Source: an uncultured Eubacterium sp. (GTDB lineage Bacteria; Bacillota; Clostridia; Lachnospirales; Lachnospiraceae). From it: a DNA stretch of 64,000 nt. How positions within the stretch are numbered: the stretch's first letter is position 1; each line of letters begins with the position of its first letter. Below, piece after piece: positions 1 through 64,000 of the stretch. The stretch spans positions 1,560 to 65,559 of the forward strand of contig CAKRDZ010000010.1 of assembly GCA_934316845.1 (NCBI GenBank), given 5' to 3'. The position numbers were made by a program, and so were the translations under genes. The notes under the pieces are model-generated. The model did no database searches, had not been told where the DNA came from, and saw nothing but the letters and a program-made list of their open reading frames with translations.

Positions 1-95
1 GCTGTATATACGGTTCCGGAAATATATACATAATCTCCTGCATGAAGTTCTTTTACTTTTTCTTTTGTCAATGGTGTCTCCAAATGCTTTTCCAT
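1..95 (-). CDS. Fe-S hydro-lyase (class I fumarate hydratase / tartrate dehydratase family) beta subunit, 5' fragment; the gene continues past the left edge
   Basis: Minus-strand ATG at 93-95 with GGAG about 11 nt upstream. Reads MEKHLETPLTKEKVKELHAGDYVYISGTVYT..., the conserved N-terminus of FumA/TtdB-type beta subunits. Absent from the ORF track because the window edge truncates it. Confidence 0.55.
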   Translation of the reverse strand, partial: MEKHLETPLTKEKVKELHAGDYVYISGTVYT

Positions 96-121
96 CTCTT
101 CTTCATCTCCAATATTTGTAT

Positions 122-1060
122 TCAGATCTTGAGGTCATATTTTGAAAATAATTCGTTTACCGTGATCTCGTATTCTGATATTTTCTGCGCTTTCTTTATC
201 TTTTTAGCGATTTTTTCATCTGCATCAAAGGATTGTATAAGGTAATGCCATAATTCCTTCATTTTGAACAAAACAGGGCGCTCTCCATGCAATTCTGACT
301 GGTATCTTTCGCACAATTCCGTGACAAATTCTTTGATTTTTTCTTTTTCCGGCGGTTTTTCTTCTTTTATAGAAGCAATGACTGCCGGATTTTGTAAAAT
401 ACCCCGTCCGAGCATAACACCCGGAAGATCCGGATATTGACCGGTAAGATGTTGATAATCTTCTTTGCTGAATATATCGCCGTTGTAGCACAAAACATTA
501 GCACTGTGATTTATGGCATACGAAAATGCCTGCATATCCGGTGTATTCTGGTAGAAATCCTCTCTTGTGCGCGGATGCACGATCAGTTCATAAACCGGAA
601 ACTGGTTAAATATGGAAAGAAGTGTTGGAAATTCTTCTGCACTTTCATAACCGATCCGCGTTTTTATGGATATTTTCACATCGGTTTCTTCGTAAATTTC
701 TTTTAAAAAGGATTCCAGCTTTTTCGGTTCTGTCAGAAAACCGGAACCTTTCTTACGCGAAACTACAGTACCTGCCGGACATCCCAGATTTAGATTTACT
801 TCGCTATAGCCAAATTGCTGTAGATATTCTACGGTCTGTAAAAACATTTCTGCCCGGTTTGTCATGATCTGTGGTACGAGATACAGACCGGCATTATTTT
901 CCGGCAAAATATCTTTTTTCTCGCGTGTGCGGCATATTTTCTTTTGATTGGGCGAGATAAAAGGGGAAAAATATTTATCAATTCCACCAAAATATTTCGC
1001 ATACGTTGTACGGTAAATATGCCCGGTGATTCCTTCCAGAGGCGCCATGTAGTATTTCAT
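122..1060 (-). CDS. tRNA-dihydrouridine synthase family protein (Dus, TIM-barrel flavoenzyme)
   Basis: 312-aa ORF. MAPLEGITGHIYR... and NLNLGCPAGTVV (catalytic Cys loop) are typical of the Dus family. Confidence 0.8.
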   Translation of the reverse strand: MKYYMAPLEGITGHIYRTTYAKYFGGIDKYFSPFISPNQKKICRTREKKDILPENNAGLYLVPQIMTNRAEMFLQTVEYLQQFGYSEVNLNLGCPAGTVVSRKKGSGFLTEPKKLESFLKEIYEETDVKISIKTRIGYESAEEFPTLLSIFNQFPVYELIVHPRTREDFYQNTPDMQAFSYAINHSANVLCYNGDIFSKEDYQHLTGQYPDLPGVMLGRGILQNPAVIASIKEEKPPEKEKIKEFVTELCERYQSELHGERPVLFKMKELWHYLIQSFDADEKIAKKIKKAQKISEYEITVNELFSKYDLKI

Positions 1061-1233
1061 CAGTTCTGTTTTCTCACAATCTTATATTCATCGTCGTTCT
1101 GATAGTAGGGGCAGGAACGGTATGAGGTATTCATAAAACGGTACATTTCGTCCTCATCCAGATTTACCTGACATTCTCCGTAACCATCGTCATCGACGTA
1201 GTAAAGAGCACAAAATTCGCAGTTTGTCTCCAT
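1060..1233 (-). CDS. Small Cys-rich acidic protein (57 aa), function unknown
   Basis: ATG at 1231-1233 and stop at 1060-1062. Translation METNCEFCALYYVDDDGYGECQVNLDEDEMYRFMNTSYRSCPYYQNDDEYKIVRKQN has CxxC...C...C. Its stop overlaps the dus start (ATGA), implying translational coupling. Below the 60-aa cut-off of the ORF track. Confidence 0.5.
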   Translation of the reverse strand: METNCEFCALYYVDDDGYGECQVNLDEDEMYRFMNTSYRSCPYYQNDDEYKIVRKQN

Positions 1234-1254
1234 ATTTCTCTTCCTTTCGGATAT

Positions 1255-2097
1255 TTATACCGTACGGCGGATATGACGGTTTACATGACAGCAGATGTTG
1301 ATGGCAACCGGCATTCCGGCGATATGCGTCGGATAGGTTTCAATATTTACACCAAGTGCTGTCACCGTGCCTCCAAGTCCGGCCGGCCCAATGCCAAAAT
1401 TGTTAATTTTTTCCAGCATTTCATCTTCGAGTTCTTTTACATAAGGAATTTCAGAAGATGAGTTTAAGTCGCGGGTAAGTGCCTTTTTTGCAAGGATGGC
1501 GCACTTTTCAAAAGTTCCGCCGATACCTACTCCGACAACGATCGGAGGACAGGCGTTGGGACCTGCGAGTTTTACTGTCTCTAAGATGGCATTGCGGATT
1601 CCATCGAGTCCGTCTGCCGGTTTGAGCATATAAAGACGGCTCATATTTTCGCTGCCAAATCCTTTTGGTGCAATCGTGATCTCTACCTGGTCACCCGGTA
1701 CGATTTCATAATGAATGACACCCGGCGTATTGTCCTTTGTATTGACACGGTCTACCGGATCTTTTACCACAGACTTGCGGAGATACCCTTCCCGGTATCC
1801 CTGACGGATTCCCTCGTTGATGGCATCTTCTATGTAAGCGCCTTCAAAATGAACCTCCTGTCCAACTTTCAAAAATACAACGGTCATACCGGTATCCTGA
1901 CAAATTGGAATCCGGGTATCGGAAGCAATCTCCATATTTTCTTCCAGCTGGCCTAATATCTGCTTTCCAAGCGGAGATTCTTCCTTTTTTTCTGCTTCTT
2001 CGATGGCACATTTTACATCTTTTGACAGATGGATATTAACATCCATACACATTTCTTTTACCTGCTGTGTAATTAATTCTGTATTAATTGTTCTCAT
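1255..2097 (-). CDS. Fe-S hydro-lyase (class I fumarate hydratase / tartrate dehydratase) alpha subunit
   Basis: Translation from [17 protein letters not shown]... The motifs [20 protein letters not shown] and [17 protein letters not shown] are typical of the alpha subunit. Start chosen at the ATG at 2097 (GGGGAG 7 nt upstream). The longer track ORF would run antisense into gyrA. Confidence 0.8.
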
Positions 2098-4609
2098 CTG
2101 CATTCTCCCCGGCATCTTCTTCTGCCTCTTCTTCCGGTTTTTCGTTTTCTTCTTTCCGCACTTTGGCAATGCTTGCGACGACGACATCCTGTGAAGGATC
2201 TAAATTCATCAGTTTTACACCGGAAGTAATTCTTCCAAGGATGGAAATATCGGACACCTCAATACGGATGACAATACCTTCATTGGTGATCAGCATGATC
2301 TCCTGGTCGTCATGAACGGCTTTTGCACCTACGACATTTCCGGTCTTTTCAGTGATCTTATAACATTTCACACCTTTTCCGCCACGATGCTGTACCCCAA
2401 ATTCTTCGATATTGGTACGTTTTCCTAAACCATATTCGGATACGAGAAGAAGCTGTTCTCCCTGCGTATCTAACTGCATTCCGACTACTTCATCGTCATA
2501 AGACAGGTTCATACCGCGTACACCCATAGAAGTTCGTCCCGTCGTACGTACGTCAGTCTCCTTAAACTTGATGCACTGTCCCTGTTTTGTCACAAGGATG
2601 ATCTCCTTGTTGTCGTCTGTTACTTTTACTTCGATCAATTCATCCTCTTCGCGAAGATTGATTGCCTGCAGTCCGGTCTTACGGATATTCATGTATTCCG
2701 AAAGGGAAGTTTTCTTAACCAGACCATTCTTTGTCGCCATAAAGAGATATTTATCCTCTTCGTATTCACGCAGCGCAATAACTGCCGTAATTTTTTCTTC
2801 CGGAAGCAGCTGTAATAAATTTACAATTGCTGTACCACGGCTTGTACGGCTTGATTCCGGTATCTCGTATGCTTTGATACGGTATACGCGGCCTTTGTTG
2901 GTAAAGAACATCAGGTAATGATGCGTCGTCGCCATAAAGAGATCTTCGATATAGTCTTCTTCAATGGTCTGCATTCCCTTGATTCCTTTTCCTCCGCGGT
3001 GCTGGCTCTTAAAGTTATCACTCGTCATACGTTTGATATAACCCATATGAGTCATTGCAATCACCGTATTTTCAACCGGGATCAGATCTTCCATGGAGAT
3101 GTCAAATTCATCAAAACCGATGGATGTACGACGCTCATCTCCATATTTATTGGAAATTAATGTAATTTCTTCTTTAATGACTCCCAGAAGAAGTTTACGA
3201 TCTGCCAAGATAGCACGGAACTCTTCAATCTTCTTCATGAGTTCTGCATATTCATTTTCCAGTTTTTCGCGTTCCAAACCGGTCAATGCACGCAGACGCA
3301 TATCTACGATTGCCTGTGCCTGTACATCATCCAGTTCAAAACGTTCGATCAATTTTTCTTTCGCTTCATTGGTTGTCTTCGAACCGCGGATAATACGGAT
3401 CACTTCATCGATATTATCAAGTGCGATCAACAATCCTTTGATGATATGTGCTCGTTCTTCTGCCTTGTTGAGGTCGTATTTAATACGACGTGTCACAACA
3501 TCTTCCTGATGAGTCAGGTAGTGCTGAAGCATCTGGAGAAGATTCATGACTTTCGGCTCTTTATCCACAAGCGCAAGCATATTAACACCAAACGTATCCT
3601 GCATCTGTGTATGCTTATACAATTGATTCAATACGACATTTGCATTGGCATCTTTGCGCAGCTCAATACAGATGCGCATTCCCTCACGGTTCGATTCATC
3701 GCGGAGATCTGTGATTCCGTCAATTCGTTTGTCTTTATGTAATTCCGCAATTTTTTCTACTAATTTTGCCTTATTTACCATGTAGGGAAGTTCGGTTACA
3801 ATGATCCGGCTTTTTCCATTTGCCATAGTTTCAATATTTGTCACGGCACGCACACGGATCTTTCCGCGGCCGGTACGATAGGCTTCTTCGATTCCACGGC
3901 GGCCTAAGATGGTAGCTCCCGTCGGAAAATCCGGTCCTTTGATAATTTCCATGATTTCCTCAAGGCTTGTCTCACGATCTTCTTCGACGATATTATCAAT
4001 AATTTTTACGACACCGCCAATAACTTCTTTCAGGTTATGCGGTGGGATGTTGGTCGCCATACCTACGGCGATACCGGAAGTACCATTGACTAAAAGGTTC
4101 GGAAAACGTGCCGGAAGCACTGCCGGCTCTTTTTCTGTCTCATCAAAGTTCGGTACAAAATCAACGGTATTTTTATTGATATCAGCAAGCATTTCCATTG
4201 AAATCTTGCTGAGTCTTGCTTCGGTATAACGCATCGCAGCCGCGCCGTCACCATCGACAGAACCAAAGTTTCCATGTCCATCAACAAGCGGATAACGGGT
4301 GGACCATTCCTGCGCCATATTAACGAGCGCTCCGTAGATTGAACTGTCTCCATGAGGGTGGTATTTACCCATGGCATCACCGACGATACGCGCACATTTA
4401 CGATGTGGCTTATCCGGTCCGTTGTTCAATTCGATCATTGCATACAAGATTCGTCGCTGAACCGGTTTCAAACCGTCTCTTACATCAGGAAGCGCTCTGG
4501 ATGCAATAACAGACATCGCGTAATTGATATAGGATGTCTCCATCGTTTTCCTCAAATCCACTGGTTTTATGGCATCCAATGAATCTTTGTCAAAAATATT
4601 TTCATCCAT
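2084..4609 (-). CDS. gyrA: DNA gyrase subunit A
   Basis: 841 aa. [26 protein letters not shown] and the catalytic region [10 protein letters not shown] are present, plus a C-terminal beta-pinwheel and acidic tail. Canonical position after gyrB. Confidence 0.97.
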
Positions 4610-4627
4610 AGTTTGTTACCTTCCTTT

Positions 4628-7642
<3,015 letters not shown>

Positions 7643-7646
<4 letters not shown>

Positions 7647-7855
7647 ATATGATTTACCTTTACCTGATGTCCTTCCAGTTCGATCACATCTCCCGGACGA
7701 ACTTTCCGTCCACGCCGAAGTTCCACTTCACCATTTACCGATACGATTCCATCTTCAATCATAAACTTGGCATCGACTCCGGAACCGGCCAATCCTGCAA
7801 GTTTCAAAGCCTGCCCTAATTTTATAAAATCATCTTTTATCGTTATTTCTTCCAT
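7643..7855 (-). CDS. yaaA: S4-domain RNA-binding protein YaaA/RemB type
   Basis: 70 aa. IKLGQALKLAGLAGSGVDAKFMIEDGIVSVNGEVELRRGRKV is an S4 fold. Conserved slot between dnaN and recF, overlapping the recF start. Confidence 0.8.
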
Positions 7856-7867
7856 AATTTATCTCCT

Positions 7868-8968
7868 TTACTCAATTAGATTTACAGGAAGAATCAGATA
7901 AATGTAAGAATTGTCATCGCGGATAAAGCATGGCGCTTTCGCATTAAACAAATACAGATTTACTTCTTCTTCGTCAATTACGCGGAGTACATCGATCAAA
8001 AACTTAGGGTCAAATGCAATCCTCAGATCTTTTCCCTCTTTTTCAATCGTAATATTTTCATCCATGGAACCGATCTTTGTCGTCATTTCCATCTTGATCT
8101 CACTGTTTTTCACATTCATAATGACCGGCTTATTTTCCGCTTCACGCAAAAGCAGCGTTGCACGGTCGATACATTCAAGAAGTTCTCTTTTATTTACCGT
8201 AACTTTTGTCTCGTAATCGTTGGTCAGCATCTGATTGATATTATAGAAATTTCCTTCAATCAGGCGGGAAATGATAACCGTATTTTCCAATTCAAATAAA
8301 ACATGGTTTTTTGTGAAATAGATATCTACATTGTCGTCCATTCCTCCGGTCAGAATCTTGCTTACCTCGCTCAGTGTCTTTCCGGGGATGACCGCTTTCA
8401 TATCATCGTAGGATTCCTTCAGCTGAATCTTGCGGATGGACACACGATGAAGGTCAAGGGAAGCGATCTTAAATTCATCTCCATTGATTTCAAACAATTC
8501 ACCGGTCAGAATCTTATTGCTCTCATTGTTAGAAATGGAAAAAATTGTCTGTCTAATCATTTCTTTTAAAGTAAACTGCGAAACGGTGATCTTATAGTTT
8601 TTTTCTATGTTTGGAAGCATTGGAAATTCTTCATGGTTCTTTCCGGAAAGGTTGAATTTGGCCTTTCCACAGAACAAAAGAATATTTTCATTGTCATCTG
8701 CTTCAAAATAAACATCATTTTCCGGAAGTTTACGAATGATATCGGATATCATCTTTGCATTGACAAGGATAATGCCGTCTTCTTCTACCTGGGCAGGAAA
8801 ACTCGTTTCGATGCCAAGCTGCATATCGTTGGTCGTTAATTTGATCTGATCTCCGGCTGCTTTAATGACAACACATTCCAAAATAGGCATCGTCGTTTTA
8901 CCGGGTACTGCTTTCAATACGATATTAACTGCTTCTGCCATATCCGATTTATTGCATGTGAATTTCAT
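7868..8968 (-). CDS. dnaN: DNA polymerase III beta sliding clamp
   Basis: Start taken at MKFTCNKSDMAEAVNIV... (ATG 8966-8968), giving 366 aa. The upstream 34 codons of the track ORF lie in the AT-rich origin spacer. Confidence 0.95.
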   Translation of the reverse strand: MKFTCNKSDMAEAVNIVLKAVPGKTTMPILECVVIKAAGDQIKLTTNDMQLGIETSFPAQVEEDGIILVNAKMISDIIRKLPENDVYFEADDNENILLFCGKAKFNLSGKNHEEFPMLPNIEKNYKITVSQFTLKEMIRQTIFSISNNESNKILTGELFEINGDEFKIASLDLHRVSIRKIQLKESYDDMKAVIPGKTLSEVSKILTGGMDDNVDIYFTKNHVLFELENTVIISRLIEGNFYNINQMLTNDYETKVTVNKRELLECIDRATLLLREAENKPVIMNVKNSEIKMEMTTKIGSMDENITIEKEGKDLRIAFDPKFLIDVLRVIDEEEVNLYLFNAKAPCFIRDDNSYIYLILPVNLIE

Positions 8969-9233
8969 AGTTGTGAATAACCCCTTTCTGGTTGAATTGC
9001 TAATAAATATAATATTAATATCTAGTAATAGTAGTAATAGGTGTCGTGTAAAAGTGGAAAAGCAGCTCAAAGTTAAATTCTATGCTGGTTTGAGCCACTT
9101 TATAACTTTAGCATTTAACGTTTATTTTAAGTGAATGGATTGGGAAACTTAAATCTTGTTAAAAAGTTAAATTAAGTTGTCCCTGAACTATACTCAAATT
9201 ATAAACAGTTAATGTAAAGTTATCCACAAGTTA
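8969..9233. other. dnaA-dnaN intergenic spacer, part of oriC
   Basis: AT-rich non-coding gap in the canonical position. It has one perfect DnaA box TTATCCACA at 9220-9228 and a one-mismatch box TGTGAATAA at 8972-8980. Confidence 0.6.
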
Positions 9234-10607
9234 TCAAGGATTGATTTTTTTGATCAGAATATCGATCACTTTCTTCACAGTTGGATCGGTATTTATCAAC
9301 TCCTCTATTTTCGTGCATCCGTGGATAACTGTCGAATGATCGCGTCCGCCTATCTTTTCCCCGATCTCCGTTGTGGATAAGTCTGTTAATTCTTTGCATA
9401 AGTACATACAGATCTGTCGTGGATAAGCAATTGTCTTTTGTCTCTTCTTAGAGATAATGGCATCCGTTGAGAGTTGAAAATGTTCGGTTACGATATCAAT
9501 AATGTATTCGACTGTGATCTCTCTTGCACTGTCCGGTTTGATCATATCCTTTAATGCATTTTCTGCAAGTTCCAGTGTGATCTTCTGGTGGCTTAATGTG
9601 GAAAAGTATTGAACTTTTTTGAAGGCGCCTTCCAGTTCACGTACGCTGGAGCGTATATTAGTAGCGATGAAACGGAGTACTTCTTCATCAATACTGATAT
9701 TTTCTTTTTCTTTAAAATTATTTAGAATTGCCATACTGGTTTCATAATCCGGTGGCTGAATATCAACCAAAAGTCCGGAACTGAAGCGTGTCCGATACCG
9801 GTCATCCAATTCAGGCATATCTCTCGGTGGTTTATCACTTGAGATTACGATCTGTTTATTTAACTGGAAAAGAGTCTCAAACGTATTGAAAAATTCAAGC
9901 TGCGAACTTTCCTTTCCTATAATAAACTGAATATCATCGATCAGCAGGACATCAACACTTCGGAATTTTTTTCGAAGGTTTGTCGTCGCGGAGTTATCAT
10001 GACTGATCTTATTGGAACGGATGGCTTCAATTACCTGATTGGTAAAATTTTCACTGGTAATGTAAAGAACCTTTAATTCCGGATGATTTTCAATGATATG
10101 TCTGGCAATGGAATGCATCAGGTGCGTTTTTCCAAGACCCGGATTTCCGTAAAGGAAAAGTGGATTGTATACATGCAGGGTAGGTTCTTCTGCCACATTT
10201 AATGCTGCGGCGTATGCCATCGCATTGCTCTGGCTGGTTACAAAGGTCTCAAAAGAGTGTCCCTGACTCAGATAAGGATACTTATCGATCAATGACTGTT
10301 CTTTTTCTTCATTTAAATAGGAAGAAACACCGTCATCTTTTTTATAAACAAAGTTGATCTGGGCAATTTCTTCGCCTTCTATAATACTTTCGATTGCAAC
10401 ACGGATGTCAAAGTAATAGCGTTCAGTCAATGCTTTGTAGCAGTCACCCTGTTGTTTCATGTCAATCTGCAATGTCAATATATTATTTTCATAAGAAATT
10501 GCTTCCAATGGTTCAATAAAAGTTCGTATCGCCGGACCGGTAATAGAACTATTGTCCTTTAGATACGCGATAATTTCGCCCCAGCGGGATTTTATCTCAT
10601 TTTCCAT
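9234..10607 (-). CDS. dnaA: Chromosomal replication initiator DnaA
   Basis: 457 aa. AAA+ Walker A GNPGLGKTHLMHSI and LLIDDIQF are present, with the C-terminal box-binding helix GGRDHSTVIHGCTKI. Confidence 0.97.
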   Translation of the reverse strand: MENEIKSRWGEIIAYLKDNSSITGPAIRTFIEPLEAISYENNILTLQIDMKQQGDCYKALTERYYFDIRVAIESIIEGEEIAQINFVYKKDDGVSSYLNEEKEQSLIDKYPYLSQGHSFETFVTSQSNAMAYAAALNVAEEPTLHVYNPLFLYGNPGLGKTHLMHSIARHIIENHPELKVLYITSENFTNQVIEAIRSNKISHDNSATTNLRKKFRSVDVLLIDDIQFIIGKESSQLEFFNTFETLFQLNKQIVISSDKPPRDMPELDDRYRTRFSSGLLVDIQPPDYETSMAILNNFKEKENISIDEEVLRFIATNIRSSVRELEGAFKKVQYFSTLSHQKITLELAENALKDMIKPDSAREITVEYIIDIVTEHFQLSTDAIISKKRQKTIAYPRQICMYLCKELTDLSTTEIGEKIGGRDHSTVIHGCTKIEELINTDPTVKKVIDILIKKINP

Positions 10608-10833
10608 AAAAAAACCTACCTAACTAAAAAAAATCAAAATATGGGTATAAACATACAAATATATTGTACATCATAAATGGCTTTTTTTCAATGAAATATT
10701 TACAAAAAAACAACTTTCTTTCATTATTTGCTTGACTATTCGGCAATTCAATACTATAATTAGGCTTGATACGGATTTATCCACTCATTTTTATGAGGAT
10801 ATAAGGTTATAGAGAGAAGGAGGTGTATCGTAT
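10608..10833. other. dnaA-rpmH intergenic region (oriC left part and divergent promoters)
   Basis: Very AT-rich with A/T tracts. One near-perfect DnaA box TTATCCACT at 10777-10785. Divergent dnaA and rpmH transcription is typical of Firmicute origins. Confidence 0.5.
10732..10760 (+). promoter_or_regulatory. Sigma-A type promoter of the rpmH-rnpA operon
   Basis: TTGACT (10732-10737), 17-nt spacer, TATAAT (10755-10760), about 70 nt upstream of rpmH. Confidence 0.6.
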
Positions 10834-10968
10834 ATGAAGATGACATTTCAGCCAAAAAAGAAATCTAGATCCAGAGTTCATGGTTTTCGTAAAAGAATGA
10901 GTACTTCTAATGGAAGAAAGGTTCTTTCCAGAAGAAGAGCAAAAGGAAGAAAAAAATTGTCCGCTTAA
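10834..10968 (+). CDS. rpmH: 50S ribosomal protein L34
   Basis: 44-aa [47 protein letters not shown] with AGGAGG 7 nt upstream. Too short for the ORF track. Confidence 0.95.
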
Positions 10969-11001
10969 TATGTTTTACACATAGCATGGCAGGATTGTGC
11001 A

Positions 11002-11030
11002 AAGTCACATGAATGTGTGACTTTTTCTTC
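11002..11030 (+). terminator. Hairpin plus T-tract after rpmH (partial terminator/attenuator)
   Basis: AGTCACA (11002-11008) pairs with TGTGACT (11016-11022), followed by TTTTTCTTC. Confidence 0.45.
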
Positions 11031-11085
11031 TTTCTTTTCATCGTTGTATCTATAGGATGCAGGCTTGCCTGTATCACTTGAATGT

Positions 11086-11427
11086 ATGAGGATATGGACA
11101 GTGTTTGAAAAGTTAGGAAAAAACCCGGAATTTAAAAAGGTTTACAAGTTTGGTAAATCGAAAGCAAATCGGTACCTGGTGATGATTTTGGTCGAAAGGG
11201 AAAGTGGTCCCAACCGCTATGGATTTTCTGTCAGTAAGAAAGTCGGCAATAGCGTCGTGCGTCATAGAATCACCAGGTTACTTCGCGAATCCGTTCGAAC
11301 AAATGACGCAGAATTAAAGAAAAGTTATAATGTTGTTATCGTTGCCAGAAACACGGCAAAAGGTAGAAGTTATCAGGAAATCGAGAGTGCATTTCTGCAC
11401 TTGTGTCGATTACATGGTTTAATGTAG
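11086..11427 (+). CDS. rnpA: Ribonuclease P protein component
   Basis: MRIWTVFEKLGKNPEFKKVYKFGKSKANRYLVM...GFSVSKKVGNSVVRHRITRLLRE carries the RNase P protein signature. Conserved position after rpmH. The start could instead be the upstream alternative at 11065. Confidence 0.9.
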   Translation: MRIWTVFEKLGKNPEFKKVYKFGKSKANRYLVMILVERESGPNRYGFSVSKKVGNSVVRHRITRLLRESVRTNDAELKKSYNVVIVARNTAKGRSYQEIESAFLHLCRLHGLM

Positions 11428-11484
11428 TGTGCAGTTGCACATGCAGGTCATCAAATCCCGTTTGGTGACAAAAGGTATAATGTC

Positions 11485-11697
11485 ATGAAAAAGATTTTAT
11501 TATTTTTACTACGTATTTATCAGCGATTCATTTCACCTTTAAAGCCTGCGCCAACGTGTATCTATACACCATGCTGTTCCGAATATGCCAGACAGGCAAT
11601 TACAAAATATGGTGCATGCAAAGGTGGTTTTTTGGCTTTGAAACGAATTTTAAGATGTCATCCTTTTCACAAAGGTGGCTATGATCCAGTTCCGTAA
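11485..11697 (+). CDS. yidD: Membrane protein insertion efficiency factor YidD
   Basis: 70 aa. [11 protein letters not shown]...[15 protein letters not shown]...[12 protein letters not shown] is the YidD signature. Confidence 0.92.
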
Positions 11698-11714
11698 AAT
11701 AGCGATATCAGTTA

Positions 11715-12722
11715 GTGGAGGTTAGTGAATTGAGTTATTTGTATCAATTTTTAGGTTGGATATTAGAAGGGATTGACTGGGTAGTATTTCATACCCTTGG
11801 TATTCATAATGTAGGTATATGTATTATTTTATTTACATTTATTGTATATTTGATCATGTTCCCTTTGAATGCAAAACAACAAAAATCATCTCGTTTGATG
11901 ACAAAGATCAATCCGGAGATTCTTGCAATTCAGGAAAAATACAAGGGTAAAAAAGACAATGAATCGATGATGAGACAACAGGCAGAAACGCAGGAAATAT
12001 ACAATAAGTATGGAGTAAGTCCATTTGGTGGATGTCTTCCATTGATTATTTCTATGCCGATCATTTTTGCCCTTTACGGTGTGATCCGTGAGGTTACGAA
12101 GTATGCGCCAAGTCTGGAAGGAGCGACAGGATTTTTAGGTCTTGACCTTTCCCAGACACCTACACAATATGCTTCTACGACAAAATGGGCGTATATGATC
12201 CCTGTACTGGCGGTTGTATTCCAGTTTTTAAATTCTCAGATTCTTCAGGCGAAGAGCAAGAATGAGAAAGGTAAGAAAAACAAAAATACCCAGCAGGACA
12301 GTATGCAGCAGAGTATGAAGATGATGAATTATTTCATGCCTTTGATGTCCGGATTTTTTGCATTGAGTTTTTCAATGGGTATTGGTTTATACTGGATCGC
12401 GGCTTCCATTTTTAGAATTGGACAAACTATCATTATAAACCGTCAGGTAGACAAGATTTCTTTGGATGATCTGGTTGAGAAGAATAAGGAAAAAGCTGCA
12501 AAGAAATCAAAAAAACGTAAACAGATGAATGAACAGATGGAAATGTATGCAAAGCAGAGGACAAGTTCCATTAAGACGGCTGCAGGTTATCAGAATAAAG
12601 AAACTGCGGATAAGAATGATGTGAAAAAGCCGTCCTATAATACTACAAATACAAATTATGAGAAGGGCAGCATCGGTTCTTATGCCCATATGCTGGATGG
12701 AGACAAGGAAAAAGATAAATAA
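11715..12722 (+). CDS. yidC: Membrane protein insertase YidC/Oxa1 (SpoIIIJ-like)
   Basis: 335 aa, multi-TM. MMRQQAETQEIYNKYGVSPFGGCLPLIISMPIIFALY is present, with a basic C-terminal tail. GTG start. Confidence 0.9.
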   Translation: MEVSELSYLYQFLGWILEGIDWVVFHTLGIHNVGICIILFTFIVYLIMFPLNAKQQKSSRLMTKINPEILAIQEKYKGKKDNESMMRQQAETQEIYNKYGVSPFGGCLPLIISMPIIFALYGVIREVTKYAPSLEGATGFLGLDLSQTPTQYASTTKWAYMIPVLAVVFQFLNSQILQAKSKNEKGKKNKNTQQDSMQQSMKMMNYFMPLMSGFFALSFSMGIGLYWIAASIFRIGQTIIINRQVDKISLDDLVEKNKEKAAKKSKKRKQMNEQMEMYAKQRTSSIKTAAGYQNKETADKNDVKKPSYNTTNTNYEKGSIGSYAHMLDGDKEKDK

Positions 12723-12756
12723 TGGATTGTCTTTTATGTGATTGGAGGAATTGAAT

Positions 12757-13608
12757 ATGTCAAATTGGCAGGAATTTTCAGCAAAAACAGTAGATGAAGC
12801 TTTGACAGAAGCATTAATTAAATTAGAAACGACAAGTGATCAGATTGAATATGAAGTGTTGGAAAAAGAGAGTACCGCCTTTCTTGGATTATTTAGTAAA
12901 CCGGCGCGCATTCGTGTTTGCAAGAAAGAAGATGTACAGGATATTGTAAAAGATTTCTTAAAACGTCTTTTTGAAAATATGAATCTGAATGTTGAAATTG
13001 ATATGAAATTCGATGAAGAAGAGAAGATCATCTATATTGATCTGAAAGGTGATGAAATGGGTCTTCTGATCGGTAAGAGAGGACAGACTTTGGATTCCAT
13101 CCAGTATCTTACTTCATTGGTTGCTAATAAGAACCGCGAAGAATATATCAAGATCAAAATGGATACAGAAAATTACCGTGAGCGTCGTAAAGTAACGATC
13201 GAGAATCTTGCAAAGAATATTGCGATTAAGGTTAAGAAGACGAGACGTCCTGCGACTCTGGAACCGATGAATCCATATGAGAGACGTTTGATCCATGCAG
13301 CACTTCAGGATGATAAATATGTAGAGACTTATAGTGAAGGGGAAGAGCCTTTCCGTAAGGTTATCGTAAATGTATCAAAAGAATATGCGAGCATGCCGCC
13401 ACGCCGCAACAATAATTACCGCAAGAAAAACGGTTATAACGGAAATGGCAACCGCGGTGGACGTAAACCATATAATAAGTCTTATGGTAACAAGAAGCCG
13501 TATGGTAAATCTTCTTATAACAAATCTTATAACCGTAACAATTCTTATCGTAATCAAAGTAATTTTGGTTCCGATGAAAATACGGCTGCAGATAAAAAAG
13601 AAGATTAA
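12757..13608 (+). CDS. jag: RNA-binding protein Jag/KhpB (Jag_N, KH and R3H domains)
   Basis: The GKRGQTLDSIQYL (KH) and MNPYERRLIHAAL (R3H) motifs are present, with an N/Y/K-rich tail. ATG at 12757 follows GGAGGA. Confidence 0.88.
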   Translation: MSNWQEFSAKTVDEALTEALIKLETTSDQIEYEVLEKESTAFLGLFSKPARIRVCKKEDVQDIVKDFLKRLFENMNLNVEIDMKFDEEEKIIYIDLKGDEMGLLIGKRGQTLDSIQYLTSLVANKNREEYIKIKMDTENYRERRKVTIENLAKNIAIKVKKTRRPATLEPMNPYERRLIHAALQDDKYVETYSEGEEPFRKVIVNVSKEYASMPPRRNNNYRKKNGYNGNGNRGGRKPYNKSYGNKKPYGKSSYNKSYNRNNSYRNQSNFGSDENTAADKKED

Positions 13609-13629
13609 TATTTGTGATTGTAAGAGTTG

Positions 13630-13656
13630 GGCTGAATCTCAGGATTCAGCCTTTTT
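13630..13656 (+). terminator. Intrinsic terminator after jag
   Basis: GGCTGAATC (13630-13638) and GATTCAGCC (13643-13651) form a 9-bp stem with a 4-nt loop, followed by TTTTT. Confidence 0.85.
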
Positions 13657-13692
13657 AGCCTTATTAAAATGAAATCTAGAAAGGGATGTTTT

Positions 13693-15072
13693 ATGTTTTA
13701 TGAGGATACGATTGCTGCGATTGCAACGGCATCTGTCAATGGTGGAGTAAGTATTATCCGGATAAGTGGCAGTAACGCAGTAAAAGTGGCTGATTGCTGC
13801 TTGAAGTTAAAAAATAAAACGCTGTCAGATTCAAAAAGTCATACCATTCATTACGGTTATGTAATTGATGAGAAAGAACAAAAAATAGATGAAGTTCTTG
13901 TACTATTGATGCTTGCGCCAAATAGTTATACGAGAGAAGATGTAGTAGAAATTCAATGTCATGGCGGAGCCTTTGTCTGTCAGACAATTCTTGATCTGAT
14001 ATTAAAAAAAGAGGGAGTTCGTATTGCCGAACCGGGAGAATTTACAAAGCGTGCTTTTTTAAATGGAAGAATTGATCTGTCTCAGGCAGAAGCTGTCATG
14101 GATCTGATTGAGTCGAAGAGTAAATATGCTTTGGAAAGTTCTGTCTCTCAATTAAGCGGTATGATGAAACAAAAGATTCAGAAAATCCGTAATATATTGA
14201 TGGATGATGTCGCTTATATTGAAGCTGCACTGGATGATCCGGAACATATTACTCTGGATCTGTTTGAAAAAGATTTTTTAAATCATATTACAGATTCCAT
14301 TCATGAACTTCAAAAGATGAAAGATAATTATAATAACGGCAGATTGATCTATGAGGGAATCCAGACTGCTATTATCGGAAAGCCAAATGTTGGAAAATCA
14401 TCTTTTTTAAATGCCATGCTTGGAATGGAACGTGCAATTGTGACAAATGTGCCCGGTACAACACGCGATACATTGGAAGAAAATGTCAGAATTGGTGATG
14501 TATTTTTACACCTGATTGATACTGCCGGGATTCGTGAAACAGAAGATGAAGTTGAAAAAATAGGAATTGAAAAAGCCAGGAAACAACTTGATCAATGCGA
14601 TTTTTGCATATTAATATTAGATAGTTCGCGTGAAATAGAAGAAGAAGATGAAGTTCTTATCAAGGAAATTGAACCGAAAAACGCAGTTATTTTATATAAT
14701 AAATCTGATTTGGATGATGCTTTTTCTATTGATGAAATAGAGAAGAAAACTTCAAAAAATATTATTGCATTTTCAGCGAAAACAGGAGATGGTCTGGATG
14801 AATTGCAACAATATATCACCGATCAGTTTTTCAAAAATGAAATATCATTTAATCAGGAAGTTTATCTTTCCAATGAGAGACAAAAGCAGGCTGTGTCAGA
14901 AGCATATGAAAGTCTGCTTCGTGTCAAAGAAAGTTATGATCTTGGTGTCGGCGAAGATTTTTATACGATTGATATGATGAATGCATATGAACAATTGGGA
15001 AGTATAATTGGTGAAACAGTAGACGATGATCTGGTTGATACTATTTTTAAAAAATTTTGTATGGGTAAATGA
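13693..15072 (+). CDS. mnmE: tRNA modification GTPase MnmE (TrmE)
   Basis: MFYEDTIAAIATASVNGGVSIIRISG N-terminus, G-domain GKPNVGKSSFLN and DTAGIRET, and the C-terminal FCMGK motif. Confidence 0.95.
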   Translation: MFYEDTIAAIATASVNGGVSIIRISGSNAVKVADCCLKLKNKTLSDSKSHTIHYGYVIDEKEQKIDEVLVLLMLAPNSYTREDVVEIQCHGGAFVCQTILDLILKKEGVRIAEPGEFTKRAFLNGRIDLSQAEAVMDLIESKSKYALESSVSQLSGMMKQKIQKIRNILMDDVAYIEAALDDPEHITLDLFEKDFLNHITDSIHELQKMKDNYNNGRLIYEGIQTAIIGKPNVGKSSFLNAMLGMERAIVTNVPGTTRDTLEENVRIGDVFLHLIDTAGIRETEDEVEKIGIEKARKQLDQCDFCILILDSSREIEEEDEVLIKEIEPKNAVILYNKSDLDDAFSIDEIEKKTSKNIIAFSAKTGDGLDELQQYITDQFFKNEISFNQEVYLSNERQKQAVSEAYESLLRVKESYDLGVGEDFYTIDMMNAYEQLGSIIGETVDDDLVDTIFKKFCMGK

Positions 15073-15090
15073 GAAAGGTTTGATGATATA

Positions 15091-17001
15091 ATGAAGAAAA
15101 TATTAGAAGAGACATACGATGCCGTCGTAGTTGGTGCAGGACATGCCGGCTGCGAAGCTGCTCTTGCTCTGGCAAGACTTGGATTTAATACTGCGCTTTT
15201 TACCGTTAGTGTTGACAGCATCGCTATGATGCCATGCAATCCAAATGTTGGTGGATCGTCTAAAGGTCATCTTGTAAGAGAAGTGGATGCGCTTGGCGGG
15301 GAGATGGGTAAAAATATCGATGCAACATTTATACAAAGCAAGATGTTAAATAAATCAAAAGGCCCTGCCGTACATTCCCTGCGCGCCCAGGCCGACAAAA
15401 AGGAATACAGTAAAAGAATGCGTCACGTATTAGAAAAAATGGAAAATATTTCCATTAAACAGGCAGAAGTGACGAAACTCCTAGTAGAAGATAATAAAAT
15501 AGTAGGCGTGAAAACATACACTGGTGCAATCATTCATTGTAATGTCTGTGTATTATGTACGGGTACTTATCTGAAAGCAAGATGTATTACCGGGGAGATA
15601 TCGACTTATACCGGGCCAAATGGGTTATCAGCTGCTAATCATCTTTCGGATTCGCTGACGGCGCTTGGCATCAAAATTCGACGTTTTAAAACAGGTACTC
15701 CTGCAAGAATTGATGGAAATACCGTAGACTTTTCTAAAATGGAACCGCAGTATGGGGATGAAAAACTTGTACCATTTTCCTTTACCAACGATCCGGCAGA
15801 CATCGAGAGAGAGCAGGTAAAATGTTACCTTACGTATACCAATGAAAAGACACATGAAATTATCCGTGATAATTTGGATCGTTCTCCTCTTTACTCCGGT
15901 ATGATTAAAAGCACCGGGCCAAGATATTGTCCTTCAATCGAAGATAAGGTCGTCCGTTTTTCTGATAAAAACAGACACCAGGTATTTATTGAACCGGAAG
16001 GATTGTATACTTCTGAAGTATACATTGGTGGTATGTCAAGTTCCATGCCGGAAGATGTGCAGTATGAAATGTATCGTTCTGTGAAAGGACTTGAAAATGC
16101 TAAGATTGTAAGAAATGCTTATGCCATTGAATATGACTGTATTGATTCACTGGAATTGAAACCATCCCTGGAATGCAAAAAGGTAGAAGGACTTTTTAGT
16201 GCCGGACAGGCAAATGGAAGTTCCGGATATGAAGAAGCAGCAGCACAGGGAATCATCGCCGGTATCAATGCGGCGAGAAAATTGCAGAAAAAAGAACCAA
16301 TTGTCTTGGATCGATCACAGGCATATATTGGAGTGTTGATTGATGACCTTGTAACAAAGGGTACAAATGAACCATATCGTATGATGACATCGAGAGCAGA
16401 GTATCGTTTGATACTTCGTCAGGATAATGCAGATCTGCGATTGACTCCAATTGGATATGAAGTTGGTCTGATATCAAAGGAAAGATACGATGGTTTACTT
16501 CTAAAAGATGAATTGATACAAAAGGAAGTATATCGCATGGAACATACTTCTGTCGGTAACACAGACAATGTGCAAGAACTTTTGAAACAGTATGGAAGTA
16601 CACCATTGATTAGTGGAATCACCTTGGCTGAATTGATTCGTCGTCCGGAATTGAATTATGATAAAATTGAACCAATTGATAAAGAAAGAAAATCACTTCC
16701 TTATGACGTATGTGAACAGGTAAATATAAATATTAAATATGACGGATATATTTCACGTCAGATGAAACAGGTAAAACAATTTAAAAAGATGGAACAAAAG
16801 AAGATTCCTGCGACTATTGATTATTCTAAGATTAATAGTTTAAGAATTGAAGCAGTACAAAAATTAACGGAGATCAGACCGGAGTCTGTAGGACAGGCGG
16901 CAAGAATATCTGGTGTATCTCCAGCAGACATATCAGTCTTACTTGTTTATCTTGAAAATTATAATAGAAATGTTTCACGTGAAACATCGGAGGAAGAATA
17001 G
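15091..17001 (+). CDS. mnmG: tRNA uridine 5-carboxymethylaminomethyl modification enzyme MnmG (GidA)
   Basis: 636 aa. FAD motif [18 protein letters not shown] and GTTPARID-type motifs are present. Conserved order with mnmE and rsmG. Confidence 0.96.
16971..16986. promoter_or_regulatory. parS centromere site (perfect palindrome)
   Basis: TGTTTCACGTGAAACA matches the Firmicute parS consensus TGTTNCACGTGAAACA. Lies in the last codons of mnmG. Confidence 0.85.
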
Positions 17002-17702
17002 TGAAAATATCATTTAGTAAATATGGATTGCCGTTGGATGAAACGATGTGCAGTCAATTTGAAAGATATTATGAATTGCTCATTGAATGGAATCAACGTA
17101 TGAATCTAACAACGATTACGGATCGAAAAGAAGTAATAGAAAAACATTTTATTGATTCTGTTCTTTTGCTCACAAAATACAAGAATGAAATATTTAACAA
17201 TAAGACAATTATTGATGTGGGAACAGGAGCAGGATTTCCGGGCATCCCTCTTGCTATCATGCTGCCACATACAAAATTTACATTGATTGATTCACTGGAA
17301 AAGAGAATACATTTTCTTGAAAATGTGATAGGTGAATTAGAATTAGAAAATGTGATATTGTATCATGGCAGAGCAGAAGACTATGGAAAAGATACATCAT
17401 TTCGTGAACAATTTGATTATTGTGTTTCGAGAGCAGTTGCTCCTTTACCAATTTTGTTAGAATATTGTTCTCCTTTCATAAAAGTAGATGGAAGTTTATT
17501 ATTGTACAAAAGTAAAAAAGCAGATCAAGAAATACAAGATTCACAACATGCTTTGGATGAATTGAATTGTAAGATTGGAGATATATGTACTTTATCCGAA
17601 AATGAAGATTACAAAAGATATATTGTTGAAATTCATAAGATAAATAATACTCCTGCAAAATATCCTAGAAAAGCAGGAAAACCGAAAAAGAATCCACTAT
17701 AG
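17001..17702 (+). CDS. rsmG: 16S rRNA (guanine527-N7)-methyltransferase RsmG (GidB)
   Basis: 233 aa. SAM motif IIDVGTGAGFPGIPLAI is present. GTG start overlaps the mnmG stop by 1 nt. Confidence 0.93.
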   Translation: MKISFSKYGLPLDETMCSQFERYYELLIEWNQRMNLTTITDRKEVIEKHFIDSVLLLTKYKNEIFNNKTIIDVGTGAGFPGIPLAIMLPHTKFTLIDSLEKRIHFLENVIGELELENVILYHGRAEDYGKDTSFREQFDYCVSRAVAPLPILLEYCSPFIKVDGSLLLYKSKKADQEIQDSQHALDELNCKIGDICTLSENEDYKRYIVEIHKINNTPAKYPRKAGKPKKNPL

Positions 17703-17707
17703 AAAAA

Positions 17708-17723
17708 TGTTTCACGTGAAACA
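17708..17723. promoter_or_regulatory. parS centromere site (perfect palindrome), doubling as a terminator-like hairpin after rsmG
   Basis: A second exact TGTTTCACGTGAAACA, flanked by AAAAA and TTTTT, 6 nt after the rsmG stop. Confidence 0.85.
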
Positions 17724-17831
17724 TTTTTAAAAATATGCTAGTATTCTTAGTAAGAGAATGATATAATAGAAACATAGGGGTAAAAATATTAAAAATGAAA
17801 CCCACTAAAAATAAATAAAGGTGAGAAAAAT

Positions 17832-18605
17832 ATGAGTCATAAAGTTATAGCTGTGGCTAACCAGAAAGGTGGAGTTGGAAAAACAACAACTACCATCAAT
17901 TTATCTGCTGCATTAGCCGAAAAAGGAAAAAAAGTTTTAATGATCGACCTGGATCCGCAGGGAAATGCATCCAGTGGACTTGGTGTAAATAAGGATGAGT
18001 TGGAACAAAGTATTTACCAGCTTATGATTGGTACGAATTCATTTGATGAGTGTGTACAAAAAAATGTTCTGGAAAATCTTGATGTTTTGCCTGCAAACGT
18101 AAATCTTGCGGGTGTAGAAATTGAAACATTAGATATGGAAGACAGAAACTATATTTTATCAAAAGAAATTGATAAGGTGAAAGATCAATACGATTACATA
18201 TTAATAGACTGTCCACCATCATTGAACTCATTGACAATCAACTCAATGACGACAGCAGATTCTGTACTGGTTCCGATTCAGTGTGAGTTTTATGCTTTGG
18301 AAGGATTAAGCCAGCTGATCTATACGATTGATCTGGTGAAAGATCGATTGAATCCAAATTTGAAAATGGATGGTGTTGTATTTACTATGTATGATGCCAG
18401 GACAAATTTGTCGCTGCAGGTTATTGAAAATGTTAGAGAAAATTTAAATCAAAAGATTTATAATACGATTATTCCACGAAGCGTCAGATTGGCAGAGGCT
18501 CCAAGTTATGGACTTCCAATTAATATATATGATCGCAAGTCTACCGGAGCAAAAGCATATCGTGCTTTGGCAGAAGAAATTATAGAGGAAGGGGATGAAG
18601 AATAA
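17832..18605 (+). CDS. soj: Chromosome partitioning ATPase ParA/Soj
   Basis: 257 aa. The deviant Walker A NQKGGVGKTTTTINL is present. Confidence 0.95.
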   Translation: MSHKVIAVANQKGGVGKTTTTINLSAALAEKGKKVLMIDLDPQGNASSGLGVNKDELEQSIYQLMIGTNSFDECVQKNVLENLDVLPANVNLAGVEIETLDMEDRNYILSKEIDKVKDQYDYILIDCPPSLNSLTINSMTTADSVLVPIQCEFYALEGLSQLIYTIDLVKDRLNPNLKMDGVVFTMYDARTNLSLQVIENVRENLNQKIYNTIIPRSVRLAEAPSYGLPINIYDRKSTGAKAYRALAEEIIEEGDEE

Positions 18606-19477
18606 TGGCAGCAAAAAAAGGAGGATTGGGAAAAGGGTTAGATACTCTTATTCCGCCAAAAGGAAAGACGACAGAGAAAGACGAAAAAATAGAAATTAAG
18701 AAAATTGAAGAATATGTAGATATCAATAAGGTAGAGCCGAATAAAGATCAGCCGAGAAAATCTTTTAATGAAGATTCCTTGATCGAGTTGTCGGAATCTA
18801 TTAAGCAGCATGGAATTGTCCAGCCACTGGTAGTTGCAAAGAAAGATGACTATTTTGAAATTATTGCCGGTGAGAGAAGATGGCGTGCTGCAAAAAAAGC
18901 AGGATTGAAAGAAGTGCCTGTTGTAGTAAAAGATTATTCCCCACAGGAGATTATGGAAATTGCGTTGATCGAAAATATTCAGCGTGAAGACCTGAATCCG
19001 GTAGAAGAAGCAATGGCTTATCAGAGACTAATTAAGGAATATGATCTGAAACAGGATGAAGTAGCAGAACGAGTATCTAAAAGTCGTACTGCAATTACAA
19101 ACTCTATCCGCCTGCTTAAATTGGATGAGAGAGTGCAAAATATGTTAATTCAGGAATCCATATCAAGTGGACATGCCAGAGCACTTCTTGCCGTGAAGGA
19201 TGGCGATGAGCAGTATAATCTTGCCATGAAGATTTTTGATGAAAAATTGAGTGTGCGTGAGACAGAAAAGTTGATTAAGTCTCTTGGAAAAGAAAAAGCA
19301 AAGCCAAAGAAAAAGGAATTGAAGAATGATTTTGTGTACCGTGATCTGGAGGAAAAACTGAAAACAGTTACCGGTACAAAAGTTATGATTAACCGGAAAA
19401 CGGAAAAGAGCGGAAAGATTGAGATAGAGTATTACAATCAGGAAGATCTGGAAAAAATTATTGGATTTTTTAAATAG
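18605..19477 (+). CDS. spo0J: Chromosome partitioning protein ParB/Spo0J
   Basis: 290 aa. GIVQPLVV and the arginine patch IIAGERRWRAAKKAG are present. The start overlaps the soj stop. Confidence 0.95.
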   Translation: MAAKKGGLGKGLDTLIPPKGKTTEKDEKIEIKKIEEYVDINKVEPNKDQPRKSFNEDSLIELSESIKQHGIVQPLVVAKKDDYFEIIAGERRWRAAKKAGLKEVPVVVKDYSPQEIMEIALIENIQREDLNPVEEAMAYQRLIKEYDLKQDEVAERVSKSRTAITNSIRLLKLDERVQNMLIQESISSGHARALLAVKDGDEQYNLAMKIFDEKLSVRETEKLIKSLGKEKAKPKKKELKNDFVYRDLEEKLKTVTGTKVMINRKTEKSGKIEIEYYNQEDLEKIIGFFK

Positions 19478-19504
19478 AACAAATGTTTGTATAGGAGGAT
19501 AAAG

Positions 19505-20002
19505 ATGTTTCATTTTAGTGATTACGGCATTGAGTCAGATATGATGATAATTGGAATTGCTACGGTATTAGTCGTACTTCTTGTATTGGTGATCGTGGCA
19601 CTTTCTAAAATAGGAAAATTGAAAAAACAGTATAATATGTTTATGGATGGGAAAGATGGTAAAAGTCTGGAAGAAACATTTCAGAAGAAATTTGAAAATA
19701 TGGATATGATCAACGAAGAGTTGAAAAAAATCCAGGGACATCTGGAACGGATTGATGAAAATCTTCTGAAGACATACCAGAAGGTGGCTATCGTCAAATA
19801 CGATGCTTTCAAAGAAATAGGTGGTACATTAAGTTTTGTCCTTGTTCTGCTTACAAAGGATAACGATGGATTGATCTTAAATTCCATGCATTCCAATAGT
19901 GAGGGATGTTATACTTACATTAAGGAAGTTAAGAGCGGCGAAGTGTTTGTGGCTCTGTCAGAAGAAGAAAGACAGGCTTTGGAACAGGCGAAAGAATCAT
20001 AA
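19505..20002 (+). CDS. Membrane-anchored DUF4446-type protein commonly found after parB in Firmicutes
   Basis: One N-terminal TM, a coiled coil, and VAIVKYDAFKEIGGTLSFVLVLLTKDNDGLILNSMH. The family name is assigned from memory of this conserved neighbour. Confidence 0.6.
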   Translation: MFHFSDYGIESDMMIIGIATVLVVLLVLVIVALSKIGKLKKQYNMFMDGKDGKSLEETFQKKFENMDMINEELKKIQGHLERIDENLLKTYQKVAIVKYDAFKEIGGTLSFVLVLLTKDNDGLILNSMHSNSEGCYTYIKEVKSGEVFVALSEEERQALEQAKES

Positions 20003-20129
20003 GGAGTTTTATAAAGACTGTAACAATTCAGGGCTATTTACCAGTGGTTCTGGATTGTTATCAGCAATAAAAGCGAAAAAAAAAGCCCTTACCCAGCAGT
20101 TGCAGGTCTGCCAAACAAGGACTCGGGAG

Positions 20130-20202
20130 TACGCCTTTGGGGGTTCGAACCCCAGACACCCTGATTAAGAGTCAGGTGCTCTACCAACTGAGCTAAAGGC
20201 GC
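20130..20202 (-). tRNA. tRNA-Lys (anticodon CTT)
   Basis: The reverse complement GCGCCTTTAGCTCAGTTGGTAGAGCACCTGACTCTTAATCAGGGTGTCTGGGGTTCGAACCCCCAAAGGCGTA folds as a cloverleaf with a 7-bp acceptor stem, anticodon loop CTCTTAA and TPsiC arm GGTTCGAAC. CCA is not encoded. Confidence 0.9.
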
Positions 20203-20290
20203 TTATCTAATCGCAAAAACTATTATATAACATTTGTAACAAAAAAGCAAGTCTTTATTTAAAAAAAATTAAAAAAAGGAAATAAAATAT

Positions 20291-21496
20291 ATGAGTAGAA
20301 ATCGGAAAACATATCGAAAAATAAAAGAAATAGTAAAGGGAATATTAGCCAATATGGGATCTGTCATTTTGATTCTTGCTTTATGCACCACGGTGATAGC
20401 AATTATATTAAACTGGCAGTCTGTAATGAACGAGCTGCAGAGGTTTATAAAAGTAATCATGCCATTTATCTTTGGACTGGTGCTGGCATTTTTGATCAAT
20501 CCGCTCGTTGAAAGTATACGAAAGATACTTGATAATGTATTTTTCAAGACAAAGCATAAGAAGGGATGTAAATATACCAGTGTAGCTGTTGCATATGTAA
20601 TTCTTCTTGGTCTGATAGCAATTACAATGGTTTATATCGTACCACAGATTTCGCAGAGTATAAAAGAACTTACAAAATCACTGGGATATGGATATAATTA
20701 TATCATTCAAAATACCGGAAAATTACAGGAAAAATATCCATTTTTGCCTATGAATGATATTAAAGAGATTATAGAAAAAGTAGTTCCACAAAATATATTT
20801 AATTACGGAACCGGAATGGCAAAATTTATATTCCCGTATATTTATAATTTGTCGGCTTCCTTTATCTCCGGGTTTATCAATATTATATTTGCTATTGTAA
20901 TATCGGTATATATTATATTGGATAAAGAAAAAATTGTAAAAGAATTACGTCGGTTTATCTATACATTTGCGACAAAAGAGAGAGCACCGTTTATCTGGAA
21001 TACATTTTGTGAGTGCAATCATATATTTAATGGATTTCTATTTGGTAAAAGTGTAGATTCCCTCATTATCGGGATTCTTTCCCTGATTGCAATGAGTATT
21101 CTGAGACTGCCATACGGCTTACTTCTTAGTGTTATTGTAGGTGTGACAAATATGATTCCGTATTTTGGACCTATTATGGGTGCTATTCCGGGTGTAATTA
21201 TATATCTTGTAATAGAACCGAAATATGCGATTATTTATGTCATTATGATACTCGTATTGCAGCAGTTTGACGGGCTTTATCTGGGACCGAAAATACTCGG
21301 AGATCTTACGGGAATCAAGCCGCTTTGGGTTATTTTTGGTATTACAGTAGGCGGTGCTTACTTTGGTGTACTCGGAATGTTTCTCGGTGTACCGGTAGTT
21401 GCAGTAATAATGCATATAATAAATGTGTTTATGGAAGCAAAAATGAAAAAAAAGATGCTAAAAGAAATACAAATTAGAAGAGATAATAAAGAATAA
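20291..21496 (+). CDS. AI-2E family transporter (PerM/YtvI-like permease)
   Basis: 401 aa and about 8 TM. The C-terminal IPYFGPIMGAIPGVI motif is characteristic of the UPF0118/AI-2E family. Confidence 0.8.
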   Translation: MSRNRKTYRKIKEIVKGILANMGSVILILALCTTVIAIILNWQSVMNELQRFIKVIMPFIFGLVLAFLINPLVESIRKILDNVFFKTKHKKGCKYTSVAVAYVILLGLIAITMVYIVPQISQSIKELTKSLGYGYNYIIQNTGKLQEKYPFLPMNDIKEIIEKVVPQNIFNYGTGMAKFIFPYIYNLSASFISGFINIIFAIVISVYIILDKEKIVKELRRFIYTFATKERAPFIWNTFCECNHIFNGFLFGKSVDSLIIGILSLIAMSILRLPYGLLLSVIVGVTNMIPYFGPIMGAIPGVIIYLVIEPKYAIIYVIMILVLQQFDGLYLGPKILGDLTGIKPLWVIFGITVGGAYFGVLGMFLGVPVVAVIMHIINVFMEAKMKKKMLKEIQIRRDNKE

Positions 21497-21663
21497 ATTA
21501 TTTTAGCAGTTTCATAACATAATATACAGAATCTACGATACAATCAATACGTTTTTTTAAGCAAGGCTTTTTTAGAAAAAAACGACGAAGGCAATTTTGA
21601 AATGAATTCATGATAACCTCAGGTAATGTTTTTACTCTAATATATGCCTTGCTTTTTTATAGG

Positions 21664-22302
21664 TTACCGGTATGCGACAAGACGATGGATCGGCATACCT
21701 TTCTGTGAAAATTTTTCTTCATACTCCGTCATGACATTTCCCTCTGCAAATTCGCTGTGATGAAGATCGTAGGTAACGTCCTTTAATTTCCAGGGATCTG
21801 TTTCCGAGATTGTCTCTACAGAATAGTCAAACAATGGCCGGTTGTCCGTCTTAAAGCAAATGACTCCCTCCGGCTGAAGCACTTCATTATAAAGTGATAA
21901 AAAGATCGGAGAGGTCAGGCGGCGTTTCGCGTGACGTTCCTTTGGCCATGGATCTGAAAAGTTAAGGTAAATTCTGTCAATTTCAGAGAATTCAAAAACA
22001 TCTGTAAGATCTTTGGCATCCATACGGATAAAATAAAGATTGGACAATTCCGTCTGCTGTCTTTTTTCTATGGCACGATAAAGAACGCTGGAATAAAGTT
22101 CAATACCGATATAGTTGATAGATGGATTTTCTGCGGCAAGCGTATGGATAAATTTTCCTTTTCCCATACCAATTTCAATATGGATCGGATTATCATTTCC
22201 AAAAAATGTATTCCATTTTCCTTTATATTCTTCCGGTGTCTGTATGACAAATTCACTCGATGCGATAAATTCTTCTGCACCTTTGATATTACGAAGTCTC
22301 AT
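21664..22302 (-). CDS. trmB: tRNA (guanine46-N7)-methyltransferase TrmB
   Basis: Start at MRLRNIKGAEEF... (ATG 22300-22302, GGAGGA upstream). IEIGMGKGKF, FSDPWPKERHAKRRL and the TEYEEKF motif are present. The 87-codon upstream extension in the track is AT-rich promoter DNA. Confidence 0.92.
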   Translation of the reverse strand: MRLRNIKGAEEFIASSEFVIQTPEEYKGKWNTFFGNDNPIHIEIGMGKGKFIHTLAAENPSINYIGIELYSSVLYRAIEKRQQTELSNLYFIRMDAKDLTDVFEFSEIDRIYLNFSDPWPKERHAKRRLTSPIFLSLYNEVLQPEGVICFKTDNRPLFDYSVETISETDPWKLKDVTYDLHHSEFAEGNVMTEYEEKFSQKGMPIHRLVAYR

Positions 22303-22473
22303 AATTGTCCTCCAAAGTTTAATATTCGCAAATATTATAGCATGCTTCATTATAACATATCTCATAATTTTTTTGAAGAAAATATTATAAATTTGCAAGT
22401 AACTATTGGAAAATGTGGAAAAATCGTGTATGATTATAAATAGGCAATAAAATAAATGTAAAGAAGGAACGAG

Positions 22474-23559
22474 ATGGAAGAAAAGAAAATAGTTCTTGTG
22501 TCTGTGAGTGATCTTGTACCTGGAATGATTGTTGCCAGGGATGTATACACGAGAAATAACCAATTGTTAATACCAGCAGATACAGAGATAACAGAATCAA
22601 TTATTGCACGGATGACATTTTTTGGGGTAATGAGTATCCGGGTTTATTTAGATGAATTAAAACAGAATATAGAAGAGGACGAAGAAGATTTTATGACACA
22701 GCAGGAAAAAGAGGATTTTGCTGCTTTCAAGGAAAATTATGAATTGACGATGAATCATGTGTCAGAAAATTTGAATTCTCTTCTAAAGACCGGAAATGAG
22801 ATTAACAGTGACCAATTGGTGGAAGATGTGGATAAGTTATTGTTTCAATCCAAAAGCCGGTATGAAATTATCAATATGGTACATAATATACGTACTTTTG
22901 ATGATGAAACATACCGCCATTCACTGAATGTGGCGATGATCAACAGTGTCTTTGCCGGGTGGCTTGGCATGAGCGAGTACGAAAGAAAGCAGCTGACGTT
23001 GTGCGGTCTTTTACATGATGTCGGTAAATTACTTATATCGAAAGACATTCTTCGAAAACCGGGACGGCTGACAGAGGAAGAATATGAGCAGATCAAAAAG
23101 CATCCATTGCTTGGATATGAGAAAATGAAAGATAAAAAACTTCCCGAATCTGTCAAACGAGTGATTCTGCTTCATCATGAAAGAGCAGATGGAAGCGGGT
23201 ATCCATATGGATTTCGTTTGAAAGAAATCGATCCTTATGCAGCAATTACAGCAATTGCAGATGTATATGATGCCATGACGTCAAACCGGGTATATCGTCA
23301 CGGAATGAGTCCGTTCGATGTAATAGAGATATTTGAAAAAGAAGGAAGAAAGCAGTTTAACCCGATGTTTCTTGTGCCTATTTTAAATAATCTGACAAAT
23401 ACATACCTGCAGCATTACGTCAAATTGAGCAATGGAGAAAAGGGAAAAATTGTATTGATCAATAAAAGTGAGTTGTCACGGCCAATGATCGCATTGGATA
23501 ATAATAAGTTCATCGATCTTTCCAAAGAACGCGACATAAAAATAACACGGGTTCGCTAG
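22474..23559 (+). CDS. HD-GYP domain protein (putative cyclic-di-GMP phosphodiesterase)
   Basis: The HSLNVA, LLHDVGK, HPLLGY and HHERADGSGYPYG motifs are present. Confidence 0.88.
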   Translation: MEEKKIVLVSVSDLVPGMIVARDVYTRNNQLLIPADTEITESIIARMTFFGVMSIRVYLDELKQNIEEDEEDFMTQQEKEDFAAFKENYELTMNHVSENLNSLLKTGNEINSDQLVEDVDKLLFQSKSRYEIINMVHNIRTFDDETYRHSLNVAMINSVFAGWLGMSEYERKQLTLCGLLHDVGKLLISKDILRKPGRLTEEEYEQIKKHPLLGYEKMKDKKLPESVKRVILLHHERADGSGYPYGFRLKEIDPYAAITAIADVYDAMTSNRVYRHGMSPFDVIEIFEKEGRKQFNPMFLVPILNNLTNTYLQHYVKLSNGEKGKIVLINKSELSRPMIALDNNKFIDLSKERDIKITRVR

Positions 23560-23599
23560 ATAATGAAAAAAGCAAAGCAAGAAAGAAAGGATAGGAAAA

Positions 23600-25021
23600 G
23601 TGAAAAGTCTAATAAAAAAATGGATAAAAACGTGGATCGGAGCAGCCGGTCTTACCGCAGCAATACTGTTGATACCTACGGGAGCAGAAGCGGTTTCCGG
23701 GCAAAAGGATCTGAGAGTTTCTGCGGAAGCAGCATGTGTCATGGATCTGCAGTCGGGAACGGTATTATATGATAAAAACATGAACAAAAAAGAATACCCG
23801 GCGAGTATTACAAAAATTATGACAACCTTAGTGGCAATGGATAATTCTTCCCTGTCAGAAACTGTCAAATACGATGACCGTGCGTATACGAACTGGGAAA
23901 GCCGGGCTTCTAACATAGGTATCGTCGATGGCGAAAAACTCAGCATGGAAAATAGTTTATACGCGATCATGCTTGCTTCTGCCAATGAAGTCTGCAATGG
24001 TGTTGCGATCCATGTTGCCGGAAGTATTGATAATTATGTGGCAAAGATGAACGAGAAAGCCAAAGAGCTGGGATGCAAAAATACACATTTTATGAATCCA
24101 AATGGATTGTGGAATAAAGATCATTATACTACACCATACGATATGGCTTTGATCGGAAGAGCAGCGATGCAGAACGAAGACTTCCGGACAATCGCTTCTA
24201 CCAAATATTATGATATCGGTAAATCCAATAAGAGAAAACACATTGATCCGATGGGAAATCATCATAAGATGTTAAATCCGGGAAATATGCCAAAATACGG
24301 TTACAAATACTGTATCGGCGGAAAGACCGGATATACCGATAAATGCCGCTACACACTTGTAACCTTTGCAAAAAAAGGAAATATGGAACTGGTATGTGTA
24401 GTCATGCGCGTAGACGGTTCTCCGTATATGGATACAAATGCGTATACCGATACGACAAGATTGTTTAATTATTGTTTTGAAAAATATGACAAGACGATGA
24501 TCCAGGATGACACATCGAACGAGATCAACAAAGAATATTTATTTACAAACTTTAGTCCATTTTACAGTAAAGATACGAGTTCCCTGCATGTCGATGAAAA
24601 TGCCGGTGTCATACTTCCAAAAGGAGTAACGATCGATCAGACAGAGAAAAAAGTGAACTATCTGGACAAACCGCAAAACCAAAACGGAAAAAATGTAATC
24701 GGCCGAATCTCTTATACATATAAAGGAGAAGATGTTGGAGGCGCAGACATTTATTACGATGAAACCGATGCTTCGACATTAAAAGACAGCATTAATATGA
24801 ACGAGTGGTTTCAAGAGGCTGTAGAGACAGCGCAGAAAGAGCCGTTCCCGGTGAAAAAAGTAATGCTGATCGTCATATTGGTGGTCTGTGTTGTCGGAGT
24901 CAGCATTGTATGCGTGATCCGTATCCGGAGTTATCAACAGAAAACAGAATACCGCAGAAGATATCAGAGAACAAGAAAACAAATGCGGAAAAGAGACCGC
25001 GATTTTTATACAAAAAGATAA
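23600..25021 (+). CDS. D-alanyl-D-alanine carboxypeptidase (S11 family, PBP5-like) with a C-terminal TM anchor
   Basis: Signal peptide, SxxK (PASITKIMT), SAN (SANE) and KTG (GGKTGYT) motifs, and a C-terminal TM followed by a basic tail. GTG start after AAAGGATAGG. Confidence 0.9.
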   Translation: MKSLIKKWIKTWIGAAGLTAAILLIPTGAEAVSGQKDLRVSAEAACVMDLQSGTVLYDKNMNKKEYPASITKIMTTLVAMDNSSLSETVKYDDRAYTNWESRASNIGIVDGEKLSMENSLYAIMLASANEVCNGVAIHVAGSIDNYVAKMNEKAKELGCKNTHFMNPNGLWNKDHYTTPYDMALIGRAAMQNEDFRTIASTKYYDIGKSNKRKHIDPMGNHHKMLNPGNMPKYGYKYCIGGKTGYTDKCRYTLVTFAKKGNMELVCVVMRVDGSPYMDTNAYTDTTRLFNYCFEKYDKTMIQDDTSNEINKEYLFTNFSPFYSKDTSSLHVDENAGVILPKGVTIDQTEKKVNYLDKPQNQNGKNVIGRISYTYKGEDVGGADIYYDETDASTLKDSINMNEWFQEAVETAQKEPFPVKKVMLIVILVVCVVGVSIVCVIRIRSYQQKTEYRRRYQRTRKQMRKRDRDFYTKR

Positions 25022-25022
25022 G

Positions 25023-25113
25023 TTATCCACAAAATTGTGGATAACTTATGGATAACTTGGCGTTTTTGGTGGATAAATGTAGAATTTACTGTTTATTCTT
25101 AATGTTATCCACA
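25023..25113. promoter_or_regulatory. DnaA-box cluster outside oriC (five boxes in 91 bp)
   Basis: Perfect TTATCCACA at 25023-25031 and 25105-25113. Perfect TGTGGATAA at 25036-25044. One-mismatch TATGGATAA at 25047-25055 and GGTGGATAA at 25068-25076. Confidence 0.75.
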
Positions 25114-25370
25114 TCTCGTTTCAAGCGTTCTACTTCTTCTGATGCTTTGTTGATACGCTCAATTTCCTCCAAAAAGGCATCAGAAGTATCGTTTTTATGT
25201 GCTTCATAATATTTTTTACCAATCTCGATGTAGCAGCGGTCAATGGTTCTCTCGTGATTACGGATCTGGCTGTTCAGAGAAGATACCTCAGAAATTTCTT
25301 TTGCTTTGTCCGTAATTTCGTCAGCTGTGTTATTTATTACATCGGATAGTTTGTCAAAAAAACCTGCCAT
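25086..25370 (-). CDS. Hypothetical 94-aa coiled-coil protein
   Basis: ATG preceded by AAAGGAGA. A TTGACA-16-TAAAAT promoter lies on the minus strand around 25405-25450. Heptad-rich charged sequence with no recognisable family. Confidence 0.6.
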   Translation of the reverse strand: MAGFFDKLSDVINNTADEITDKAKEISEVSSLNSQIRNHERTIDRCYIEIGKKYYEAHKNDTSDAFLEEIERINKASEEVERLKRDVDNIKNKQ

Positions 25371-25472
25371 GATGATATGTTCTCCTTTCTTCCTGCAGAA
25401 TATTTACAATGTTTACTAATATTTTAAACCTTTTTTTTGGCATGTCAAGGAAAAATTTTTTCACAAATTCTG

Positions 25473-25805
25473 TTATTTAGCAAAAATGCCAGCTGTTCCA
25501 TCATAATCAAAATAATGATTGATAGAATTAACTTCAAGTATATCTGCTGTTCGAATATCACGGATGCATTTTGTTAAATATGGATATTTTTTGATTAATT
25601 TTTGAGTCAAAAGAAAAATTTCTGAGTTTGAGAGTTTTTCAGTGCTTATGTAGCCAGATCCCTGAGGATGAAGAAAACCGTTATCATTTAGAAAATTCCC
25701 TATGTCATCATATATTTTTCGATATCCCTTTCCCAAAATTTGTTCACATACTTTAGTGTCCAAATCAAACATAATTTGTTTTCTATATCGAGTTCGTTTA
25801 TTCAA
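25473..25805 (-). CDS. vapD: VapD family protein (Cas2-like endoribonuclease fold)
   Basis: ...QIMFDLDTKV..GYRKIYDDIGNFLNDNGFLHPQGSGYIS...LTKCIRDIRTADI... aligns with the VapD hallmarks FDL, Y..YDD, GF..QGS.Y and (V/I)RDIR. Start uncertain: TTG at 25805 (AGAGGG upstream) or ATG at 25772. Confidence 0.75.
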   Translation of the reverse strand: MNKRTRYRKQIMFDLDTKVCEQILGKGYRKIYDDIGNFLNDNGFLHPQGSGYISTEKLSNSEIFLLTQKLIKKYPYLTKCIRDIRTADILEVNSINHYFDYDGTAGIFAK

Positions 25806-26112
25806 TATATTTCATACCCTCTTTCTTATAATGTCTAATCATTTCCTGTTTACAATCTTCACTTCCACCAGCTGTAGTTAGAATCCATGTACGTAGATAT
25901 TTGACATATTCTGTTGTATCAGAAGCCATTTTCATAACATAAATCATTATATCACAAAGTGCATTTTCTCCTTCACCACTAAAAACACCACTGCTGCTTT
26001 CAATGATACCATATTGTTTCGAATGTTCTCTCATTGGATTTAACATGTCATATTCCGTGATGCCATCTATTCTCATTTTTTCGTAATCCAAATCAAAAGT
26101 AAGCGTAACCAT
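25798..26112 (-). CDS. Hypothetical 104-aa protein, upstream partner of vapD (VapX-position gene)
   Basis: Start set at the ATG at 26112 (AAGGAG 9 nt upstream), giving MVTLTFDLDYEKMRIDG... Overlaps the vapD start by 8 nt. Its N-terminus (beta-strand plus FDLD) loosely mimics VapD itself. Confidence 0.6.
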   Translation of the reverse strand: MVTLTFDLDYEKMRIDGITEYDMLNPMREHSKQYGIIESSSGVFSGEGENALCDIMIYVMKMASDTTEYVKYLRTWILTTAGGSEDCKQEMIRHYKKEGMKYIE

Positions 26113-26184
26113 ATAATTCATCTCCTTCTTTAAAAGAATAATCACTTTGCAATTATAGTGTACCACACATTAAATTTGCTATCA

Positions 26185-26208
26185 AGAGCCAAGCGGCTCT
26201 TTTTTTTA
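26185..26208 (+). terminator. Plus-strand intrinsic terminator with no plus-strand gene upstream
   Basis: AGAGCC (26185-26190) and GGCTCT (26195-26200) form a stem with a 4-nt loop, followed by an 8-T run. On the minus strand no U-tract follows the stem. Confidence 0.55.
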
Positions 26209-26579
26209 TTCTAAATTAATTTGAAAAAGAGAATAAATAAGTGGAGGTGATGCTTATAAGGGAAAATTTTCAAATAAAAAAAATAGTCATACTAAAATTA
26301 GAAAACTAAAGAAAGGAAGATTAATATGATGAAATGGATAAAAAAACTAGAATGGAAAAACTTCAACTTAAAGATCAAATTTGATACTGTTAAAAATTAT
26401 TTTTTGAAACTAAAATTTAATATTTTTCTTAAAAGAAAATTAGGACTAAATCTTAATATTAAGTTTTGTCGTAAAAGAAAGAAATTTTTTGTATTTCAAA
26501 TGAAAATTATGGGATACATAAAAATTGGTAATTTCTGTAAAAAATTTTCTTATAAGCATAACATTTCTTTAATTAAGTA

Positions 26580-26762
26580 TTGTTGTAGGCTTATTATAAA
26601 AAAGTTATTCTAGTTTTTCAATGAGGGATTTAGAACACCGTCAGTACATAGAGGTCGTAGTTTGACCTCATGTACTGTTACGTGTGTTCTTCTAAGCGCA
26701 AGCGGTCCCGAAGGGGAAAACTAGAATACTTTTTAAATTATAAATTTACAACAAATTTTTTC
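26580..26762 (+). ncRNA. Candidate structured RNA or DNA element: about 180-nt rod-like imperfect hairpin, unknown class
   Basis: An outer AT-rich stem (26580-26619 with 26716-26754) encloses an asymmetric internal loop. Inner stems are 26632-26641/26680-26690 and 26642-26656/26664-26677 (14 bp, one bulge, 7-nt loop). A GC-rich 3' bubble contains a GCAA-tetraloop mini-hairpin. A T6 run follows directly on the plus strand. Confidence 0.35.
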
Positions 26763-26791
26763 TTGCAACTTCTCCACAAATATTATATACT
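26763..26791 (+). promoter_or_regulatory. Sigma-A promoter of the ZTP-riboswitch pur operon
   Basis: TTGCAA (26763-26768), 17-nt spacer, TATACT (26786-26791). Confidence 0.6.
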
Positions 26792-26798
26792 AAAGACA

Positions 26799-26899
26799 GA
26801 GACCATACGACTGGCGGAAAAGTAGGAATACCTACGGGGAGTATGGTAAATGCAGCCGACCGCCTGGGCAGACCGTAAGGTGACCCCAGGCGGTCTTTT
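26799..26899 (+). ncRNA. ZTP riboswitch (pfl motif) with expression-platform terminator
   Basis: P1 CCATAC/GTATGG, conserved GACTGGCG, P2 GTAGG-AATA-CCTAC, CGGGGAG, a linker, then the pseudoknot strand CCGACCGCCTGGGCA. The terminator stem GACCGCCTGGG (26858-26868) / CCCAGGCGGTC (26885-26895) plus TTTT overlaps the pseudoknot strand. Sits upstream of purine genes. Confidence 0.9.
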
Positions 26900-26942
26900 C
26901 AATATAATAAAATAATTTATAGGTAAAAAAGGAGAGAATGCA

Positions 26943-27656
26943 ATGCAGATGTTATCGTTGGAAAAAGAATTGAAAGAAAATGCTTATCCGGGAAGAGGAA
27001 TCGTGATCGGAAAATCCCCAAATGGAAAGTACGCCGTGACGGCATATTTTATTATGGGAAGAAGTGAAAACAGCCGGAACCGCGTCTTTGTAGAGGATGG
27101 AGAAGGAATCCGCACACAGGCATTTGATCCGTCAAAATTGAGTGATCCAAGTCTGATCATTTACGCACCTGTCCGTGTGCTTGGCAACAAAACGATCGTG
27201 ACAAACGGAGATCAGACCGATACGATCTATGAACTGATGGACAAACAGCAGACATTTGAGCAGGCACTTCGTACGAGAGAATTTGAGCCGGACGGACCAA
27301 ATTATACACCTAGAATTTCCGGTATCATGCATGTGGAAAATGGCGAATACAACTATGCAATGTCCATTTTGAAGAGCAACAACGGAAATCCGGACGCCTG
27401 CAACCGATACACATTTGCCTATTCCAATCCGGTCAATGGAGAAGGTCATTTTATCCATACATATATGTGCGACGGCGATCCATTGCCAAGTTTTGAAGGA
27501 GAACCAAAATTGGTGGAAATGTCGGATGATATGGAAAAATTTACCAATATGCTTTGGGAGAGTCTGAACGAGGACAATAAAGTATCTCTCTTTGTAAGAT
27601 ATATTGACATCGCGACCGGTGAGACCAAATCTACAATTGTAAACAAAAACAAATAA
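26943..27656 (+). CDS. purO: IMP cyclohydrolase, PurO-like (archaeal type)
   Basis: 237 aa. ENAYPGRGIVIG...YFIMGRSENSRNR...VTNGDQTD is typical of the PurO family. Partnered with an AICARFT-only PurH in the same operon. Confidence 0.8.
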   Translation: MQMLSLEKELKENAYPGRGIVIGKSPNGKYAVTAYFIMGRSENSRNRVFVEDGEGIRTQAFDPSKLSDPSLIIYAPVRVLGNKTIVTNGDQTDTIYELMDKQQTFEQALRTREFEPDGPNYTPRISGIMHVENGEYNYAMSILKSNNGNPDACNRYTFAYSNPVNGEGHFIHTYMCDGDPLPSFEGEPKLVEMSDDMEKFTNMLWESLNEDNKVSLFVRYIDIATGETKSTIVNKNK

Positions 27657-27678
27657 ATTAAAAAATGGGGGAAATTGT

Positions 27679-29790
27679 ATGAGCAAAATTAAGCGGCTTT
27701 TAAGTATATTTTTAACGCTTGTGTTGATCATCACATGCTTTCCAAACGAAAATGTCTTTGCCGAGGCAGAAGGAACGGAAAGTGACATTACAAAAAATCT
27801 TCCGATTGATCGAAGTTACAAAATATCATCGGAAGAAGGACTAAAATCAACGAATGTATTAACAGATACTTATCCAAGATACGGGCATGGTACTTATTCT
27901 TATCTGGAAGAAATAGAAGAAGGTGGTTTCCGCCGTATCGAGGCACAGGATGGAAATGTATATATCCAGATATATAGTGCGGATTATAAGCTGCTTTCTA
28001 CCAAAACGATCAAGTATGCATTGCCAAAATTTGGTGGATATTTTAAAGGTAAAGATGCGCGCTATATCGTGTATGGAAAAAATAATCATGAATCGGATAG
28101 TACAGCGGAAGTTGTCCGGGTTGTCAAATACGATGATGACTGGAATGAACTTGGACAGTGCAGTATAATAAGTAAAAATGTATATGAGCCTTTTGCAGCC
28201 GGTAATGTGAGTATGACGGAAAATGAGGGAATCCTTTATATCCATACGTCAAGACTGCTTTACTGGGATACGGTAAAAGATAAGGTAGAAATTCACCATC
28301 AGGCAAATCTTACCTATGCGGTGGATGAAGACAGTATGGAATGTGTCATGAATGAAGCTCCTGGTGACTGGGTTTCCCATTCTTTTGCCCAATATATTCT
28401 TACAGATGGAGATTCTGTATACCGATTAGACCTTGGAGATGCCTATCCTCGTGCGATTAATCTCGTAAAAACGGTTGCTTACCGCCAGCCGGAGGATGAA
28501 AAGGCATGGTTTTTGACTACAACGAGATATTTACTGTTACAAATTATAGGAGGCTTAGGTGATAATTATACCGGTGTATCAATGGGAGGTTTTGAACTTA
28601 TGGGGGATACGCTCATCACTGCCGGCTCTTCTATCGTTCAGGATTCATCTGTTACAAAAGTTGCGAATCAGGATACATACAGAAACATCTTTGTACTTAC
28701 CATGGATAAGGACTGTAATTCGGGAGCCAGTTTTAAGTGGATTACCGATTATAAAGAAGAGGATGGAATCCGCATTTTAAATCCACAGTTAATAAAGGTA
28801 AAAGATGGATGTTATATATTCTGGGAAGAATATTACGCAGAACGAGACAGAAACTTCTGGGTGACAAGAGTTGCAAAACTCAAGGAGGATGGAAGTCTCG
28901 ATGGCAAAATCCACAAGATTCATGCCAGATTGTCAAACTGTCGGCCAATTGTGACATCGGATGATCATTTTATCTGGTATTCAACCATGGATTCAACGCC
29001 GACATTTTACTCTCTTGATATGAATCGACTGGATGATTATGATTTTAACGGACGTATATTTGCAGACCAGTTTGAAATAAAACTTTCACAGTATACGTAC
29101 ACAGAAATCAATGATCCATCAAGAATGCATGCTTTTAAGCCGGACGTGACGGTGTATTATGAGGGCGAAAAGTTAGTATATGGACAAGATTACACTTATA
29201 GGTATGAAGATAATTACACACAGGGAACTGCTTATGTAGATGTGACAGGAAAAGATTTCTTTGTAGGAACACAGAGAGTTTCATTCCAAATTCTGCCGGC
29301 AGAGGAAGATCCGCCGTATCAGGAACCGTCCTGGACAAGTAAACCGGGCACAACCAGCAAACCTGGTTCAACAATCCGGCCGACGGTAACCAAAAAACCA
29401 ACGGCAATGATCCGGCCGACAGCAACCGGAAAACCAACGACAATCAATACAGGCAGCAATACTGACACCGGTAATAACAGCAGCAGTGTAACTTCCGCCA
29501 CACCTCAAAAGGTAAAGGGCGTAAGAGTTTCCAATCTGAAAGGGAAAAAAGCCGTAGTATCCTGGTACAAACAGGAAGAAATGTCCGGTTATCAGATACA
29601 GTATGCGCTTAATAAAAAGTTTACCAAAGGCAAAAAGAAGTTGTCAGCATCCCGGTCTTCGGCTTTCCGGATAATAACCAAGCTGAAGAAAAAGACGTAT
29701 TATTTCCGTGTGCGGACTTACAAATATTCCGGCGGAAGCAGGATTTATGGCACATGGAGTAAAAGGGTAAAGATCAAGATAAGAAAATAA
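27679..29790 (+). CDS. Secreted or cell-surface protein of unknown function (703 aa) with a T/P-rich linker and a lysine-rich Fn3-like C-terminal module
   Basis: Signal peptide MSKIKRLLSIFLTLVLIITCF...VFAEA. Large N-terminal domain without recognisable motifs. Linker TSKPGTTSKPGSTIRPTVTKKPTAMIRPTATGKPTT. The C-terminus KGKKAVVSWYKQEEMSGYQIQYA...YYFRVRTY is Fn3-like. Only 22 nt after purO and 35 nt before purH. Confidence 0.7.
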   Translation: MSKIKRLLSIFLTLVLIITCFPNENVFAEAEGTESDITKNLPIDRSYKISSEEGLKSTNVLTDTYPRYGHGTYSYLEEIEEGGFRRIEAQDGNVYIQIYSADYKLLSTKTIKYALPKFGGYFKGKDARYIVYGKNNHESDSTAEVVRVVKYDDDWNELGQCSIISKNVYEPFAAGNVSMTENEGILYIHTSRLLYWDTVKDKVEIHHQANLTYAVDEDSMECVMNEAPGDWVSHSFAQYILTDGDSVYRLDLGDAYPRAINLVKTVAYRQPEDEKAWFLTTTRYLLLQIIGGLGDNYTGVSMGGFELMGDTLITAGSSIVQDSSVTKVANQDTYRNIFVLTMDKDCNSGASFKWITDYKEEDGIRILNPQLIKVKDGCYIFWEEYYAERDRNFWVTRVAKLKEDGSLDGKIHKIHARLSNCRPIVTSDDHFIWYSTMDSTPTFYSLDMNRLDDYDFNGRIFADQFEIKLSQYTYTEINDPSRMHAFKPDVTVYYEGEKLVYGQDYTYRYEDNYTQGTAYVDVTGKDFFVGTQRVSFQILPAEEDPPYQEPSWTSKPGTTSKPGSTIRPTVTKKPTAMIRPTATGKPTTINTGSNTDTGNNSSSVTSATPQKVKGVRVSNLKGKKAVVSWYKQEEMSGYQIQYALNKKFTKGKKKLSASRSSAFRIITKLKKKTYYFRVRTYKYSGGSRIYGTWSKRVKIKIRK

Positions 29791-29825
29791 ACTAAAAAAT
29801 AAATAGCAAAGAAAGGACGTAACCG

Positions 29826-31004
29826 ATGAAAGAATTAGAATTAAAGTATGGCTGTAACCCAAACCAGAAACCATCCCGTATCTACATGGAGAATGGCGAG
29901 CTGCCGATCAAAGTATTAAATGGAAAACCGGGATATATCAACTTCCTGGATGCCTTTAATGGCTGGCAGTTAGTAAAAGAATTGAAGAAGGCGACCGGAC
30001 TTCCGGCAGCAACTTCTTTCAAACACGTATCTCCGGCAGGTGCTGCGGTAGGACTTCCACTGAGTGAAGTAGAGTCAAAGATCTACTGGGTTGATGATCT
30101 TGGAGAATTGTCTCCGCTTGCCAGCGCTTATGCGCGTGCCAGAGGCGCAGACCGTATGTCTTCCTATGGAGACTTTATTGCGCTGTCTGATGTATGTGAT
30201 GTATCTGCTGCCAAATTGATCAAGAGAGAATTTTCTGACGGAATCATTGCGCCGGGTTATGAACCGGAAGCACTGGAACTGTTGAAAGAAAAGAAAAAGG
30301 GAAGTTATGCGATCATTGAGATTGATCCAAATTACGAGCCGGCTCCGATCGAACACAAAGAAGTATATGGTGTGACATTTGAGCAGGGACGCAATGAATT
30401 GAATATTGACAAAGATTTCTTCAATAACATTGTGACGGAAAATAAAGAACTTCCAGATTCTGCCAAAATTGATATGGCAATTGCAATGATTACATTGAAA
30501 TATACACAGTCTAATTCTGTATGTTTTGTAAAAGGCGGTCAGGCAATCGGTATCGGTGCCGGACAGCAGTCTCGTATCCACTGTACAAGACTTGCCGGAA
30601 GCAAAGCAGATAACTGGCTTCTCCGTCAGTCACCACAAGTTCTCAATCTTCCATTCAAAGAAGGGTTGAAACGTGCAGAGCGTGATAACGCAATCGATAA
30701 TTACATCGGTGAAGATTATCTCGATGTCATCGGAGATGGCTGCTGGGAGAAATATTTCACAGAGAAACCGCCGGTATTTGAAAAAGCGGAAAAGGAAAAA
30801 TGGCTGAAAGAATATGCCAAAGATGTTACACTTGGTTCCGATGCATTCTTCCCATTTGATGATAATATCGAAAGAGCTTACCGCAGCGGAGTAAAATACA
30901 TCGCACAGCCGGGTGGATCGATCCGCGACCAGGATTGTATTGATGCATGTAACCGTCACGGAATGGTTATGAGTTTCACAGGAATCCGCCTGTTCCACCA
31001 CTAA
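29826..31004 (+). CDS. purH: Phosphoribosylaminoimidazolecarboxamide (AICAR) formyltransferase, AICARFT domain only
   Basis: 392 aa. LKYGCNPNQ and SFKHVSPAGAAVG are present, with the C-terminal GSDAFFPF...YIAQPGGSIRD. No MGS-like IMP cyclohydrolase domain. Confidence 0.88.
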   Translation: MKELELKYGCNPNQKPSRIYMENGELPIKVLNGKPGYINFLDAFNGWQLVKELKKATGLPAATSFKHVSPAGAAVGLPLSEVESKIYWVDDLGELSPLASAYARARGADRMSSYGDFIALSDVCDVSAAKLIKREFSDGIIAPGYEPEALELLKEKKKGSYAIIEIDPNYEPAPIEHKEVYGVTFEQGRNELNIDKDFFNNIVTENKELPDSAKIDMAIAMITLKYTQSNSVCFVKGGQAIGIGAGQQSRIHCTRLAGSKADNWLLRQSPQVLNLPFKEGLKRAERDNAIDNYIGEDYLDVIGDGCWEKYFTEKPPVFEKAEKEKWLKEYAKDVTLGSDAFFPFDDNIERAYRSGVKYIAQPGGSIRDQDCIDACNRHGMVMSFTGIRLFHH

Positions 31005-31022
31005 AAAATTTGATAACAATTC

Positions 31023-31062
31023 AGGGCTTCCCACCATGTCATCTGCATGGACGGGAAGCCCT
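31023..31062. terminator. Hairpin between the convergent purH and small zinc-ribbon gene
   Basis: AGGGCTTCCC (31023-31032) pairs with GGGAAGCCCT (31053-31062), with an inner CCATG/CATGG stem. The T-tract is weak. Confidence 0.45.
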
Positions 31063-31066
31063 TGTA

Positions 31067-31273
31067 TTATCGAAAAAGTACGCAGTTTCCGCATTCACGA
31101 TAATAGCGGATGCGCTTTTCCAAAGCCGCGCGGTCACAGCCGAGTTTTCTGCTGAGACAATCCAGACAGAGAAATTCCGTTGCGGTGCGGTTTACCAGCT
31201 TCATGTAAATTGCTTTTTCATCGCTCGTCAAGCGGGCGTCACAGGTCATACAAGTTTTGTGAAAATTTTCCAT
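31067..31273 (-). CDS. Small Cys-rich (zinc-ribbon-like) protein, 68 aa
   Basis: MENFHKTCMTCDARL...LCLDCLSRKLGC...RECGNCVLFR has CxxC pairs. Its ATG overlaps the stop of the alpha-galactosidase gene (TAATG). Confidence 0.5.
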   Translation of the reverse strand: MENFHKTCMTCDARLTSDEKAIYMKLVNRTATEFLCLDCLSRKLGCDRAALEKRIRYYRECGNCVLFR

Positions 31274-32436
31274 TAACAAACAACCACCTTTGCTCTTACA
31301 ACGACACAGTCGCATGATGGAACCGTGATGGCAAACCGCTCTTTATAAGTTCCAATGTCTTTATGAGCAAAGCAGTCATAGAGAGAAAGTGCGACACCGG
31401 AAGCATAAGAAATACCGATGTCCCAAAACTGCAAAGTCAGTTCCCTGGCGGTGTCAGACAGATTAAATAGACCGATGGCAACATCTCCGTCTGTCAATGC
31501 TTTCACCAGTACAAACGCATCATTTTCATGGAACCACTGAGGCTCTACTTTTACACGGTAGGCACCGCGGGCTTCCGGATCCTGGTTGATCGCAAGAAGA
31601 TCTTTATTTTGCAGAAGATTTCGCGTGAAATCATCGGCTTTTCGGATATCACAGCCAATCATAAGCGGAGATCCCATCATGCACCACAAAGCGAAATGAG
31701 TTTTATACTGGGTATCGGTGCAGCCACCAATGCTGCCGATAAAGTCGTCATTGCTCCCACCGTGCATACCTGTGACAAGCATATCCATATCATTATGACA
31801 ATAATTTCCAGTAAAACATTCTTTATCAATCTGCGAAAGTGCAATTTTACAGATGGATTCCCAATTGTCCTGGATATCCGGAGTAGAGCGGTACGAGTGG
31901 GCGCCGGATTCGCGGATCCAATGCTGGACATCATCTTCTCCCCAGTTGCAGGCAGAAAAAAGGATATCACGACCGCAGTTTTTCAGGGCAAGACTCATAC
32001 GTTTGTACAAGAGTTCGCCGGACATTTGGCGCGGTTTAAAACAATAATCATATTTGAGATAATCGACGTCCCAGCCGGCAAACTGTGCGGCATCCTGAAA
32101 TTCGTGTTCAAAACTTCCGGGATAACCGGCGCAGGTATGCGTGCCCGCGCAGGAATACATACCAAATTTCAATCCTTTTGCATGGATGTAATCGGCGACG
32201 GCTTTCATACCGTGTGGAAATTTTTTCGGATCAGCGACAAGATTGCCGTCTTTGTCACGCTCGCGTAGACTCCAGCAGTCGTCGATTACAATATATTCGT
32301 AGCCGGCATCTTTATAGCCATTTTCGACAAAGCAGTCGGCAACTTCTTTGATCAGCGTCTCATTAATATCCCACGTAAATGTGTTCCAGGAATTCCAGCC
32401 AAGAGCCGGAAGAAATCCTAATGTGTTATTGTTCAT
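31273..32436 (-). CDS. Alpha-galactosidase, GH27 family
   Basis: Start at MNNNTLGFLPALGWNSWNTF (ATG 32434-32436, AAGGAGG upstream). YEYIVIDDCW and DYLKYDYC (catalytic nucleophile region) are present. Confidence 0.88.
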   Translation of the reverse strand: MNNNTLGFLPALGWNSWNTFTWDINETLIKEVADCFVENGYKDAGYEYIVIDDCWSLRERDKDGNLVADPKKFPHGMKAVADYIHAKGLKFGMYSCAGTHTCAGYPGSFEHEFQDAAQFAGWDVDYLKYDYCFKPRQMSGELLYKRMSLALKNCGRDILFSACNWGEDDVQHWIRESGAHSYRSTPDIQDNWESICKIALSQIDKECFTGNYCHNDMDMLVTGMHGGSNDDFIGSIGGCTDTQYKTHFALWCMMGSPLMIGCDIRKADDFTRNLLQNKDLLAINQDPEARGAYRVKVEPQWFHENDAFVLVKALTDGDVAIGLFNLSDTARELTLQFWDIGISYASGVALSLYDCFAHKDIGTYKERFAITVPSCDCVVVRAKVVVC

Positions 32437-32446
32437 AAGAACCTCC

Positions 32447-33274
32447 TTATAGATTTTTTTTACGATATTCGCTCGGTGATAATCCCGTTTCTCTTTTAAA
32501 AAATTTTGAAAAAGAAAATGGGTCATTATAGCCGACAGAATAGGCGACATTTTGCACAGAAATAGAACTGTCTTTGAGCAACTCTTTTGCTTTATTCATG
32601 CGGAAAGACAAAAGGTATTCCTGGGGTGTCATATCGGTTGCATTTTTAAATAATTTACTAAGATAAGAGCGGTCTAAGCCGCAATGTTTGGCGATTTCAC
32701 TGATACGAATAGGCTCGCTGTATTTTTGTGATATATAGTTGATAACCTTGCGTAAATATTTTAAAGAGTTATCTATTTCAAAAGAGGATGCCTGCTTCGG
32801 AGTATCTTGTATCATGTATTCAAATAGAAGATAAAATTGTGACATACAATAACAATTTTTGTCAGAATTTGTCAAAATATTATTGAGGCACACTCCGATG
32901 TTTAATCCGTTGGTAACGGGAGTAAAAACAGGATTTTCTTTCGTAATACCACATTTTGTCAGTAATTCTTCCACTTTATTTCCCTGAAACTGAATCCATA
33001 TATAATTCCACGGTGTTTTGGCATCTGCTTCATAATATCCGAGCGTACCTGCCGGGATGACAAATGCCTGTTCCGCTGTCACAGGGTATTCCTGATCATT
33101 CATGTAGAGCGTTCCACTGCCCTCATAAATGTAATGCAGTATATATAAATCACGTATGATGGGACCATATCCGTAAGAAGGATTACACTTTTGACAGCCG
33201 ACCTCATAGAGACGCAGATCCTCATAAGAGTCAAAATTGAAAAAGTAAACTTCATCGTAAGTTCGGACAGCCAT
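32447..33274 (-). CDS. AraC family transcriptional regulator (cupin plus HTH)
   Basis: The C-terminal AraC HTH is present (ISEIAKHCGLDRSYLSKLFK...GYNDPFSFSKFFKRETGLSPSEYR). Start at the ATG at 33274 after GGAGGGA. Confidence 0.88.
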   Translation of the reverse strand: MAVRTYDEVYFFNFDSYEDLRLYEVGCQKCNPSYGYGPIIRDLYILHYIYEGSGTLYMNDQEYPVTAEQAFVIPAGTLGYYEADAKTPWNYIWIQFQGNKVEELLTKCGITKENPVFTPVTNGLNIGVCLNNILTNSDKNCYCMSQFYLLFEYMIQDTPKQASSFEIDNSLKYLRKVINYISQKYSEPIRISEIAKHCGLDRSYLSKLFKNATDMTPQEYLLSFRMNKAKELLKDSSISVQNVAYSVGYNDPFSFSKFFKRETGLSPSEYRKKNL

Positions 33275-33635
33275 CGTAATCCCTCCTTGTAATGTCAATG
33301 TTGCATTAAGTGTACCATTGTGCAGGGTATCGTGTCAAGAAAATGGGATGGAAAAAAGCGTTGCTGATTCCCATCCCGGTTTTGGGTATGCTGTACGAGT
33401 ATCGTATCGTTCATACTCGCTCCTTCTACTGTGGATGACTGTATATTATGCCTACGAAGGATATGAATACATCATAAAACAGAAGGAAAATAAATGCCAT
33501 GTGTAAATGCAAAGTAAACATGGAAAAATGTGAAAAGTACCTAAAATAGGTACTTCCCAAAAGATGGAAAAGAGTGTATAATAAAATTAAAAGTGATGCA
33601 ATAGTTACAACGTACGAGTGAGAAGGATGATTTGT

Positions 33636-34349
33636 ATGAAAATTGCAATATGTGACGATGATAATGGAGCATGTCAGGAATTGAAGAAAATATTGAAAAA
33701 TGTTTTGTATGAGAATTTTGACATACATATATATAATGAGGGAGAAGGGTTATTAAAAGATTTTTCCAATGGGTATATTTTCGATATCATTTATCTGGAT
33801 ATTGAACTGCCCAGACTAAATGGAGTGGAAGTTGGTCAAGTATTGCGTGAACAAGTAGAAAAACAGAATCTGGATCTTATATTTATCTCACAGAAAAGCA
33901 GTTACTGTGAGCAGCTTTTTGATCTGGAGCCGAGAAGATTTTACCGCAAACCATTTGACCGGGAAAGAATCACAAGGGATTTAAAAATATTGCTCAAAGA
34001 ACATACTGCGCACAGACAGAGTATATGGTATGAAGAAGATGGCAGAGAATACCGTCTGTTTTTGCAGGATGTTTTATATATGGAAGCAGAAAGTAAAAAA
34101 ATAACAGTGTATGATAAAGAGGGAAACAAAATAGTCATAAAGAAGACGTTAAATGAGTGGGAGGAGGCTTTTAAAAAAGAACATTTTGTGCGGTGTCACA
34201 GATCATTTATTGTAAATTTGAATTATGTGAAAGCATTTTCGCGTAAAGAATTTGAAATGATCAATGGTGCAAAGGTACCGATCGGACGCAAGTATGAAAA
34301 AGCGACAAGAGAAATTTGGAACCTGCATAAGCTGGAGGAAGAAGAATGA
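33636..34349 (+). CDS. LytTR-family response regulator (AgrA-like)
   Basis: Receiver domain MKIAICDDD...DIIYLDIELP and a C-terminal LytTR domain (VLYMEAESKKITVY...FVRCHRSFIVNLNYV). Confidence 0.9.
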   Translation: MKIAICDDDNGACQELKKILKNVLYENFDIHIYNEGEGLLKDFSNGYIFDIIYLDIELPRLNGVEVGQVLREQVEKQNLDLIFISQKSSYCEQLFDLEPRRFYRKPFDRERITRDLKILLKEHTAHRQSIWYEEDGREYRLFLQDVLYMEAESKKITVYDKEGNKIVIKKTLNEWEEAFKKEHFVRCHRSFIVNLNYVKAFSRKEFEMINGAKVPIGRKYEKATREIWNLHKLEEEE

Positions 34350-35611
34350 TATTTGAGATAACGTTTATCATAGCGAGTTTATTTCAAACGTATATATTTT
34401 ACCTGTTTGGTGCGTGTTTTTATAAAGAAAAGGCAGAAACGAAAAGGGTTCTTGGTGGATGTGCTGTCTTTTTTGTGGTAACAACGAGTACATATTTGAT
34501 TTTTAATGTACCGCTTTTAAATTTGGTGTCTGCTTTAATAAGCGCTTTTTGTATGATTTATTATATTCATAGAGGAAAAATACAAAAAGCAATATTAGTT
34601 ATGGTCTTAACTATGTGCATAATGGTTGTTTCTGAAACTGTATTGGCAGTATGTGTCGGTGCAGTTAGAAGAAGTGCAATCCGACAAAACGGATATTATA
34701 ATTCGGTCTTTGTTGCACTGCTTTTACCTATGATACAGTATTTAATTGTTATGATTATAAGAAACTTTGCAAGTTTAAAAGACGATGAAATAATGTCTAA
34801 ATCGTATTGGGTGATTACAATAGTTCTTCCACTTATTACGACAACGTTTATTATTATTTTGTATACAGAAGCAATTATGCCATTGATTTTTTTGTTAATA
34901 TGCGGGGTACTTTTGATAATAATAAATTTTATGACGATTTATCTGTATGACAATACCATCCGAAATATGCAGGCGCGGAAAGAAAAGGAAGTTCTGGAAG
35001 TACAGAACCTTTGCCAGCAGAAGCAGGCAGAATCCATGCAAAATGTGATGGAGCAGATTCGTGGAGAACGCCATGACTTTTATAAACATCTTTCTTCTCT
35101 TCGGCAGATGCTTATACAGGAACAGTATCCAGGTGCGAGAAAATATGTTGATGAATTGTGTGAAGAAAGAAATGCCATCTCGGCAAAAATAATTGCCGAT
35201 ACCGGAAATTATACACTGGATAGTATATTGAATTACGAATACGAGAGAGCAAAAGCATATGATATAGAGATTTCCTATGATTGTGAAATTCCGAAAGAAC
35301 TGGAACTTTCGCCAAAAGATATGAGCATTATCCTGATGAATCTTTTGGATAATGCGATTGAAGCTGTCCGCAAAGAAGAGGAAAAGAAGATTACGTGCAA
35401 AATCGTGTATCGGAAACCTCAGCTGCTGATCCGGGTAACGAATCCATGTACCGGAGAAACGGGAACACTTGGTAAGACTACCAAAAAGAATGCGGTAGAA
35501 CATGGATATGGATTAAAAAATGTTGAAAAAGTGACGGATCAATATCTGGGAACGATGAAGGTAGAGAGGAAAAAGGATGAATTTGATGTCAAAATAGGGC
35601 TGAATTTATAA
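34346..35611 (+). CDS. AgrC-like (HPK10) sensor histidine kinase
   Basis: Six or seven N-terminal TM helices, H-box ERHDFYKHLSSL and a GHKL ATPase (LMNLLDNAIEA, GYGLKNVEKV). The start overlaps the regulator stop (ATGA). Confidence 0.88.
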   Translation: MIFEITFIIASLFQTYIFYLFGACFYKEKAETKRVLGGCAVFFVVTTSTYLIFNVPLLNLVSALISAFCMIYYIHRGKIQKAILVMVLTMCIMVVSETVLAVCVGAVRRSAIRQNGYYNSVFVALLLPMIQYLIVMIIRNFASLKDDEIMSKSYWVITIVLPLITTTFIIILYTEAIMPLIFLLICGVLLIIINFMTIYLYDNTIRNMQARKEKEVLEVQNLCQQKQAESMQNVMEQIRGERHDFYKHLSSLRQMLIQEQYPGARKYVDELCEERNAISAKIIADTGNYTLDSILNYEYERAKAYDIEISYDCEIPKELELSPKDMSIILMNLLDNAIEAVRKEEEKKITCKIVYRKPQLLIRVTNPCTGETGTLGKTTKKNAVEHGYGLKNVEKVTDQYLGTMKVERKKDEFDVKIGLNL

Positions 35612-35616
35612 AAATA

Positions 35617-35685
35617 TTGTCGTCTATCCTCAAATTGTTGTCGTCTGTCGCGATTTTCGTTTTTGGAAGAAATTTGTGATATACT
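35617..35685 (+). promoter_or_regulatory. LytTR-box promoter, copy 1, driving agrD
   Basis: Direct repeats TTGTCGTCT at 35617-35625 and 35638-35646 (9-bp repeats, 12-bp spacer, the AgrA/LytTR architecture). Weak -35, then TGTGATATACT with -10 TATACT at 35680-35685. Confidence 0.7.
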
Positions 35686-35783
35686 GATGCATACACAGGT
35701 CATCCAACTTCGCCGGGTGATCTGGTATACTTCGGTATGTCACATTTTTTTGGCGAAAAAAAGGAAAAGGAGGGACATAAAAC

Positions 35784-35942
35784 ATGAGAAAGGGACTGAT
35801 CACAAAACTGATGGTGAGCCTGTCAACCGTGATGGCATCTTTGGCACTTGTAGTAATATCCGGATTGACAAATTCTACGTGTTTATATTTCCTGTACCAG
35901 CCGGAATTACCGGAAGGTGCGGAAAAACTGCGTCGTAGATAA
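35784..35942 (+). CDS. agrD: AgrD-like autoinducing-peptide precursor (52 aa)
   Basis: MRKGLITKLMVSLSTVMASLALVVISGLTNSTCLYFLYQPELPEGAEKLRRR has an amphipathic/hydrophobic leader, a single Cys followed by 4 hydrophobic residues, then a P/E-rich charged tail. GGAGGG lies 9 nt upstream. Too short for the ORF track. Confidence 0.75.
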   Translation: MRKGLITKLMVSLSTVMASLALVVISGLTNSTCLYFLYQPELPEGAEKLRRR

Positions 35943-35960
35943 AGGGTAAAGCAGCTTGAA

Positions 35961-36040
35961 AAAAGACCGGTAACGGGCATGATAAGGTGTGGATTTTCAA
36001 CTTAGGGATCCTTTTCATGCCTGTTTCCGGTCTTTTATGT
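35961..36040 (+). terminator. Long hairpin plus T-tract after agrD
   Basis: AAAAGACCGGTAACGGGCATGA (35961-35982) pairs with TCATGCCTGTTTCCGGTCTTTT (36015-36036) with 2 mismatches, followed by TTTTAT. Confidence 0.55.
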
Positions 36041-36140
36041 GAAGTTAATATGACATAGTCTTTCATGATTTTCCTCTTATTGACAAATTGGGAGAAGAGA
36101 GTTATTATCTAAATACATTATATAATAAGGAGGGTCTTTT

Positions 36141-37427
36141 ATGATCAAATCAAAATCATTTGCAGTCATTTTGACTGCAGCACTCGTAACCGGTGTATTT
36201 GCGCCGGCGGCACAAAGCGAAGCAGCAAGTGTTAAACTGAATAAGACGAAGTTAAGTCTTGTAAAAGGAAAGAGTACGATATTGAAGGTAAAAAGGGCAA
36301 AGAAAAAAGCTGTCTGGACAATCAGCAGTGGCAAAAAAGTGATCAAATTGTCAGCAAAGAAAAAGGCAAGCGTTAAAGTGAAGGCTTTAAAAGCCGGTAA
36401 GGCAAAGGTTTCCTGTAAAGTTGGCAAGAAAAAGCTGATCTGTAAAGTGACGGTAACAGCAAAGCAGAAAGAAAATGCAGAACCAACCGTAACGCCGACA
36501 GTAGTACCGACGCAAAGCCCGGCGGTGACACCGAGCCAGACACCGAGCACAATGCCGAGCCAGACACCGGCAACAACACCGACAGCAAGTCCTGCAGTTA
36601 CTCCAAGCGCGACACCGGTTGACATGAATGCGTATGAACTTAAGACGATCAATACACCGGGACCGGCAGCAGAGTATGATTGTTTGAAAGTAGAGACAGG
36701 ACTGCATAAGTCGTATCTGAATCTGGGACATTTTATGCCGGGAGGTTCAATGGAAGAAGAGATGCAGTTTTTCGAAACAGGCATCTGGCGTGAAGATATT
36801 GAACAGATTACGATTTCCAAGTCTAAAGAAGTACCGGAGGGTGTACTTGGCAAATTTGACTTGTCCGAAAAACAAAACGGCAGTGTTATGGCATGGTATA
36901 CCGATCAGGATGCGGATGGTAAATACGAGATGACGATCGGCCAGGATGGAGGAGTTGTAGCCAATCCAAATTCTTCCTATCTTTTCTGTCAGATTAAAAA
37001 TAGTGAAAAGAAAGAAAATGGTGGGGAAGCATTCCTGCAGGGAATTGAGAATCTTGACACCTCTCATGTTGTAGATATGAGTCATATGTTTGAATATTCA
37101 AAAGACTTAAGAGAGCAGATAAATCTGGGAGATAGTTTTGATACATCATCCGTAAAAGATATCTCACATATGTTTTCATGGTTTGGATATGCTAGGCTCA
37201 GAGAGTTGAATCTTGGGGACAAATTTACAGTATCTTCCATTGAAAATATGAAATCTGCATTTTACTATACCGGAGCCGGTGACTTAAAATGTATAGTAAA
37301 AGATGCAGACACAAAAGCCTGGTTTGATAAAAATGCAAGAAGTATGAGCTGGCATGTAGGCATTTTGGCTGGCTGGGAGTTTAATCCAGACAGCTTAAAT
37401 GATATCGTAGTTGCAGAGAAAAAGTAA
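36141..37427 (+). CDS. Surface protein: signal peptide, lysine-rich Big_2 Ig-like domain, P/T linker, BspA/DUF285-type 26-residue repeats
   Basis: Signal peptide ...APAAQSEAA. Big_2 pattern KLSLVKGKSTILKV...KVKALKAGKAKVSCKV. The PT linker is followed by the repeats LDTSHVVDMSHMFEYS / FDTSSVKDISHMFSW. Own promoter TTGACA-17-TATTAT around 36080-36108. Confidence 0.8.
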   Translation: MIKSKSFAVILTAALVTGVFAPAAQSEAASVKLNKTKLSLVKGKSTILKVKRAKKKAVWTISSGKKVIKLSAKKKASVKVKALKAGKAKVSCKVGKKKLICKVTVTAKQKENAEPTVTPTVVPTQSPAVTPSQTPSTMPSQTPATTPTASPAVTPSATPVDMNAYELKTINTPGPAAEYDCLKVETGLHKSYLNLGHFMPGGSMEEEMQFFETGIWREDIEQITISKSKEVPEGVLGKFDLSEKQNGSVMAWYTDQDADGKYEMTIGQDGGVVANPNSSYLFCQIKNSEKKENGGEAFLQGIENLDTSHVVDMSHMFEYSKDLREQINLGDSFDTSSVKDISHMFSWFGYARLRELNLGDKFTVSSIENMKSAFYYTGAGDLKCIVKDADTKAWFDKNARSMSWHVGILAGWEFNPDSLNDIVVAEKK

Positions 37428-37463
37428 ATTTTGTTGTCAAAAGATGACTGATTTTGTGGAAAG

Positions 37464-37532
37464 TTGTCGTCTATCCTCAAATTGTTGTCGTCTGTCGCAA
37501 TTTTCGTTTTTGTATAAAAAATGTGATATACT
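37464..37532 (+). promoter_or_regulatory. LytTR-box promoter, copy 2, driving agrB
   Basis: TTGTCGTCT at 37464-37472 and 37485-37493, with the same 21-bp register. -10 TATACT at 37527-37532. A 35-nt block is identical to copy 1. Confidence 0.7.
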
Positions 37533-37578
37533 ATGTGTATGTCACATTTTTTTTGGCAAAATAAGGAAAAGGAGGGAC

Positions 37579-37629
37579 ATGATTATGAGTCGGAAAGTAC
37601 ACAAAAATTGTGTTGTAGTAATAGGGTGA
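37579..37629 (+). pseudogene. Internally deleted agrD remnant, or a 16-codon leader ORF
   Basis: ATGATTATGAGTCGGAAAGTACACAAAAATTGTGTTGTAGTAATAGGGTGA encodes MIMSRKVHKNCVVVIG. It shares the RBS block, the 5' codons and the ..TTGTAGTAATA.. segment with agrD copy 1 but lacks the Cys-ring core and C-terminal tail. Its TGA overlaps the GTG of agrB. Confidence 0.5.
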
Positions 37630-38222
37630 AGCAGCTTGCGGAAAGAATGGTAAAGGGAATGATAAGATACGGAGCGGTTTCCGATACGGACAGGGAAATT
37701 TATGTGTTTGGAATCTATCAGACTATGATTTCCGGGCTGGAGATCCTTCTCATGCTCGTTACCGGTCTTATATGCGGAGTCGGATGGCAGTGCGTGGTAT
37801 TTTTGCTTACGTTCATGCTGCTGCGCCGATATGCGGGAGGTTATCATGCATCGACACTGCTGCGGTGTGTACTGATGTCTTGGTGTATGGTATTTGGTGC
37901 CTGCATCTGGGCGAAATATATATTGCTCGACATAGGGACACAGAGTATCGTACTGTTTCTGACCGGACTGGTAGTCTTTGTATTTGCGCCGGTTCAAGAC
38001 TGCCATAAAAAATTGTATGACTATGAAATAAAAAAATATTGGAGGCGTTCTATCATAATCTGGAGTATCTATGTCATGAGTTATATATTTCTCTGGATTG
38101 GTAATTATCGCAGCTATGCGCAATGCATCGTGATCGGAAATGTTATGGTTTCATTCGTAATAGCAATGGCGGCGCCATGGAAAAAAGCAAACAATATTTT
38201 GGGAAAGAAAAGGAAAATATGA
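37626..38222 (+). CDS. agrB: AgrB-family accessory gene regulator protein B (AIP-processing membrane peptidase)
   Basis: Multi-TM protein with the LRRYAGGYHAST...C motif typical of AgrB. Start is the GTG at 37626 or the ATG at 37647. The upstream part of the track ORF is promoter and leader. Confidence 0.8.
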   Translation: MKQLAERMVKGMIRYGAVSDTDREIYVFGIYQTMISGLEILLMLVTGLICGVGWQCVVFLLTFMLLRRYAGGYHASTLLRCVLMSWCMVFGACIWAKYILLDIGTQSIVLFLTGLVVFVFAPVQDCHKKLYDYEIKKYWRRSIIIWSIYVMSYIFLWIGNYRSYAQCIVIGNVMVSFVIAMAAPWKKANNILGKKRKI

Positions 38223-38599
38223 TGGAAATTAAACCACTTCAAAAGGTTACTTGGGACAAATGCAGCGATAATACAAAGTACATTACGGGAGTATATGAAT
38301 ATTTGCTTTCAGGAAAAGCGGTACAGGAAGAGAAGAAGGTTTTTTCAGATATAAAGAAATGTATAGACCATGGGTATGTTGTTTTATTTGGAAAAGACTG
38401 GGAAAAAGATTGGATGATCTACGGATATGACGAGGAAACAAACCAGATTGTCTGGACGCCTTGTGATGAGGAATGCAGTGTCCGGGAAAGTTTGTTTCCT
38501 TTACTGGAAAGAGTGGGATTTTATGCAAATGGAGCGGAAGAAAGAGTTCTGCATCTGCGTCCGGTACGTGAATCCCCTTTTTATCCCAAAAGTCAATAA
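38219..38599 (+). CDS. Hypothetical 126-aa soluble protein translationally coupled to agrB
   Basis: ATGATG at 38219 overlaps the agrB TGA (ATGA). MMEIKPLQKVTWDKCSDNTKY... matches no family I recognise. Confidence 0.55.
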   Translation: MMEIKPLQKVTWDKCSDNTKYITGVYEYLLSGKAVQEEKKVFSDIKKCIDHGYVVLFGKDWEKDWMIYGYDEETNQIVWTPCDEECSVRESLFPLLERVGFYANGAEERVLHLRPVRESPFYPKSQ

Positions 38600-38695
38600 A
38601 ACATTCTCGTGACTTATTCCTCCATGTATGGTACAATAGAACAAATATGCAAAGAAAAAGAAACGGCATCCCAGGATGCCGGAATGGAGGTATTC

Positions 38696-40048
38696 ATGAA
38701 CGAGAAAACAACTGCAATTCGCGACGCCAGACAGCTCGGACTGCCCAAAATGCTGCTCCTTGGCCTGCAGCACATGTTTGCAATGTTTGGTGCTACGATT
38801 TTGGTGCCAATTCTGGTAAGCAGCTATTATGGGGATGTATCACAGGGGAGATTGATTCAGGTTACACTGTTTTGTGCAGGAATCGGAACACTGTTTTTCC
38901 ATTTAATGGCAAAAATGAAAGTTCCTGCTTTTTTGGGATCTTCTTTTGCTTTTCTGGGAGGGTTTGCGACAGTAGCAAGTTTTAACGATGGAAAATATGC
39001 CGGCATGAGCGGAGACGACAAACTTGCTTATGCAAGCGGAGGAATTGTGATCGCAGGACTTTTATACCTAATCTTAGCGCTGATCATTAAACTGGTCGGA
39101 GTGAAAAAAGTAATGCGTTTCCTTCCACCGGTAGTAACCGGACCGATCATTATATGCATCGGACTGAACCTTGCGGGATCCGCAATCGGAAATGCTTCTA
39201 TGAACTGGCCTCTTGCACTGGTTGCACTTGTGACAATCATTATCTTTAATATATGGGGAAAAGGAATGTGGAAAATTATTCCAATTCTTATGGGCGTTGT
39301 TATTTCTTATGTTGTTGCGTGTATATTTACTGCGTGCGGCATTCACAATACAGATGGGTCTACCATCGTAAATCTTACTTCAACGATCGAAGCCGGCTGG
39401 ATCGGTATTCCGGGATTTGAACTTTGTAAATTTGACCTTTCGGCGATTCTTGTTATGGCACCGATTGCCTTGGCTACCATGATGGAACATATCGGTGATA
39501 TTTCAGCGATTTCCGCGACGGTAGGAGAAAACTATATCGAGGATCCGGGACTTCACCGCACTTTGATCGGAGACGGTATCGCAACAAGTATCTCTGCCCT
39601 GATCGGTGGACCGGCAAATACGACATACGGCGAAAATACGGGTGTATTGGAACTCAGTCGTGTACATGATCCGCGAGTGATCCGATTGGCAGCAATCTAT
39701 GCAATCATACTTAGTTTTATACCCAAAATGGCATCTTTGATCGGATCTCTTCCGACCGCGATCATCGGCGGTGTCAGCTTCATTCTCTATGGAATGATTT
39801 CTGCGATCGGAGTAAGAAACGTCGTAGAAAATAAAGTGGATCTGACAAAATCCAGAAACTTGATTATCGCAGCTGTAATCCTTGTCAGTGGACTTGGATT
39901 TTCAGAGGGTATTACATTTACGATTGCAGGAACAGCGGTTACTCTTACCGGACTTGCGATTGCAGCATTGGCTGGTATTATTTTAAATGCAATTTTGCCG
40001 GGAAAAGATTATGAATTTGAATCGGCAGTAAAGGAAACGGAGGAATAA
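38696..40048 (+). CDS. uraA: Uracil/xanthine permease (NCS2 family)
   Basis: LGLQHMFAMFGATILVP and ATMMEHIGD...GENTGV are NCS2 signatures. ATG follows GGAGG. Adjacent to upp. Confidence 0.88.
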   Translation: MNEKTTAIRDARQLGLPKMLLLGLQHMFAMFGATILVPILVSSYYGDVSQGRLIQVTLFCAGIGTLFFHLMAKMKVPAFLGSSFAFLGGFATVASFNDGKYAGMSGDDKLAYASGGIVIAGLLYLILALIIKLVGVKKVMRFLPPVVTGPIIICIGLNLAGSAIGNASMNWPLALVALVTIIIFNIWGKGMWKIIPILMGVVISYVVACIFTACGIHNTDGSTIVNLTSTIEAGWIGIPGFELCKFDLSAILVMAPIALATMMEHIGDISAISATVGENYIEDPGLHRTLIGDGIATSISALIGGPANTTYGENTGVLELSRVHDPRVIRLAAIYAIILSFIPKMASLIGSLPTAIIGGVSFILYGMISAIGVRNVVENKVDLTKSRNLIIAAVILVSGLGFSEGITFTIAGTAVTLTGLAIAALAGIILNAILPGKDYEFESAVKETEE

Positions 40049-40051
40049 ATT

Positions 40052-40684
40052 ATGGCAGGACAAGTTACGTATCTGGATCACCCATTGATTCAGCATAAAA
40101 TTTCAAGATTGAGAGATAAGACGACAGGAACCAATGAATTTCGTTCACTGGTAGAGGAAATTGCGATGCTTATGGGATATGAAGCACTTCGTGATCTTCC
40201 GACCGAAGATGTGACGGTGGAGACACCGATCGAGACGTGCAAGACACCGATGATCGCAGGAAGAAAGATGGCGGTAGTGCCGATCCTTCGTGCAGGACTT
40301 GGTATGGTAAGCGGAATTACAGCGCTTGTGCCGACCGCAAAGATCGGACACATCGGATTGTACCGCGATGAAGAGACACATGAACCACATGAGTATTACT
40401 GCAAATTGCCGGATCCGATCGAAGAACGTCTGATCGTAGTGACCGATCCGATGCTTGCGACAGGTGGTTCCGCAATCGCGGCGGTGGATTTTATCAAACA
40501 GCATGGTGGAAAAAATATTAAATTCTTGTGCATCATTGCAGCACCGGAAGGCGTAAAACGGCTTCAGGAAGCACATCCGGATATTCAGATCTACGTAGGA
40601 CATCTGGACCGCGAATTGAATGAAGCAGCGTATATCTGTCCGGGACTTGGTGATGCCGGAGACCGTATTTTCGGAACAAAATAA
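40052..40684 (+). CDS. upp: Uracil phosphoribosyltransferase
   Basis: 210 aa. [23 protein letters not shown], the PRPP loop [12 protein letters not shown] and [13 protein letters not shown] are present. Confidence 0.96.
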
Positions 40685-40727
40685 AATCTGAATAATTATA
40701 AATAAAAATATACCGGAGGGATGCATC

Positions 40728-43544
40728 ATGGTATTGGATTGGAATAAGTATGTAGAGATGGCAAGACAGGTATCCGCAGAGGGATGCGTGCTTTTGAAAA
40801 ATGAAGCACACACTCTGCCGCTGCAGGAAGGCTGCCGCGTCGCAGTATTTGGAAGGATTCAAAACAATTACTATAAAAGTGGTACCGGTTCCGGGGGAAT
40901 GGTAAATGTTTCCAAAGTAACCGGGATTCTTGATGCTCTGTTGGAAGAGCCGGGATTGAGTGTGGATGAAACTGTGCGCAAAACCTATGAAGAATGGGAA
41001 AAAGAAAATCCATTTGATGAGGGAATCGGCTGGGCCAATGAGCCATGGTCGCAGGTTGAGATGCCGCTGGAAGAAGACTTTGTCCGTGAGGCATCTCTCC
41101 GAAACAACACAGCGCTGGTAATTATTGGAAGAACAGCCGGAGAAGACCGCGATAACGTCGATGCAGAAGGAGCATATAAACTTTCAAAGACCGAGATTGA
41201 TATGCTTGAAAAAGTTACTTCGTATTTTGAAAAGACAGCCGTTCTTTTTAATATCGGAAGTATCATTGACATGTCACATCCATGTTTGCAGGCCTGCCAG
41301 GCGCAGATGATCGTGTGGCAGGGCGGCATGGTTGGTGGCTGTGGGGTCGTGGATGTGCTGACCGGGAGAGTGTCGCCGTGCGGCCACTTAACCGATACGA
41401 TTGCCAAAAAAGTAGAAGATTACCCATCTTCGCCGTATTTTGGAGGCGAAGAGAAAAACTTTTATGTGGAAGATATCTATGTCGGCTACCGGTATTTTGA
41501 AACGGCGGCGAAAGAGGAAGTGCTGTATCCATTTGGTTATGGGCTTTCTTATACGACATTCCGTGATACGTGCATTGATTTTTCCATCCGCGAGGATTTT
41601 GGATGTGAGATACAGGTGCAGGTAAAAAATACCGGAAAGACAGCGGGAAAACACGTGGTACAGGCGTATATTGAGGCACCGCAGGGCAAACTTGGTAAAC
41701 CGGCGCGGAGCCTTTGCGGATTTGCCAAAACCGGAGTGATCGAGCCGGAAGAACGGGAACTGGTAAAAATCCCCATTCCATTTTCTGCGATTGCTTCGTA
41801 CGATGATTCCGGGGTTACCGGCGCGCCGCACTGTATGGTGCTTGAACCGGGAAGATACCGGATCTACGTGGGTTCCGATGTCCGTAATGCCGAAGAAGCA
41901 GCAAATTTCGAGATCATGCAGCAGAAGGTGGTTGAACAGCTGCAACAGGCACTTGCGCCGGTAGAAGCATTCGAACGCTTCAAAATGAGTAGAGATCAAA
42001 ATGGAAAATTTGAACTGACACGCGAACCGGTTCCGACAGGCGAAAAACAGGAAGCGAAAAAACGCGCTGAAAATCTGCCGGAAGAGATCGCGTATACGGG
42101 AGACAACGGGTATGTACTGAAAGATGTGGCAGATGGAAAAATCACGATGGAGGAATTTGTCGCACAGTTTTCTGACGAGGATCTGTCGTGCATCGTGCGC
42201 GGAGAAGGCATGGGAAGTCCGAAAGTAACGCCGGGTACGGCTGCGGCTTACGGCGGCGTCTCGGAACATTTGAAAAAAATGGGGATTCCTTGCGGCTGCT
42301 GTTCGGATGGACCGTCGGGAATGCGGATTGACTGCGGAAAGAAAGCTTTCAGCCTTCCAAACGGTACGTTGATCGCGTGTACGTGGAATACCGCGCTGGT
42401 GGAGCAGTTATTTGAGTGCCTCGGACTGGAAATGATTTCCAATAAGATTGACAACATCCTGGGGCCGGGGATCAATATTCACAGACATCCGTTAAACGGG
42501 CGCAATTTTGAATATTTTTCAGAAGATCCCCTTCTCTCCGGTAAGATGGCGGCGGCAGAGATCCGTGGTTTGAAAAAGCAGGGCGTGACGGGAACGCTCA
42601 AACATTTTGCTGCCAACAATCAGGAAAAGAAGCGGCATGATGTGGATTCGGTCGTTTCCGAGAGAGCACTTCGTGAGATCTACTTGAAAGGCTTTGAGAT
42701 TGCGGTAAAAGAGGCGCATGCGGATTCTGTCATGACGACCTATGGGCGTTTGAACGGAGTCTGGACTGCCGGAAGATACGAATTAAATACATCCATTCTG
42801 CGTGAAGAATGGGGATTTACCGGTATCGTGATGACCGACTGGTGGGCGAAGATCAACAACCAGTCCGGGACAGAAGGCGTTGGAAATGACTTTGCGTCCA
42901 TGATACGCGCGCAGAATGATATTTATATGGTGTGTCCGCAGGGCGACCAAAATGCTACGGACGATAACACCTTGAAAGAACTTGCGGCCGGCACGCTGAC
43001 GCGGGGCGAATTGCAGCGCAGTGCTGCCAATATCTGTCGTCAGCTTATGAGTCTGCCTGCGTTTGCAAGGATGAATGGAGAGGCAGAGACCGTAGAGATT
43101 CTCCATAAGCCGGAAGATAAGTCCGACTTTGATATGGAAGATATTGTATATTATACATTTGACGAAAAGGGCGAGATCCCGATGGATGGAATCGATACTT
43201 CAAAGGGCAGCAGTTTTGTGTTTGCGATTGAGGTGCCAACCGGTCATTTGTATGATCTGCATATTGAGTATTCTTCAGAATCCGGGGAACTGGCGCAGAT
43301 TCCAATGACGATTTTCAGCCAGAGTGTGCCGGTTGGCGTCGTGACGTTCAACGGAACGGACGGTGAGATCCGGACAATGGAGAAGAAAGTTTATATGGCG
43401 ACGCAGTATATCGTCGTGCGCCTGTATTTTGTGCAGGGCGGCGTCAACATTCATAAATTTGTTTTTACGGATACAGGAAAAGATATACAAAAGGACATTG
43501 TCGAACTTGACGGAAATCCGGAGTTTGACTTTGCGTTACGTTAA
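40728..43544 (+). CDS. GH3 family beta-glucosidase/beta-xylosidase-like glycoside hydrolase (938 aa)
   Basis: KHFAANNQE and the GIVMTDWW nucleophile region are present, with Fn3-like and PA14-free architecture. No signal peptide. Confidence 0.85.
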   Translation: MVLDWNKYVEMARQVSAEGCVLLKNEAHTLPLQEGCRVAVFGRIQNNYYKSGTGSGGMVNVSKVTGILDALLEEPGLSVDETVRKTYEEWEKENPFDEGIGWANEPWSQVEMPLEEDFVREASLRNNTALVIIGRTAGEDRDNVDAEGAYKLSKTEIDMLEKVTSYFEKTAVLFNIGSIIDMSHPCLQACQAQMIVWQGGMVGGCGVVDVLTGRVSPCGHLTDTIAKKVEDYPSSPYFGGEEKNFYVEDIYVGYRYFETAAKEEVLYPFGYGLSYTTFRDTCIDFSIREDFGCEIQVQVKNTGKTAGKHVVQAYIEAPQGKLGKPARSLCGFAKTGVIEPEERELVKIPIPFSAIASYDDSGVTGAPHCMVLEPGRYRIYVGSDVRNAEEAANFEIMQQKVVEQLQQALAPVEAFERFKMSRDQNGKFELTREPVPTGEKQEAKKRAENLPEEIAYTGDNGYVLKDVADGKITMEEFVAQFSDEDLSCIVRGEGMGSPKVTPGTAAAYGGVSEHLKKMGIPCGCCSDGPSGMRIDCGKKAFSLPNGTLIACTWNTALVEQLFECLGLEMISNKIDNILGPGINIHRHPLNGRNFEYFSEDPLLSGKMAAAEIRGLKKQGVTGTLKHFAANNQEKKRHDVDSVVSERALREIYLKGFEIAVKEAHADSVMTTYGRLNGVWTAGRYELNTSILREEWGFTGIVMTDWWAKINNQSGTEGVGNDFASMIRAQNDIYMVCPQGDQNATDDNTLKELAAGTLTRGELQRSAANICRQLMSLPAFARMNGEAETVEILHKPEDKSDFDMEDIVYYTFDEKGEIPMDGIDTSKGSSFVFAIEVPTGHLYDLHIEYSSESGELAQIPMTIFSQSVPVGVVTFNGTDGEIRTMEKKVYMATQYIVVRLYFVQGGVNIHKFVFTDTGKDIQKDIVELDGNPEFDFALR

Positions 43545-43558
43545 AAAGGAGGAAAGCA

Positions 43559-44401
43559 ATGGAAATTTTACTTGGCATTATTGTGATTCTGCTGGTTATT
43601 TCCAATGTCTATCTGATGATAACGATGCAGCGCCAGAACCGGAAGCCGGAGAGCAATCCGCAGATTGAGGAAATCCGCCGGGAAATTGCCGGATTGCAGC
43701 GGATGTTTACCGGGGTGAAAACCCGTGGGATCTGGGGAGAATGGCAGCTGGGAAGCATTTTAGATGAAATCCTCACTCCGGATCAGTACGAGACGGAATG
43801 TATGGTAATTCCGGGAAGGACTACACGTGTAGAATATGCGGTGAAACTTCCGGGAAGATATGAGGAACCGGTTTATCTTCCGATTGATTCCAAATTTCCG
43901 CTGGATGCGTATCTTCAATACGAAGAGGCGCTGCAGAGCAGCAGCCGGGAAATGGCGGAAGATGCGGCAATTGTGTTTAAAAACCGCGTGAAGTCGTTTG
44001 CGAAGGAGATTCACGATAAGTACATTCTGCCGCCGTATACGACAGATTTTGCCGTGTTGTTTTTTCCAATTGAGGCAATCTATGTGGCAGCAGTCAAGCT
44101 CGGACTGCCGCAGGAATTGATGCGGCTTTACAAGGTGACGATGGCTTCGCCGGCGAGTGTCGGAGTGCTGCTGAACAGCTTACAGATGGGATTTCGGACA
44201 CTTGAGATACAGGAAAAGAGCGGCGACGTGTGGCGTGTTTTGACGGAAGTGCGCTCAGAGGTAGACAGTTACGAAGAAGTTTTATTGAACCTGCAAAAGC
44301 GGTTAGAACAGTCGGAAAAAGAACTGGACATGCTTGTCGGCAGACGGACGAGGATGTTGAAGAAAAAATTAGAAATGTTAGATGATACAGACTGGCAGTA
44401 A
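43559..44401 (+). CDS. rmuC: DNA recombination protein RmuC (short form)
   Basis: N-terminal TM, RGIWGEWQLGSILDEILTP...VEYAVKLPG...YLPIDSKFPLDAY is the RmuC core. Only 14 nt after the GH3 gene. Confidence 0.8.
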   Translation: MEILLGIIVILLVISNVYLMITMQRQNRKPESNPQIEEIRREIAGLQRMFTGVKTRGIWGEWQLGSILDEILTPDQYETECMVIPGRTTRVEYAVKLPGRYEEPVYLPIDSKFPLDAYLQYEEALQSSSREMAEDAAIVFKNRVKSFAKEIHDKYILPPYTTDFAVLFFPIEAIYVAAVKLGLPQELMRLYKVTMASPASVGVLLNSLQMGFRTLEIQEKSGDVWRVLTEVRSEVDSYEEVLLNLQKRLEQSEKELDMLVGRRTRMLKKKLEMLDDTDWQ

Positions 44402-44402
44402 A

Positions 44403-44440
44403 AAACGCCTCCCTGATTCGGTTGTTTCAGGGAGGCGTTT
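44403..44440. terminator. Bidirectional intrinsic terminator between rmuC and the LRR surface-protein gene
   Basis: AAACGCCTCCCTGA (44403-44416) pairs with TCAGGGAGGCGTTT (44427-44440), a 14-bp stem flanked by A and T tracts. Confidence 0.8.
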
Positions 44441-44447
44441 GTGCGCT

Positions 44448-46136
44448 TTATGCTTTTACTTTTTTAACATTCGAGGCTTTTCCGTATACGGTCTTTGTCT
44501 TTCCGTTGACCTTTGCTTTTTTAAAGGCTCTTATATAGAAAGAAGTTGTCGCCTTTTTCTTTAACTTAATGGAAATTTTTGTCGTTTTTGCGGATACATT
44601 TTTGACTTTTACAAATTTGATCTTTTTGGCTTTTTTCGCCTTTGTACCCTTTTTGACTACCTTTTTGTAAATGGTGTAACCGGAAGCACCTTTTATTTTT
44701 TTCCATGTAAGGACGGCCTTTCCTTTTTTCTTTTTGACGGAAGTAAGTTTGACTTTTCCTACACTGACTTTGGCAGGTGCCGGTGTGACAGAGGCAGGTG
44801 CCGGTGTGACAGAGGCAGGTGCCGCAGGAGTAGTTATGGCTGCGACAGGAACCGGTGCCGGAGTGCTCGTCGGTACGACAGACATGCCTAAAAGTACGAG
44901 GGCATTGGTATTTCCGCTCGCAGCAAGCGCTTTTTTGGTAGAATCGCCTACGCCTTCAAAAGCGGAAGAAGCGATGATGGTATCTGGCGGAATATTGATT
45001 TCTTTTAAGTTTGGCACATTTTTGAAAGCATCGTCTCCAATATTTTTTACGGATTGAGGCAATTGCACTTTTTCCAGATTTCCACATTTTTCAAAGGTGC
45101 CTTTTTCAATGTTGGTAAGTCCCTCCGAGAGGTAGACATTGTGGATCTGTGCGCAGCTAAAAGCGTATTCGCCCAAAGTATAATTGGTATTGGAAGAAAC
45201 TTCTACCTGTAAAATATTTCCACAATTTGCAAAGGCATAGGAGCCGATGCTTGTGACGGAACCCTGCAATACAATATTGTGAATGCCGCTGTTATAGAAA
45301 GCGTGGTCGCCTACGGTCGTGATGGAACCGGTGCTGTTTACGGTAAAGTCCGTGATGTTTGCTGTCTTTTCTACGGCATAATTTCCCAGCCGGCCGACCG
45401 TTCCGTTGATCGTGATCGTATGGAGCTGACTGCACGAAAAAGCGTAGTCGTCAATGTTATCGATGGAAGCGCCGGCAGCAAGCGTAAAGTCAAGGAAATT
45501 TGGAGTGTTTGCAAATGCACGATTTCCAATTTTATCCATATTTCCTGCTACGGTGATGCTTTTGATCGAGGAGCTTTGGAATGCATTGTCCTCGATCGTT
45601 TTTAATGAAGCCGGCAGCGTATCAGAAAGTACCGGATTTTTTGCAGTTTCATCCAGATTACCGGTTTCGTTTGCCGGAGTTTCCGACACCGGATTTTCGA
45701 TGGAACCGGATTCGATTTCGCCAGCCACCGGCTGTTTGATAATTTCATCTACCGCCGCCGTGGTGTAACTCTTTACATATTCTACGGTGGACGATGCAAA
45801 TGTGTCGGAGCCGATGCTTACAATGCTGTCCGGAAGATATACGACATGGCAGTTCGTCTTTCCGGAAAACGGGGCATTGATGGCGCGCACGGCAATGCCG
45901 TTGATCTTGTAAGGTACAACGATGGATGAGGTGTTGTATAAGCCGTCAAATCCGGTAATGGTATAAATACCGTTTACGTATTCGGCATGAAACAGGGATT
46001 CGTCTGTTATCTGAACGGAATCCTGGTTTTCTGCTGCCTGAATGGTTGTCCGGTTATCCGGTGCGGCAGCAAGGGAACTTGCCACAAGTGCCGTCGAAAG
46101 GGTGAGTGCACCCAAAAGTTTTGTAAATTGTTTCAT
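44448..46136 (-). CDS. Surface protein with BspA-type leucine-rich repeats, P/A/T linker and lysine-rich Fn3-like C-terminal module
   Basis: Signal peptide MKQFTKLLGALTLSTALVASSLAAA. Repeated ...IGDxAFxxCxxL... units (LRR_5 type). Linker PTSTPAPVPVAAITTPAAPASVTPAPASVTPAPA. C-terminus KGKAVLTWKKIKGASGYTIYKK. Confidence 0.8.
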   Translation of the reverse strand: MKQFTKLLGALTLSTALVASSLAAAPDNRTTIQAAENQDSVQITDESLFHAEYVNGIYTITGFDGLYNTSSIVVPYKINGIAVRAINAPFSGKTNCHVVYLPDSIVSIGSDTFASSTVEYVKSYTTAAVDEIIKQPVAGEIESGSIENPVSETPANETGNLDETAKNPVLSDTLPASLKTIEDNAFQSSSIKSITVAGNMDKIGNRAFANTPNFLDFTLAAGASIDNIDDYAFSCSQLHTITINGTVGRLGNYAVEKTANITDFTVNSTGSITTVGDHAFYNSGIHNIVLQGSVTSIGSYAFANCGNILQVEVSSNTNYTLGEYAFSCAQIHNVYLSEGLTNIEKGTFEKCGNLEKVQLPQSVKNIGDDAFKNVPNLKEINIPPDTIIASSAFEGVGDSTKKALAASGNTNALVLLGMSVVPTSTPAPVPVAAITTPAAPASVTPAPASVTPAPAKVSVGKVKLTSVKKKKGKAVLTWKKIKGASGYTIYKKVVKKGTKAKKAKKIKFVKVKNVSAKTTKISIKLKKKATTSFYIRAFKKAKVNGKTKTVYGKASNVKKVKA

Positions 46137-46155
46137 TCTTTTTTTCCTTTCTCCT

Positions 46156-47019
46156 TTAGCGGTAAAGATCGGTTACATAGACAAAGCATCGGCAGGGGAG
46201 ATTCCGGCAGATTTCTTTGGCGTGCATGGCATCTTTCTGGTTGTCATAAATACCAAAGACGGTCGGACCGCTTCCACTCATGAGAGCGCCCATAGCACCA
46301 TTTTCCATCATGGTCTGTTTGATGAGCGCAATGTCGGGATGAGCCGGGATGGTAACGGTTTCCAGTATATTTGCCATGTTGTCACACAGTGCCTGCAGAT
46401 CTCTTCTCCGAATGCATTCAATCATGGTGTCGATGTCCGGGTGAATGGTCGCCTCATCGAGCACGAGATTGGAGTAGACAAATTTGGTTGATACGTGAAA
46501 GGCCGGTTTGGCGATGAGTATATGACATGCCGGTGCCGGCGGAAGCGGCGACAGGATCTCGCCGATTCCCTCGGAAAGCGCAGTCCCTTTTTGGATACAA
46601 TAAGGGATGTCGGCGCCGAGAGTGATCCCGCGTTCTTTCAGATCCTCGTCGGTAAGTCCGAGATCGAAGAGCCGGTTCATTGCGATCATGCAGGAGGCAG
46701 CGTCCGTGCTCCCGCCTGCCATACCGGCGGCGACGGGGATCCGCTTGTCCAGATGAATGGACACTCCCTCGGAAATTCCAAATTCTTCCATAAGAAGCCT
46801 TGCGCTTTTATAGACAAGGTTGTCTTCATTCACCGGAAGAAAATGAAGATTTGTCGTCAGACTGATATCCGGTGTCTTTGTCTTTTTTAATGTCAAACGG
46901 TCAAAGAGCCGTATGCTCTGCATAATCATTTTTACTTCGTGATAGCCGTCGCTGCGGCGGCGGATGACATCAAGACCAAGATTGATCTTGGCTGGTGCGT
47001 TGATCCATGTTGAGTCCAT
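46156..47019 (-). CDS. ispE: 4-diphosphocytidyl-2-C-methyl-D-erythritol kinase
   Basis: 287 aa. APAKINLGLDV and the GHMP motif PVAAGMAGGSTDAA are present. Confidence 0.93.
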   Translation of the reverse strand: MDSTWINAPAKINLGLDVIRRRSDGYHEVKMIMQSIRLFDRLTLKKTKTPDISLTTNLHFLPVNEDNLVYKSARLLMEEFGISEGVSIHLDKRIPVAAGMAGGSTDAASCMIAMNRLFDLGLTDEDLKERGITLGADIPYCIQKGTALSEGIGEILSPLPPAPACHILIAKPAFHVSTKFVYSNLVLDEATIHPDIDTMIECIRRRDLQALCDNMANILETVTIPAHPDIALIKQTMMENGAMGALMSGSGPTVFGIYDNQKDAMHAKEICRNLPCRCFVYVTDLYR

Positions 47020-47120
47020 GTTTCTCCCCCTTTGTAAATAAAATGGTGTTACATCCTGACATAAATAAGTCTACAAAATATTATAACAGATAAATGAAAG
47101 AATAGCAAAAAGATTCCTTT

Positions 47121-47148
47121 GTATAAGATGGAAAAAATGGGAAAGACT
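47121..47148 (+). promoter_or_regulatory. Possible sigma-F type forespore promoter of spoIIR
   Basis: GTATA (47121-47125), 14 nt, GGAAAGACT (47140-47148) resembles the sigma-F consensus (GYATA...GGnnAnAnT). About 40 nt upstream of the spoIIR ATG. Confidence 0.4.
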
Positions 47149-47185
47149 ATTTTGTGAGTAAATATTTGTTATTCAGGAGGTCAGT

Positions 47186-47803
47186 ATGAAAGTATTTCGA
47201 TGGATTTTATTTGGGGCAGCAGTATTTGGAGTGTGTGTGCTTATGCATTTTTATGGGAAAGCGACGGAGGCCAAGGAGATGCAGGAGGATATCGCAAAAG
47301 AAGTGATCCGTCTGCACGTTGTGGCCAATAGTGATCTGGAGATGGATCAAACGTTAAAACTGGAAGTAAAGGAAAAAATTGTAAAAATGCTCCGCCGTAA
47401 AATGAAAAAAAGTGATTCGGTTGAAGAGGCAGCGAAGATCGTGCAGGCTCAGATCCCGGAGGTGGAAAAATGTGCAGAAGAGTACATAAGGAAAAAAGGC
47501 TTTGATTACCCGGTCGACGCAACACTGGAAAACTGCTTTTTTCCGGTAAAGCAGTATGGTGATATGGTATTTCCGGCAGGAAATTATAATGCGTTGAATG
47601 TGCGGATCGGCGAGGCATCCGGGAAAAATTGGTGGTGCATCTTGTATCCGACGCTTTGTTTCGTTGACAGTACGTACCAGACTGTACCGGAGGAGTCGAA
47701 AGAAAAATTAAAGGAGTCGTTGACGGACGAAGAATATGATATGCTGCTAGAGGGCGGCGAAAATGTGGAGTATGGGTTCTGGTTTCTGGATTTTTTTAAC
47801 TGA
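47186..47803 (+). CDS. spoIIR: Stage II sporulation protein R
   Basis: 205 aa. N-terminal TM/signal, VIRLHVVANSD and GKNWWCILYPTLCF are SpoIIR signatures. Confidence 0.9.
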   Translation: MKVFRWILFGAAVFGVCVLMHFYGKATEAKEMQEDIAKEVIRLHVVANSDLEMDQTLKLEVKEKIVKMLRRKMKKSDSVEEAAKIVQAQIPEVEKCAEEYIRKKGFDYPVDATLENCFFPVKQYGDMVFPAGNYNALNVRIGEASGKNWWCILYPTLCFVDSTYQTVPEESKEKLKESLTDEEYDMLLEGGENVEYGFWFLDFFN

Positions 47804-47846
47804 TAGAGACGCGGGAGGTGGCGCTGCCGGGTCGCTGCTCGGTTTA

Positions 47847-48245
47847 GAGGCCGCCGGCACACGTCAAAAAGAAAAAGCAAGAAAATGACGTGTGCGGAGA
47901 GGCAGGATCGGCGATGAAAGAGGCCGCCGGTACACGCCAAAAAGAAAAAAGCAAGAAAATGACGTGTGCGGAGAGGCAGGATCGGCGATGAAAGAGGCCG
48001 CCGGCACACGCCAAAAAGAAAAAGCAAGAAAATGACGTGTGCGGAGAGGCAGGATCGGCGATGAAAGAGACCGCTGGCACACGCCAAAAAGAAAAAGCAA
48101 GAAAATGACGTGTGCGGAGAGCTGGGGACGGCGATGAAAGAGGCCGTCGGCACACGCCAAAAAGAAAAAGCAAGAAAATGACGTGTGCGGAGAGCTGGGG
48201 ACGGCGATGAAAGAGGCCGCCGGCACACGTCAAAAAGAAAAAACA
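47847..48245. repeat. Tandem array: five full 73/74-bp units plus a partial sixth, each carrying a 10-12-bp hairpin
   Basis: Units start at 47847, 47920, 47994, 48067, 48140 and 48213. Consensus is GAGGCCGCCGGCACACGTCAAAAAGAAAAAGCAAGAAAATGACGTGTGCGGAGAGGCAGGATCGGCGATGAAA. The internal inverted repeat is GCACACGTCA-N19-TGACGTGTGC. Confidence 0.9.
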
Positions 48246-48327
48246 AAGAAGTTCTCAAGAAAATCGAGAAAAGGGACGAAATATATAATACAACAGGTAA
48301 CCTGAATAGTTACCATAAAAAACGAAA

Positions 48328-51132
48328 GTGAGTGAGAAATCCATGGTGATCAACCCAAACAAGATTTCCATTGACTTTAAAGACACCCCTTATGCAAAGG
48401 GAAACGGGGCGTCGGTACATACAGCCAGGGACGGCAGCATTTCCAATTATGGAATTGAATACACAAAGGATTGTGCGGTACAAAAGGAAATGGATTCCAA
48501 TATGATCTATACCGGCACAACTCAGAATGAAATCGTGAGTGAAGTGACGAAAAATCTTCCGGAGGACACATTTGATCCGGCGGATTTTATCAGCCAGAGC
48601 ATCAACGGCGAGGACGCCAAAGAGATCGAGGGTGACGGAAGTATTTTGGAGGAGTACGTCGATTCGACGCTGGAGCGGGCGATAGAGAAAGTAAAGACAG
48701 AGCGGAAGGCCAATAGCGACGCGCTTGACAGGTACACCGAAAAGGAAAAAGAAAAACAGGAATTTTCGGATGAATTACAGGCACAGATCGAGATGGCTGC
48801 GCAGCTGGCGGCAAAAATGCCGGGACTTGGTGATGCGGCTGTCAAATATTACATAGAGCAGAAAGCAGACCTGACACCGGCTGCTATTGGCAACAGTGCG
48901 GGTGTTACGGCAATGCCGGCTGTGGCAGAGCGTGCTTCTTATGAAGAAATGAAGCCGCAGATCGACCATATTTTAGAGGAAAATGGTCTGCAGGAAGATC
49001 CGGCAGCGGAAGAAGCGGCAAAATTTTTGTACGAAAAAGATATTCCGGTTACGCCGGAGAATATAGAAAAATATACAACGTGGCAGGAGACAAAAGAGAC
49101 TCCACAGGAGGTCATCAACGAGCGTATCCGGGATGCTGTGCGCGAAGGAACGGTTCCACAGCAGGCCGATATCAGTCAGATTTCTTATAAAGAAGCGGCA
49201 CAAAAGTGGGATACCCTCAAAAATGTGACCGAGGATGAACTGCGGGCATTTTATCCGGAGGAAGCCGGTTTTATCACGGCCAAACGACAGATGGAAGAGA
49301 TCCGTCTGAAAATGACTGCGGAAGCGGCCGGCAAGATGGAACGAAAAGGGATTCACGTTGACATTTCCAACCTGACGCAGATTGTGGAAGAGTTAAAGCA
49401 GATGGAAAAAGAAGCCTGCCGGAATGTATTTGATGAGAATAATATCTCGTATGGGCAGGAGCAGGTTGACCGGATGGCGTCTGCACTGCAGGCGAAAGAA
49501 CAGATATGGCAGGCTCCGGCAGCGATTCTTGGAAAAACGATCGGGCAGGCCGCAGACCTGACATTACATAATATGTCAGAAATTGGAAAAACTGCCATCC
49601 AGGAAGAACTTTCAAAGAATTATGAAGCGGTGGGTACGCAGGTGCGGAAAGATTTGGGAGATTCCATGACAAAGGCATTTCAAAATGTGGATGCGATACT
49701 GGAAGATCTCGGATTTGACAAGACGTCCGCGAACCAGCGTGCAGTTCGGATTCTCGCTTATAATCAGATGGAGATTACAAAAGATGCGGTGCTTTCGATG
49801 AAAGATTACGATGCCAAAGTGACATCGGTTCTGGAGCAGATGAAACCAGCAGCAGTAGCAAAGATGATCGAGAAGCAGCAAAATCCACTGGAGATGACAA
49901 TGGATGAGATTGAGGATGCTCTTCAGGAAATTAGCGGAGAAATGGCAGAGGATGACACGCCGCTCCGTAAATTTCTCTGGAAACTTGATCACCAGGGAGC
50001 GATCACGCCGGAAGAGAGAAAGAGCATGATCGGTATCTACCGGTTGATTGATAAAGTGGAAAAAAGCGATGGCGCCGTCATTGGACAATTGGTAAAAGAA
50101 GGAAGAGAATTGACATTTTCCTCGTTGTTGTCTGCCGTTCGGACCAGACGTGCAGAAGGAAAAGAATTTGAGATCAACGATGAGTTTGGAAGTCTGGAGA
50201 GCCGGACGAGCGGCAGAGAGACAATCAGTGAGCAGATTGGTGCGGCCTTTGGCAGCCGCGTAATCCATCAGCTGAAAAGAGAGTTATCACCGGGGGCGCT
50301 ACGGCAGTCAGAGGATGATATGGCTTGCGAGCAGGTTTTAGAGGCCTGTGAGACACCGGAAAGCCAGGCAGAAGAGGCAGCTTATTATGAGATGCTGGCA
50401 CAAAATATAAAAGAGATCGCATCATCCGGCGACGAGATGGTACATCGATGTCTCGAAGCGGCAGGGATTCCTGCGACACTGCAAAATATCCGCGAGATGA
50501 AAGCCTATCTGACAAGAGAAAAGACGGAAAGCGATATTCTGTTTACGGAGGAAGAGAGCGAGTCAGTACTCGATGTCATGGATCAGCCCGAAGAACTTGA
50601 GAGCATGCTGGATACTTTGGATCAGGAACATTTGCAGGAGATCGAAAGCCGCAAGCAGGCAGACGATATTACATATGATACGCTGCAGAATCTGATCCGG
50701 ATGGCGGGAAGCATTTCCTTTTACCGCCAGATGCGGCAGCAGACCAATACGTTTTCTGTGCCGATCATGACAGACCAGGGAGTTACGTCTTGTCATGTAA
50801 CGGTACTGCAGGGTCAGGAATCTGAAAAGGGAACCGTTGAAATCTCACTAAATTCGGAAAAAATTGGAAAATTGCAGGCGACGTTTAAAGTCGTGGAGAA
50901 CAGAGTGAGTGGGTTTGTAACCTGCGAAAATGAGCAGGATATCAGTGAACTCACACAGGATATTGAAAAGGACTTGGAGATGAATGGATTTGCGATGGAA
51001 CGCATGGATGTGGCAAGAGGAGCCAGACATTCATTTCAGGCAGGAGATAAAGAACAAACAGCAAACAGCAGACTGTATCAGGTGGCAAAGATTGTAGTCA
51101 CAAATGTGCAGAGAAAGGAAGCAGATCAATGA
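48328..51132 (+). CDS. Large acidic protein (about 930 aa) with a FliK-like C-terminal region; flagellar-associated, function unknown
   Basis: Long E/A/Q-rich helical protein. The C-terminus ...GTVEISLNSEKIGKLQATFKVVENRVSGFVTCENEQDISELTQDIEKDLEMNGF... resembles the FliK hook-length-control C-terminal domain pattern. Its stop overlaps the flagellin ATG. Start is the GTG at 48328 or the ATG at 48343. Confidence 0.6.
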   Translation: MSEKSMVINPNKISIDFKDTPYAKGNGASVHTARDGSISNYGIEYTKDCAVQKEMDSNMIYTGTTQNEIVSEVTKNLPEDTFDPADFISQSINGEDAKEIEGDGSILEEYVDSTLERAIEKVKTERKANSDALDRYTEKEKEKQEFSDELQAQIEMAAQLAAKMPGLGDAAVKYYIEQKADLTPAAIGNSAGVTAMPAVAERASYEEMKPQIDHILEENGLQEDPAAEEAAKFLYEKDIPVTPENIEKYTTWQETKETPQEVINERIRDAVREGTVPQQADISQISYKEAAQKWDTLKNVTEDELRAFYPEEAGFITAKRQMEEIRLKMTAEAAGKMERKGIHVDISNLTQIVEELKQMEKEACRNVFDENNISYGQEQVDRMASALQAKEQIWQAPAAILGKTIGQAADLTLHNMSEIGKTAIQEELSKNYEAVGTQVRKDLGDSMTKAFQNVDAILEDLGFDKTSANQRAVRILAYNQMEITKDAVLSMKDYDAKVTSVLEQMKPAAVAKMIEKQQNPLEMTMDEIEDALQEISGEMAEDDTPLRKFLWKLDHQGAITPEERKSMIGIYRLIDKVEKSDGAVIGQLVKEGRELTFSSLLSAVRTRRAEGKEFEINDEFGSLESRTSGRETISEQIGAAFGSRVIHQLKRELSPGALRQSEDDMACEQVLEACETPESQAEEAAYYEMLAQNIKEIASSGDEMVHRCLEAAGIPATLQNIREMKAYLTREKTESDILFTEEESESVLDVMDQPEELESMLDTLDQEHLQEIESRKQADDITYDTLQNLIRMAGSISFYRQMRQQTNTFSVPIMTDQGVTSCHVTVLQGQESEKGTVEISLNSEKIGKLQATFKVVENRVSGFVTCENEQDISELTQDIEKDLEMNGFAMERMDVARGARHSFQAGDKEQTANSRLYQVAKIVVTNVQRKEADQ

Positions 51133-52559
51133 AAATAAATACGAACATATCCGCCCTTTTGGCGACAGGAAATTTACATCGGACGGAGGACCGGCTGACG
51201 ACCAGTCTGACAAGACTTTCTTCCGGATACCGTATCAATAAGGCGGCAGATGATGCTGCCGGAATGGCCATTTCGCAGAAAATGCATGCGCAGATCCGTG
51301 GATTGGAGCGTGCCTCCCGTAATGGATCCGATGGTATCTCCTTTATACAGACCGCGGAAGGTGCATTGGCAGAGGTAGAAAGCATGCTTCAAAGATGCCG
51401 TGAACTTTCTGTGCAGGCATCCAATGATGTAACGACGTTAGATGATAAAAAGGCGATCCAGCAGGAGATTGAGGCGTTGATGGGCGAGATCGACCGTCTT
51501 GCTTCGGACACTGAATTTAATACAAAAAGCATTCTGGATGGTACGTGCTGCCGCCAGACATCTTCCAGCAATACCGGCGTAAGTCTTATTTCGATGACCG
51601 ATGATGTTGCTTTGACAACGTATAGTCTGACGGTTACGCAGGCATCGACAAAGACCAACGTAACGACCGGCACCCTTGGCATGGGTGAAAAAGATAAATT
51701 TACAAAAGATGGGAAAATCCAGATCAATGGTCAGACCATCGAGATCAAACAAGGCGAGACTTTGGAAGAGGCTTATGCGAAAATCCGTGACTGTTGTGAG
51801 AGCATGAATATCGATGTTCTCCCTGTCAATGGAAAAGATGCCAATGGCAATCCAAAAGAGGTAGCTTTGAGCGGAGCCACCAGTTTGTATTTTGAATCCA
51901 AGATCTACGGAGCATCAAGAAATATTGAGATCACAACGGACGATCCGGAACTTGCCACAAAATTAGGAGTCAACGGAGCCGTGATCACACAGGGAAAAGA
52001 TGCCATTGTATCTCTGGATACGGATTCCGGATTTACCAAGACGGCAACCACATTTATCGATGGAAACAGAGTAACGGTATCCGACCGCGGCGGTTTTGAG
52101 ATGATCTTTAACGTAGCAGGAGCAGAGGCCGGTATGGATGCGGATGTAACCGTATTGGATGCCGGATTTGTTGCGATCCAGATTGGATCGAATGAGGGTC
52201 AGAGCATTGACATTTCGATTCCGGCAGTTACGTGCGAATCCCTTAACATTAATTATTGTAATGTATGTACTTTTGACGGAGCGCAGGAGAGTATTACGTT
52301 GTTTGACGAAGCCATCAGTCAGGTGTCTGCCGTGCGCGCTAAATTAGGTGCTTATGAAAACCGTCTGGATTCTGCGACGACAAGTCTGGATACGACTTCC
52401 CAGAATCTGACAGAAGCTTGTTCCCGTATCGAGGATGTAGATATGGCGGCTGAAATGACCGAATATACGCAGTTGACCGTGCTCAGCCAGGCAGGAACTT
52501 CCATGCTCGCACAGGCCAATAACCGTCCACAGACGATTTTGCAGCTTCTTCAGGGATAA
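51129..52559 (+). CDS. fliC: Flagellin (476 aa)
   Basis: N-terminus MKINTNISALLA...LSSGYRINKAADDAAGMAISQKM...GISFIQTAEGAL and C-terminus ...MAAEMTEYTQLTVLSQAGTSMLAQANNRPQTILQLLQG. Confidence 0.95.
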   Translation: MKINTNISALLATGNLHRTEDRLTTSLTRLSSGYRINKAADDAAGMAISQKMHAQIRGLERASRNGSDGISFIQTAEGALAEVESMLQRCRELSVQASNDVTTLDDKKAIQQEIEALMGEIDRLASDTEFNTKSILDGTCCRQTSSSNTGVSLISMTDDVALTTYSLTVTQASTKTNVTTGTLGMGEKDKFTKDGKIQINGQTIEIKQGETLEEAYAKIRDCCESMNIDVLPVNGKDANGNPKEVALSGATSLYFESKIYGASRNIEITTDDPELATKLGVNGAVITQGKDAIVSLDTDSGFTKTATTFIDGNRVTVSDRGGFEMIFNVAGAEAGMDADVTVLDAGFVAIQIGSNEGQSIDISIPAVTCESLNINYCNVCTFDGAQESITLFDEAISQVSAVRAKLGAYENRLDSATTSLDTTSQNLTEACSRIEDVDMAAEMTEYTQLTVLSQAGTSMLAQANNRPQTILQLLQG

Positions 52560-52594
52560 TTTGACCGGTATATCGAAAGCGAGTGGTGAATGCA

Positions 52595-53074
52595 ATGAAT
52601 AAAGAAAAATTGAATGCTTATGCAGCGCGTGTATCACAGGCAAACCGAAGCGAACTGGTTGTGATCATTTACGAGGCATTTCTGGATAGTGTAAAAGAAG
52701 GCGACGAGCAGATGAAACAGGGAAATATGCCAGCCTGCCGTCAGGAGATGGAACGTGCCAGAGGATTTCTGACCGAATTGATGGGAAGTCTGGATTTTCA
52801 ATATGAAATTTCCTATTATCTTCGCCGGTTATATATCTATGCCTATCATGAATTGTGTCAGGGCATGGCATTTCGGGACAGCGAGAGATATGCGCACGCA
52901 GTACAGATCATGGAAAAGCTGCTTCCTGCTTTCCGCGAGGTCGCAAAGCAGGATACGTCAGAAGCTGTCATGAAAAATGTGCAGCAGATCTATGCCGGTC
53001 TTACCTATGGCCGGGGAAGTCTACACGAGACGATCGGTGTAGACGTTGGAAAAGAACGGGGTTTTGAGGCTTAA
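52595..53074 (+). CDS. fliS: Flagellar export chaperone FliS-like protein
   Basis: NAYAARVSQANRSELVVIIYEAFLDSV...ARGFLTELMGSLD fits the FliS four-helix pattern. Located directly after flagellin. Confidence 0.7.
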   Translation: MNKEKLNAYAARVSQANRSELVVIIYEAFLDSVKEGDEQMKQGNMPACRQEMERARGFLTELMGSLDFQYEISYYLRRLYIYAYHELCQGMAFRDSERYAHAVQIMEKLLPAFREVAKQDTSEAVMKNVQQIYAGLTYGRGSLHETIGVDVGKERGFEA

Positions 53075-53844
53075 AGAGGGCGGTGTTCTTTTCGATATTG
53101 ATTGGGAGTGATATTTTCGTGCCGTTTAAATTGGCGGCAGAAATGTTCGACATTGTGATAGCCGCAGGAAAAACTGATTTCCTGAATGCTGTCTGTCGTG
53201 CGGCTGAGTAGGACTTTTGAGTGTTCAATGCGGCTTTCAATCACTTCATTAATGCAGGAAATGTGTGCGAATGCCTTGTATTGTTTTTGCAGGGCGCGCA
53301 CACTTAAATTTACATATTTTGCCATATGCTCTAATGTCCAGTCGTATTCCGGGTGGGCATATATCATATTTCTAAGTTCAATCAGACAATCGCGGTATCG
53401 CGATAACTCCGTATTTAAAAAAGCATAATCGTGAAGGCGGTGGAAGATAATATGCATCAATTCTTCCAAAACCAGCCGGCTGCTGTTATGATTCCAATAA
53501 TTTTCATTGGCGACAGCGATAAAATACTGTTTGTAACAGCCAAAATCCGGGCAGAATACCGGGATTCCAAACGGAACATATTTTTCAGTAAACAACGCTT
53601 CATCGCAATTAAACCGGATCCATGTATAAAGAAGTTTTCCGGACTTGGCGTGATAATGAATGTGCTGGCCGGGTTTGTATAAGATACAGTGGTGTTCCGG
53701 AAATTCCTGCATTTCTCCGTTTACTTCGACGATAACCGGGGAGTCAAATAACATAATTTCGTATTCGCCCTGCGCGAAAAAAAGGTCATCGACAAAACCC
53801 TCCGGCATCTCATCATTAATCATGGCATAAATTACTTTGATCAT
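53071..53844 (-). CDS. AraC family transcriptional regulator
   Basis: The C-terminal HTH is present (LEHMAKYVNLSVRALQKQYK...GYHNVEHFCRQFKRHENITPNQYR). Divergent from the GH43 gene. Start alternatives at 53844 and 53862. Confidence 0.85.
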   Translation of the reverse strand: MIKVIYAMINDEMPEGFVDDLFFAQGEYEIMLFDSPVIVEVNGEMQEFPEHHCILYKPGQHIHYHAKSGKLLYTWIRFNCDEALFTEKYVPFGIPVFCPDFGCYKQYFIAVANENYWNHNSSRLVLEELMHIIFHRLHDYAFLNTELSRYRDCLIELRNMIYAHPEYDWTLEHMAKYVNLSVRALQKQYKAFAHISCINEVIESRIEHSKVLLSRTTDSIQEISFSCGYHNVEHFCRQFKRHENITPNQYRKEHRPL

Positions 53845-54055
53845 AAACCAGCACGCCTCCATTCCTGCTTGTGACCATTAATGATATAGCATATTATATC
53901 AATGTTTTATGGAAAAATCAAGAAATAATTGCATTTATGAAATATAAGTGTGCCAGATAGATCAAAAAATGAAGTGGAAAGATCATTGTAACAAGAGTGA
54001 AAAAGAGGTATGATGGGCATAACAAATTTGAAAGAAATAAGGAGGTTTACAATTC

Positions 54056-56629
54056 ATGAAGAGAAAATTGAGCAGTATTGTGTTAGCCACGGCGCTTGTT
54101 GTCTCTTTAGCGGCCGGAGCAGGTGGAGAAGATGTGCAGGCGGCAAAGAAGGCAAAGCTTGGAACGAAGAAAATTACGTTAATACAAGGCAAGACCAAAA
54201 AGATCAAAGTAAAGAACAAAAAGAAAGGCTGCCGTTATACGTTTACTTCCAATAAAAAGAAAGTAGCAACGGTAACCAAAAAAGGAAAGGTAAAGGCGGT
54301 AGCTGCGGGTACAGCGAAAATTACCGTCAAAGAAGTTTCAAAGAAAGGTAAAAAACGGAAAATTGGTGTGGTAAAGGTTCTGGTAAAAAAGAACAGCCAG
54401 ACAACAGTTACACCGCAAACTTCCACAAATCCACAGACATCAACGACACCGGGAGGGGCAAACGTGACAGCGACACCAAAGGCACCGACAGCATCGGCAA
54501 CACCAAAGGTATCGGAAGCACCGACAGCACCGACAGTATCGGCAACACCAAAGGTATCGGAAGCACCGACGGTATCGGCAACACCAAGTACAAAACCACA
54601 GGAATCCAAAGAGCCGACAAAAGGAACAAAATCGGTATCTGTATATTTGGATGAGATTAAAGAAGCAAATAAAATTGCCGAAGTAAATGGTCCGGGATTG
54701 GATCCGACGGCAGCTCCGACAGAAACACCTGCAGGAGAGGCGACACCGGAACCTACACCGGCAGTTCTTGTAAATACTACGATGGAAGATAACAATACAG
54801 ATCCGATCGAAAAACGCGGAGATGTTTCCATTTCCGTTGTAGAAGACGGTGCGAATGGAACAAGCAAGAGCATCAAAGTTACCGGCCGTAAAGAGGACTG
54901 GCACGGTGCAGGCATTGATGTAACTTCTTTTGCAGAGACCGATAATGATTATGAAATCACATTCTATGCGAAACAGTCTACAGGAGAAGACAGTCAGATC
55001 GATCTTTCCATGCAGTATGTCAATGGAAGCGGCGAGACAAAATACGGTGGCATCAAGACGTTTGATCTTGCAAACGATACCTGGACAAAATGTCAGGCAA
55101 AAATGACCATTCCGGAGCACAACGGACAGATCATTATTTACTGGCAGTCGGTATATCAGTCCAACAACTCTATGGATTTCTATCTGGATGAAGTGTCGAT
55201 CACCGGAGTGGCAAAAGCAGTGGCAGGAGAAGATTACCCTGATCTTTCTCTTGGTTTGGGAAAAACAACTGTTGGAAATCCTATTATGACTTCCCGTCTG
55301 ACAGCAGATCCATATGCAATGGAATACAATGGAAGAATCTATGTATATGGTACAAACGATTCCCAGCAGTATGAGAAAACACCGGATGCAGACAACAATT
55401 ACTCAAAAATTAATACAATTAATGTATATTCATCCGCTGACATGGTAAACTGGACAGATCATGGTGCAATCCGGGTAGCTGGTTCTAACGGAGCAGCAAA
55501 ATGGGCATCAAATTCCTGGGCACCGGCAGCATGTCATAAGACAATTAATGGAAAAGAAAAATTCTTCCTGTATTTCGCTGACAATGGCAGTGGAATTGGA
55601 GTATTGGAAGCAGACAGTCCAACCGGTCCATGGAGAGACCCAATTGGAAAACAGATAATCAGCCGTGAGACTCCGGGATGTTCCGGATCCGAGATTGGCT
55701 GGCTGTTTGACCCGGCCGTGTTGGTAGATGATGACGGAACCGGATATTTGTACTTTGGAGGAATTGGTAACACAGCAGGCAAGCCGGACGATTTTATCAA
55801 GAATCCAAAATGCGGACGAGTTGTAAAACTTGCAGATGATATGGTAAGTCTGGCTGGTGATCCTGTCACAATTGACGCACCATATATGTTTGAAGATTCC
55901 GGAATCAACAAAATCGGAGACAAATATTATTACAGCTACTGCACAAACTGGACAAACGTCTCCGGACGAGATGAAACTATACCGGCAGCAAATATTGCCG
56001 TAATGGAAAGTGATAATCCAATGACAGGATTCAAATTTGTCGGCTGTGTATTGAAAAATCCGGGAACTTATTTCGGAGCAAGTGGAAATAATCACCATTG
56101 TTTTGCAGAGTTCAAGGGAACTTGGTATGCCTTCTACCATACAAAGAAAGATACCCTGGCATTGGGAACCAAAGCTGATTACAGAACAACATATGCAGAC
56201 ATCTTGAACTTGGGAGAAAATGGAAATTTCACAAACAAAGATGGTTCAGTGGCAGACACAAAAATGACGGCAGCAGGAGTAACCGCGGTTGGAACCGTAA
56301 ATCCTTATAATACGATAGAAGCAGAATCTTTCGCAATTGCAAACCAGGTAGGAACGATCGCAAATAACGAAGCAAGTTCCAATGCATTGTGGAATGGTGC
56401 AAATTATTCTCTTTACAATACAGAAGCAGGAAGTTATATCGGTGTTGCCAATGTGGATTTTGGTGATGACGGAGCTTCTACCGTAAGTATGAAATTAAGC
56501 GACACTTCGATGACAGAGTATAAAGAATGTATCGCGCAGCTTAGTCAGAAAGTAACCGGAAAACATACCGTATACTTTGTATTTGAGAAAACAAATATTT
56601 TGACGGACAGCTGGAAATTTGATAAATAA
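54056..56629 (+). CDS. Secreted multidomain GH43 glycoside hydrolase (Big_2, P/T linker, CBM, GH43, CBM6-like)
   Basis: Signal peptide. Lysine-rich Big_2 module (KITLIQGKTKKIKV...). The repeats TPKVSEAPT follow. GH43 core GNPIMTSRLTADPYAMEYNGRIYVYGTND, then C-terminal NPYNTIEAESF (CBM6-like). Confidence 0.88.
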   Translation: MKRKLSSIVLATALVVSLAAGAGGEDVQAAKKAKLGTKKITLIQGKTKKIKVKNKKKGCRYTFTSNKKKVATVTKKGKVKAVAAGTAKITVKEVSKKGKKRKIGVVKVLVKKNSQTTVTPQTSTNPQTSTTPGGANVTATPKAPTASATPKVSEAPTAPTVSATPKVSEAPTVSATPSTKPQESKEPTKGTKSVSVYLDEIKEANKIAEVNGPGLDPTAAPTETPAGEATPEPTPAVLVNTTMEDNNTDPIEKRGDVSISVVEDGANGTSKSIKVTGRKEDWHGAGIDVTSFAETDNDYEITFYAKQSTGEDSQIDLSMQYVNGSGETKYGGIKTFDLANDTWTKCQAKMTIPEHNGQIIIYWQSVYQSNNSMDFYLDEVSITGVAKAVAGEDYPDLSLGLGKTTVGNPIMTSRLTADPYAMEYNGRIYVYGTNDSQQYEKTPDADNNYSKINTINVYSSADMVNWTDHGAIRVAGSNGAAKWASNSWAPAACHKTINGKEKFFLYFADNGSGIGVLEADSPTGPWRDPIGKQIISRETPGCSGSEIGWLFDPAVLVDDDGTGYLYFGGIGNTAGKPDDFIKNPKCGRVVKLADDMVSLAGDPVTIDAPYMFEDSGINKIGDKYYYSYCTNWTNVSGRDETIPAANIAVMESDNPMTGFKFVGCVLKNPGTYFGASGNNHHCFAEFKGTWYAFYHTKKDTLALGTKADYRTTYADILNLGENGNFTNKDGSVADTKMTAAGVTAVGTVNPYNTIEAESFAIANQVGTIANNEASSNALWNGANYSLYNTEAGSYIGVANVDFGDDGASTVSMKLSDTSMTEYKECIAQLSQKVTGKHTVYFVFEKTNILTDSWKFDK

Positions 56630-56686
56630 AAAATAAGAGACAATACTCTTACCCCTAATCCTTATATAATTATAGTTTTTCGTAAC

Positions 56687-56722
56687 AAAGGAGCTGTGTA
56701 AATGATACGCAGCTCCTTTTTG
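56687..56722. terminator. Bidirectional terminator between the GH43 gene and map
   Basis: AAAGGAGCTG (56687-56696) pairs with CAGCTCCTTT (56710-56719), followed by TTT. Confidence 0.75.
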
Positions 56723-56770
56723 CGATGCGCCTTGCGGCGCACGTTTCTTTACAATACAATTTTGTAGTTC

Positions 56771-57646
56771 TTAGCGGGAAAGAATTTCGTTTCCGGTTTC
56801 CGTGATAACGAGAGTGTATTCCCATTGGGCAGAAGGTTTGCCGTCTTCGGTATAGATCGTCCAGCCGTCATCTTCATCGCAGAATATATCGGAAGTTCCC
56901 ATATTGATCATTGGTTCGATGGTGATCGTCATACCTGGGACAAGAAGCATTCCCGTGCCCGGTTCGCCGATATGCGGAACCCACGGTTCTTCGTGAAATT
57001 CCACGCCGACACCGTGTCCGCCGATCTCTACGACAACACTGTAGCCGTTTTCTTTGGCGCGCTTATTGATCGCATATCCAAAATCTCCCAGTGTCGTCCA
57101 AGGTTTTGCGATACCGACCGCTTCGTCGAGACATTCTTTCGTAACCTGAACTAGTTTTTTCTTTTCTTCGCTGACTTCGCCGATTAAAAACATACGGGAA
57201 GCATCGCCGTAGAAGCCGTCTACGATCGTAGTACAGTCTACATTTACAATTTCACCACTCTGCAAAATGCGTTCCGGATCCGGAATTCCATGGCATACCA
57301 CTTCGTCAATGGAAGTGCAGACATTTTTGGGATATCCCTGATAGCCGAGGCAGGCACAGATGCCGCCAAGTTCTGCCGTTCGTTTGGCTGCAAGGTCGTC
57401 AATTTCCTGTGTTGACACGCCCTCGCCGATCATTTCCGCGACGGCGTCAAGTACCATCGAGTTGATCTCGCCGGCTTTACGTATGCCCTCAATCTGCGCC
57501 GGCGTTTTGATGATACTGCGAGGCGGTTCTTCCGCGTGCGGATACGTCAGCATATAATGTTCAATCTTTTCGTCAAATGCCATATGACAGCTTTTATATT
57601 TTCTGCCGCTGCCACACCAGCATGCTTCATTTCTACCTAATTTCAC
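56771..57646 (-). CDS. map: Type I methionine aminopeptidase with an N-terminal SEC-C zinc motif
   Basis: MKLGRNEACWCGSGRKYKSCH (SEC-C) is followed by a pita-bread fold with metal ligands (VCHGIP, VDCT..DGFYGD, GHGVG, TIEPM, EYT). Confidence 0.93.
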   Translation of the reverse strand: MKLGRNEACWCGSGRKYKSCHMAFDEKIEHYMLTYPHAEEPPRSIIKTPAQIEGIRKAGEINSMVLDAVAEMIGEGVSTQEIDDLAAKRTAELGGICACLGYQGYPKNVCTSIDEVVCHGIPDPERILQSGEIVNVDCTTIVDGFYGDASRMFLIGEVSEEKKKLVQVTKECLDEAVGIAKPWTTLGDFGYAINKRAKENGYSVVVEIGGHGVGVEFHEEPWVPHIGEPGTGMLLVPGMTITIEPMINMGTSDIFCDEDDGWTIYTEDGKPSAQWEYTLVITETGNEILSR

Positions 57647-57666
57647 GATTATGTCATCTTCTTTCT

Positions 57667-58389
57667 TTATAATGTAATGATATCATTGTCTTTTAATAAT
57701 ATATACAATTCTTTTAATAAGGCGACGGTGTGAGTGATCGCCTGTCTGGCAAATGTTGGATAATCCATGTGCCCGGAGTTGTCTGCTTTATCGGAGATTG
57801 CGCGGATAATTAAAAATGGAACGTGGTTGAGGTAGGCTGTTTGTGCCATTGCCGCCCCTTCCATCTCGGCGCAGTCCCCTTCAAACGTATCGATCAGATA
57901 CTGCTTTTTTTCACCATCCGCAATGAACTGGTCACCGCTCACTACTTTCCCAATATGGCAGATTATGTCAGAATTTGCTTTTTCACACGCCTCTTTTGCA
58001 AGTTTGACAAGGGTTTCATCTGCGGCAAAAATGGATTCTTCCATCCGCGGGATGATGCCGACCGGGTCTCCGAGTGGCGAAACATCCATGTCGTGCTGCT
58101 GGGCGCAGCGTGAAAGCACGATGTCACCAATTTCCAATGTATTGTTGAGCGAGCCGGCAACTCCTGTATTTATCACGGCATCAACCGAGAAAATGTCAAT
58201 CAGGATCTGCGTGCAGACTGCCATATTTACTTTCCCAATGCCGCTTACGACAACGACGGTTTTTAATCCCCACAGATTTCCTTCTACAAAAGTCATGCCT
58301 GCTTTGGTTATTTCTGTTGTATCGGTCATCTGTTCTTTCAGAATGGCGACTTCCTCATCCATCGCGCCGATCAATCCTATGGTATTCAT
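57667..58389 (-). CDS. mtnN: 5'-methylthioadenosine/S-adenosylhomocysteine nucleosidase
   Basis: MNTIGLIGAMDEEV, SGIGKVNMA, GVAGSL and EMEGAAMAQ are present. Confidence 0.93.
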   Translation of the reverse strand: MNTIGLIGAMDEEVAILKEQMTDTTEITKAGMTFVEGNLWGLKTVVVVSGIGKVNMAVCTQILIDIFSVDAVINTGVAGSLNNTLEIGDIVLSRCAQQHDMDVSPLGDPVGIIPRMEESIFAADETLVKLAKEACEKANSDIICHIGKVVSGDQFIADGEKKQYLIDTFEGDCAEMEGAAMAQTAYLNHVPFLIIRAISDKADNSGHMDYPTFARQAITHTVALLKELYILLKDNDIITL

Positions 58390-58527
58390 GCAACTACCTC
58401 CAAAAATTTTACTACTTTGTAGTATAGCATAAATTGCAAAAGAATGCTACGAAATTATAAAAGCAGTTGTTTTGTCCTGCGGTTTGAGATATAATAAAAG
58501 TATCAAAAGGAACGGAGGAAATGGTTT

Positions 58528-59436
58528 ATGAAGGAACAGCTTTTTAGTAACGAGGTGATCTTGTCATGGCTGCAGTATTATGCCCAAAATACGGCGATTG
58601 ACCTCGAACATGTTAAGATGATAGATATCACCAAAAAGAATAAAAATGTGATCCCGACCGTGGAGGCGCATAAGACGACTCTGGTGTTTACCAATGCGGG
58701 CGTAGATGATATTTTTTATCGACTTTGGAATGCCGGCCTTGGTGAATGCGACGTCTGGTACAATGAAGGTTCCAAACCGGAAGGCGAGATTCTGAACAGC
58801 AAAGTAAAGGATATGATCGATCGTGGGATCAATGCTTCCGCCGGGATGCTCATTATCAATCCAAATGCCCGCAATACGGCGAAGATCGGCATGGGAAATG
58901 AAATGTTCCAGAAGGGATCGATTCACTATGTGGGAAGTGAGATCCGTGCTGTCATTCTCAATAAAATGATGGTGGATACACAGGATAACCTCTGTGTGAT
59001 CAGCGGAGAAAGTATTGCCATCGAGGCGGCGCTGATCGCAGCCGAGGGAACGGTGATCGCCGTGGAATACAGCCGCGCTGACCGTGAGACGATGGAGGAC
59101 AATGTGGAGCATTTTGGTCTCAGCAATGTGCAGATCGTCGATCATGTAGATGAAGAGAGCATGAAGGACTGCCCTGTACCGGACACGGTATTTATGGTGG
59201 CTTCTGCCAGCATGGATCAGGAACTTGCGTATCTGACCGCAAAAAATCCGCAGATCAATGTAGTTGTCTATACTTTGGATTTTCAAGTGGCAGCAGGCGC
59301 AAAGGCAATACTGGAATCTCATGGCATTGAAGATGTTGAGGTGATTCAGATCGCGGTATCGACTTTGTCAAGCCGCAACTCATTTAAGCAGCAGCCGGCA
59401 CCGTGGATCATCAGCGGACGCGGCGGTAAGAAATAA
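58528..59436 (+). CDS. CbiE/CbiT (precorrin-6Y methyltransferase)-like protein with a degenerate SAM motif
   Basis: Two-domain layout. The segment EIRAVILNKMMV...VIAVEYSRADRETMEDNVEHFGLSNVQIV resembles CbiT, but the GxGxG SAM loop is replaced (ISGESIAIE). No other cobalamin genes nearby. Confidence 0.45.
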   Translation: MKEQLFSNEVILSWLQYYAQNTAIDLEHVKMIDITKKNKNVIPTVEAHKTTLVFTNAGVDDIFYRLWNAGLGECDVWYNEGSKPEGEILNSKVKDMIDRGINASAGMLIINPNARNTAKIGMGNEMFQKGSIHYVGSEIRAVILNKMMVDTQDNLCVISGESIAIEAALIAAEGTVIAVEYSRADRETMEDNVEHFGLSNVQIVDHVDEESMKDCPVPDTVFMVASASMDQELAYLTAKNPQINVVVYTLDFQVAAGAKAILESHGIEDVEVIQIAVSTLSSRNSFKQQPAPWIISGRGGKK

Positions 59437-59482
59437 GAGCAGTTACGAATAATCATTAAAAAAATGTGAAAAATAAAAAAGG

Positions 59483-59523
59483 AAGAAGCGATAATTCAGG
59501 AATATGGATCGTCGCTTCTTTTC
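59483..59523 (+). terminator. Terminator after the CbiE/T-like gene
   Basis: AAGAAGCGA (59483-59491) pairs with TCGCTTCTT (59512-59520), followed by TTC. Confidence 0.5.
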
Positions 59524-59535
59524 TAGTTATAAAAT

Positions 59536-59580
59536 AAGAAAAAATGCAACATTTGTTACTATAATGTTGCATTTTTTCTT
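59536..59580. repeat. Recombinase core-type site A: 17-bp perfect inverted arms around an 11-nt asymmetric spacer
   Basis: AAGAAAAAATGCAACAT (59536-59552), spacer TTGTTACTATA (59553-59563), ATGTTGCATTTTTTCTT (59564-59580). Its reverse complement shares 20 identical nt with site B. Confidence 0.7.
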
Positions 59581-59590
59581 TGTATCATAT

Positions 59591-59617
59591 ATATCGGCAG
59601 ATCCCAAAAATACTTTA
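59591..59617 (-). promoter_or_regulatory. Sigma-D (FliA, sigma-28) type promoter, orphan in this orientation
   Basis: The minus strand reads TAAA (59617-59614), a 15-nt spacer, then GCCGATAT (59598-59591), an exact match to the Bacillus sigma-D consensus TAAA-N15-GCCGATAT. It points leftwards into site A and no gene follows. Confidence 0.6.
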
Positions 59618-59624
59618 GTCCTTT

Positions 59625-60206
59625 TTACAAAAAAGTTTCTAAAAAAACTTTATCTTTTTCTAACTGGTCGATACCAAGGTATCTTTTTGTAATCTCGTAC
59701 GACGAATGATTGTATATGCTCATTAGGAGAGCCGGCGGTGTTCCGTTCTTCCAGGCAAAGTAGCCAAACGTTTTCCGGAGTGAATGACAGCTGATGTTTT
59801 GCTCAAATCCATAATAATTTGCCGCCTTTTTTATGATTCGGAATGCCTGCGACCGGCTTAAAGGTTCCGGCCCGCTTTTTTGACCCTGAAAGATATAGTC
59901 ATTTTTATGATAATGTAAAAGAGTTTTTCGATAATATTCTAAAGCTTCTTTTGCATGTTGATTCACAATAAGAATATTCTCCTTCCCTGTTTTTTGTTCC
60001 CATACGGCTATGTGTTCACGATAGCGATGATTTTGATCTGAATAAACATCGTTCCAACAGAGCCCTAAGATGTCACTAATGCGAAGTGCTGAATTCAATC
60101 CGAACACAATAAGTGCGTAATTTCGAGGGTTTGGTTCAATGTCTCGATAGTAATTTCGAAATTTTTTCAACATTTCTTCATCTTTGATTGGTTGTGTTTT
60201 ACTCAT
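59625..60206 (-). CDS. Small tyrosine recombinase (193 aa, FimB/FimE-sized), copy 1
   Basis: MSKTQPIKDEEMLKKF... after GGAGG. The catalytic signature is present: NSALRISDIL (Arg I), HSLRKTFGYFAW (His-x-x-Arg) and HSSYEITKRYLG (His...Tyr). Confidence 0.88.
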   Translation of the reverse strand: MSKTQPIKDEEMLKKFRNYYRDIEPNPRNYALIVFGLNSALRISDILGLCWNDVYSDQNHRYREHIAVWEQKTGKENILIVNQHAKEALEYYRKTLLHYHKNDYIFQGQKSGPEPLSRSQAFRIIKKAANYYGFEQNISCHSLRKTFGYFAWKNGTPPALLMSIYNHSSYEITKRYLGIDQLEKDKVFLETFL

Positions 60207-60279
60207 TTTTTCCTCCATTCTAAAGTGCATGATGCACTTCGTCCTATTTGTTTAGATGCCTCATCCAAACATAGCTTAC

Positions 60280-60308
60280 ATGCAACATTATAGTAACAAT
60301 TGTTGTGG
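60280..60308. repeat. Recombinase core-type site B, inverted relative to A, with a degenerate outer arm
   Basis: ATGCAACAT (60280-60288), spacer TATAGTAACAA (60289-60299, the reverse complement of the A spacer), TTGTTGTGG (60300-60308). It overlaps a minus-strand promoter TTGCCA (60315-60310)-17-TATAAT (60292-60287) facing the recombinase gene. Confidence 0.65.
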
Positions 60309-60357
60309 CTGGCAAATTTTTCTAGATCCAACGGCACAGCAGAGGGAGGTGGCAAGG

Positions 60358-60600
60358 ATGCTGCGACTCACACTTAGCACAGAAGAATATCTGATGCTTG
60401 GCGATGATATCAAGATTGTATTCCTGGGAGGAAGCAACAATCATCTTCGAATTATGGTGGATGCTCCCAAAGAGGTCGACATCGTTCGAAGTAAAGTGCT
60501 TGAAAAGGCACACCCGGAAATTCGGGAGAAACGGCCGAAATATTACGCCGAACCGGAACTTCCGGAGCGCTATCGCAAGAAAAAGGGCGAGACAAAGTAA
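60358..60600 (+). CDS. csrA: Carbon storage regulator CsrA homologue (80 aa, extended basic C-terminus)
   Basis: MLRLTLSTEEYLMLGDDIKIVFLGGSNNHLRIMVDAPKEVDIVRSKV matches the CsrA core (MLILTRK..E.I.IGD.I.I.VL...G..VRIGI.AP..V.I.R.E). GGGAGG upstream. Directly precedes a flagellin gene, as csrA-hag does in Bacillus. Confidence 0.85.
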   Translation: MLRLTLSTEEYLMLGDDIKIVFLGGSNNHLRIMVDAPKEVDIVRSKVLEKAHPEIREKRPKYYAEPELPERYRKKKGETK

Positions 60601-60747
60601 CCGGATAATAATCGGTGTATGTGTGCTGACCGGAGGGCCCAAGGCTGGCACCGGCACCGGGGATTATAAATAAGAAAATGAAATTTCTACCCAAACGGAT
60701 TTGGGAAGAACATAAGCCGTAAGGCGTAAAACAAGGAGGTAATTATT

Positions 60748-61932
60748 ATGATAGTACAACACAACATTACATCAATGAATGCCAACAGACAGTTGGGAAT
60801 CGTAGGAAACAACCTTTCAAAATCTACTGAGAAACTTTCCAGTGGATACAGAATCAATCGTGCCGCTGATGATGCAGCAGGTCTTGCTATTTCTGAAAAA
60901 ATGCGTGCTCAGGTTCGTGGTTTGAATCGTGCTTCTGACAACGCACAGGATGGTATCTCTTTGATTCAGACCGCTGAAGGTGCTATGGATCAGAAACATG
61001 CGATCTTGCAGAGAACTCGTGAACTGATGGTTCAGGCTTCTAACTCCGGTGTGTTGGATGGAACTCAGGAAAATGATTTCCAGAAGATTCAGGATGAGAT
61101 TGATAACCTGAAATCGGAGTACAATCGTATTGATACAGATACAGAATTCAACAAGAAAAAGTTACTGGATGGATCTTACAGTGCTCAGTGGCTGCAGGTA
61201 GGTGCCAATTCTGGCCAGGGTATCAGTGTATCCATTAAATCTACAAGTTGGGATAATACTTTGTATATGACAGAGGATTCAACTGGTACATCAGGTGCGG
61301 CAAACAATATAATTGATGGTAAGAAATATAATCCTGACGTATTTACATTGGAAGATACTACATCTAAAACGGTTAATGGTAAGAAGTTTGTAAAACAGGC
61401 AGATGGAAAATACAAGGCTGATGGCGTAGATGAGGATTTGGTAACATTAACAGGAAAAATGAAGGACATTGATGATACTCAAGATCTTACAAATGCAGAT
61501 AATAAAGCATCTGTAGAAGCTGCTCAAAAACTTGGATATTCTGTTGATACAACGAGTGCTACTACTGCCAAAGCGAGCGTTGCTGCTGCAAAAACTGCAT
61601 TGGGTAAAGTGAAGGATAAAACGGAAACGGCTGTTAAGACAGTGAATGGTTCAGCAATTTCAAGCTTGATTGACAAAGTTGACACCATGATCAAAGACGT
61701 TACCACAGAGCGTTCCAAACTCGGTGCTGTTCAGAACCGTCTTGAGTACACCGTTAAGGTTGATGACAACACAGCTGAAAACATGCAGTCCGCTGAATCC
61801 CGTATCCGTGATACTGATATGGCAGATGAGATGACAAGATTCTCTAAAGAGAGTATCTTGCAGCAGGCAGCTACTTCTATGCTGGCTCAGGCAAATCAGG
61901 CAAACCAGGGAGTTCTTTCCTTATTGCAGTAA
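60748..61932 (+). CDS. fliC: Flagellin (394 aa), second paralogue
   Basis: MIVQHNITSMNANRQLG...LSSGYRINRAADDAAGLAISEKM...GISLIQTAEGAM and C-terminus ...MADEMTRFSKESILQQAATSMLAQANQANQGVLSLLQ. Confidence 0.95.
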   Translation: MIVQHNITSMNANRQLGIVGNNLSKSTEKLSSGYRINRAADDAAGLAISEKMRAQVRGLNRASDNAQDGISLIQTAEGAMDQKHAILQRTRELMVQASNSGVLDGTQENDFQKIQDEIDNLKSEYNRIDTDTEFNKKKLLDGSYSAQWLQVGANSGQGISVSIKSTSWDNTLYMTEDSTGTSGAANNIIDGKKYNPDVFTLEDTTSKTVNGKKFVKQADGKYKADGVDEDLVTLTGKMKDIDDTQDLTNADNKASVEAAQKLGYSVDTTSATTAKASVAAAKTALGKVKDKTETAVKTVNGSAISSLIDKVDTMIKDVTTERSKLGAVQNRLEYTVKVDDNTAENMQSAESRIRDTDMADEMTRFSKESILQQAATSMLAQANQANQGVLSLLQ

Positions 61933-61992
61933 TTTGCTTAACTTCATTCAATTTGCGTGAAGCGGTTTGATGTAAAGGATATGTACAAAACA

Positions 61993-62036
61993 AAAGAGTC
62001 ATTGCTTATCAATGTTGGTTAGCAATGGCTCTTTTC
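61993..62036. terminator. Bidirectional terminator between flagellin 2 and the Rpn-like gene
   Basis: AAAGAGTCATTGCT (61993-62006) pairs with AGCAATGGCTCTTT (62021-62034), including one G-U pair, flanked by A and T tracts. Confidence 0.75.
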
Positions 62037-62054
62037 GTATATAACTATATATTG

Positions 62055-63173
62055 TTAGCTGTGTTGTTCTTTTTGCAATTTCTCAATCAGGGCATAAGCT
62101 TTCTTGAGTTCATCGCTCTGATTCTGGATGGTGTCTTCTTTCTGTTTCAACTCATCACTCTGGCTCTGGATGGTGTCTTCTTTCAGCTTGAGTTCATCGC
62201 TCTGATTCTGGATGGTGTCTTCTTTTAGTTTTAGTTCATTGTCTTTTTCCTGAATGATCTCTCTTGCTTCATCCAAATCCTTCTGCATTTCATCAACCAT
62301 ATATTCCGCGGTATTATGATCCATCTCGGCTAATTCCTTAGAAAACATATCCATCACCCTTTCTGTGTTTTGACAGAGACGGAAGATATCCTCATACATT
62401 TCCTTAAAAATCGGAAATTTTTGGATGAGATTGTAAATCTGCTCCGGGTCGTCTGTGCTTAAAAAGGTAAGCCAGGCTTCCAACTCTGTCTGGATAGTTT
62501 TATTTTCCATGGTTTTATGGAAAATGTCAAGGGGTATGAATAAAAAATTCTGCAAAAGATTCAGTTCCAGTTTGGTGTCGGAGACAGCATGGAAGGAATG
62601 CAGGCAGGCATCCGGAAATGCATGAAATTCTTTTGGACTGTGTTCAAAGAAAACAATGACATGAACCGGGCGCATATTTTTGAAGTTAAAGTTCTTTGAA
62701 TTGTATTTTTCGCGGTCTTTTACGCGTTTGTATTGGCGGAGGAGAAGATCTGCGGAGTAGCACGCTGCGCGCTCGCCCGGAAAGCGGTAGCCAATCTTTT
62801 GAACCTCAATGTTGGCAATGCTTCCGTCTTCAAATTCAACGACGATATCGGTGATTAAAAGGGTTGGTTCCGCAGCGATACGAGTACTGTCATTTGGCAG
62901 GACTTTTAAGACCCTGACTTTCTTTTTGAGTAAAATGGATAAAAGACAGCTGAGTCTCTGTGGGGCGTATTCCGGGTTAAAAACTTCTTTGAAAAAGCAG
63001 TCAAAAAGGATTTTCACGCCTTTTTGCCCGGTACAGATATCCAAAAAGGATTTTTTCTGATCTTCTTTCCAGCTATTGTAAATGCTGCTTAATTTCCAGT
63101 TGTTCTGGATTTCGTTTAAAATCTCTTCGCGTTTACGAAAAGAAAAAAGGTTTTGCAGTGTTTTTTTGTGCAT
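62055..63173 (-). CDS. Rpn-family PD-(D/E)XK nuclease (recombination-promoting nuclease / putative transposase) with a repetitive coiled-coil tail
   Basis: The N-terminal region ...LFDCFFKEVFNPEYAPQRLSCLLSILL...LITDIVVEFEDGSIANIEVQKIGY is typical of the PDDEXK_2/Rpn family. The C-terminus has 3 x 14-aa repeats DELKLKEDTIQNQS. Confidence 0.75.
   Translation of the reverse strand: MHKKTLQNLFSFRKREEILNEIQNNWKLSSIYNSWKEDQKKSFLDICTGQKGVKILFDCFFKEVFNPEYAPQRLSCLLSILLKKKVRVLKVLPNDSTRIAAEPTLLITDIVVEFEDGSIANIEVQKIGYRFPGERAACYSADLLLRQYKRVKDREKYNSKNFNFKNMRPVHVIVFFEHSPKEFHAFPDACLHSFHAVSDTKLELNLLQNFLFIPLDIFHKTMENKTIQTELEAWLTFLSTDDPEQIYNLIQKFPIFKEMYEDIFRLCQNTERVMDMFSKELAEMDHNTAEYMVDEMQKDLDEAREIIQEKDNELKLKEDTIQNQSDELKLKEDTIQSQSDELKQKEDTIQNQSDELKKAYALIEKLQKEQHS
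62103..62228. repeat. Three 42-bp in-frame tandem repeats inside the Rpn-like gene
   Basis: GAGTTCATCGCTCTGATTCTGGATGGTGTCTTCTTT recurs at 62106 and 62190, with a diverged copy between them. Encodes the DELKxKEDTIQxQS heptad-like tail. Confidence 0.85.
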
Positions 63174-63302
63174 AAATTGCCTCCTTAAGTGTTTTGTTAA
63201 TTGTTACACATTGGTTTTGGGTTTTTTAATTGTAGGGAAATTAAACATAAAAATGCACAAAATAAATGAACATAAAGAAAATAGATTTTCTTTGTGCTGA
63301 CT

Positions 63303-63332
63303 ATGATACGGCATTTAGGGAGAAATGTCAAG
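63303..63332 (-). promoter_or_regulatory. Sigma-A type promoter facing the Rpn-like gene
   Basis: The minus strand reads TTGACA (63332-63327), an 18-nt spacer, then TATCAT (63308-63303). Confidence 0.5.
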
Positions 63333-63348
63333 AGGAAATTTTTCATAT

Positions 63349-63930
63349 TTAGTGGTAAATATCCAGATAGACCTGGTCTTTTTCTAATTGGTCAATTCCA
63401 AGATAACGTTTTGTAATTTCATAGGATGAGTGATTGTATATGCTCATTAGTAACGCGGGGGGTGTGCCTTGTTTCCAGGCAAAATATCCGAATGTTTTAC
63501 GCAGAGAGTGGCAGCTTATATGCTGTTCAAGTCCGCAGGCTTTAGCCGCTTTTTTGATAATACGAAATGCCTGACAGCGGCTGATTGCCTGGTCAGGATG
63601 TTTTTGACTTCGAAAGATGTAGTCCGTGCTGTCGAATTCAGAAAGTGTCTGTCGGTAGCTTTCTAATGCGTTTTGGGCATTTCTATTTAAAATAATAATA
63701 TTTTCTTTTCCTGTTTTTTGTTCTTTGATTGAAAGATGGTTGCGATATTTGTGAGTAGGCACCACATAAACATCGTCCCAATGCAGTGCAAGAATATCAC
63801 TGATTCGCAATGCCGAATTTAACCCAAATTCAATAAGTGCATAATTTCTTGGTTTATTTTCTATTGATATATAATAATTTCTGAATTTATTTAAATCATT
63901 CTCATTTTTGATTGGTTGTGTACAACTCAT
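63349..63930 (-). CDS. Small tyrosine recombinase (193 aa), copy 2, paralogue of 59625..60206
   Basis: MSCTQPIKNENDLNKF... after GGAGGA. It has the same catalytic motifs (NSALRISDIL, HSLRKTFGYFAW, HSSYEITKRYLG). The C-terminal 60 aa are nearly identical to copy 1. Confidence 0.88.
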   Translation of the reverse strand: MSCTQPIKNENDLNKFRNYYISIENKPRNYALIEFGLNSALRISDILALHWDDVYVVPTHKYRNHLSIKEQKTGKENIIILNRNAQNALESYRQTLSEFDSTDYIFRSQKHPDQAISRCQAFRIIKKAAKACGLEQHISCHSLRKTFGYFAWKQGTPPALLMSIYNHSSYEITKRYLGIDQLEKDQVYLDIYH

Positions 63931-63947
63931 TATATCCTCCAAATATA

Positions 63948-63977
63948 TTGCAACATCTTAGTAACAAATGTTGCATT
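63948..63977. repeat. Recombinase core-type site C, same orientation as B
   Basis: TTGCAACAT (63948-63956), spacer CTTAGTAACAA (63957-63967, 9/11 identical to the B spacer), ATGTTGCATT (63968-63977). It overlaps the minus-strand promoter TTGACG (63983-63978)-17-TAAGAT (63960-63955) of recombinase 2. Confidence 0.6.
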
Positions 63978-64000
63978 CGTCAACAATTTGATTGGTTAGA

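Follow-up and report, generated by a model that had tools for sequence, protein, structure and literature searches.

Putative agr-type quorum-sensing locus of a Roseburia-like gut Lachnospiraceae bacterium with agrD and agrB behind two copies of one promoter

Gene content of the locus

Within the analyzed window (i.e., the whole 64-kb stretch of DNA), a locus with the gene order regulator, kinase, agrD, agrB was distinguished, in which a gene encoding a secreted protein is placed between agrD and agrB. The following genes, together with the promoter of the intervening one, were annotated:

33636..34349, + strand, LytTR response regulator, AgrA-like (PF00072 and PF04397, E = 4e-21)
34346..35611, + strand, AgrC-like histidine kinase, N-terminal polytopic sensor plus GHKL domain (PF14501 HATPase_c_5, E = 2.6e-22)
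35784..35942, + strand, agrD, 52-aa autoinducer precursor (TIGR04223, 35.5 bits, cutoff 19, residues 13-46)
36080..36108, + strand, sigma-70-type promoter of the DUF285 gene, TTGACA-17-TATTAT (11/12 match, the best in the region)
36141..37427, + strand, secreted DUF285 (BspA-like LRR) protein gene (PF03382, E = 3.7e-11, 43.3 bits, cutoff 25)
37626..38222, + strand, intact agrB (PF04647, E = 1.9e-39, profile positions 1-181 of 185)
38222..38599, + strand, orf125, small protein, the start of which overlaps the agrB stop (ATGA)

The regulator gene has its own promoter (33554-33582, TTCCCA-17-TATAAT), and no LytTR boxes were found upstream of it. The AgrA equivalog model gave 23.5 bits with the regulator (cutoff 400), while the staphylococcal AgrC equivalog, aligned to residues 41-399 of the kinase, reached 42 bits versus a cutoff of 500, and therefore the kinase is not an AgrC orthologue. 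The strain-to-strain identity of the kinase gene product is 74-76% in the sensor half and 94-98% in the kinase half.

The first-pass annotation had recognized an intact 52-aa AgrD precursor driven by the first promoter copy and an intact agrB following the second one, and both assignments are backed by the family models listed above. As read from the translation, the predicted ring of AgrD is C33-L37 (CLYFL), followed by an acidic, Pro-containing tail, YQPELPEGAEKL; other strains carry the ring alleles CVYFL, CVFFL, and CLFFL. AgrB shares 80% of amino acids with the AgrB proteins of single-copy loci (see below), and in RRYAGGYHASTLLRC it presents the catalytic-motif spacing R..G.H......C (i.e., R(-7), G(-2), H, and C(+7)), which corresponds to that of S. 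aureus R70/G75/H77/C84. Based on protein-level conservation and the Pfam alignment, we infer that agrB starts at GTG 37626. No relatives of AgrB were detectable among solved structures. For orf125, there were no Pfam and NCBIfam matches, and only five homologues were found, each at least 89% identical; judging from this distribution, the gene is restricted to the lineage. The Rfam scan of positions 33000-39000 returned only sub-threshold hairpin look-alikes, and the leader stem-loop (described below) and the uraA leader match no known RNA family.

The signal peptide, the Ig-like domain, and the Pro/Thr linker of the DUF285 protein were read from the translation, and no Pfam model reported them. 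As no cell-wall anchor motif was seen in this protein, its previously assumed surface location is unproven. The gene does have its own promoter, as had been proposed, and in this strain it is constitutive-looking. The 72-nt segment around this promoter (36047-36118) is specific to this variant; no other source of it was found among the fetched loci, and in the L003-type strains it is replaced by 3.8 kb with a ChW gene. The cargo placed between agrD and agrB is polymorphic, consisting either of DUF285 alone or of DUF285 accompanied by a ChW gene.

Two promoters with paired LytTR boxes

35617..35646, + strand, P1 LytTR boxes, TTGTCGTCT twice with a 12-nt spacer (boxes at 35617 and 35638), conserved in all relatives
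35677..35685, + strand, P1 extended -10, TGATATACT, 33 nt after box 2 (sequence reading)
37464..37493, + strand, P2 LytTR boxes, identical to those of P1 (boxes at 37464 and 37485)

At both P1 and P2 the box pairs are arranged in a 21-nt register and the gap between box 2 and the -10 TATACT is 33 nt, which is in full agreement with the two LytTR-box promoters of equal spacing postulated in the first-pass annotation. These are the only paired box sites within the 64-kb window when up to 3 mismatches are allowed. P1 has no good -35, and its -35 region differs between alleles; the conservation of the 9-bp boxes is just as high in the orthologous promoters of other species. AgrA is known to bind a pair of direct repeats located in front of promoters whose -35/-10 spacing is suboptimal (PMC4227749). 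We infer that the box pairs of P1 and P2 are predicted sites of activator-dependent promoters, at which binding of the regulator would result in density-dependent autoinduction.

Extent and origin of the duplicated segment

~35562..36058, + strand, copy 1: kinase 3' end, P1, leader, agrD, agrB stub (alignments)
~37410..37795, + strand, copy 2: kinase 3' remnant, P2, short leader, agrD remnant, agrB 5' end (alignments)

The repeats had been estimated earlier at about 120 bp. The alignment of both regions showed that the homology reaches well past the boxes, from the kinase 3' end to the agrB 5' end, and that the repeat unit is actually ~550 bp with graded decay, comprising ~50 nt from the kinase 3' end, then the LytTR boxes, -10, leader, RBS, and agrD, and finally ~170 nt from the agrB 5' end. 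In the formal alignment, the copies are identical at 37/53 positions of the kinase 3' end, 63/69 between the boxes and the -10, 39/43 in the leader/RBS, 25/36 at the agrD 3' end, and 75/100 at the agrB 5' end; for the 35-nt exact repeat, ~2e-12 chance occurrences are expected. The promoter and leader/RBS differ between the copies at 10/112 positions (91% identical) versus 52/189 in the redundant coding stubs (70-75% identical; Fisher p = 1e-4), which argues that both promoters have been kept in use, with selection maintaining both copies. Beside selection, gene conversion between the copies could contribute to the identity of the promoter core.

The agrB 5' ends of copy 1 and copy 2 are, respectively, 82% and 88% identical to the single-copy sequence and 75% identical to each other; the copy-to-copy distance is thus close to the sum of both distances to the single-copy sequence, which fits descent from one ancestor. 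The losses are complementary, as agrB is truncated in copy 1 and agrD is deleted in copy 2. Moreover, the unduplicated state (RR-HK-P-agrD-agrB-orf125-uraA), sought in relatives, was found in the same synteny in L027 (Roseburia sp. CAG:309) and in several metagenome contigs (L013-L016 and L041), as would be expected under the earlier proposal of a duplicated and reciprocally decayed P-agrD-agrB unit. The comparison shows a ~550-bp segment that was apparently duplicated around the secreted-protein cargo, its copies then losing complementary parts.

A different origin, possible but in our opinion less likely, is the integration of foreign or excised DNA (~550-bp agr homology with the ChW/DUF285 cargo) through one Campbell-type crossover. 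Several observations speak for such an event: the borders of the cargo coincide precisely with the ends of a single uninterrupted agr segment, different histories are seen for the left and right halves (90% vs 99.9% identity between strains), the module is 97-98% identical in a background whose uraA differs by 6.6%, and the sister species likewise has promoter-flanked cargo, inserted at another site. However, neither a recombinase nor a circle junction or donor arrangement could be found, L035, the sole contig that might represent a junction, has a chimeric left end, and simple descent from a single ancestral sequence explains the segment distances just as well. A Campbell-type crossover automatically flanks the cargo with direct repeats, and it is a rival only to the proposed origin of the locus, not to its present function.

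Copy 1: leader hairpin and agrB stub

35675..35744, + strand, composite hairpin, then a T7 run (-44.8 kcal/mol, z = -7.6)
35947..36058, + strand, agrB 5' stub, GTA replacing GTG (alignment to intact agrB)
35961-36036, + strand, predicted terminator hairpin from the agrB stub (-40.7 kcal/mol, z = -5.6)

Among 10 distinct variants of the composite hairpin of P1 there are no broken pairs, and two pairs carry double compensatory changes, a covariation that supports the hairpin. Its outer stem, holding the -10, probably terminates the RR-HK transcripts, while the inner stem-loop (35691-35728), corresponding to a 47-nt segment of the leader, would constitute the start of the agrD mRNA. This segment had been interpreted as an insertion in copy 1; since it is present in every single-copy close relative and in the sister species, it should rather be considered an ancestral, conserved, and covarying stem-loop, and its secondary loss from copy 2 is the more likely course of events. 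Descent of copy 2 from some deep lineage originally lacking the segment was also considered but appears less likely, as the RBS block of copy 2 is of the window-species type and not of the sister-species type. A 41-nt hairpin segment occurs only once within the 64-kb window.

As regards the agrB remnant of copy 1, GTA does stand for GTG at 35947, as previously described, but the remnant is not 16 nt long: it comprises ~100 nt, 55 nt having been deleted internally. The intact agrB is unstructured at its 5' end (z = -0.4 vs -5.6 for the stub hairpin). The stem of the stub hairpin is very stable, but its loop has 22 nt, only four U follow it, and the pattern scanner made no call. With only four U residues, the putative agrD terminator may leak, and agrD and the cargo could then be partly co-transcribed.

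Copy 2: P2 and the agrD remnant

37516..37552, + strand, 16-bp palindrome and T8 run enclosing the P2 -10 (37527-37532; -22.2 kcal/mol, z = -6.9)
37579..37629, + strand, agrD remnant uORF, 14-16 codons (net 121-nt deletion relative to copy 1)

The last ~7 codons of the DUF285 gene fall inside the kinase 3' remnant of copy 2. The palindrome downstream, which displays G-C vs A-T covariation with L020, L026, and L029, is a probable terminator of this gene. The structure bears on whether P2 is a non-functional relic, with agrB expressed constitutively by read-through from the DUF285 sigma-70 promoter and agrD alone under quorum control. Such a situation is conceivable, as this promoter is near-consensus and the DUF285 gene, which has the same orientation as agrB, is situated 200 nt upstream of it, but we find it improbable: the boxes, spacing, -10, leader, and RBS of P2 are 91-100% conserved against 70-75% for the adjacent stubs, a 16-bp perfect stem with U8 separates the DUF285 stop from agrB, and in the L003-type strains, which are devoid of the near-consensus promoter segment, P2 is still unchanged.

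The decayed agrD of copy 2 reads as described in the first-pass annotation, i.e., as a 16-codon remnant; it is, however, probably not mere debris. The TGA of this uORF overlaps the agrB GTG (GTGA), and its likely start is the second ATG (37585), located 8 nt after GGAGGG. In L036 and L043 the first ATG was lost, but the second, well-spaced one remained together with the frame and the stop, in spite of 3 to 6 substitutions. As a random change seldom creates a stop codon, this retention, seen in three sequence variants only, carries little weight. The strong RBS, the frame ending on the agrB start, and agrB having no properly spaced Shine-Dalgarno of its own indicate that the uORF likely serves translational coupling. 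The agrD-agrB junction is an overlapping TAATG in L020, TAA-AGG-GTG in single-copy loci, and GTGA in copy 2, and by this comparison the coupling of the two genes would be ancestral.

A role of the short ORF of copy 2 (MSRKVHKNCVVVIG) as a gene for another, minimal peptide acting in signalling or regulation is very unlikely. Although it has a strong RBS and a cysteine with hydrophobic residues after it, MSRKVHKNCVVVIG lacks two parts covered by the AgrD family model, an amphipathic leader and an acidic C-terminal tail with proline, its frame is shifted relative to agrD, and its residues vary freely (in L043, H to Y, K to E, and V to D), with only the frame and stop persisting.

The locus in relatives and the sister species

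An AgrB protein search of representative genomes identified no relative, and a search with a promoter DNA pattern revealed four loci. At least 12 independent metagenome assemblies, originating from several studies, show the two-copy architecture, and some of them are 100% identical to the window over 6 kb. Although repeats can mislead assemblers and the related contig L035 is chimeric, diverged copies shared by so many independent assemblies leave practically no room for the duplication being an assembly artefact. L035 was also checked as a candidate tandem-duplication or excised-circle junction and discarded, as its left 1.4 kb is high-GC DNA of another organism.

In the sister species, DUF285/ChW genes are located in the agr locus, and some DUF285 paralogues lie behind their own LytTR-box promoters, whose boxes keep the same spacing to the -10. 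The DUF285 gene does sit between the repeats, as reported in the first-pass annotation, but its description as captured understates the link, since DUF285/ChW genes recur at the agr locus of the sister species; the cargo is apparently not a random capture. In three sister-species contigs (L026, L048, and L050), agrD-agrB was lost by a clean deletion between two promoter copies (P1xP2), while the regulator and kinase are intact. The repeats had also been suggested to allow deletion of the surface-protein gene; recombination between the promoter copies would take agrD too, leaving a signal-null locus and not a restored one.

Comparison with known systems

The locus shares with the S. aureus agr (P2 agrBDCA / P3 RNAIII) the AgrD precursor, the AgrB protease, the polytopic-sensor kinase, and the LytTR regulator, as well as two (here, predicted) regulator-dependent promoters, each with a direct-repeat pair upstream of a weak core promoter (PMC4227749), and the within-species hypervariable sensor and AIP alleles. 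In contrast to S. aureus, P1 and P2 have the same direction and represent paralogous copies of a single promoter, the presumed autoinduced units do not include the regulator and kinase genes, agrD precedes agrB and the two would be on separate transcripts, no RNAIII-like effector was seen, the box TTGTCGTCT departs from the AgrA consensus, and the scores obtained with the staphylococcal AgrA and AgrC equivalogs stay well under the respective cutoffs. The same gene order (agrA2-agrC2-agrD2-agrB2) characterizes agr2 of C. difficile R20291 (PMC4453554), also a gut organism of the clostridial class; its four genes were described as one polar unit, whereas a duplicated promoter, intervening cargo, and complementary remnants were not described for agr2.

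The arrangement resembles duplication-degeneration-complementation in that a two-gene unit was duplicated, a different essential part was lost from each copy, and both are now needed. It differs in that the unit is a ~550-bp operon fragment and not a whole gene, and in that the dead parts would be re-used, as a terminator hairpin and a coupling uORF. The sister-species loci without agrD-agrB (L026, L048, and L050) are comparable to natural agr-defective variants, but their deletion removes signal production only, with no point mutation of the receptor or regulator.

Proposed working of the circuit and its significance

Taking the above together, we consider it likely that the locus is a working agr-type peptide quorum-sensing system of a Roseburia-like gut Lachnospiraceae bacterium, split across separate units. 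The regulator and kinase would be made from their own promoter, with the transcript stopping at the hairpin enclosing the P1 -10. The phosphorylated LytTR regulator would bind the paired 9-bp repeats at P1 and P2. From P1, a short agrD mRNA would be produced, with the conserved stem-loop at its 5' end and the dead-agrB-stub terminator at its 3' end, and from P2 the agrB-orf125 mRNA, in which the agrD-derived strong RBS would translate the 14-codon uORF, ending on the agrB GTG and handing ribosomes to agrB. The positive feedback loop would thereby be intact, running via two separate transcription units.

More tentatively, the LytTR-box promoter may be a portable homology block, by means of which quorum-controlled ChW/DUF285 cassettes are inserted, amplified, and deleted at the agr locus. 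This possibility is suggested by the promoter copies flanking or preceding cargo at different insertion points in two species, by the DUF285 paralogues carrying their own boxes with the same -10 spacing, and by the natural signal-null, receptor-positive variants that recombination between copies gives. If this were true, the split agrD/agrB would be one frozen outcome of cassette turnover, and the agrC-agrD specificity alleles would be exchangeable independently of agrB.

The agr system is the textbook peptide quorum-sensing circuit and, to our knowledge, it is almost unstudied in the abundant butyrate-producing gut Lachnospiraceae. The split by a duplicated promoter exemplifies circuit rewiring without loss, in which a small duplication would have separated the supply of the signal from its processing, each being placed behind a copy of the same promoter. 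The comparison of loci points to secreted DUF285/ChW proteins as the likely regulated output of the system in the gut, and the specificity alleles of the population, together with its signal-null deletion variants, could serve to study social variation in a commensal.

Organization of the agr-type locus

The genes and the two copies of the repeated unit distinguished within the window are as follows:

33636-34349, regulator with receiver and LytTR domains
34346-35611, kinase (HATPase_c_5)
~35562-36058, copy 1 of the repeated unit (formal alignment)
35784-35942, agrD (match to the AgrD family model above the cutoff)
36141-37427, DUF285 gene (DUF285 domain match)
~37410-37795, copy 2 of the repeated unit (formal alignment)
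37626-38222, agrB (PF04647, E = 1.9e-39)

The spacing of the Arg, Gly, His and Cys residues of AgrB is that of the catalytic motif of S. aureus. The window proteins scored far under the cutoffs of the staphylococcal AgrA and AgrC equivalog models, and the system, as judged from sequence, is of the agr type and not an orthologue of staphylococcal agr. Its gene order is shared with the agr2 locus of Clostridioides difficile R20291 (PMC4453554). The G+C content of the locus (33300-38700) is 33-41%, as compared with 44-49% in the flanking purH/melibiase and uraA/glycosidase regions.

Within the DUF285 protein, a signal peptide, an Ig-like domain and a Pro/Thr linker were recognized by eye in the translation, in which no anchor motif was seen. 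The gene is preceded by TTGACA-17-TATTAT (36080-36108), the top sigma-70 match of the region.

Two copies of a promoter-agrD-agrB unit

Reading of 33400-39400 and a repeat search confirmed the paired direct-repeat boxes of the first-pass annotation: TTGTCGTCT is present as a pair in a 21-nt register at 35617/35638 and again at 37464/37485, and these are the sole paired sites across the 64-kb window with up to 3 mismatches permitted. The chance expectation for the 35-nt exact repeat is ~2e-12. An extended -10 (TGATATACT) lies 33 nt downstream of the box pair in both copies, and no good -35 was found at either P1 or P2. In one single-copy strain (L015:1418-1468), there are three LytTR boxes instead of the usual two, the 21-nt unit TTGTCGTCTATCCTCAAATTG being tandemly duplicated.

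The formal alignment proposed as a check of this duplication revealed that homology reaches far past the boxes, and past the repeat of about 120 bp estimated initially: it starts ~50 nt ahead of the kinase stop codon, covers the boxes, -10, leader, RBS and agrD, and ends ~170 nt inside agrB. Identity between the copies is graded along the unit.

Identical positions between copy 1 and copy 2, by part of the unit
Kinase 3' end: 37/53
Boxes to -10: 63/69
Leader/RBS: 39/43
agrD 3' end: 25/36
agrB 5' end: 75/100

Single-copy relatives and the origin of the split locus

With the application of exact-protein look-ups and a promoter-pattern scan, the unduplicated order regulator-kinase-P-agrD-agrB-orf125-uraA was recovered in contigs L013-L016 and L041 and in Roseburia sp. 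CAG:309 (L027). These loci share with the window the upstream neighbours purH, melibiase and an AraC regulator and the downstream neighbours uraA and upp, and their flanks are 94-96% identical to those of the window. As, in addition, the uraA genes of split-locus L006 and single-copy L041 show 97.3% identity, split and single-copy forms coexist in one species-level population. When compared with the single-copy sequence, the agrB 5' end is 82% identical in copy 1 and 88% in copy 2, versus 75% between the copies, which are the sequence identities predicted by one ancestor for both. The single-copy relatives thus support the earlier proposal that a P-agrD-agrB unit was duplicated and then decayed reciprocally.

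Also included was a sister species whose MAGs are labelled Lachnoclostridium sp. UBA5890 and Roseburia sp. UMGS89 (kinase ~79% and uraA ~89% identity to the window). The small cytoplasmic protein orf125 (38222-38599), whose start overlaps the agrB stop, is kept 3' of agrB in every close relative; in the sister species the cargo has truncated it, and in L043 an IS66-like element interrupts it. It gave no family match, and the five homologues found were near-identical. At the agrB and orf125 position of L012 (2165-3241), a single 358-aa product was called, which suggests a frameshift or fusion of both genes. A short G+C-rich hairpin (38664-38686; GGCATCCCAGGATGCC) that the sister species shares lies further downstream, directly 5' of the uracil/xanthine permease RBS; it had no Rfam family match.

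The 47-nt leader segment

The 47-nt segment by which the leaders differ had been described as an insertion in copy 1. This polarity has to be reversed: since the segment is present in every single-copy relative and in the sister species, it was probably copy 2 that lost it, by a clean deletion between two TATACT repeats. The segment is also absent from the more distant locus L020 and from the second promoter copy of the sister species.

The segment makes up the inner stem of a composite hairpin, in which no pair is broken across 10 distinct sequence variants and two pairs show double compensatory changes (G-C/A-U/G-U and G-U/G-C/U-A). The outer stem holds the P1 -10, is followed by T7, and probably terminates the regulator-kinase transcript. 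The P1 start, expected 6 nt past the -10, coincides with the first base of the inner stem, which would place a stem-loop at the 5' end of the agrD mRNA but not of the agrB mRNA. Such 5' stem-loops are a known mRNA-stabilizing design in Firmicutes.

Fate of the redundant halves and probable activity of P2

The leftover halves, initially regarded as simply decayed, appear to be more than that. In copy 1, which retains agrD, the ~100-nt agrB stub downstream has its GTG start changed to GTA and lacks 55 nt internally; this deletion joins two partly complementary stretches into a hairpin (35961-36036) with 27-nt arms (-40.7 kcal/mol, z = -5.6); the equivalent region of intact agrB shows no unusual structure (z = -0.4). 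The stem is followed by just four U, so termination there may be incomplete.

In copy 2, which retains agrB, a net 121-nt deletion removed agrD codons 3 to ~43, including the ring cysteine, and shifted the frame. The TGA of the remnant ORF overlaps the agrB GTG (GTGA). Its first ATG, just 2 nt past GGAGGG, is absent in L036 and L043, two of the loci compared, while the second (37585), 8 nt past the RBS, is retained in both, and so are frame and stop; the amino acids encoded vary freely between strains. A properly spaced Shine-Dalgarno for agrB is absent in every relative compared, and agrB starts 3 nt past the agrD stop in single-copy loci and overlaps it (TAATG) in L020. Based on these features, we infer that the remnant acts as a coupling uORF, which would take over the part of agrD in ribosome loading onto agrB.

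Several features suggest that P2 still works as a promoter. Differences between the copies affect 10/112 positions in the regulatory parts and 52/189 in the redundant stubs (Fisher p = 1e-4), and the copy 2 boxes are conserved to the same degree as those in orthologous promoters of other species. Moreover, between the DUF285 stop and agrB, around the P2 -10, there is a 16-bp perfect palindrome followed by U8 (37516-37552, z = -6.9), which should block read-through from the DUF285 promoter; transcripts starting within it would have its right arm alone.

Allelic variation

Among the split-locus strains compared, the left half (regulator, kinase, P1, agrD and stub) shows ~90% identity and the right half 99.9%. 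Most of the divergence falls in the kinase sensor and in the peptide ring. In the comparison of the window with L002, L003, L006, L013 and L015, the kinase sensor half (34346-34960) was 74-76% identical between strains at the amino acid level and the cytoplasmic half 94-98%, and the AgrD ring (codons 35880-35894) varied at positions 2-3 (CLYFL, CVYFL, CVFFL and CLFFL). Joint divergence of sensor and ring is the pattern of the staphylococcal agr specificity groups; here, the exchange of this variation is independent of agrB, which hardly varies. Strain L002 combines the AgrD of the window with a diverged sensor, and hence the pairing of sensor and peptide is not one-to-one.

In split-locus strain L036 (2847-8583), four extra genes (410, 422, 234 and 482 aa) separate orf125 from uraA. 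Divergence of this strain from the window is 6.6% in uraA and just 2-3% in the agr/cargo module, which suggests that the module was exchanged between backgrounds.

Cargo genes and recombination between the promoter copies

In other strains, a 3.8-kb segment takes the place of the 72 nt that bear the sigma-70 promoter; it encodes a 1185-aa ChW/CBM96 protein, whose gene is followed after 13 nt by the same DUF285 gene. The locus of the sister species reads regulator-kinase-P1-agrD-agrB-(truncated orf125)-ChW-DUF285 x3-terminator-boxes-DUF285...-P2-uraA, with no obvious terminator between agrB and the first cargo genes, and at least one of the DUF285 paralogues comes with a separate copy of the two boxes, 34 nt from a TATACT. 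In L031 (reverse strand, 2444-10645), L034 and L049, the sister-species locus holds an array of at least four DUF285 paralogues with near-identical signal peptides, a 1182-aa ChW-like gene as the 5' neighbour and at least one internal LytTR-box promoter.

The suggestion that the repeats could mediate deletion is borne out in a relative. Three sister-species assemblies (L026, i.e., UMGS89, L048 and L050) have the order regulator-kinase-P-(P2-type leader)-uraA, with regulator and kinase intact and agrD, agrB and cargo gone, and L050 is an exact join of the P1 upstream flank (L032) of contig OBLO01000065 to its P2 downstream flank (L038). The predicted consequence for the window, loss of the surface-protein gene, has to be amended, as P1/P2 recombination would take out agrD along with it. 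L054, an error-prone long contig, shows another deletion, with one end within agrD and the other within the ChW gene; L035, considered as the reciprocal junction, was rejected as chimeric.

The idea of a captured surface protein is incomplete, and the presence of cargo at the agr locus is, given this recurrence, not a chance capture. As the cargo recurs at the locus in other strains and, in the sister species, follows agrB or has its own boxes, the DUF285/ChW proteins are likely the regulated output of this agr family, and the system of the window is a known kind of circuit in a new structural form.

Follow-up and report, generated by a model that had tools for sequence, protein, structure and literature searches.

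How commensal Lachnospiraceae control which flagellin they display, or whether any is displayed at all, is to our knowledge essentially unknown. Roseburia, Eubacterium, and their Lachnospiraceae relatives make flagellins that serve as major ligands of TLR5 and as immunodominant antigens in inflammatory bowel disease, and Lachnospiraceae flagellins are among the dominant bacterial antigens in Crohn's disease. Here, we ask what a recombinase gene is doing beside csrA and flagellin genes in a window of 64,000 nt, the whole stretch analyzed, from contig CAKRDZ010000010.1 (GCA_934316845.1) of an uncultured Eubacterium sp. of the Lachnospiraceae. The host species group is a common human gut bacterium. 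The original prediction took the locus for a promoter switch with two sites and two states. We conclude that a site-specific inversion switch likely moves a single sigma-D (FliA) promoter between a parking site and csrA-flagellin cassettes. The limit to two states did not survive, as there is a third site and at least three states are observed.

The recombinase and its sites

The element and its borders are made up as follows.

59536..59580, no strand: site A (the "parking" site), at which both natural inversions cross over
59591..59617, minus strand: sigma-D/FliA-type promoter TAAA-N15-GCCGATAT, a consensus match inside the invertible segment
59625..60206, minus strand: rec1, a 193-aa tyrosine recombinase with the catalytic domain only (PF00589), between A and B
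60223..60239, no strand: palindrome AAGTGCAT-G-ATGCACTT, within the 5' UTR of rec1
60280..60308, no strand: site B, ATGCAACAT-TATAGTAACAA-TTGTTGTGG, right-hand crossover of the 0.7-kb inversion
60287..60315, minus strand: predicted sigma-70-type promoter of rec1, TTGCCA-N17-TATAAT, 11/12 matches, the best in the region

That rec1 is a tyrosine recombinase, as had been predicted, is borne out by its sole Pfam match, PF00589 (75.3 bits; cut-off, 27.1), and by retention of the catalytic R, K, HxxR, H, and Y. The residues concerned (R42, K72/K75, H141-x-x-R144, H167, and Y176) are invariant in 17 homologues and align with the equivalent positions of XerA (PDB 5hxy), the archaeal protein that is also the nearest solved structure, albeit a weak match (E = 8e-5). 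A serine invertase of the Hin/Gin type was rejected, as the one Pfam match leaves no serine recombinase fold. The label "FimB/E-like" applies to size and domain content. It does not extend to family membership, however, because rec1 scores only 41.9 bits against NCBIfam model NF007371 (cut-off, 222) and 24.1 bits against NF007370 (cut-off, 221), which places it outside the FimB/FimE family.

The sites were found much as first read. Site A contains a 9-11-9 core, ATGCAACAT-TTGTTACTATA-ATGTTGCAT, at positions 59544-59572, and its arms, predicted as 17-bp perfect inverted repeats, form a perfect, A/T-flanked palindrome of 17/18 nt around the spacer TTGTTACTATA. Site B has the predicted layout, with a perfect inner arm and a degenerate outer (csrA-side) arm that has no T-tract. 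The predicted 20-nt core, ATGCAACATTATAGTAACAA, is common to A (59553-59572, minus strand) and B (60280-60299, plus strand), and the spacer polarity of A is thus opposite to that of B. Chance would hardly yield these sites and this promoter, with 0.01 matches expected for the 20-mer and 0.03 for the promoter. The recombinase would bind 9-11-9 sites of the form ATGCAACAT-N11-ATGTTGCAT, and the overlap region for strand exchange is expected within TTGTTACTA.

The segment between A and B, a probable inverton

If A and B recombine, the segment between them should be found in both orientations, and indeed it is. We set the window against public assemblies from its own species group, which is Roseburia sp. 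CAG:309-like, the evidence on orientation being throughout from consensus assemblies or contigs of different samples. The 0.7-kb segment occurs both ways round, with breakpoints inside the cores. The region from 59547 to 60305 is reversed between flanks collinear with the window in L001, L002, L007, L011, L118, and L119 and also in L092, L094, L106, L107, and L109, and the alignment pieces of inverted contigs overlap in the cores only. The inversion drawn in the original prediction thus matches the public contigs exactly, and the comparison of related genomes that it proposed gives both orientations. The promoter inverts together with rec1, would then read through ATGCAACATTATAGTAACAA-TTGTTGTGG, and has the csrA start about 110 nt downstream. 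With inverted repeats, two natural orientations, and breakpoints in the repeats, the element is probably an inverton.

The orientation of the window, with the promoter parked against A (state 0), dominates among contigs, and the promoter faces csrA and flagellin (state 1) in about 30%. The A x B inversion was found in 3 of 10 contigs with the exact rec1 protein, which is indexed in 2192 blocks of public assemblies, and in 6 of 20 classifiable metagenome contigs. Roseburia sp. CAG:309, the species representative, is ON, and three sister genomes are parked. Moreover, L007 (state 1) shows 0 differences from L004 and L008 (state 0) over 1939 nt of flank, and orientation is therefore not fixed by lineage. 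Homologues known only from contigs of 766-859 nt were considered as a sign of mixed orientations within a sample, but the ends of these contigs are not at the repeats and their coverage is low.

A single predicted sigma-D promoter with a parked and an open leader

What inversion might do to transcription depends on the promoter. TAAA-N15-GCCGATAT is, as predicted, an exact sigma-D consensus and has no other exact match in the 64 kb, where chance would give 0.03; one or more turned up in 3 of 100 shuffles. With the pattern relaxed it is the sole match in the 16.5-kb two-cassette array; thus no further sigma-D promoter lies in that array or between B and the flagellin start, in agreement with the earlier failure to find one in 60601..60747. 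Pattern scans of the plus strand likewise detected no sigma-70-type promoter ahead of csrA1 or fla1. The closest relatives have GTCGATAT as the -10 instead of GCCGATAT. In Roseburia and Eubacterium, sigma-28 promoters of this kind are predicted to drive fliC genes (PMC3720852). A match with one mismatch at 32631-32657, upstream of an alpha-galactosidase gene, was set aside as consistent with chance.

In the orientation of the window, the promoter points at site A, with a predicted transcript start near 59583. Site A had been read as a terminator-like hairpin, and its minus-strand RNA indeed gives a hairpin of 18 bp (-20.4 kcal/mol) with a U-rich tail behind it, where transcription may terminate. 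The stem is A/T-rich with a loop of 9-11 nt, and a terminator scanner made no call there. The hybrid site created by inversion was predicted to be a weak stem, and the leader of the inverted form folds at -9.9 kcal/mol and has no U-tract. An Rfam scan of 59300-64000 returned nothing at the gathering score, and a sub-threshold match to CsrC (22 bits versus 61) was treated as noise. Beyond A on the parked side lies a convergent gene, its product methyltransferase-like. Consensus matches and conservation thus suggest that the promoter is used, that transcription terminates at A, and that the cassettes are silent in state 0; within the segment, the promoter would drive adjacent genes in one orientation only.

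Two csrA-flagellin cassettes and a third site

The genes on the csrA side of the element are the following, and Pfam agrees with the earlier assignment of csrA and flagellin.

60358..60600, plus strand: csrA1, an 80-aa CsrA-family protein (PF02599, 65 bits), first gene of cassette 1
60601..60747, plus strand: leader between csrA1 and the flagellin gene; GGA motifs occur at the Shine-Dalgarno sequence and upstream of it
60748..61932, plus strand: fla1, a 394-aa flagellin (Flagellin_N, Flagellin_C), cargo of cassette 1
62055..63173, minus strand: a PD-(D/E)XK gene (PDDEXK_2, Rpn-like) between cassette 1 and rec2
63349..63930, minus strand: rec2, a 193-aa paralogue with 70% aa identity to rec1 (PF00589, 87.7 bits)
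63948..63976, no strand: site C, TTGCAACAT-CTTAGTAACAA-ATGTTGCAT, crossover partner of A in four contigs
63955..63983, minus strand: predicted sigma-70-type promoter of rec2, TTGACG-N17-TAAGAT, spanning C as the rec1 promoter spans B

A second cassette, csrA2-fla2, lies just past the window end. CsrA2 differs from CsrA1 in one residue, and the intergenic leader, in which pattern scans detected no promoter, is nearly identical in the two cassettes. The flagellins are identical or nearly so at their termini and only 20-40% identical in the central domain. CsrA probably acts in translational control of the flagellin mRNAs and, by analogy with FljA of Salmonella, may repress other flagellins. The PD-(D/E)XK gene carries 42-nt tandem repeats at 62103-62239, and a second copy, 99.4% identical in amino acids, follows cassette 2.

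Site C lies directly upstream of rec2. It is 29 nt long and 93% complementary to A, it has perfect arms and a central spacer compatible with that of A, and its polarity is that of B and so inverted relative to A. Three compatible sites thus exist, and alternative inversions, A x B and A x C, are seen in public contigs. The A x C inversion, of 4.4 kb, is present in L120, L121, L122, and L125, where the left flank is joined to rec2 through a hybrid of the A outer arm, TTGTTACTAAG, and the C inner arm. These contigs are 4 of the 10 places with the exact rec2 protein, and their backgrounds are up to 6% divergent. Searches with the exact rec1 and csrA1 proteins returned states 0 and 1 only, and no contig so found held the reciprocal junction of state 2 (rec1-promoter-site-csrA2). 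We infer the right-hand junction, by which A x C inversion should put the same promoter before csrA2-fla2. In the two-cassette array, rec2 has neither a distal site nor a sigma-D promoter of its own.

Predicted recombinase promoters that straddle the sites

How the recombinases are expressed may also depend on orientation. In the predicted rec1 promoter, the -35 hexamer lies outside the element, the outer arm of B lies between the hexamers, and the -10 hexamer falls in the spacer and inner arm, a layout repeated in an 86%-identical relative (L116). The rec2 promoter has the same relation to C, an arrangement also present in L114. The claim that B splits the rec1 promoter thus stands for this lineage and for site C, but a conserved -35 outside the csrA-proximal site was rejected as a family trait, as it has no fixed position across the family and is confined to this lineage and the paralogue. 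Each recombinase gene would be transcribed from a sigma-70-type promoter straddling its own site, and recombinase binding should therefore autorepress. Moreover, the -35 position of rec1 becomes AGAAAA once A and B have recombined. Since recombination at its own site swaps the -35 element, expression of that recombinase should drop after switching. Which recombinase acts at which site we infer.

Conservation across the Lachnospiraceae

To what extent the arrangement is shared was surveyed in 80 Lachnospiraceae species loci with a related recombinase. The inverted site pair is kept in 58 of them, and a sigma-D-type promoter lies on the recombinase strand in 54 and on the opposite strand in 1. 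In all loci with both features (50/50), the promoter is found after the recombinase stop codon and before the distal site, nearly always with its -10 end 16-21 nt from that site (48/50). At least five T residues fall within the 8 nt after the distal parking site in 52 of 58 loci and are rare on the csrA-side flank. The csrA gene adjoins the element in most loci, and csrA and/or flagellin is divergent from the recombinase gene in about 61 and codirectional in about 7. A recognizable site pair is missing in 22 of the 80, and 12 loci have no adjacent csrA or flagellin gene. The parked-side neighbors are unrelated genes, 32 of them convergent, and the idea of a conserved target gene on that side was dropped, as the survey loci hold none. 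Members of the species pairs L019/L020, L059/L054, and L064/L078 differ by the same inversion. Finally, toggle variants, in which flagellin genes flank the element on both sides, occur in L031 (Eubacterium xylanophilum) and L035.

A model for switching, and its rivals

We propose that the mobile unit is rec1 plus the promoter just past its stop codon, from which transcription would start about 10 nt before whichever site is adjacent. In state 0 the promoter would face site A, the RNA of which would form a long A/U-flanked hairpin with a U-tail, and both cassettes should be silent because neither has a detectable promoter. In state 1 (A x B, 0.7 kb), the promoter would be turned to the right, across a degenerate hybrid without a U-tract, into csrA1-fla1. 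In state 2 (A x C, 4.4 kb), promoter and rec1 would be carried to the front of csrA2-fla2. As the flagellins are alike at the termini and diverge in the central, exposed domain, we would expect ON/OFF control plus an antigenic choice of accessory flagellin. Dominance of the parked state is unexpected with both recombinase promoters intact, unless there is autorepression or selection against flagellin expression.

The third state invites the simplest objection, that the element is a two-state ON/OFF inverton for cassette 1 only, with C the operator/promoter of rec2 and A x C inversions rare by-products. We think this unlikely. A x B is the commoner inversion, most species loci have one element beside one cassette, and the right junction of state 2 is the one that the exact rec1 and csrA1 searches did not return; A x C, however, accounts for 4 of the 10 rec2 places in divergent backgrounds, no promoter was detected for cassette 2 itself, and C has perfect arms and an A-compatible spacer. 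That all contigs are consensus sequences from different samples would also suit fixed structural polymorphisms, left by ancient or rare inversions, or assembly artifacts, with no active phase variation at all. Against this very improbable reading, identical 1939-nt flanks accompany different states, both inversions are seen again in divergent backgrounds and across four or more species lineages, and an intact recombinase gene and its sites are kept across the family. Artifacts are further disfavored by the length of the repeats, 20-29 nt, which is shorter than the presumed assembler k-mers. Contig names of the forms k141_, NODE_, and contig_N presumably point to assemblers with k-mers above 20-29 nt or to long reads, in which case misassembly across the repeats is unlikely.

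It is barely credible, we think, that the element is a selfish or mobile recombinase module, or regulates its own recombinase or antisense transcription into the methyltransferase-like gene, with the flagellin linkage incidental. The recombinase promoter is orientation dependent, cassette number varies among strains, IS elements and PD-(D/E)XK transposase-like genes lie in the array, and a cassette could be excised between B and C, which are direct repeats. Yet the csrA-flagellin linkage is kept in most of the 80 loci while the parked-side neighbor is not, it is hard to see what a selfish element would gain from a flagellar-type promoter at a set distance from the site, and the toggle variants have flagellin genes on both sides. 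Thus we favor a sigma-D promoter that is moved between a parking site and cassettes. More tentatively, and with rather more doubt than confidence, we speculate that the locus belongs to a widespread Lachnospiraceae device for flagellin choice, in which a sigma-D promoter travels with its own tyrosine recombinase gene, can be parked at a terminator site or serve several cassettes, and in some species toggles between two flagellin genes beside it, while CsrA silences translation of competing flagellins, such that each cell builds one filament type. If true, the device would be a tyrosine-recombinase counterpart of Hin-FljA with several states.

Relation to known switches

The arrangement seems not to have been described previously. 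No published description of this system was found in the full-text literature, a comparison that had the PhaseFinder catalogue (Science 2019) outside its scope. We regard it as a variant of invertible-promoter phase variation, set apart by an element that contains its own tyrosine recombinase, by a promoter of the sigma-D type, and by several cassettes with csrA linked to them. The hin-fljBA locus of Salmonella enterica is alike in that the invertible segment contains a recombinase gene and an outward promoter, that the promoter serves, here by prediction, a flagellin operon with a post-transcriptional regulator (FljA there, CsrA here), and that the outcome, which we predict here, is alternative flagellar antigens. 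Hin, however, belongs to the serine invertases and requires an enhancer bound by Fis, whereas rec1 belongs to PF00589; the locus here has a sigma-D-type promoter, three sites, and three or more observed states, among them a parked and presumably OFF one, and the regulator gene comes before the flagellin gene. At fimS of Escherichia coli, small (about 200 aa) tyrosine recombinases with only a catalytic domain invert a promoter. Orientation-dependent expression of FimE is known as "orientational control," and a similar dependence is predicted here. FimB and FimE, however, are encoded outside the 314-bp element whereas rec1 lies between A and B, and the fim promoter is of the sigma-70 type and drives fimbriae.

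The vpma, vsp, and vsa loci of Mycoplasma (Xer1, HvsR) and the sap locus of Campylobacter fetus resemble the predicted switch in connecting one promoter to silent antigen genes by multi-site inversions of variable size, and the mycoplasma loci also encode a tyrosine recombinase beside the array. Inversion at sap depends on RecA. Unlike the switch here, these loci vary lipoproteins or S-layer proteins and not flagellins, the recombinase gene does not move with the promoter, and neither a parked terminator site nor a linked CsrA is known there. Delivery of a promoter by inversion to alternative silent surface-antigen genes is termed "promoter addition" (cited in PMC11868660). Within the Clostridia, inversion by the tyrosine recombinase RecV sets flagellar expression ON or OFF in Clostridioides difficile (PMC5386303, PMC7446863). 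RecV, in contrast to rec1, is encoded elsewhere in the genome, and its switch, 154 bp within the 5' leader of an early operon, flgB, acts after initiation via Rho, and controls the whole regulon and toxins rather than flagellin choice. Features previously found only separately appear to be joined here: the in-element recombinase of Hin, the small tyrosine invertase of Fim, the multi-target promoter delivery of the Mycoplasma loci, and a recombination site predicted to double as a terminator.

If flagellin choice is set by a DNA switch that is heritable and reversible, this would account for the varying amounts of flagellin in cultures and metagenomes. It could also explain fliC genes with no findable promoter (PMC3720852), a link that is hypothetical. 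The state of the switch is a genotype readable in metagenomic reads and could be correlated with host immune status. Species-representative genomes hold more than 587 related recombinase loci, the switch-bearing ones including cultured strains, and the hypothesis is therefore testable now. Switch-bearing cultured strains include E. xylanophilum ATCC 35991 and Acetatifactor aquisgranensis DSM 110981, and a Roseburia hominis MAG also has the switch.

Two natural inversions at three sites

The original prediction placed two inverted sites, A and B, on either side of a 193-aa tyrosine recombinase gene, with csrA and flagellin genes downstream on the plus strand. Every sequence claim was borne out: reading of 59000-61800 returned both sites with the sequences and positions stated, the csrA and flagellin families were confirmed, and the recombinase has a PF00589 match. 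The count of sites did not stand, as a third site, C, had been overlooked and was found by the same searches. Only A, B, and C are sites of this type in the 64 kb.

59536-59580, site A, the "parking" site: AAGAAAAAATGCAACAT-TTGTTACTATA-ATGTTGCATTTTTTCTT, with 18-nt perfect arms by repeat finder
59591-59617, minus strand, sigma-D-type promoter: TAAA-N15-GCCGATAT
59625-60206, minus strand, rec1: tyrosine recombinase, 193 aa, PF00589 its sole Pfam match
60280-60308, site B: ATGCAACAT-TATAGTAACAA-TTGTTGTGG
60358-60600, plus strand, csrA1: CsrA family
60748-61932, plus strand, fla1: flagellin
63349-63930, minus strand, rec2: recombinase with 70% amino acid identity to rec1
63948-63976, site C, directly upstream of rec2: TTGCAACAT-CTTAGTAACAA-ATGTTGCAT

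The inverted 20-nt core said to be shared by A and B is present: each strand carries one copy of ATGCAACATTATAGTAACAA, at 59553-59572 (minus) and 60280-60299 (plus), with 0.01 matches expected by chance. A and C are 93% complementary across 29 nt, and the spacers of B and C share one polarity, with A opposite. In the window the promoter points towards A (state 0, parked); A x B inversion (state 1) turns 0.7 kb and A x C inversion (state 2) turns 4.4 kb.

A comparison of related genomes for both orientations of the A-B segment had been proposed, and both were found. The exact rec1 protein was located at ten places in public assemblies, and rec1 ran in the same direction as csrA-flagellin in three of them (L001, L002, and L007) and as in the window in the other seven. 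By BLAST, the flanks were collinear and 59547-60305 was reversed, the pieces overlapping only at the cores (59547-59572 and 60280-60305). Inverted contigs read from the rec1 stop codon through TAAAGTATTTTTATGACCTGTCGATAT into ATGCAACATTATAGTAACAA-TTGTTGTGG, with the csrA ATG roughly 110 nt from the -10, and this is exactly the junction foreseen. Moreover, when metagenome contigs were scanned for exact copies of the core, 23 stretches turned up, 20 of them classifiable (6 inverted and 14 window-like), and L118 and L119, retrieved with the exact rec2 protein, also carry the A x B inversion. Inverted L007 had no differences from uninverted L004 and L008 over 1939 nt of left flank, and thus orientation does not track lineage.

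Contigs with the exact rec2 protein came in several arrangements. One contig, L117 from a Hadza gut, is arranged as the window. In four others (L120, L121, L122, and L125), the 302-aa gene left of the array is followed directly by rec2 and a PD-(D/E)XK gene on the same strand. In segment BLAST, the left flank stopped at the outer arm of A and, 20 nt on, the reversed end of the csrA1-to-rec2 segment began. Across the junction, the sequence is AAGAAAAAATGCAACAT-TTGTTACTAAG-ATGTTGCAA-(rec2 ribosome-binding site): the A outer arm, a spacer with its final two bases from C, and the C inner arm, and therefore crossover took place within the 18 nt common to A and the reverse complement of C. Flanks of the four contigs are up to 6% divergent, indicating that the A x C event has recurred. 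By reciprocity, rec1 and the promoter must then precede csrA2-fla2, the second cassette; exact rec1 and csrA1 protein look-ups gave no contig spanning that right junction. We conclude that two natural inversions occur, with breakpoints in the cores of three compatible sites, and that one flagellar-type promoter travels with rec1.

Conservation in Lachnospiraceae

The architecture is conserved in dozens of species. A search of species-representative genomes with a profile of 17 homologues gave at least 587 related loci, of which the best 80, nearly all from Lachnospiraceae, were fetched. The recombinase gene adjoins csrA-flagellin in most of these 80 (about 61 divergent, the parked state, and about 7 codirectional), and 12 have no nearby cassette. 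In 58 of the 80, the recombinase gene is flanked left and right by 9-11-9 sites whose spacers are inverted copies of one another (9 or more of 11 positions identical); such loci were scored as having a site pair. The family promoter pattern, T[AT]AA-N14-16-N[CT]CGATA[TA], lay past the stop codon on the recombinase strand in 54 loci, on the opposite strand in 1, and in upstream regions in 1. Where both features occurred, the promoter always fell past the stop codon and before the distal site (50/50), and its -10 ended 16 to 21 nt from that site in 48/50. In 52 of 58 loci, at least 5 T in 8 nt follow the distal site; on the csrA side, the outer flank, read as transcript, is rarely U-rich, the exceptions being loci in the ON orientation, with the promoter facing csrA-flagellin. 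Genes neighboring the parking side are mutually unrelated, and 32 are convergent. Finally, three species pairs (L019/L020, L059/L054, and L064/L078) differ by the equivalent inversion.

In L031 (Eubacterium xylanophilum ATCC 35991; 4298-6329) and L035 (1596-3419), the element sits between two divergent flagellin genes and there is no csrA. Identity between the paired flagellins is 83% in L031 and 55% in L035, with the differences mainly in the central domain, and the element would toggle between the two.

Predicted control of expression

The exact sigma-D consensus claimed at 59591-59617 is the sole exact match in the window (0.03 expected), and a relaxed sigma-D pattern found only this promoter over the two-cassette 16.5 kb. 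In the closest relatives (L001-L013), the -10 just past the rec1 stop codon is GTCGATAT, not GCCGATAT; contigs encoding the identical rec1 protein are among these relatives, and more distant species mostly have NCCGATAT. The flagellar sigma factor likely uses the mobile promoter, since promoters of the form TAAA-N15-CCGATAT were predicted for fliC genes of Roseburia and Eubacterium (PMC3720852). Both cassettes would be silent in state 0, and state 2 would express fla2.

Folding of the parked leader, begun at the predicted start, gives an 18-bp hairpin of -20.4 kcal/mol with a U-rich tail after it. The state 1 leader of equal length reaches -9.9 kcal/mol and has no U-tract, and the predicted state 2 leader forms an 11-bp hairpin, likewise without a U-tract. 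Because its loop exceeds 8 nt and its stem is A/T-rich, site A was missed by a simple terminator scanner. Termination at site A is plausible but unproven.

The recombinase promoter was proposed to be split by site B. That holds here, where TTGCCA-N17-TATAAT on the minus strand spans B and is the top sigma-70-type match of the region, and at site C (TTGACG-N17-TAAGAT), L114, and L116, which have the equivalent layout; it fails as a fixed -35 position in more distant species, where that position is not kept. After recombination, the exchanged site reads AGAAAA at the -35 position. The recombinases may repress their own genes, and their expression would fall after switching. The rec1 5' untranslated region contains, after site B and before the ribosome-binding site, a perfect palindrome (AAGTGCAT-G-ATGCACTT, 60223-60239) that could be an RNA hairpin or operator.

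In Bacillus subtilis, CsrA binds the hag leader and FliW antagonizes CsrA. On that precedent, CsrA may control flagellin translation here as well, and we speculate that cassette CsrA represses competing flagellins.

Relation to known switches

The overall reading was supported and extended: the system is real and larger than first reported. Its closest logic is that of Salmonella hin-fljBA, in which recombinase and promoter also lie inside an element driving flagellin and a post-transcriptional regulator, but the enzyme here is a tyrosine recombinase. The rec1 product retains the catalytic R, K, HxxR, H, and Y residues and is 99% identical to a recombinase of Roseburia sp. CAG:309. It was called FimB/E-like, which is apt in size, but it fails the curated FimB/FimE models; moreover, rec1 lies inside its element whereas FimB and FimE are encoded outside theirs. 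Nested inversions that would bring one promoter to several silent genes have parallels in the Mycoplasma vpma, vsp, and vsa loci (PMC11868660) and in the C. fetus sap locus; the C. difficile RecV switch controls flagella by different means. No prior description of this switch was found in the literature searched, including a 2025 phase-variation review and inverton surveys, with the PhaseFinder catalogue outside the comparison. Two things give the switch its interest: Lachnospiraceae flagellins have a role in host immunity, and metagenomic data already in existence allow its state to be read off directly.

Flagellin cassettes and their surroundings

L117, taken as its reverse complement, is 99.85% identical to window 55348-64000 and continues for another 7.9 kb. 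Its gene order past site C is csrA2, fla2 (395 aa), and another PD-(D/E)XK gene, beyond which the genes are unrelated. CsrA2 differs from CsrA1 by one residue. The two flagellins agree completely over residues 1 to 80 and share about 95% identity at the C terminus but only 20 to 40% in the central part; conserved ends with a divergent center are the usual pattern of antigenically distinct flagellins. In 48328-53074 (plus strand) there is a third flagellin gene (51129-52559), whose 476-aa product shares 46% identity with fla1; a DUF6240/FliK-like gene precedes it and fliS comes after it. No sigma-D consensus is directly upstream of this gene, which probably encodes the resident flagellin.

The 302-aa gene (58528-59436, plus strand) is convergent with the parked promoter and forms a left boundary of the array that is conserved in the species group. 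It has no Pfam match, and its resemblance to CbiT-like methyltransferases is weak (46 bits, cut-off 210). An Rfam CsrC match at 59333-59589 (plus strand), covering the end of this gene, its terminator, and site A, was subthreshold (22 bits, gathering score 61; E of about 0.001) and most likely is noise due to hairpins and GGA motifs.

Each flagellin cassette has a PD-(D/E)XK gene (PDDEXK_2, Rpn-like "transposase") behind it, the one after fla1 lying at 62055-63173 (minus strand). The two proteins encoded by this strain share 99.4% identity, and 42-nt tandem repeats (62103-62239) encode the C terminus. The gene may be part of the cassette unit or promote cassette exchange. B and C are direct repeats, and B x C recombination would excise csrA1-fla1-PDDEXK-rec2 as a circle. 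Cassette number varies among strains (one, two, possibly more), and insertion sequences lie inside arrays, IS3 in L003 and ISL3 in L123.
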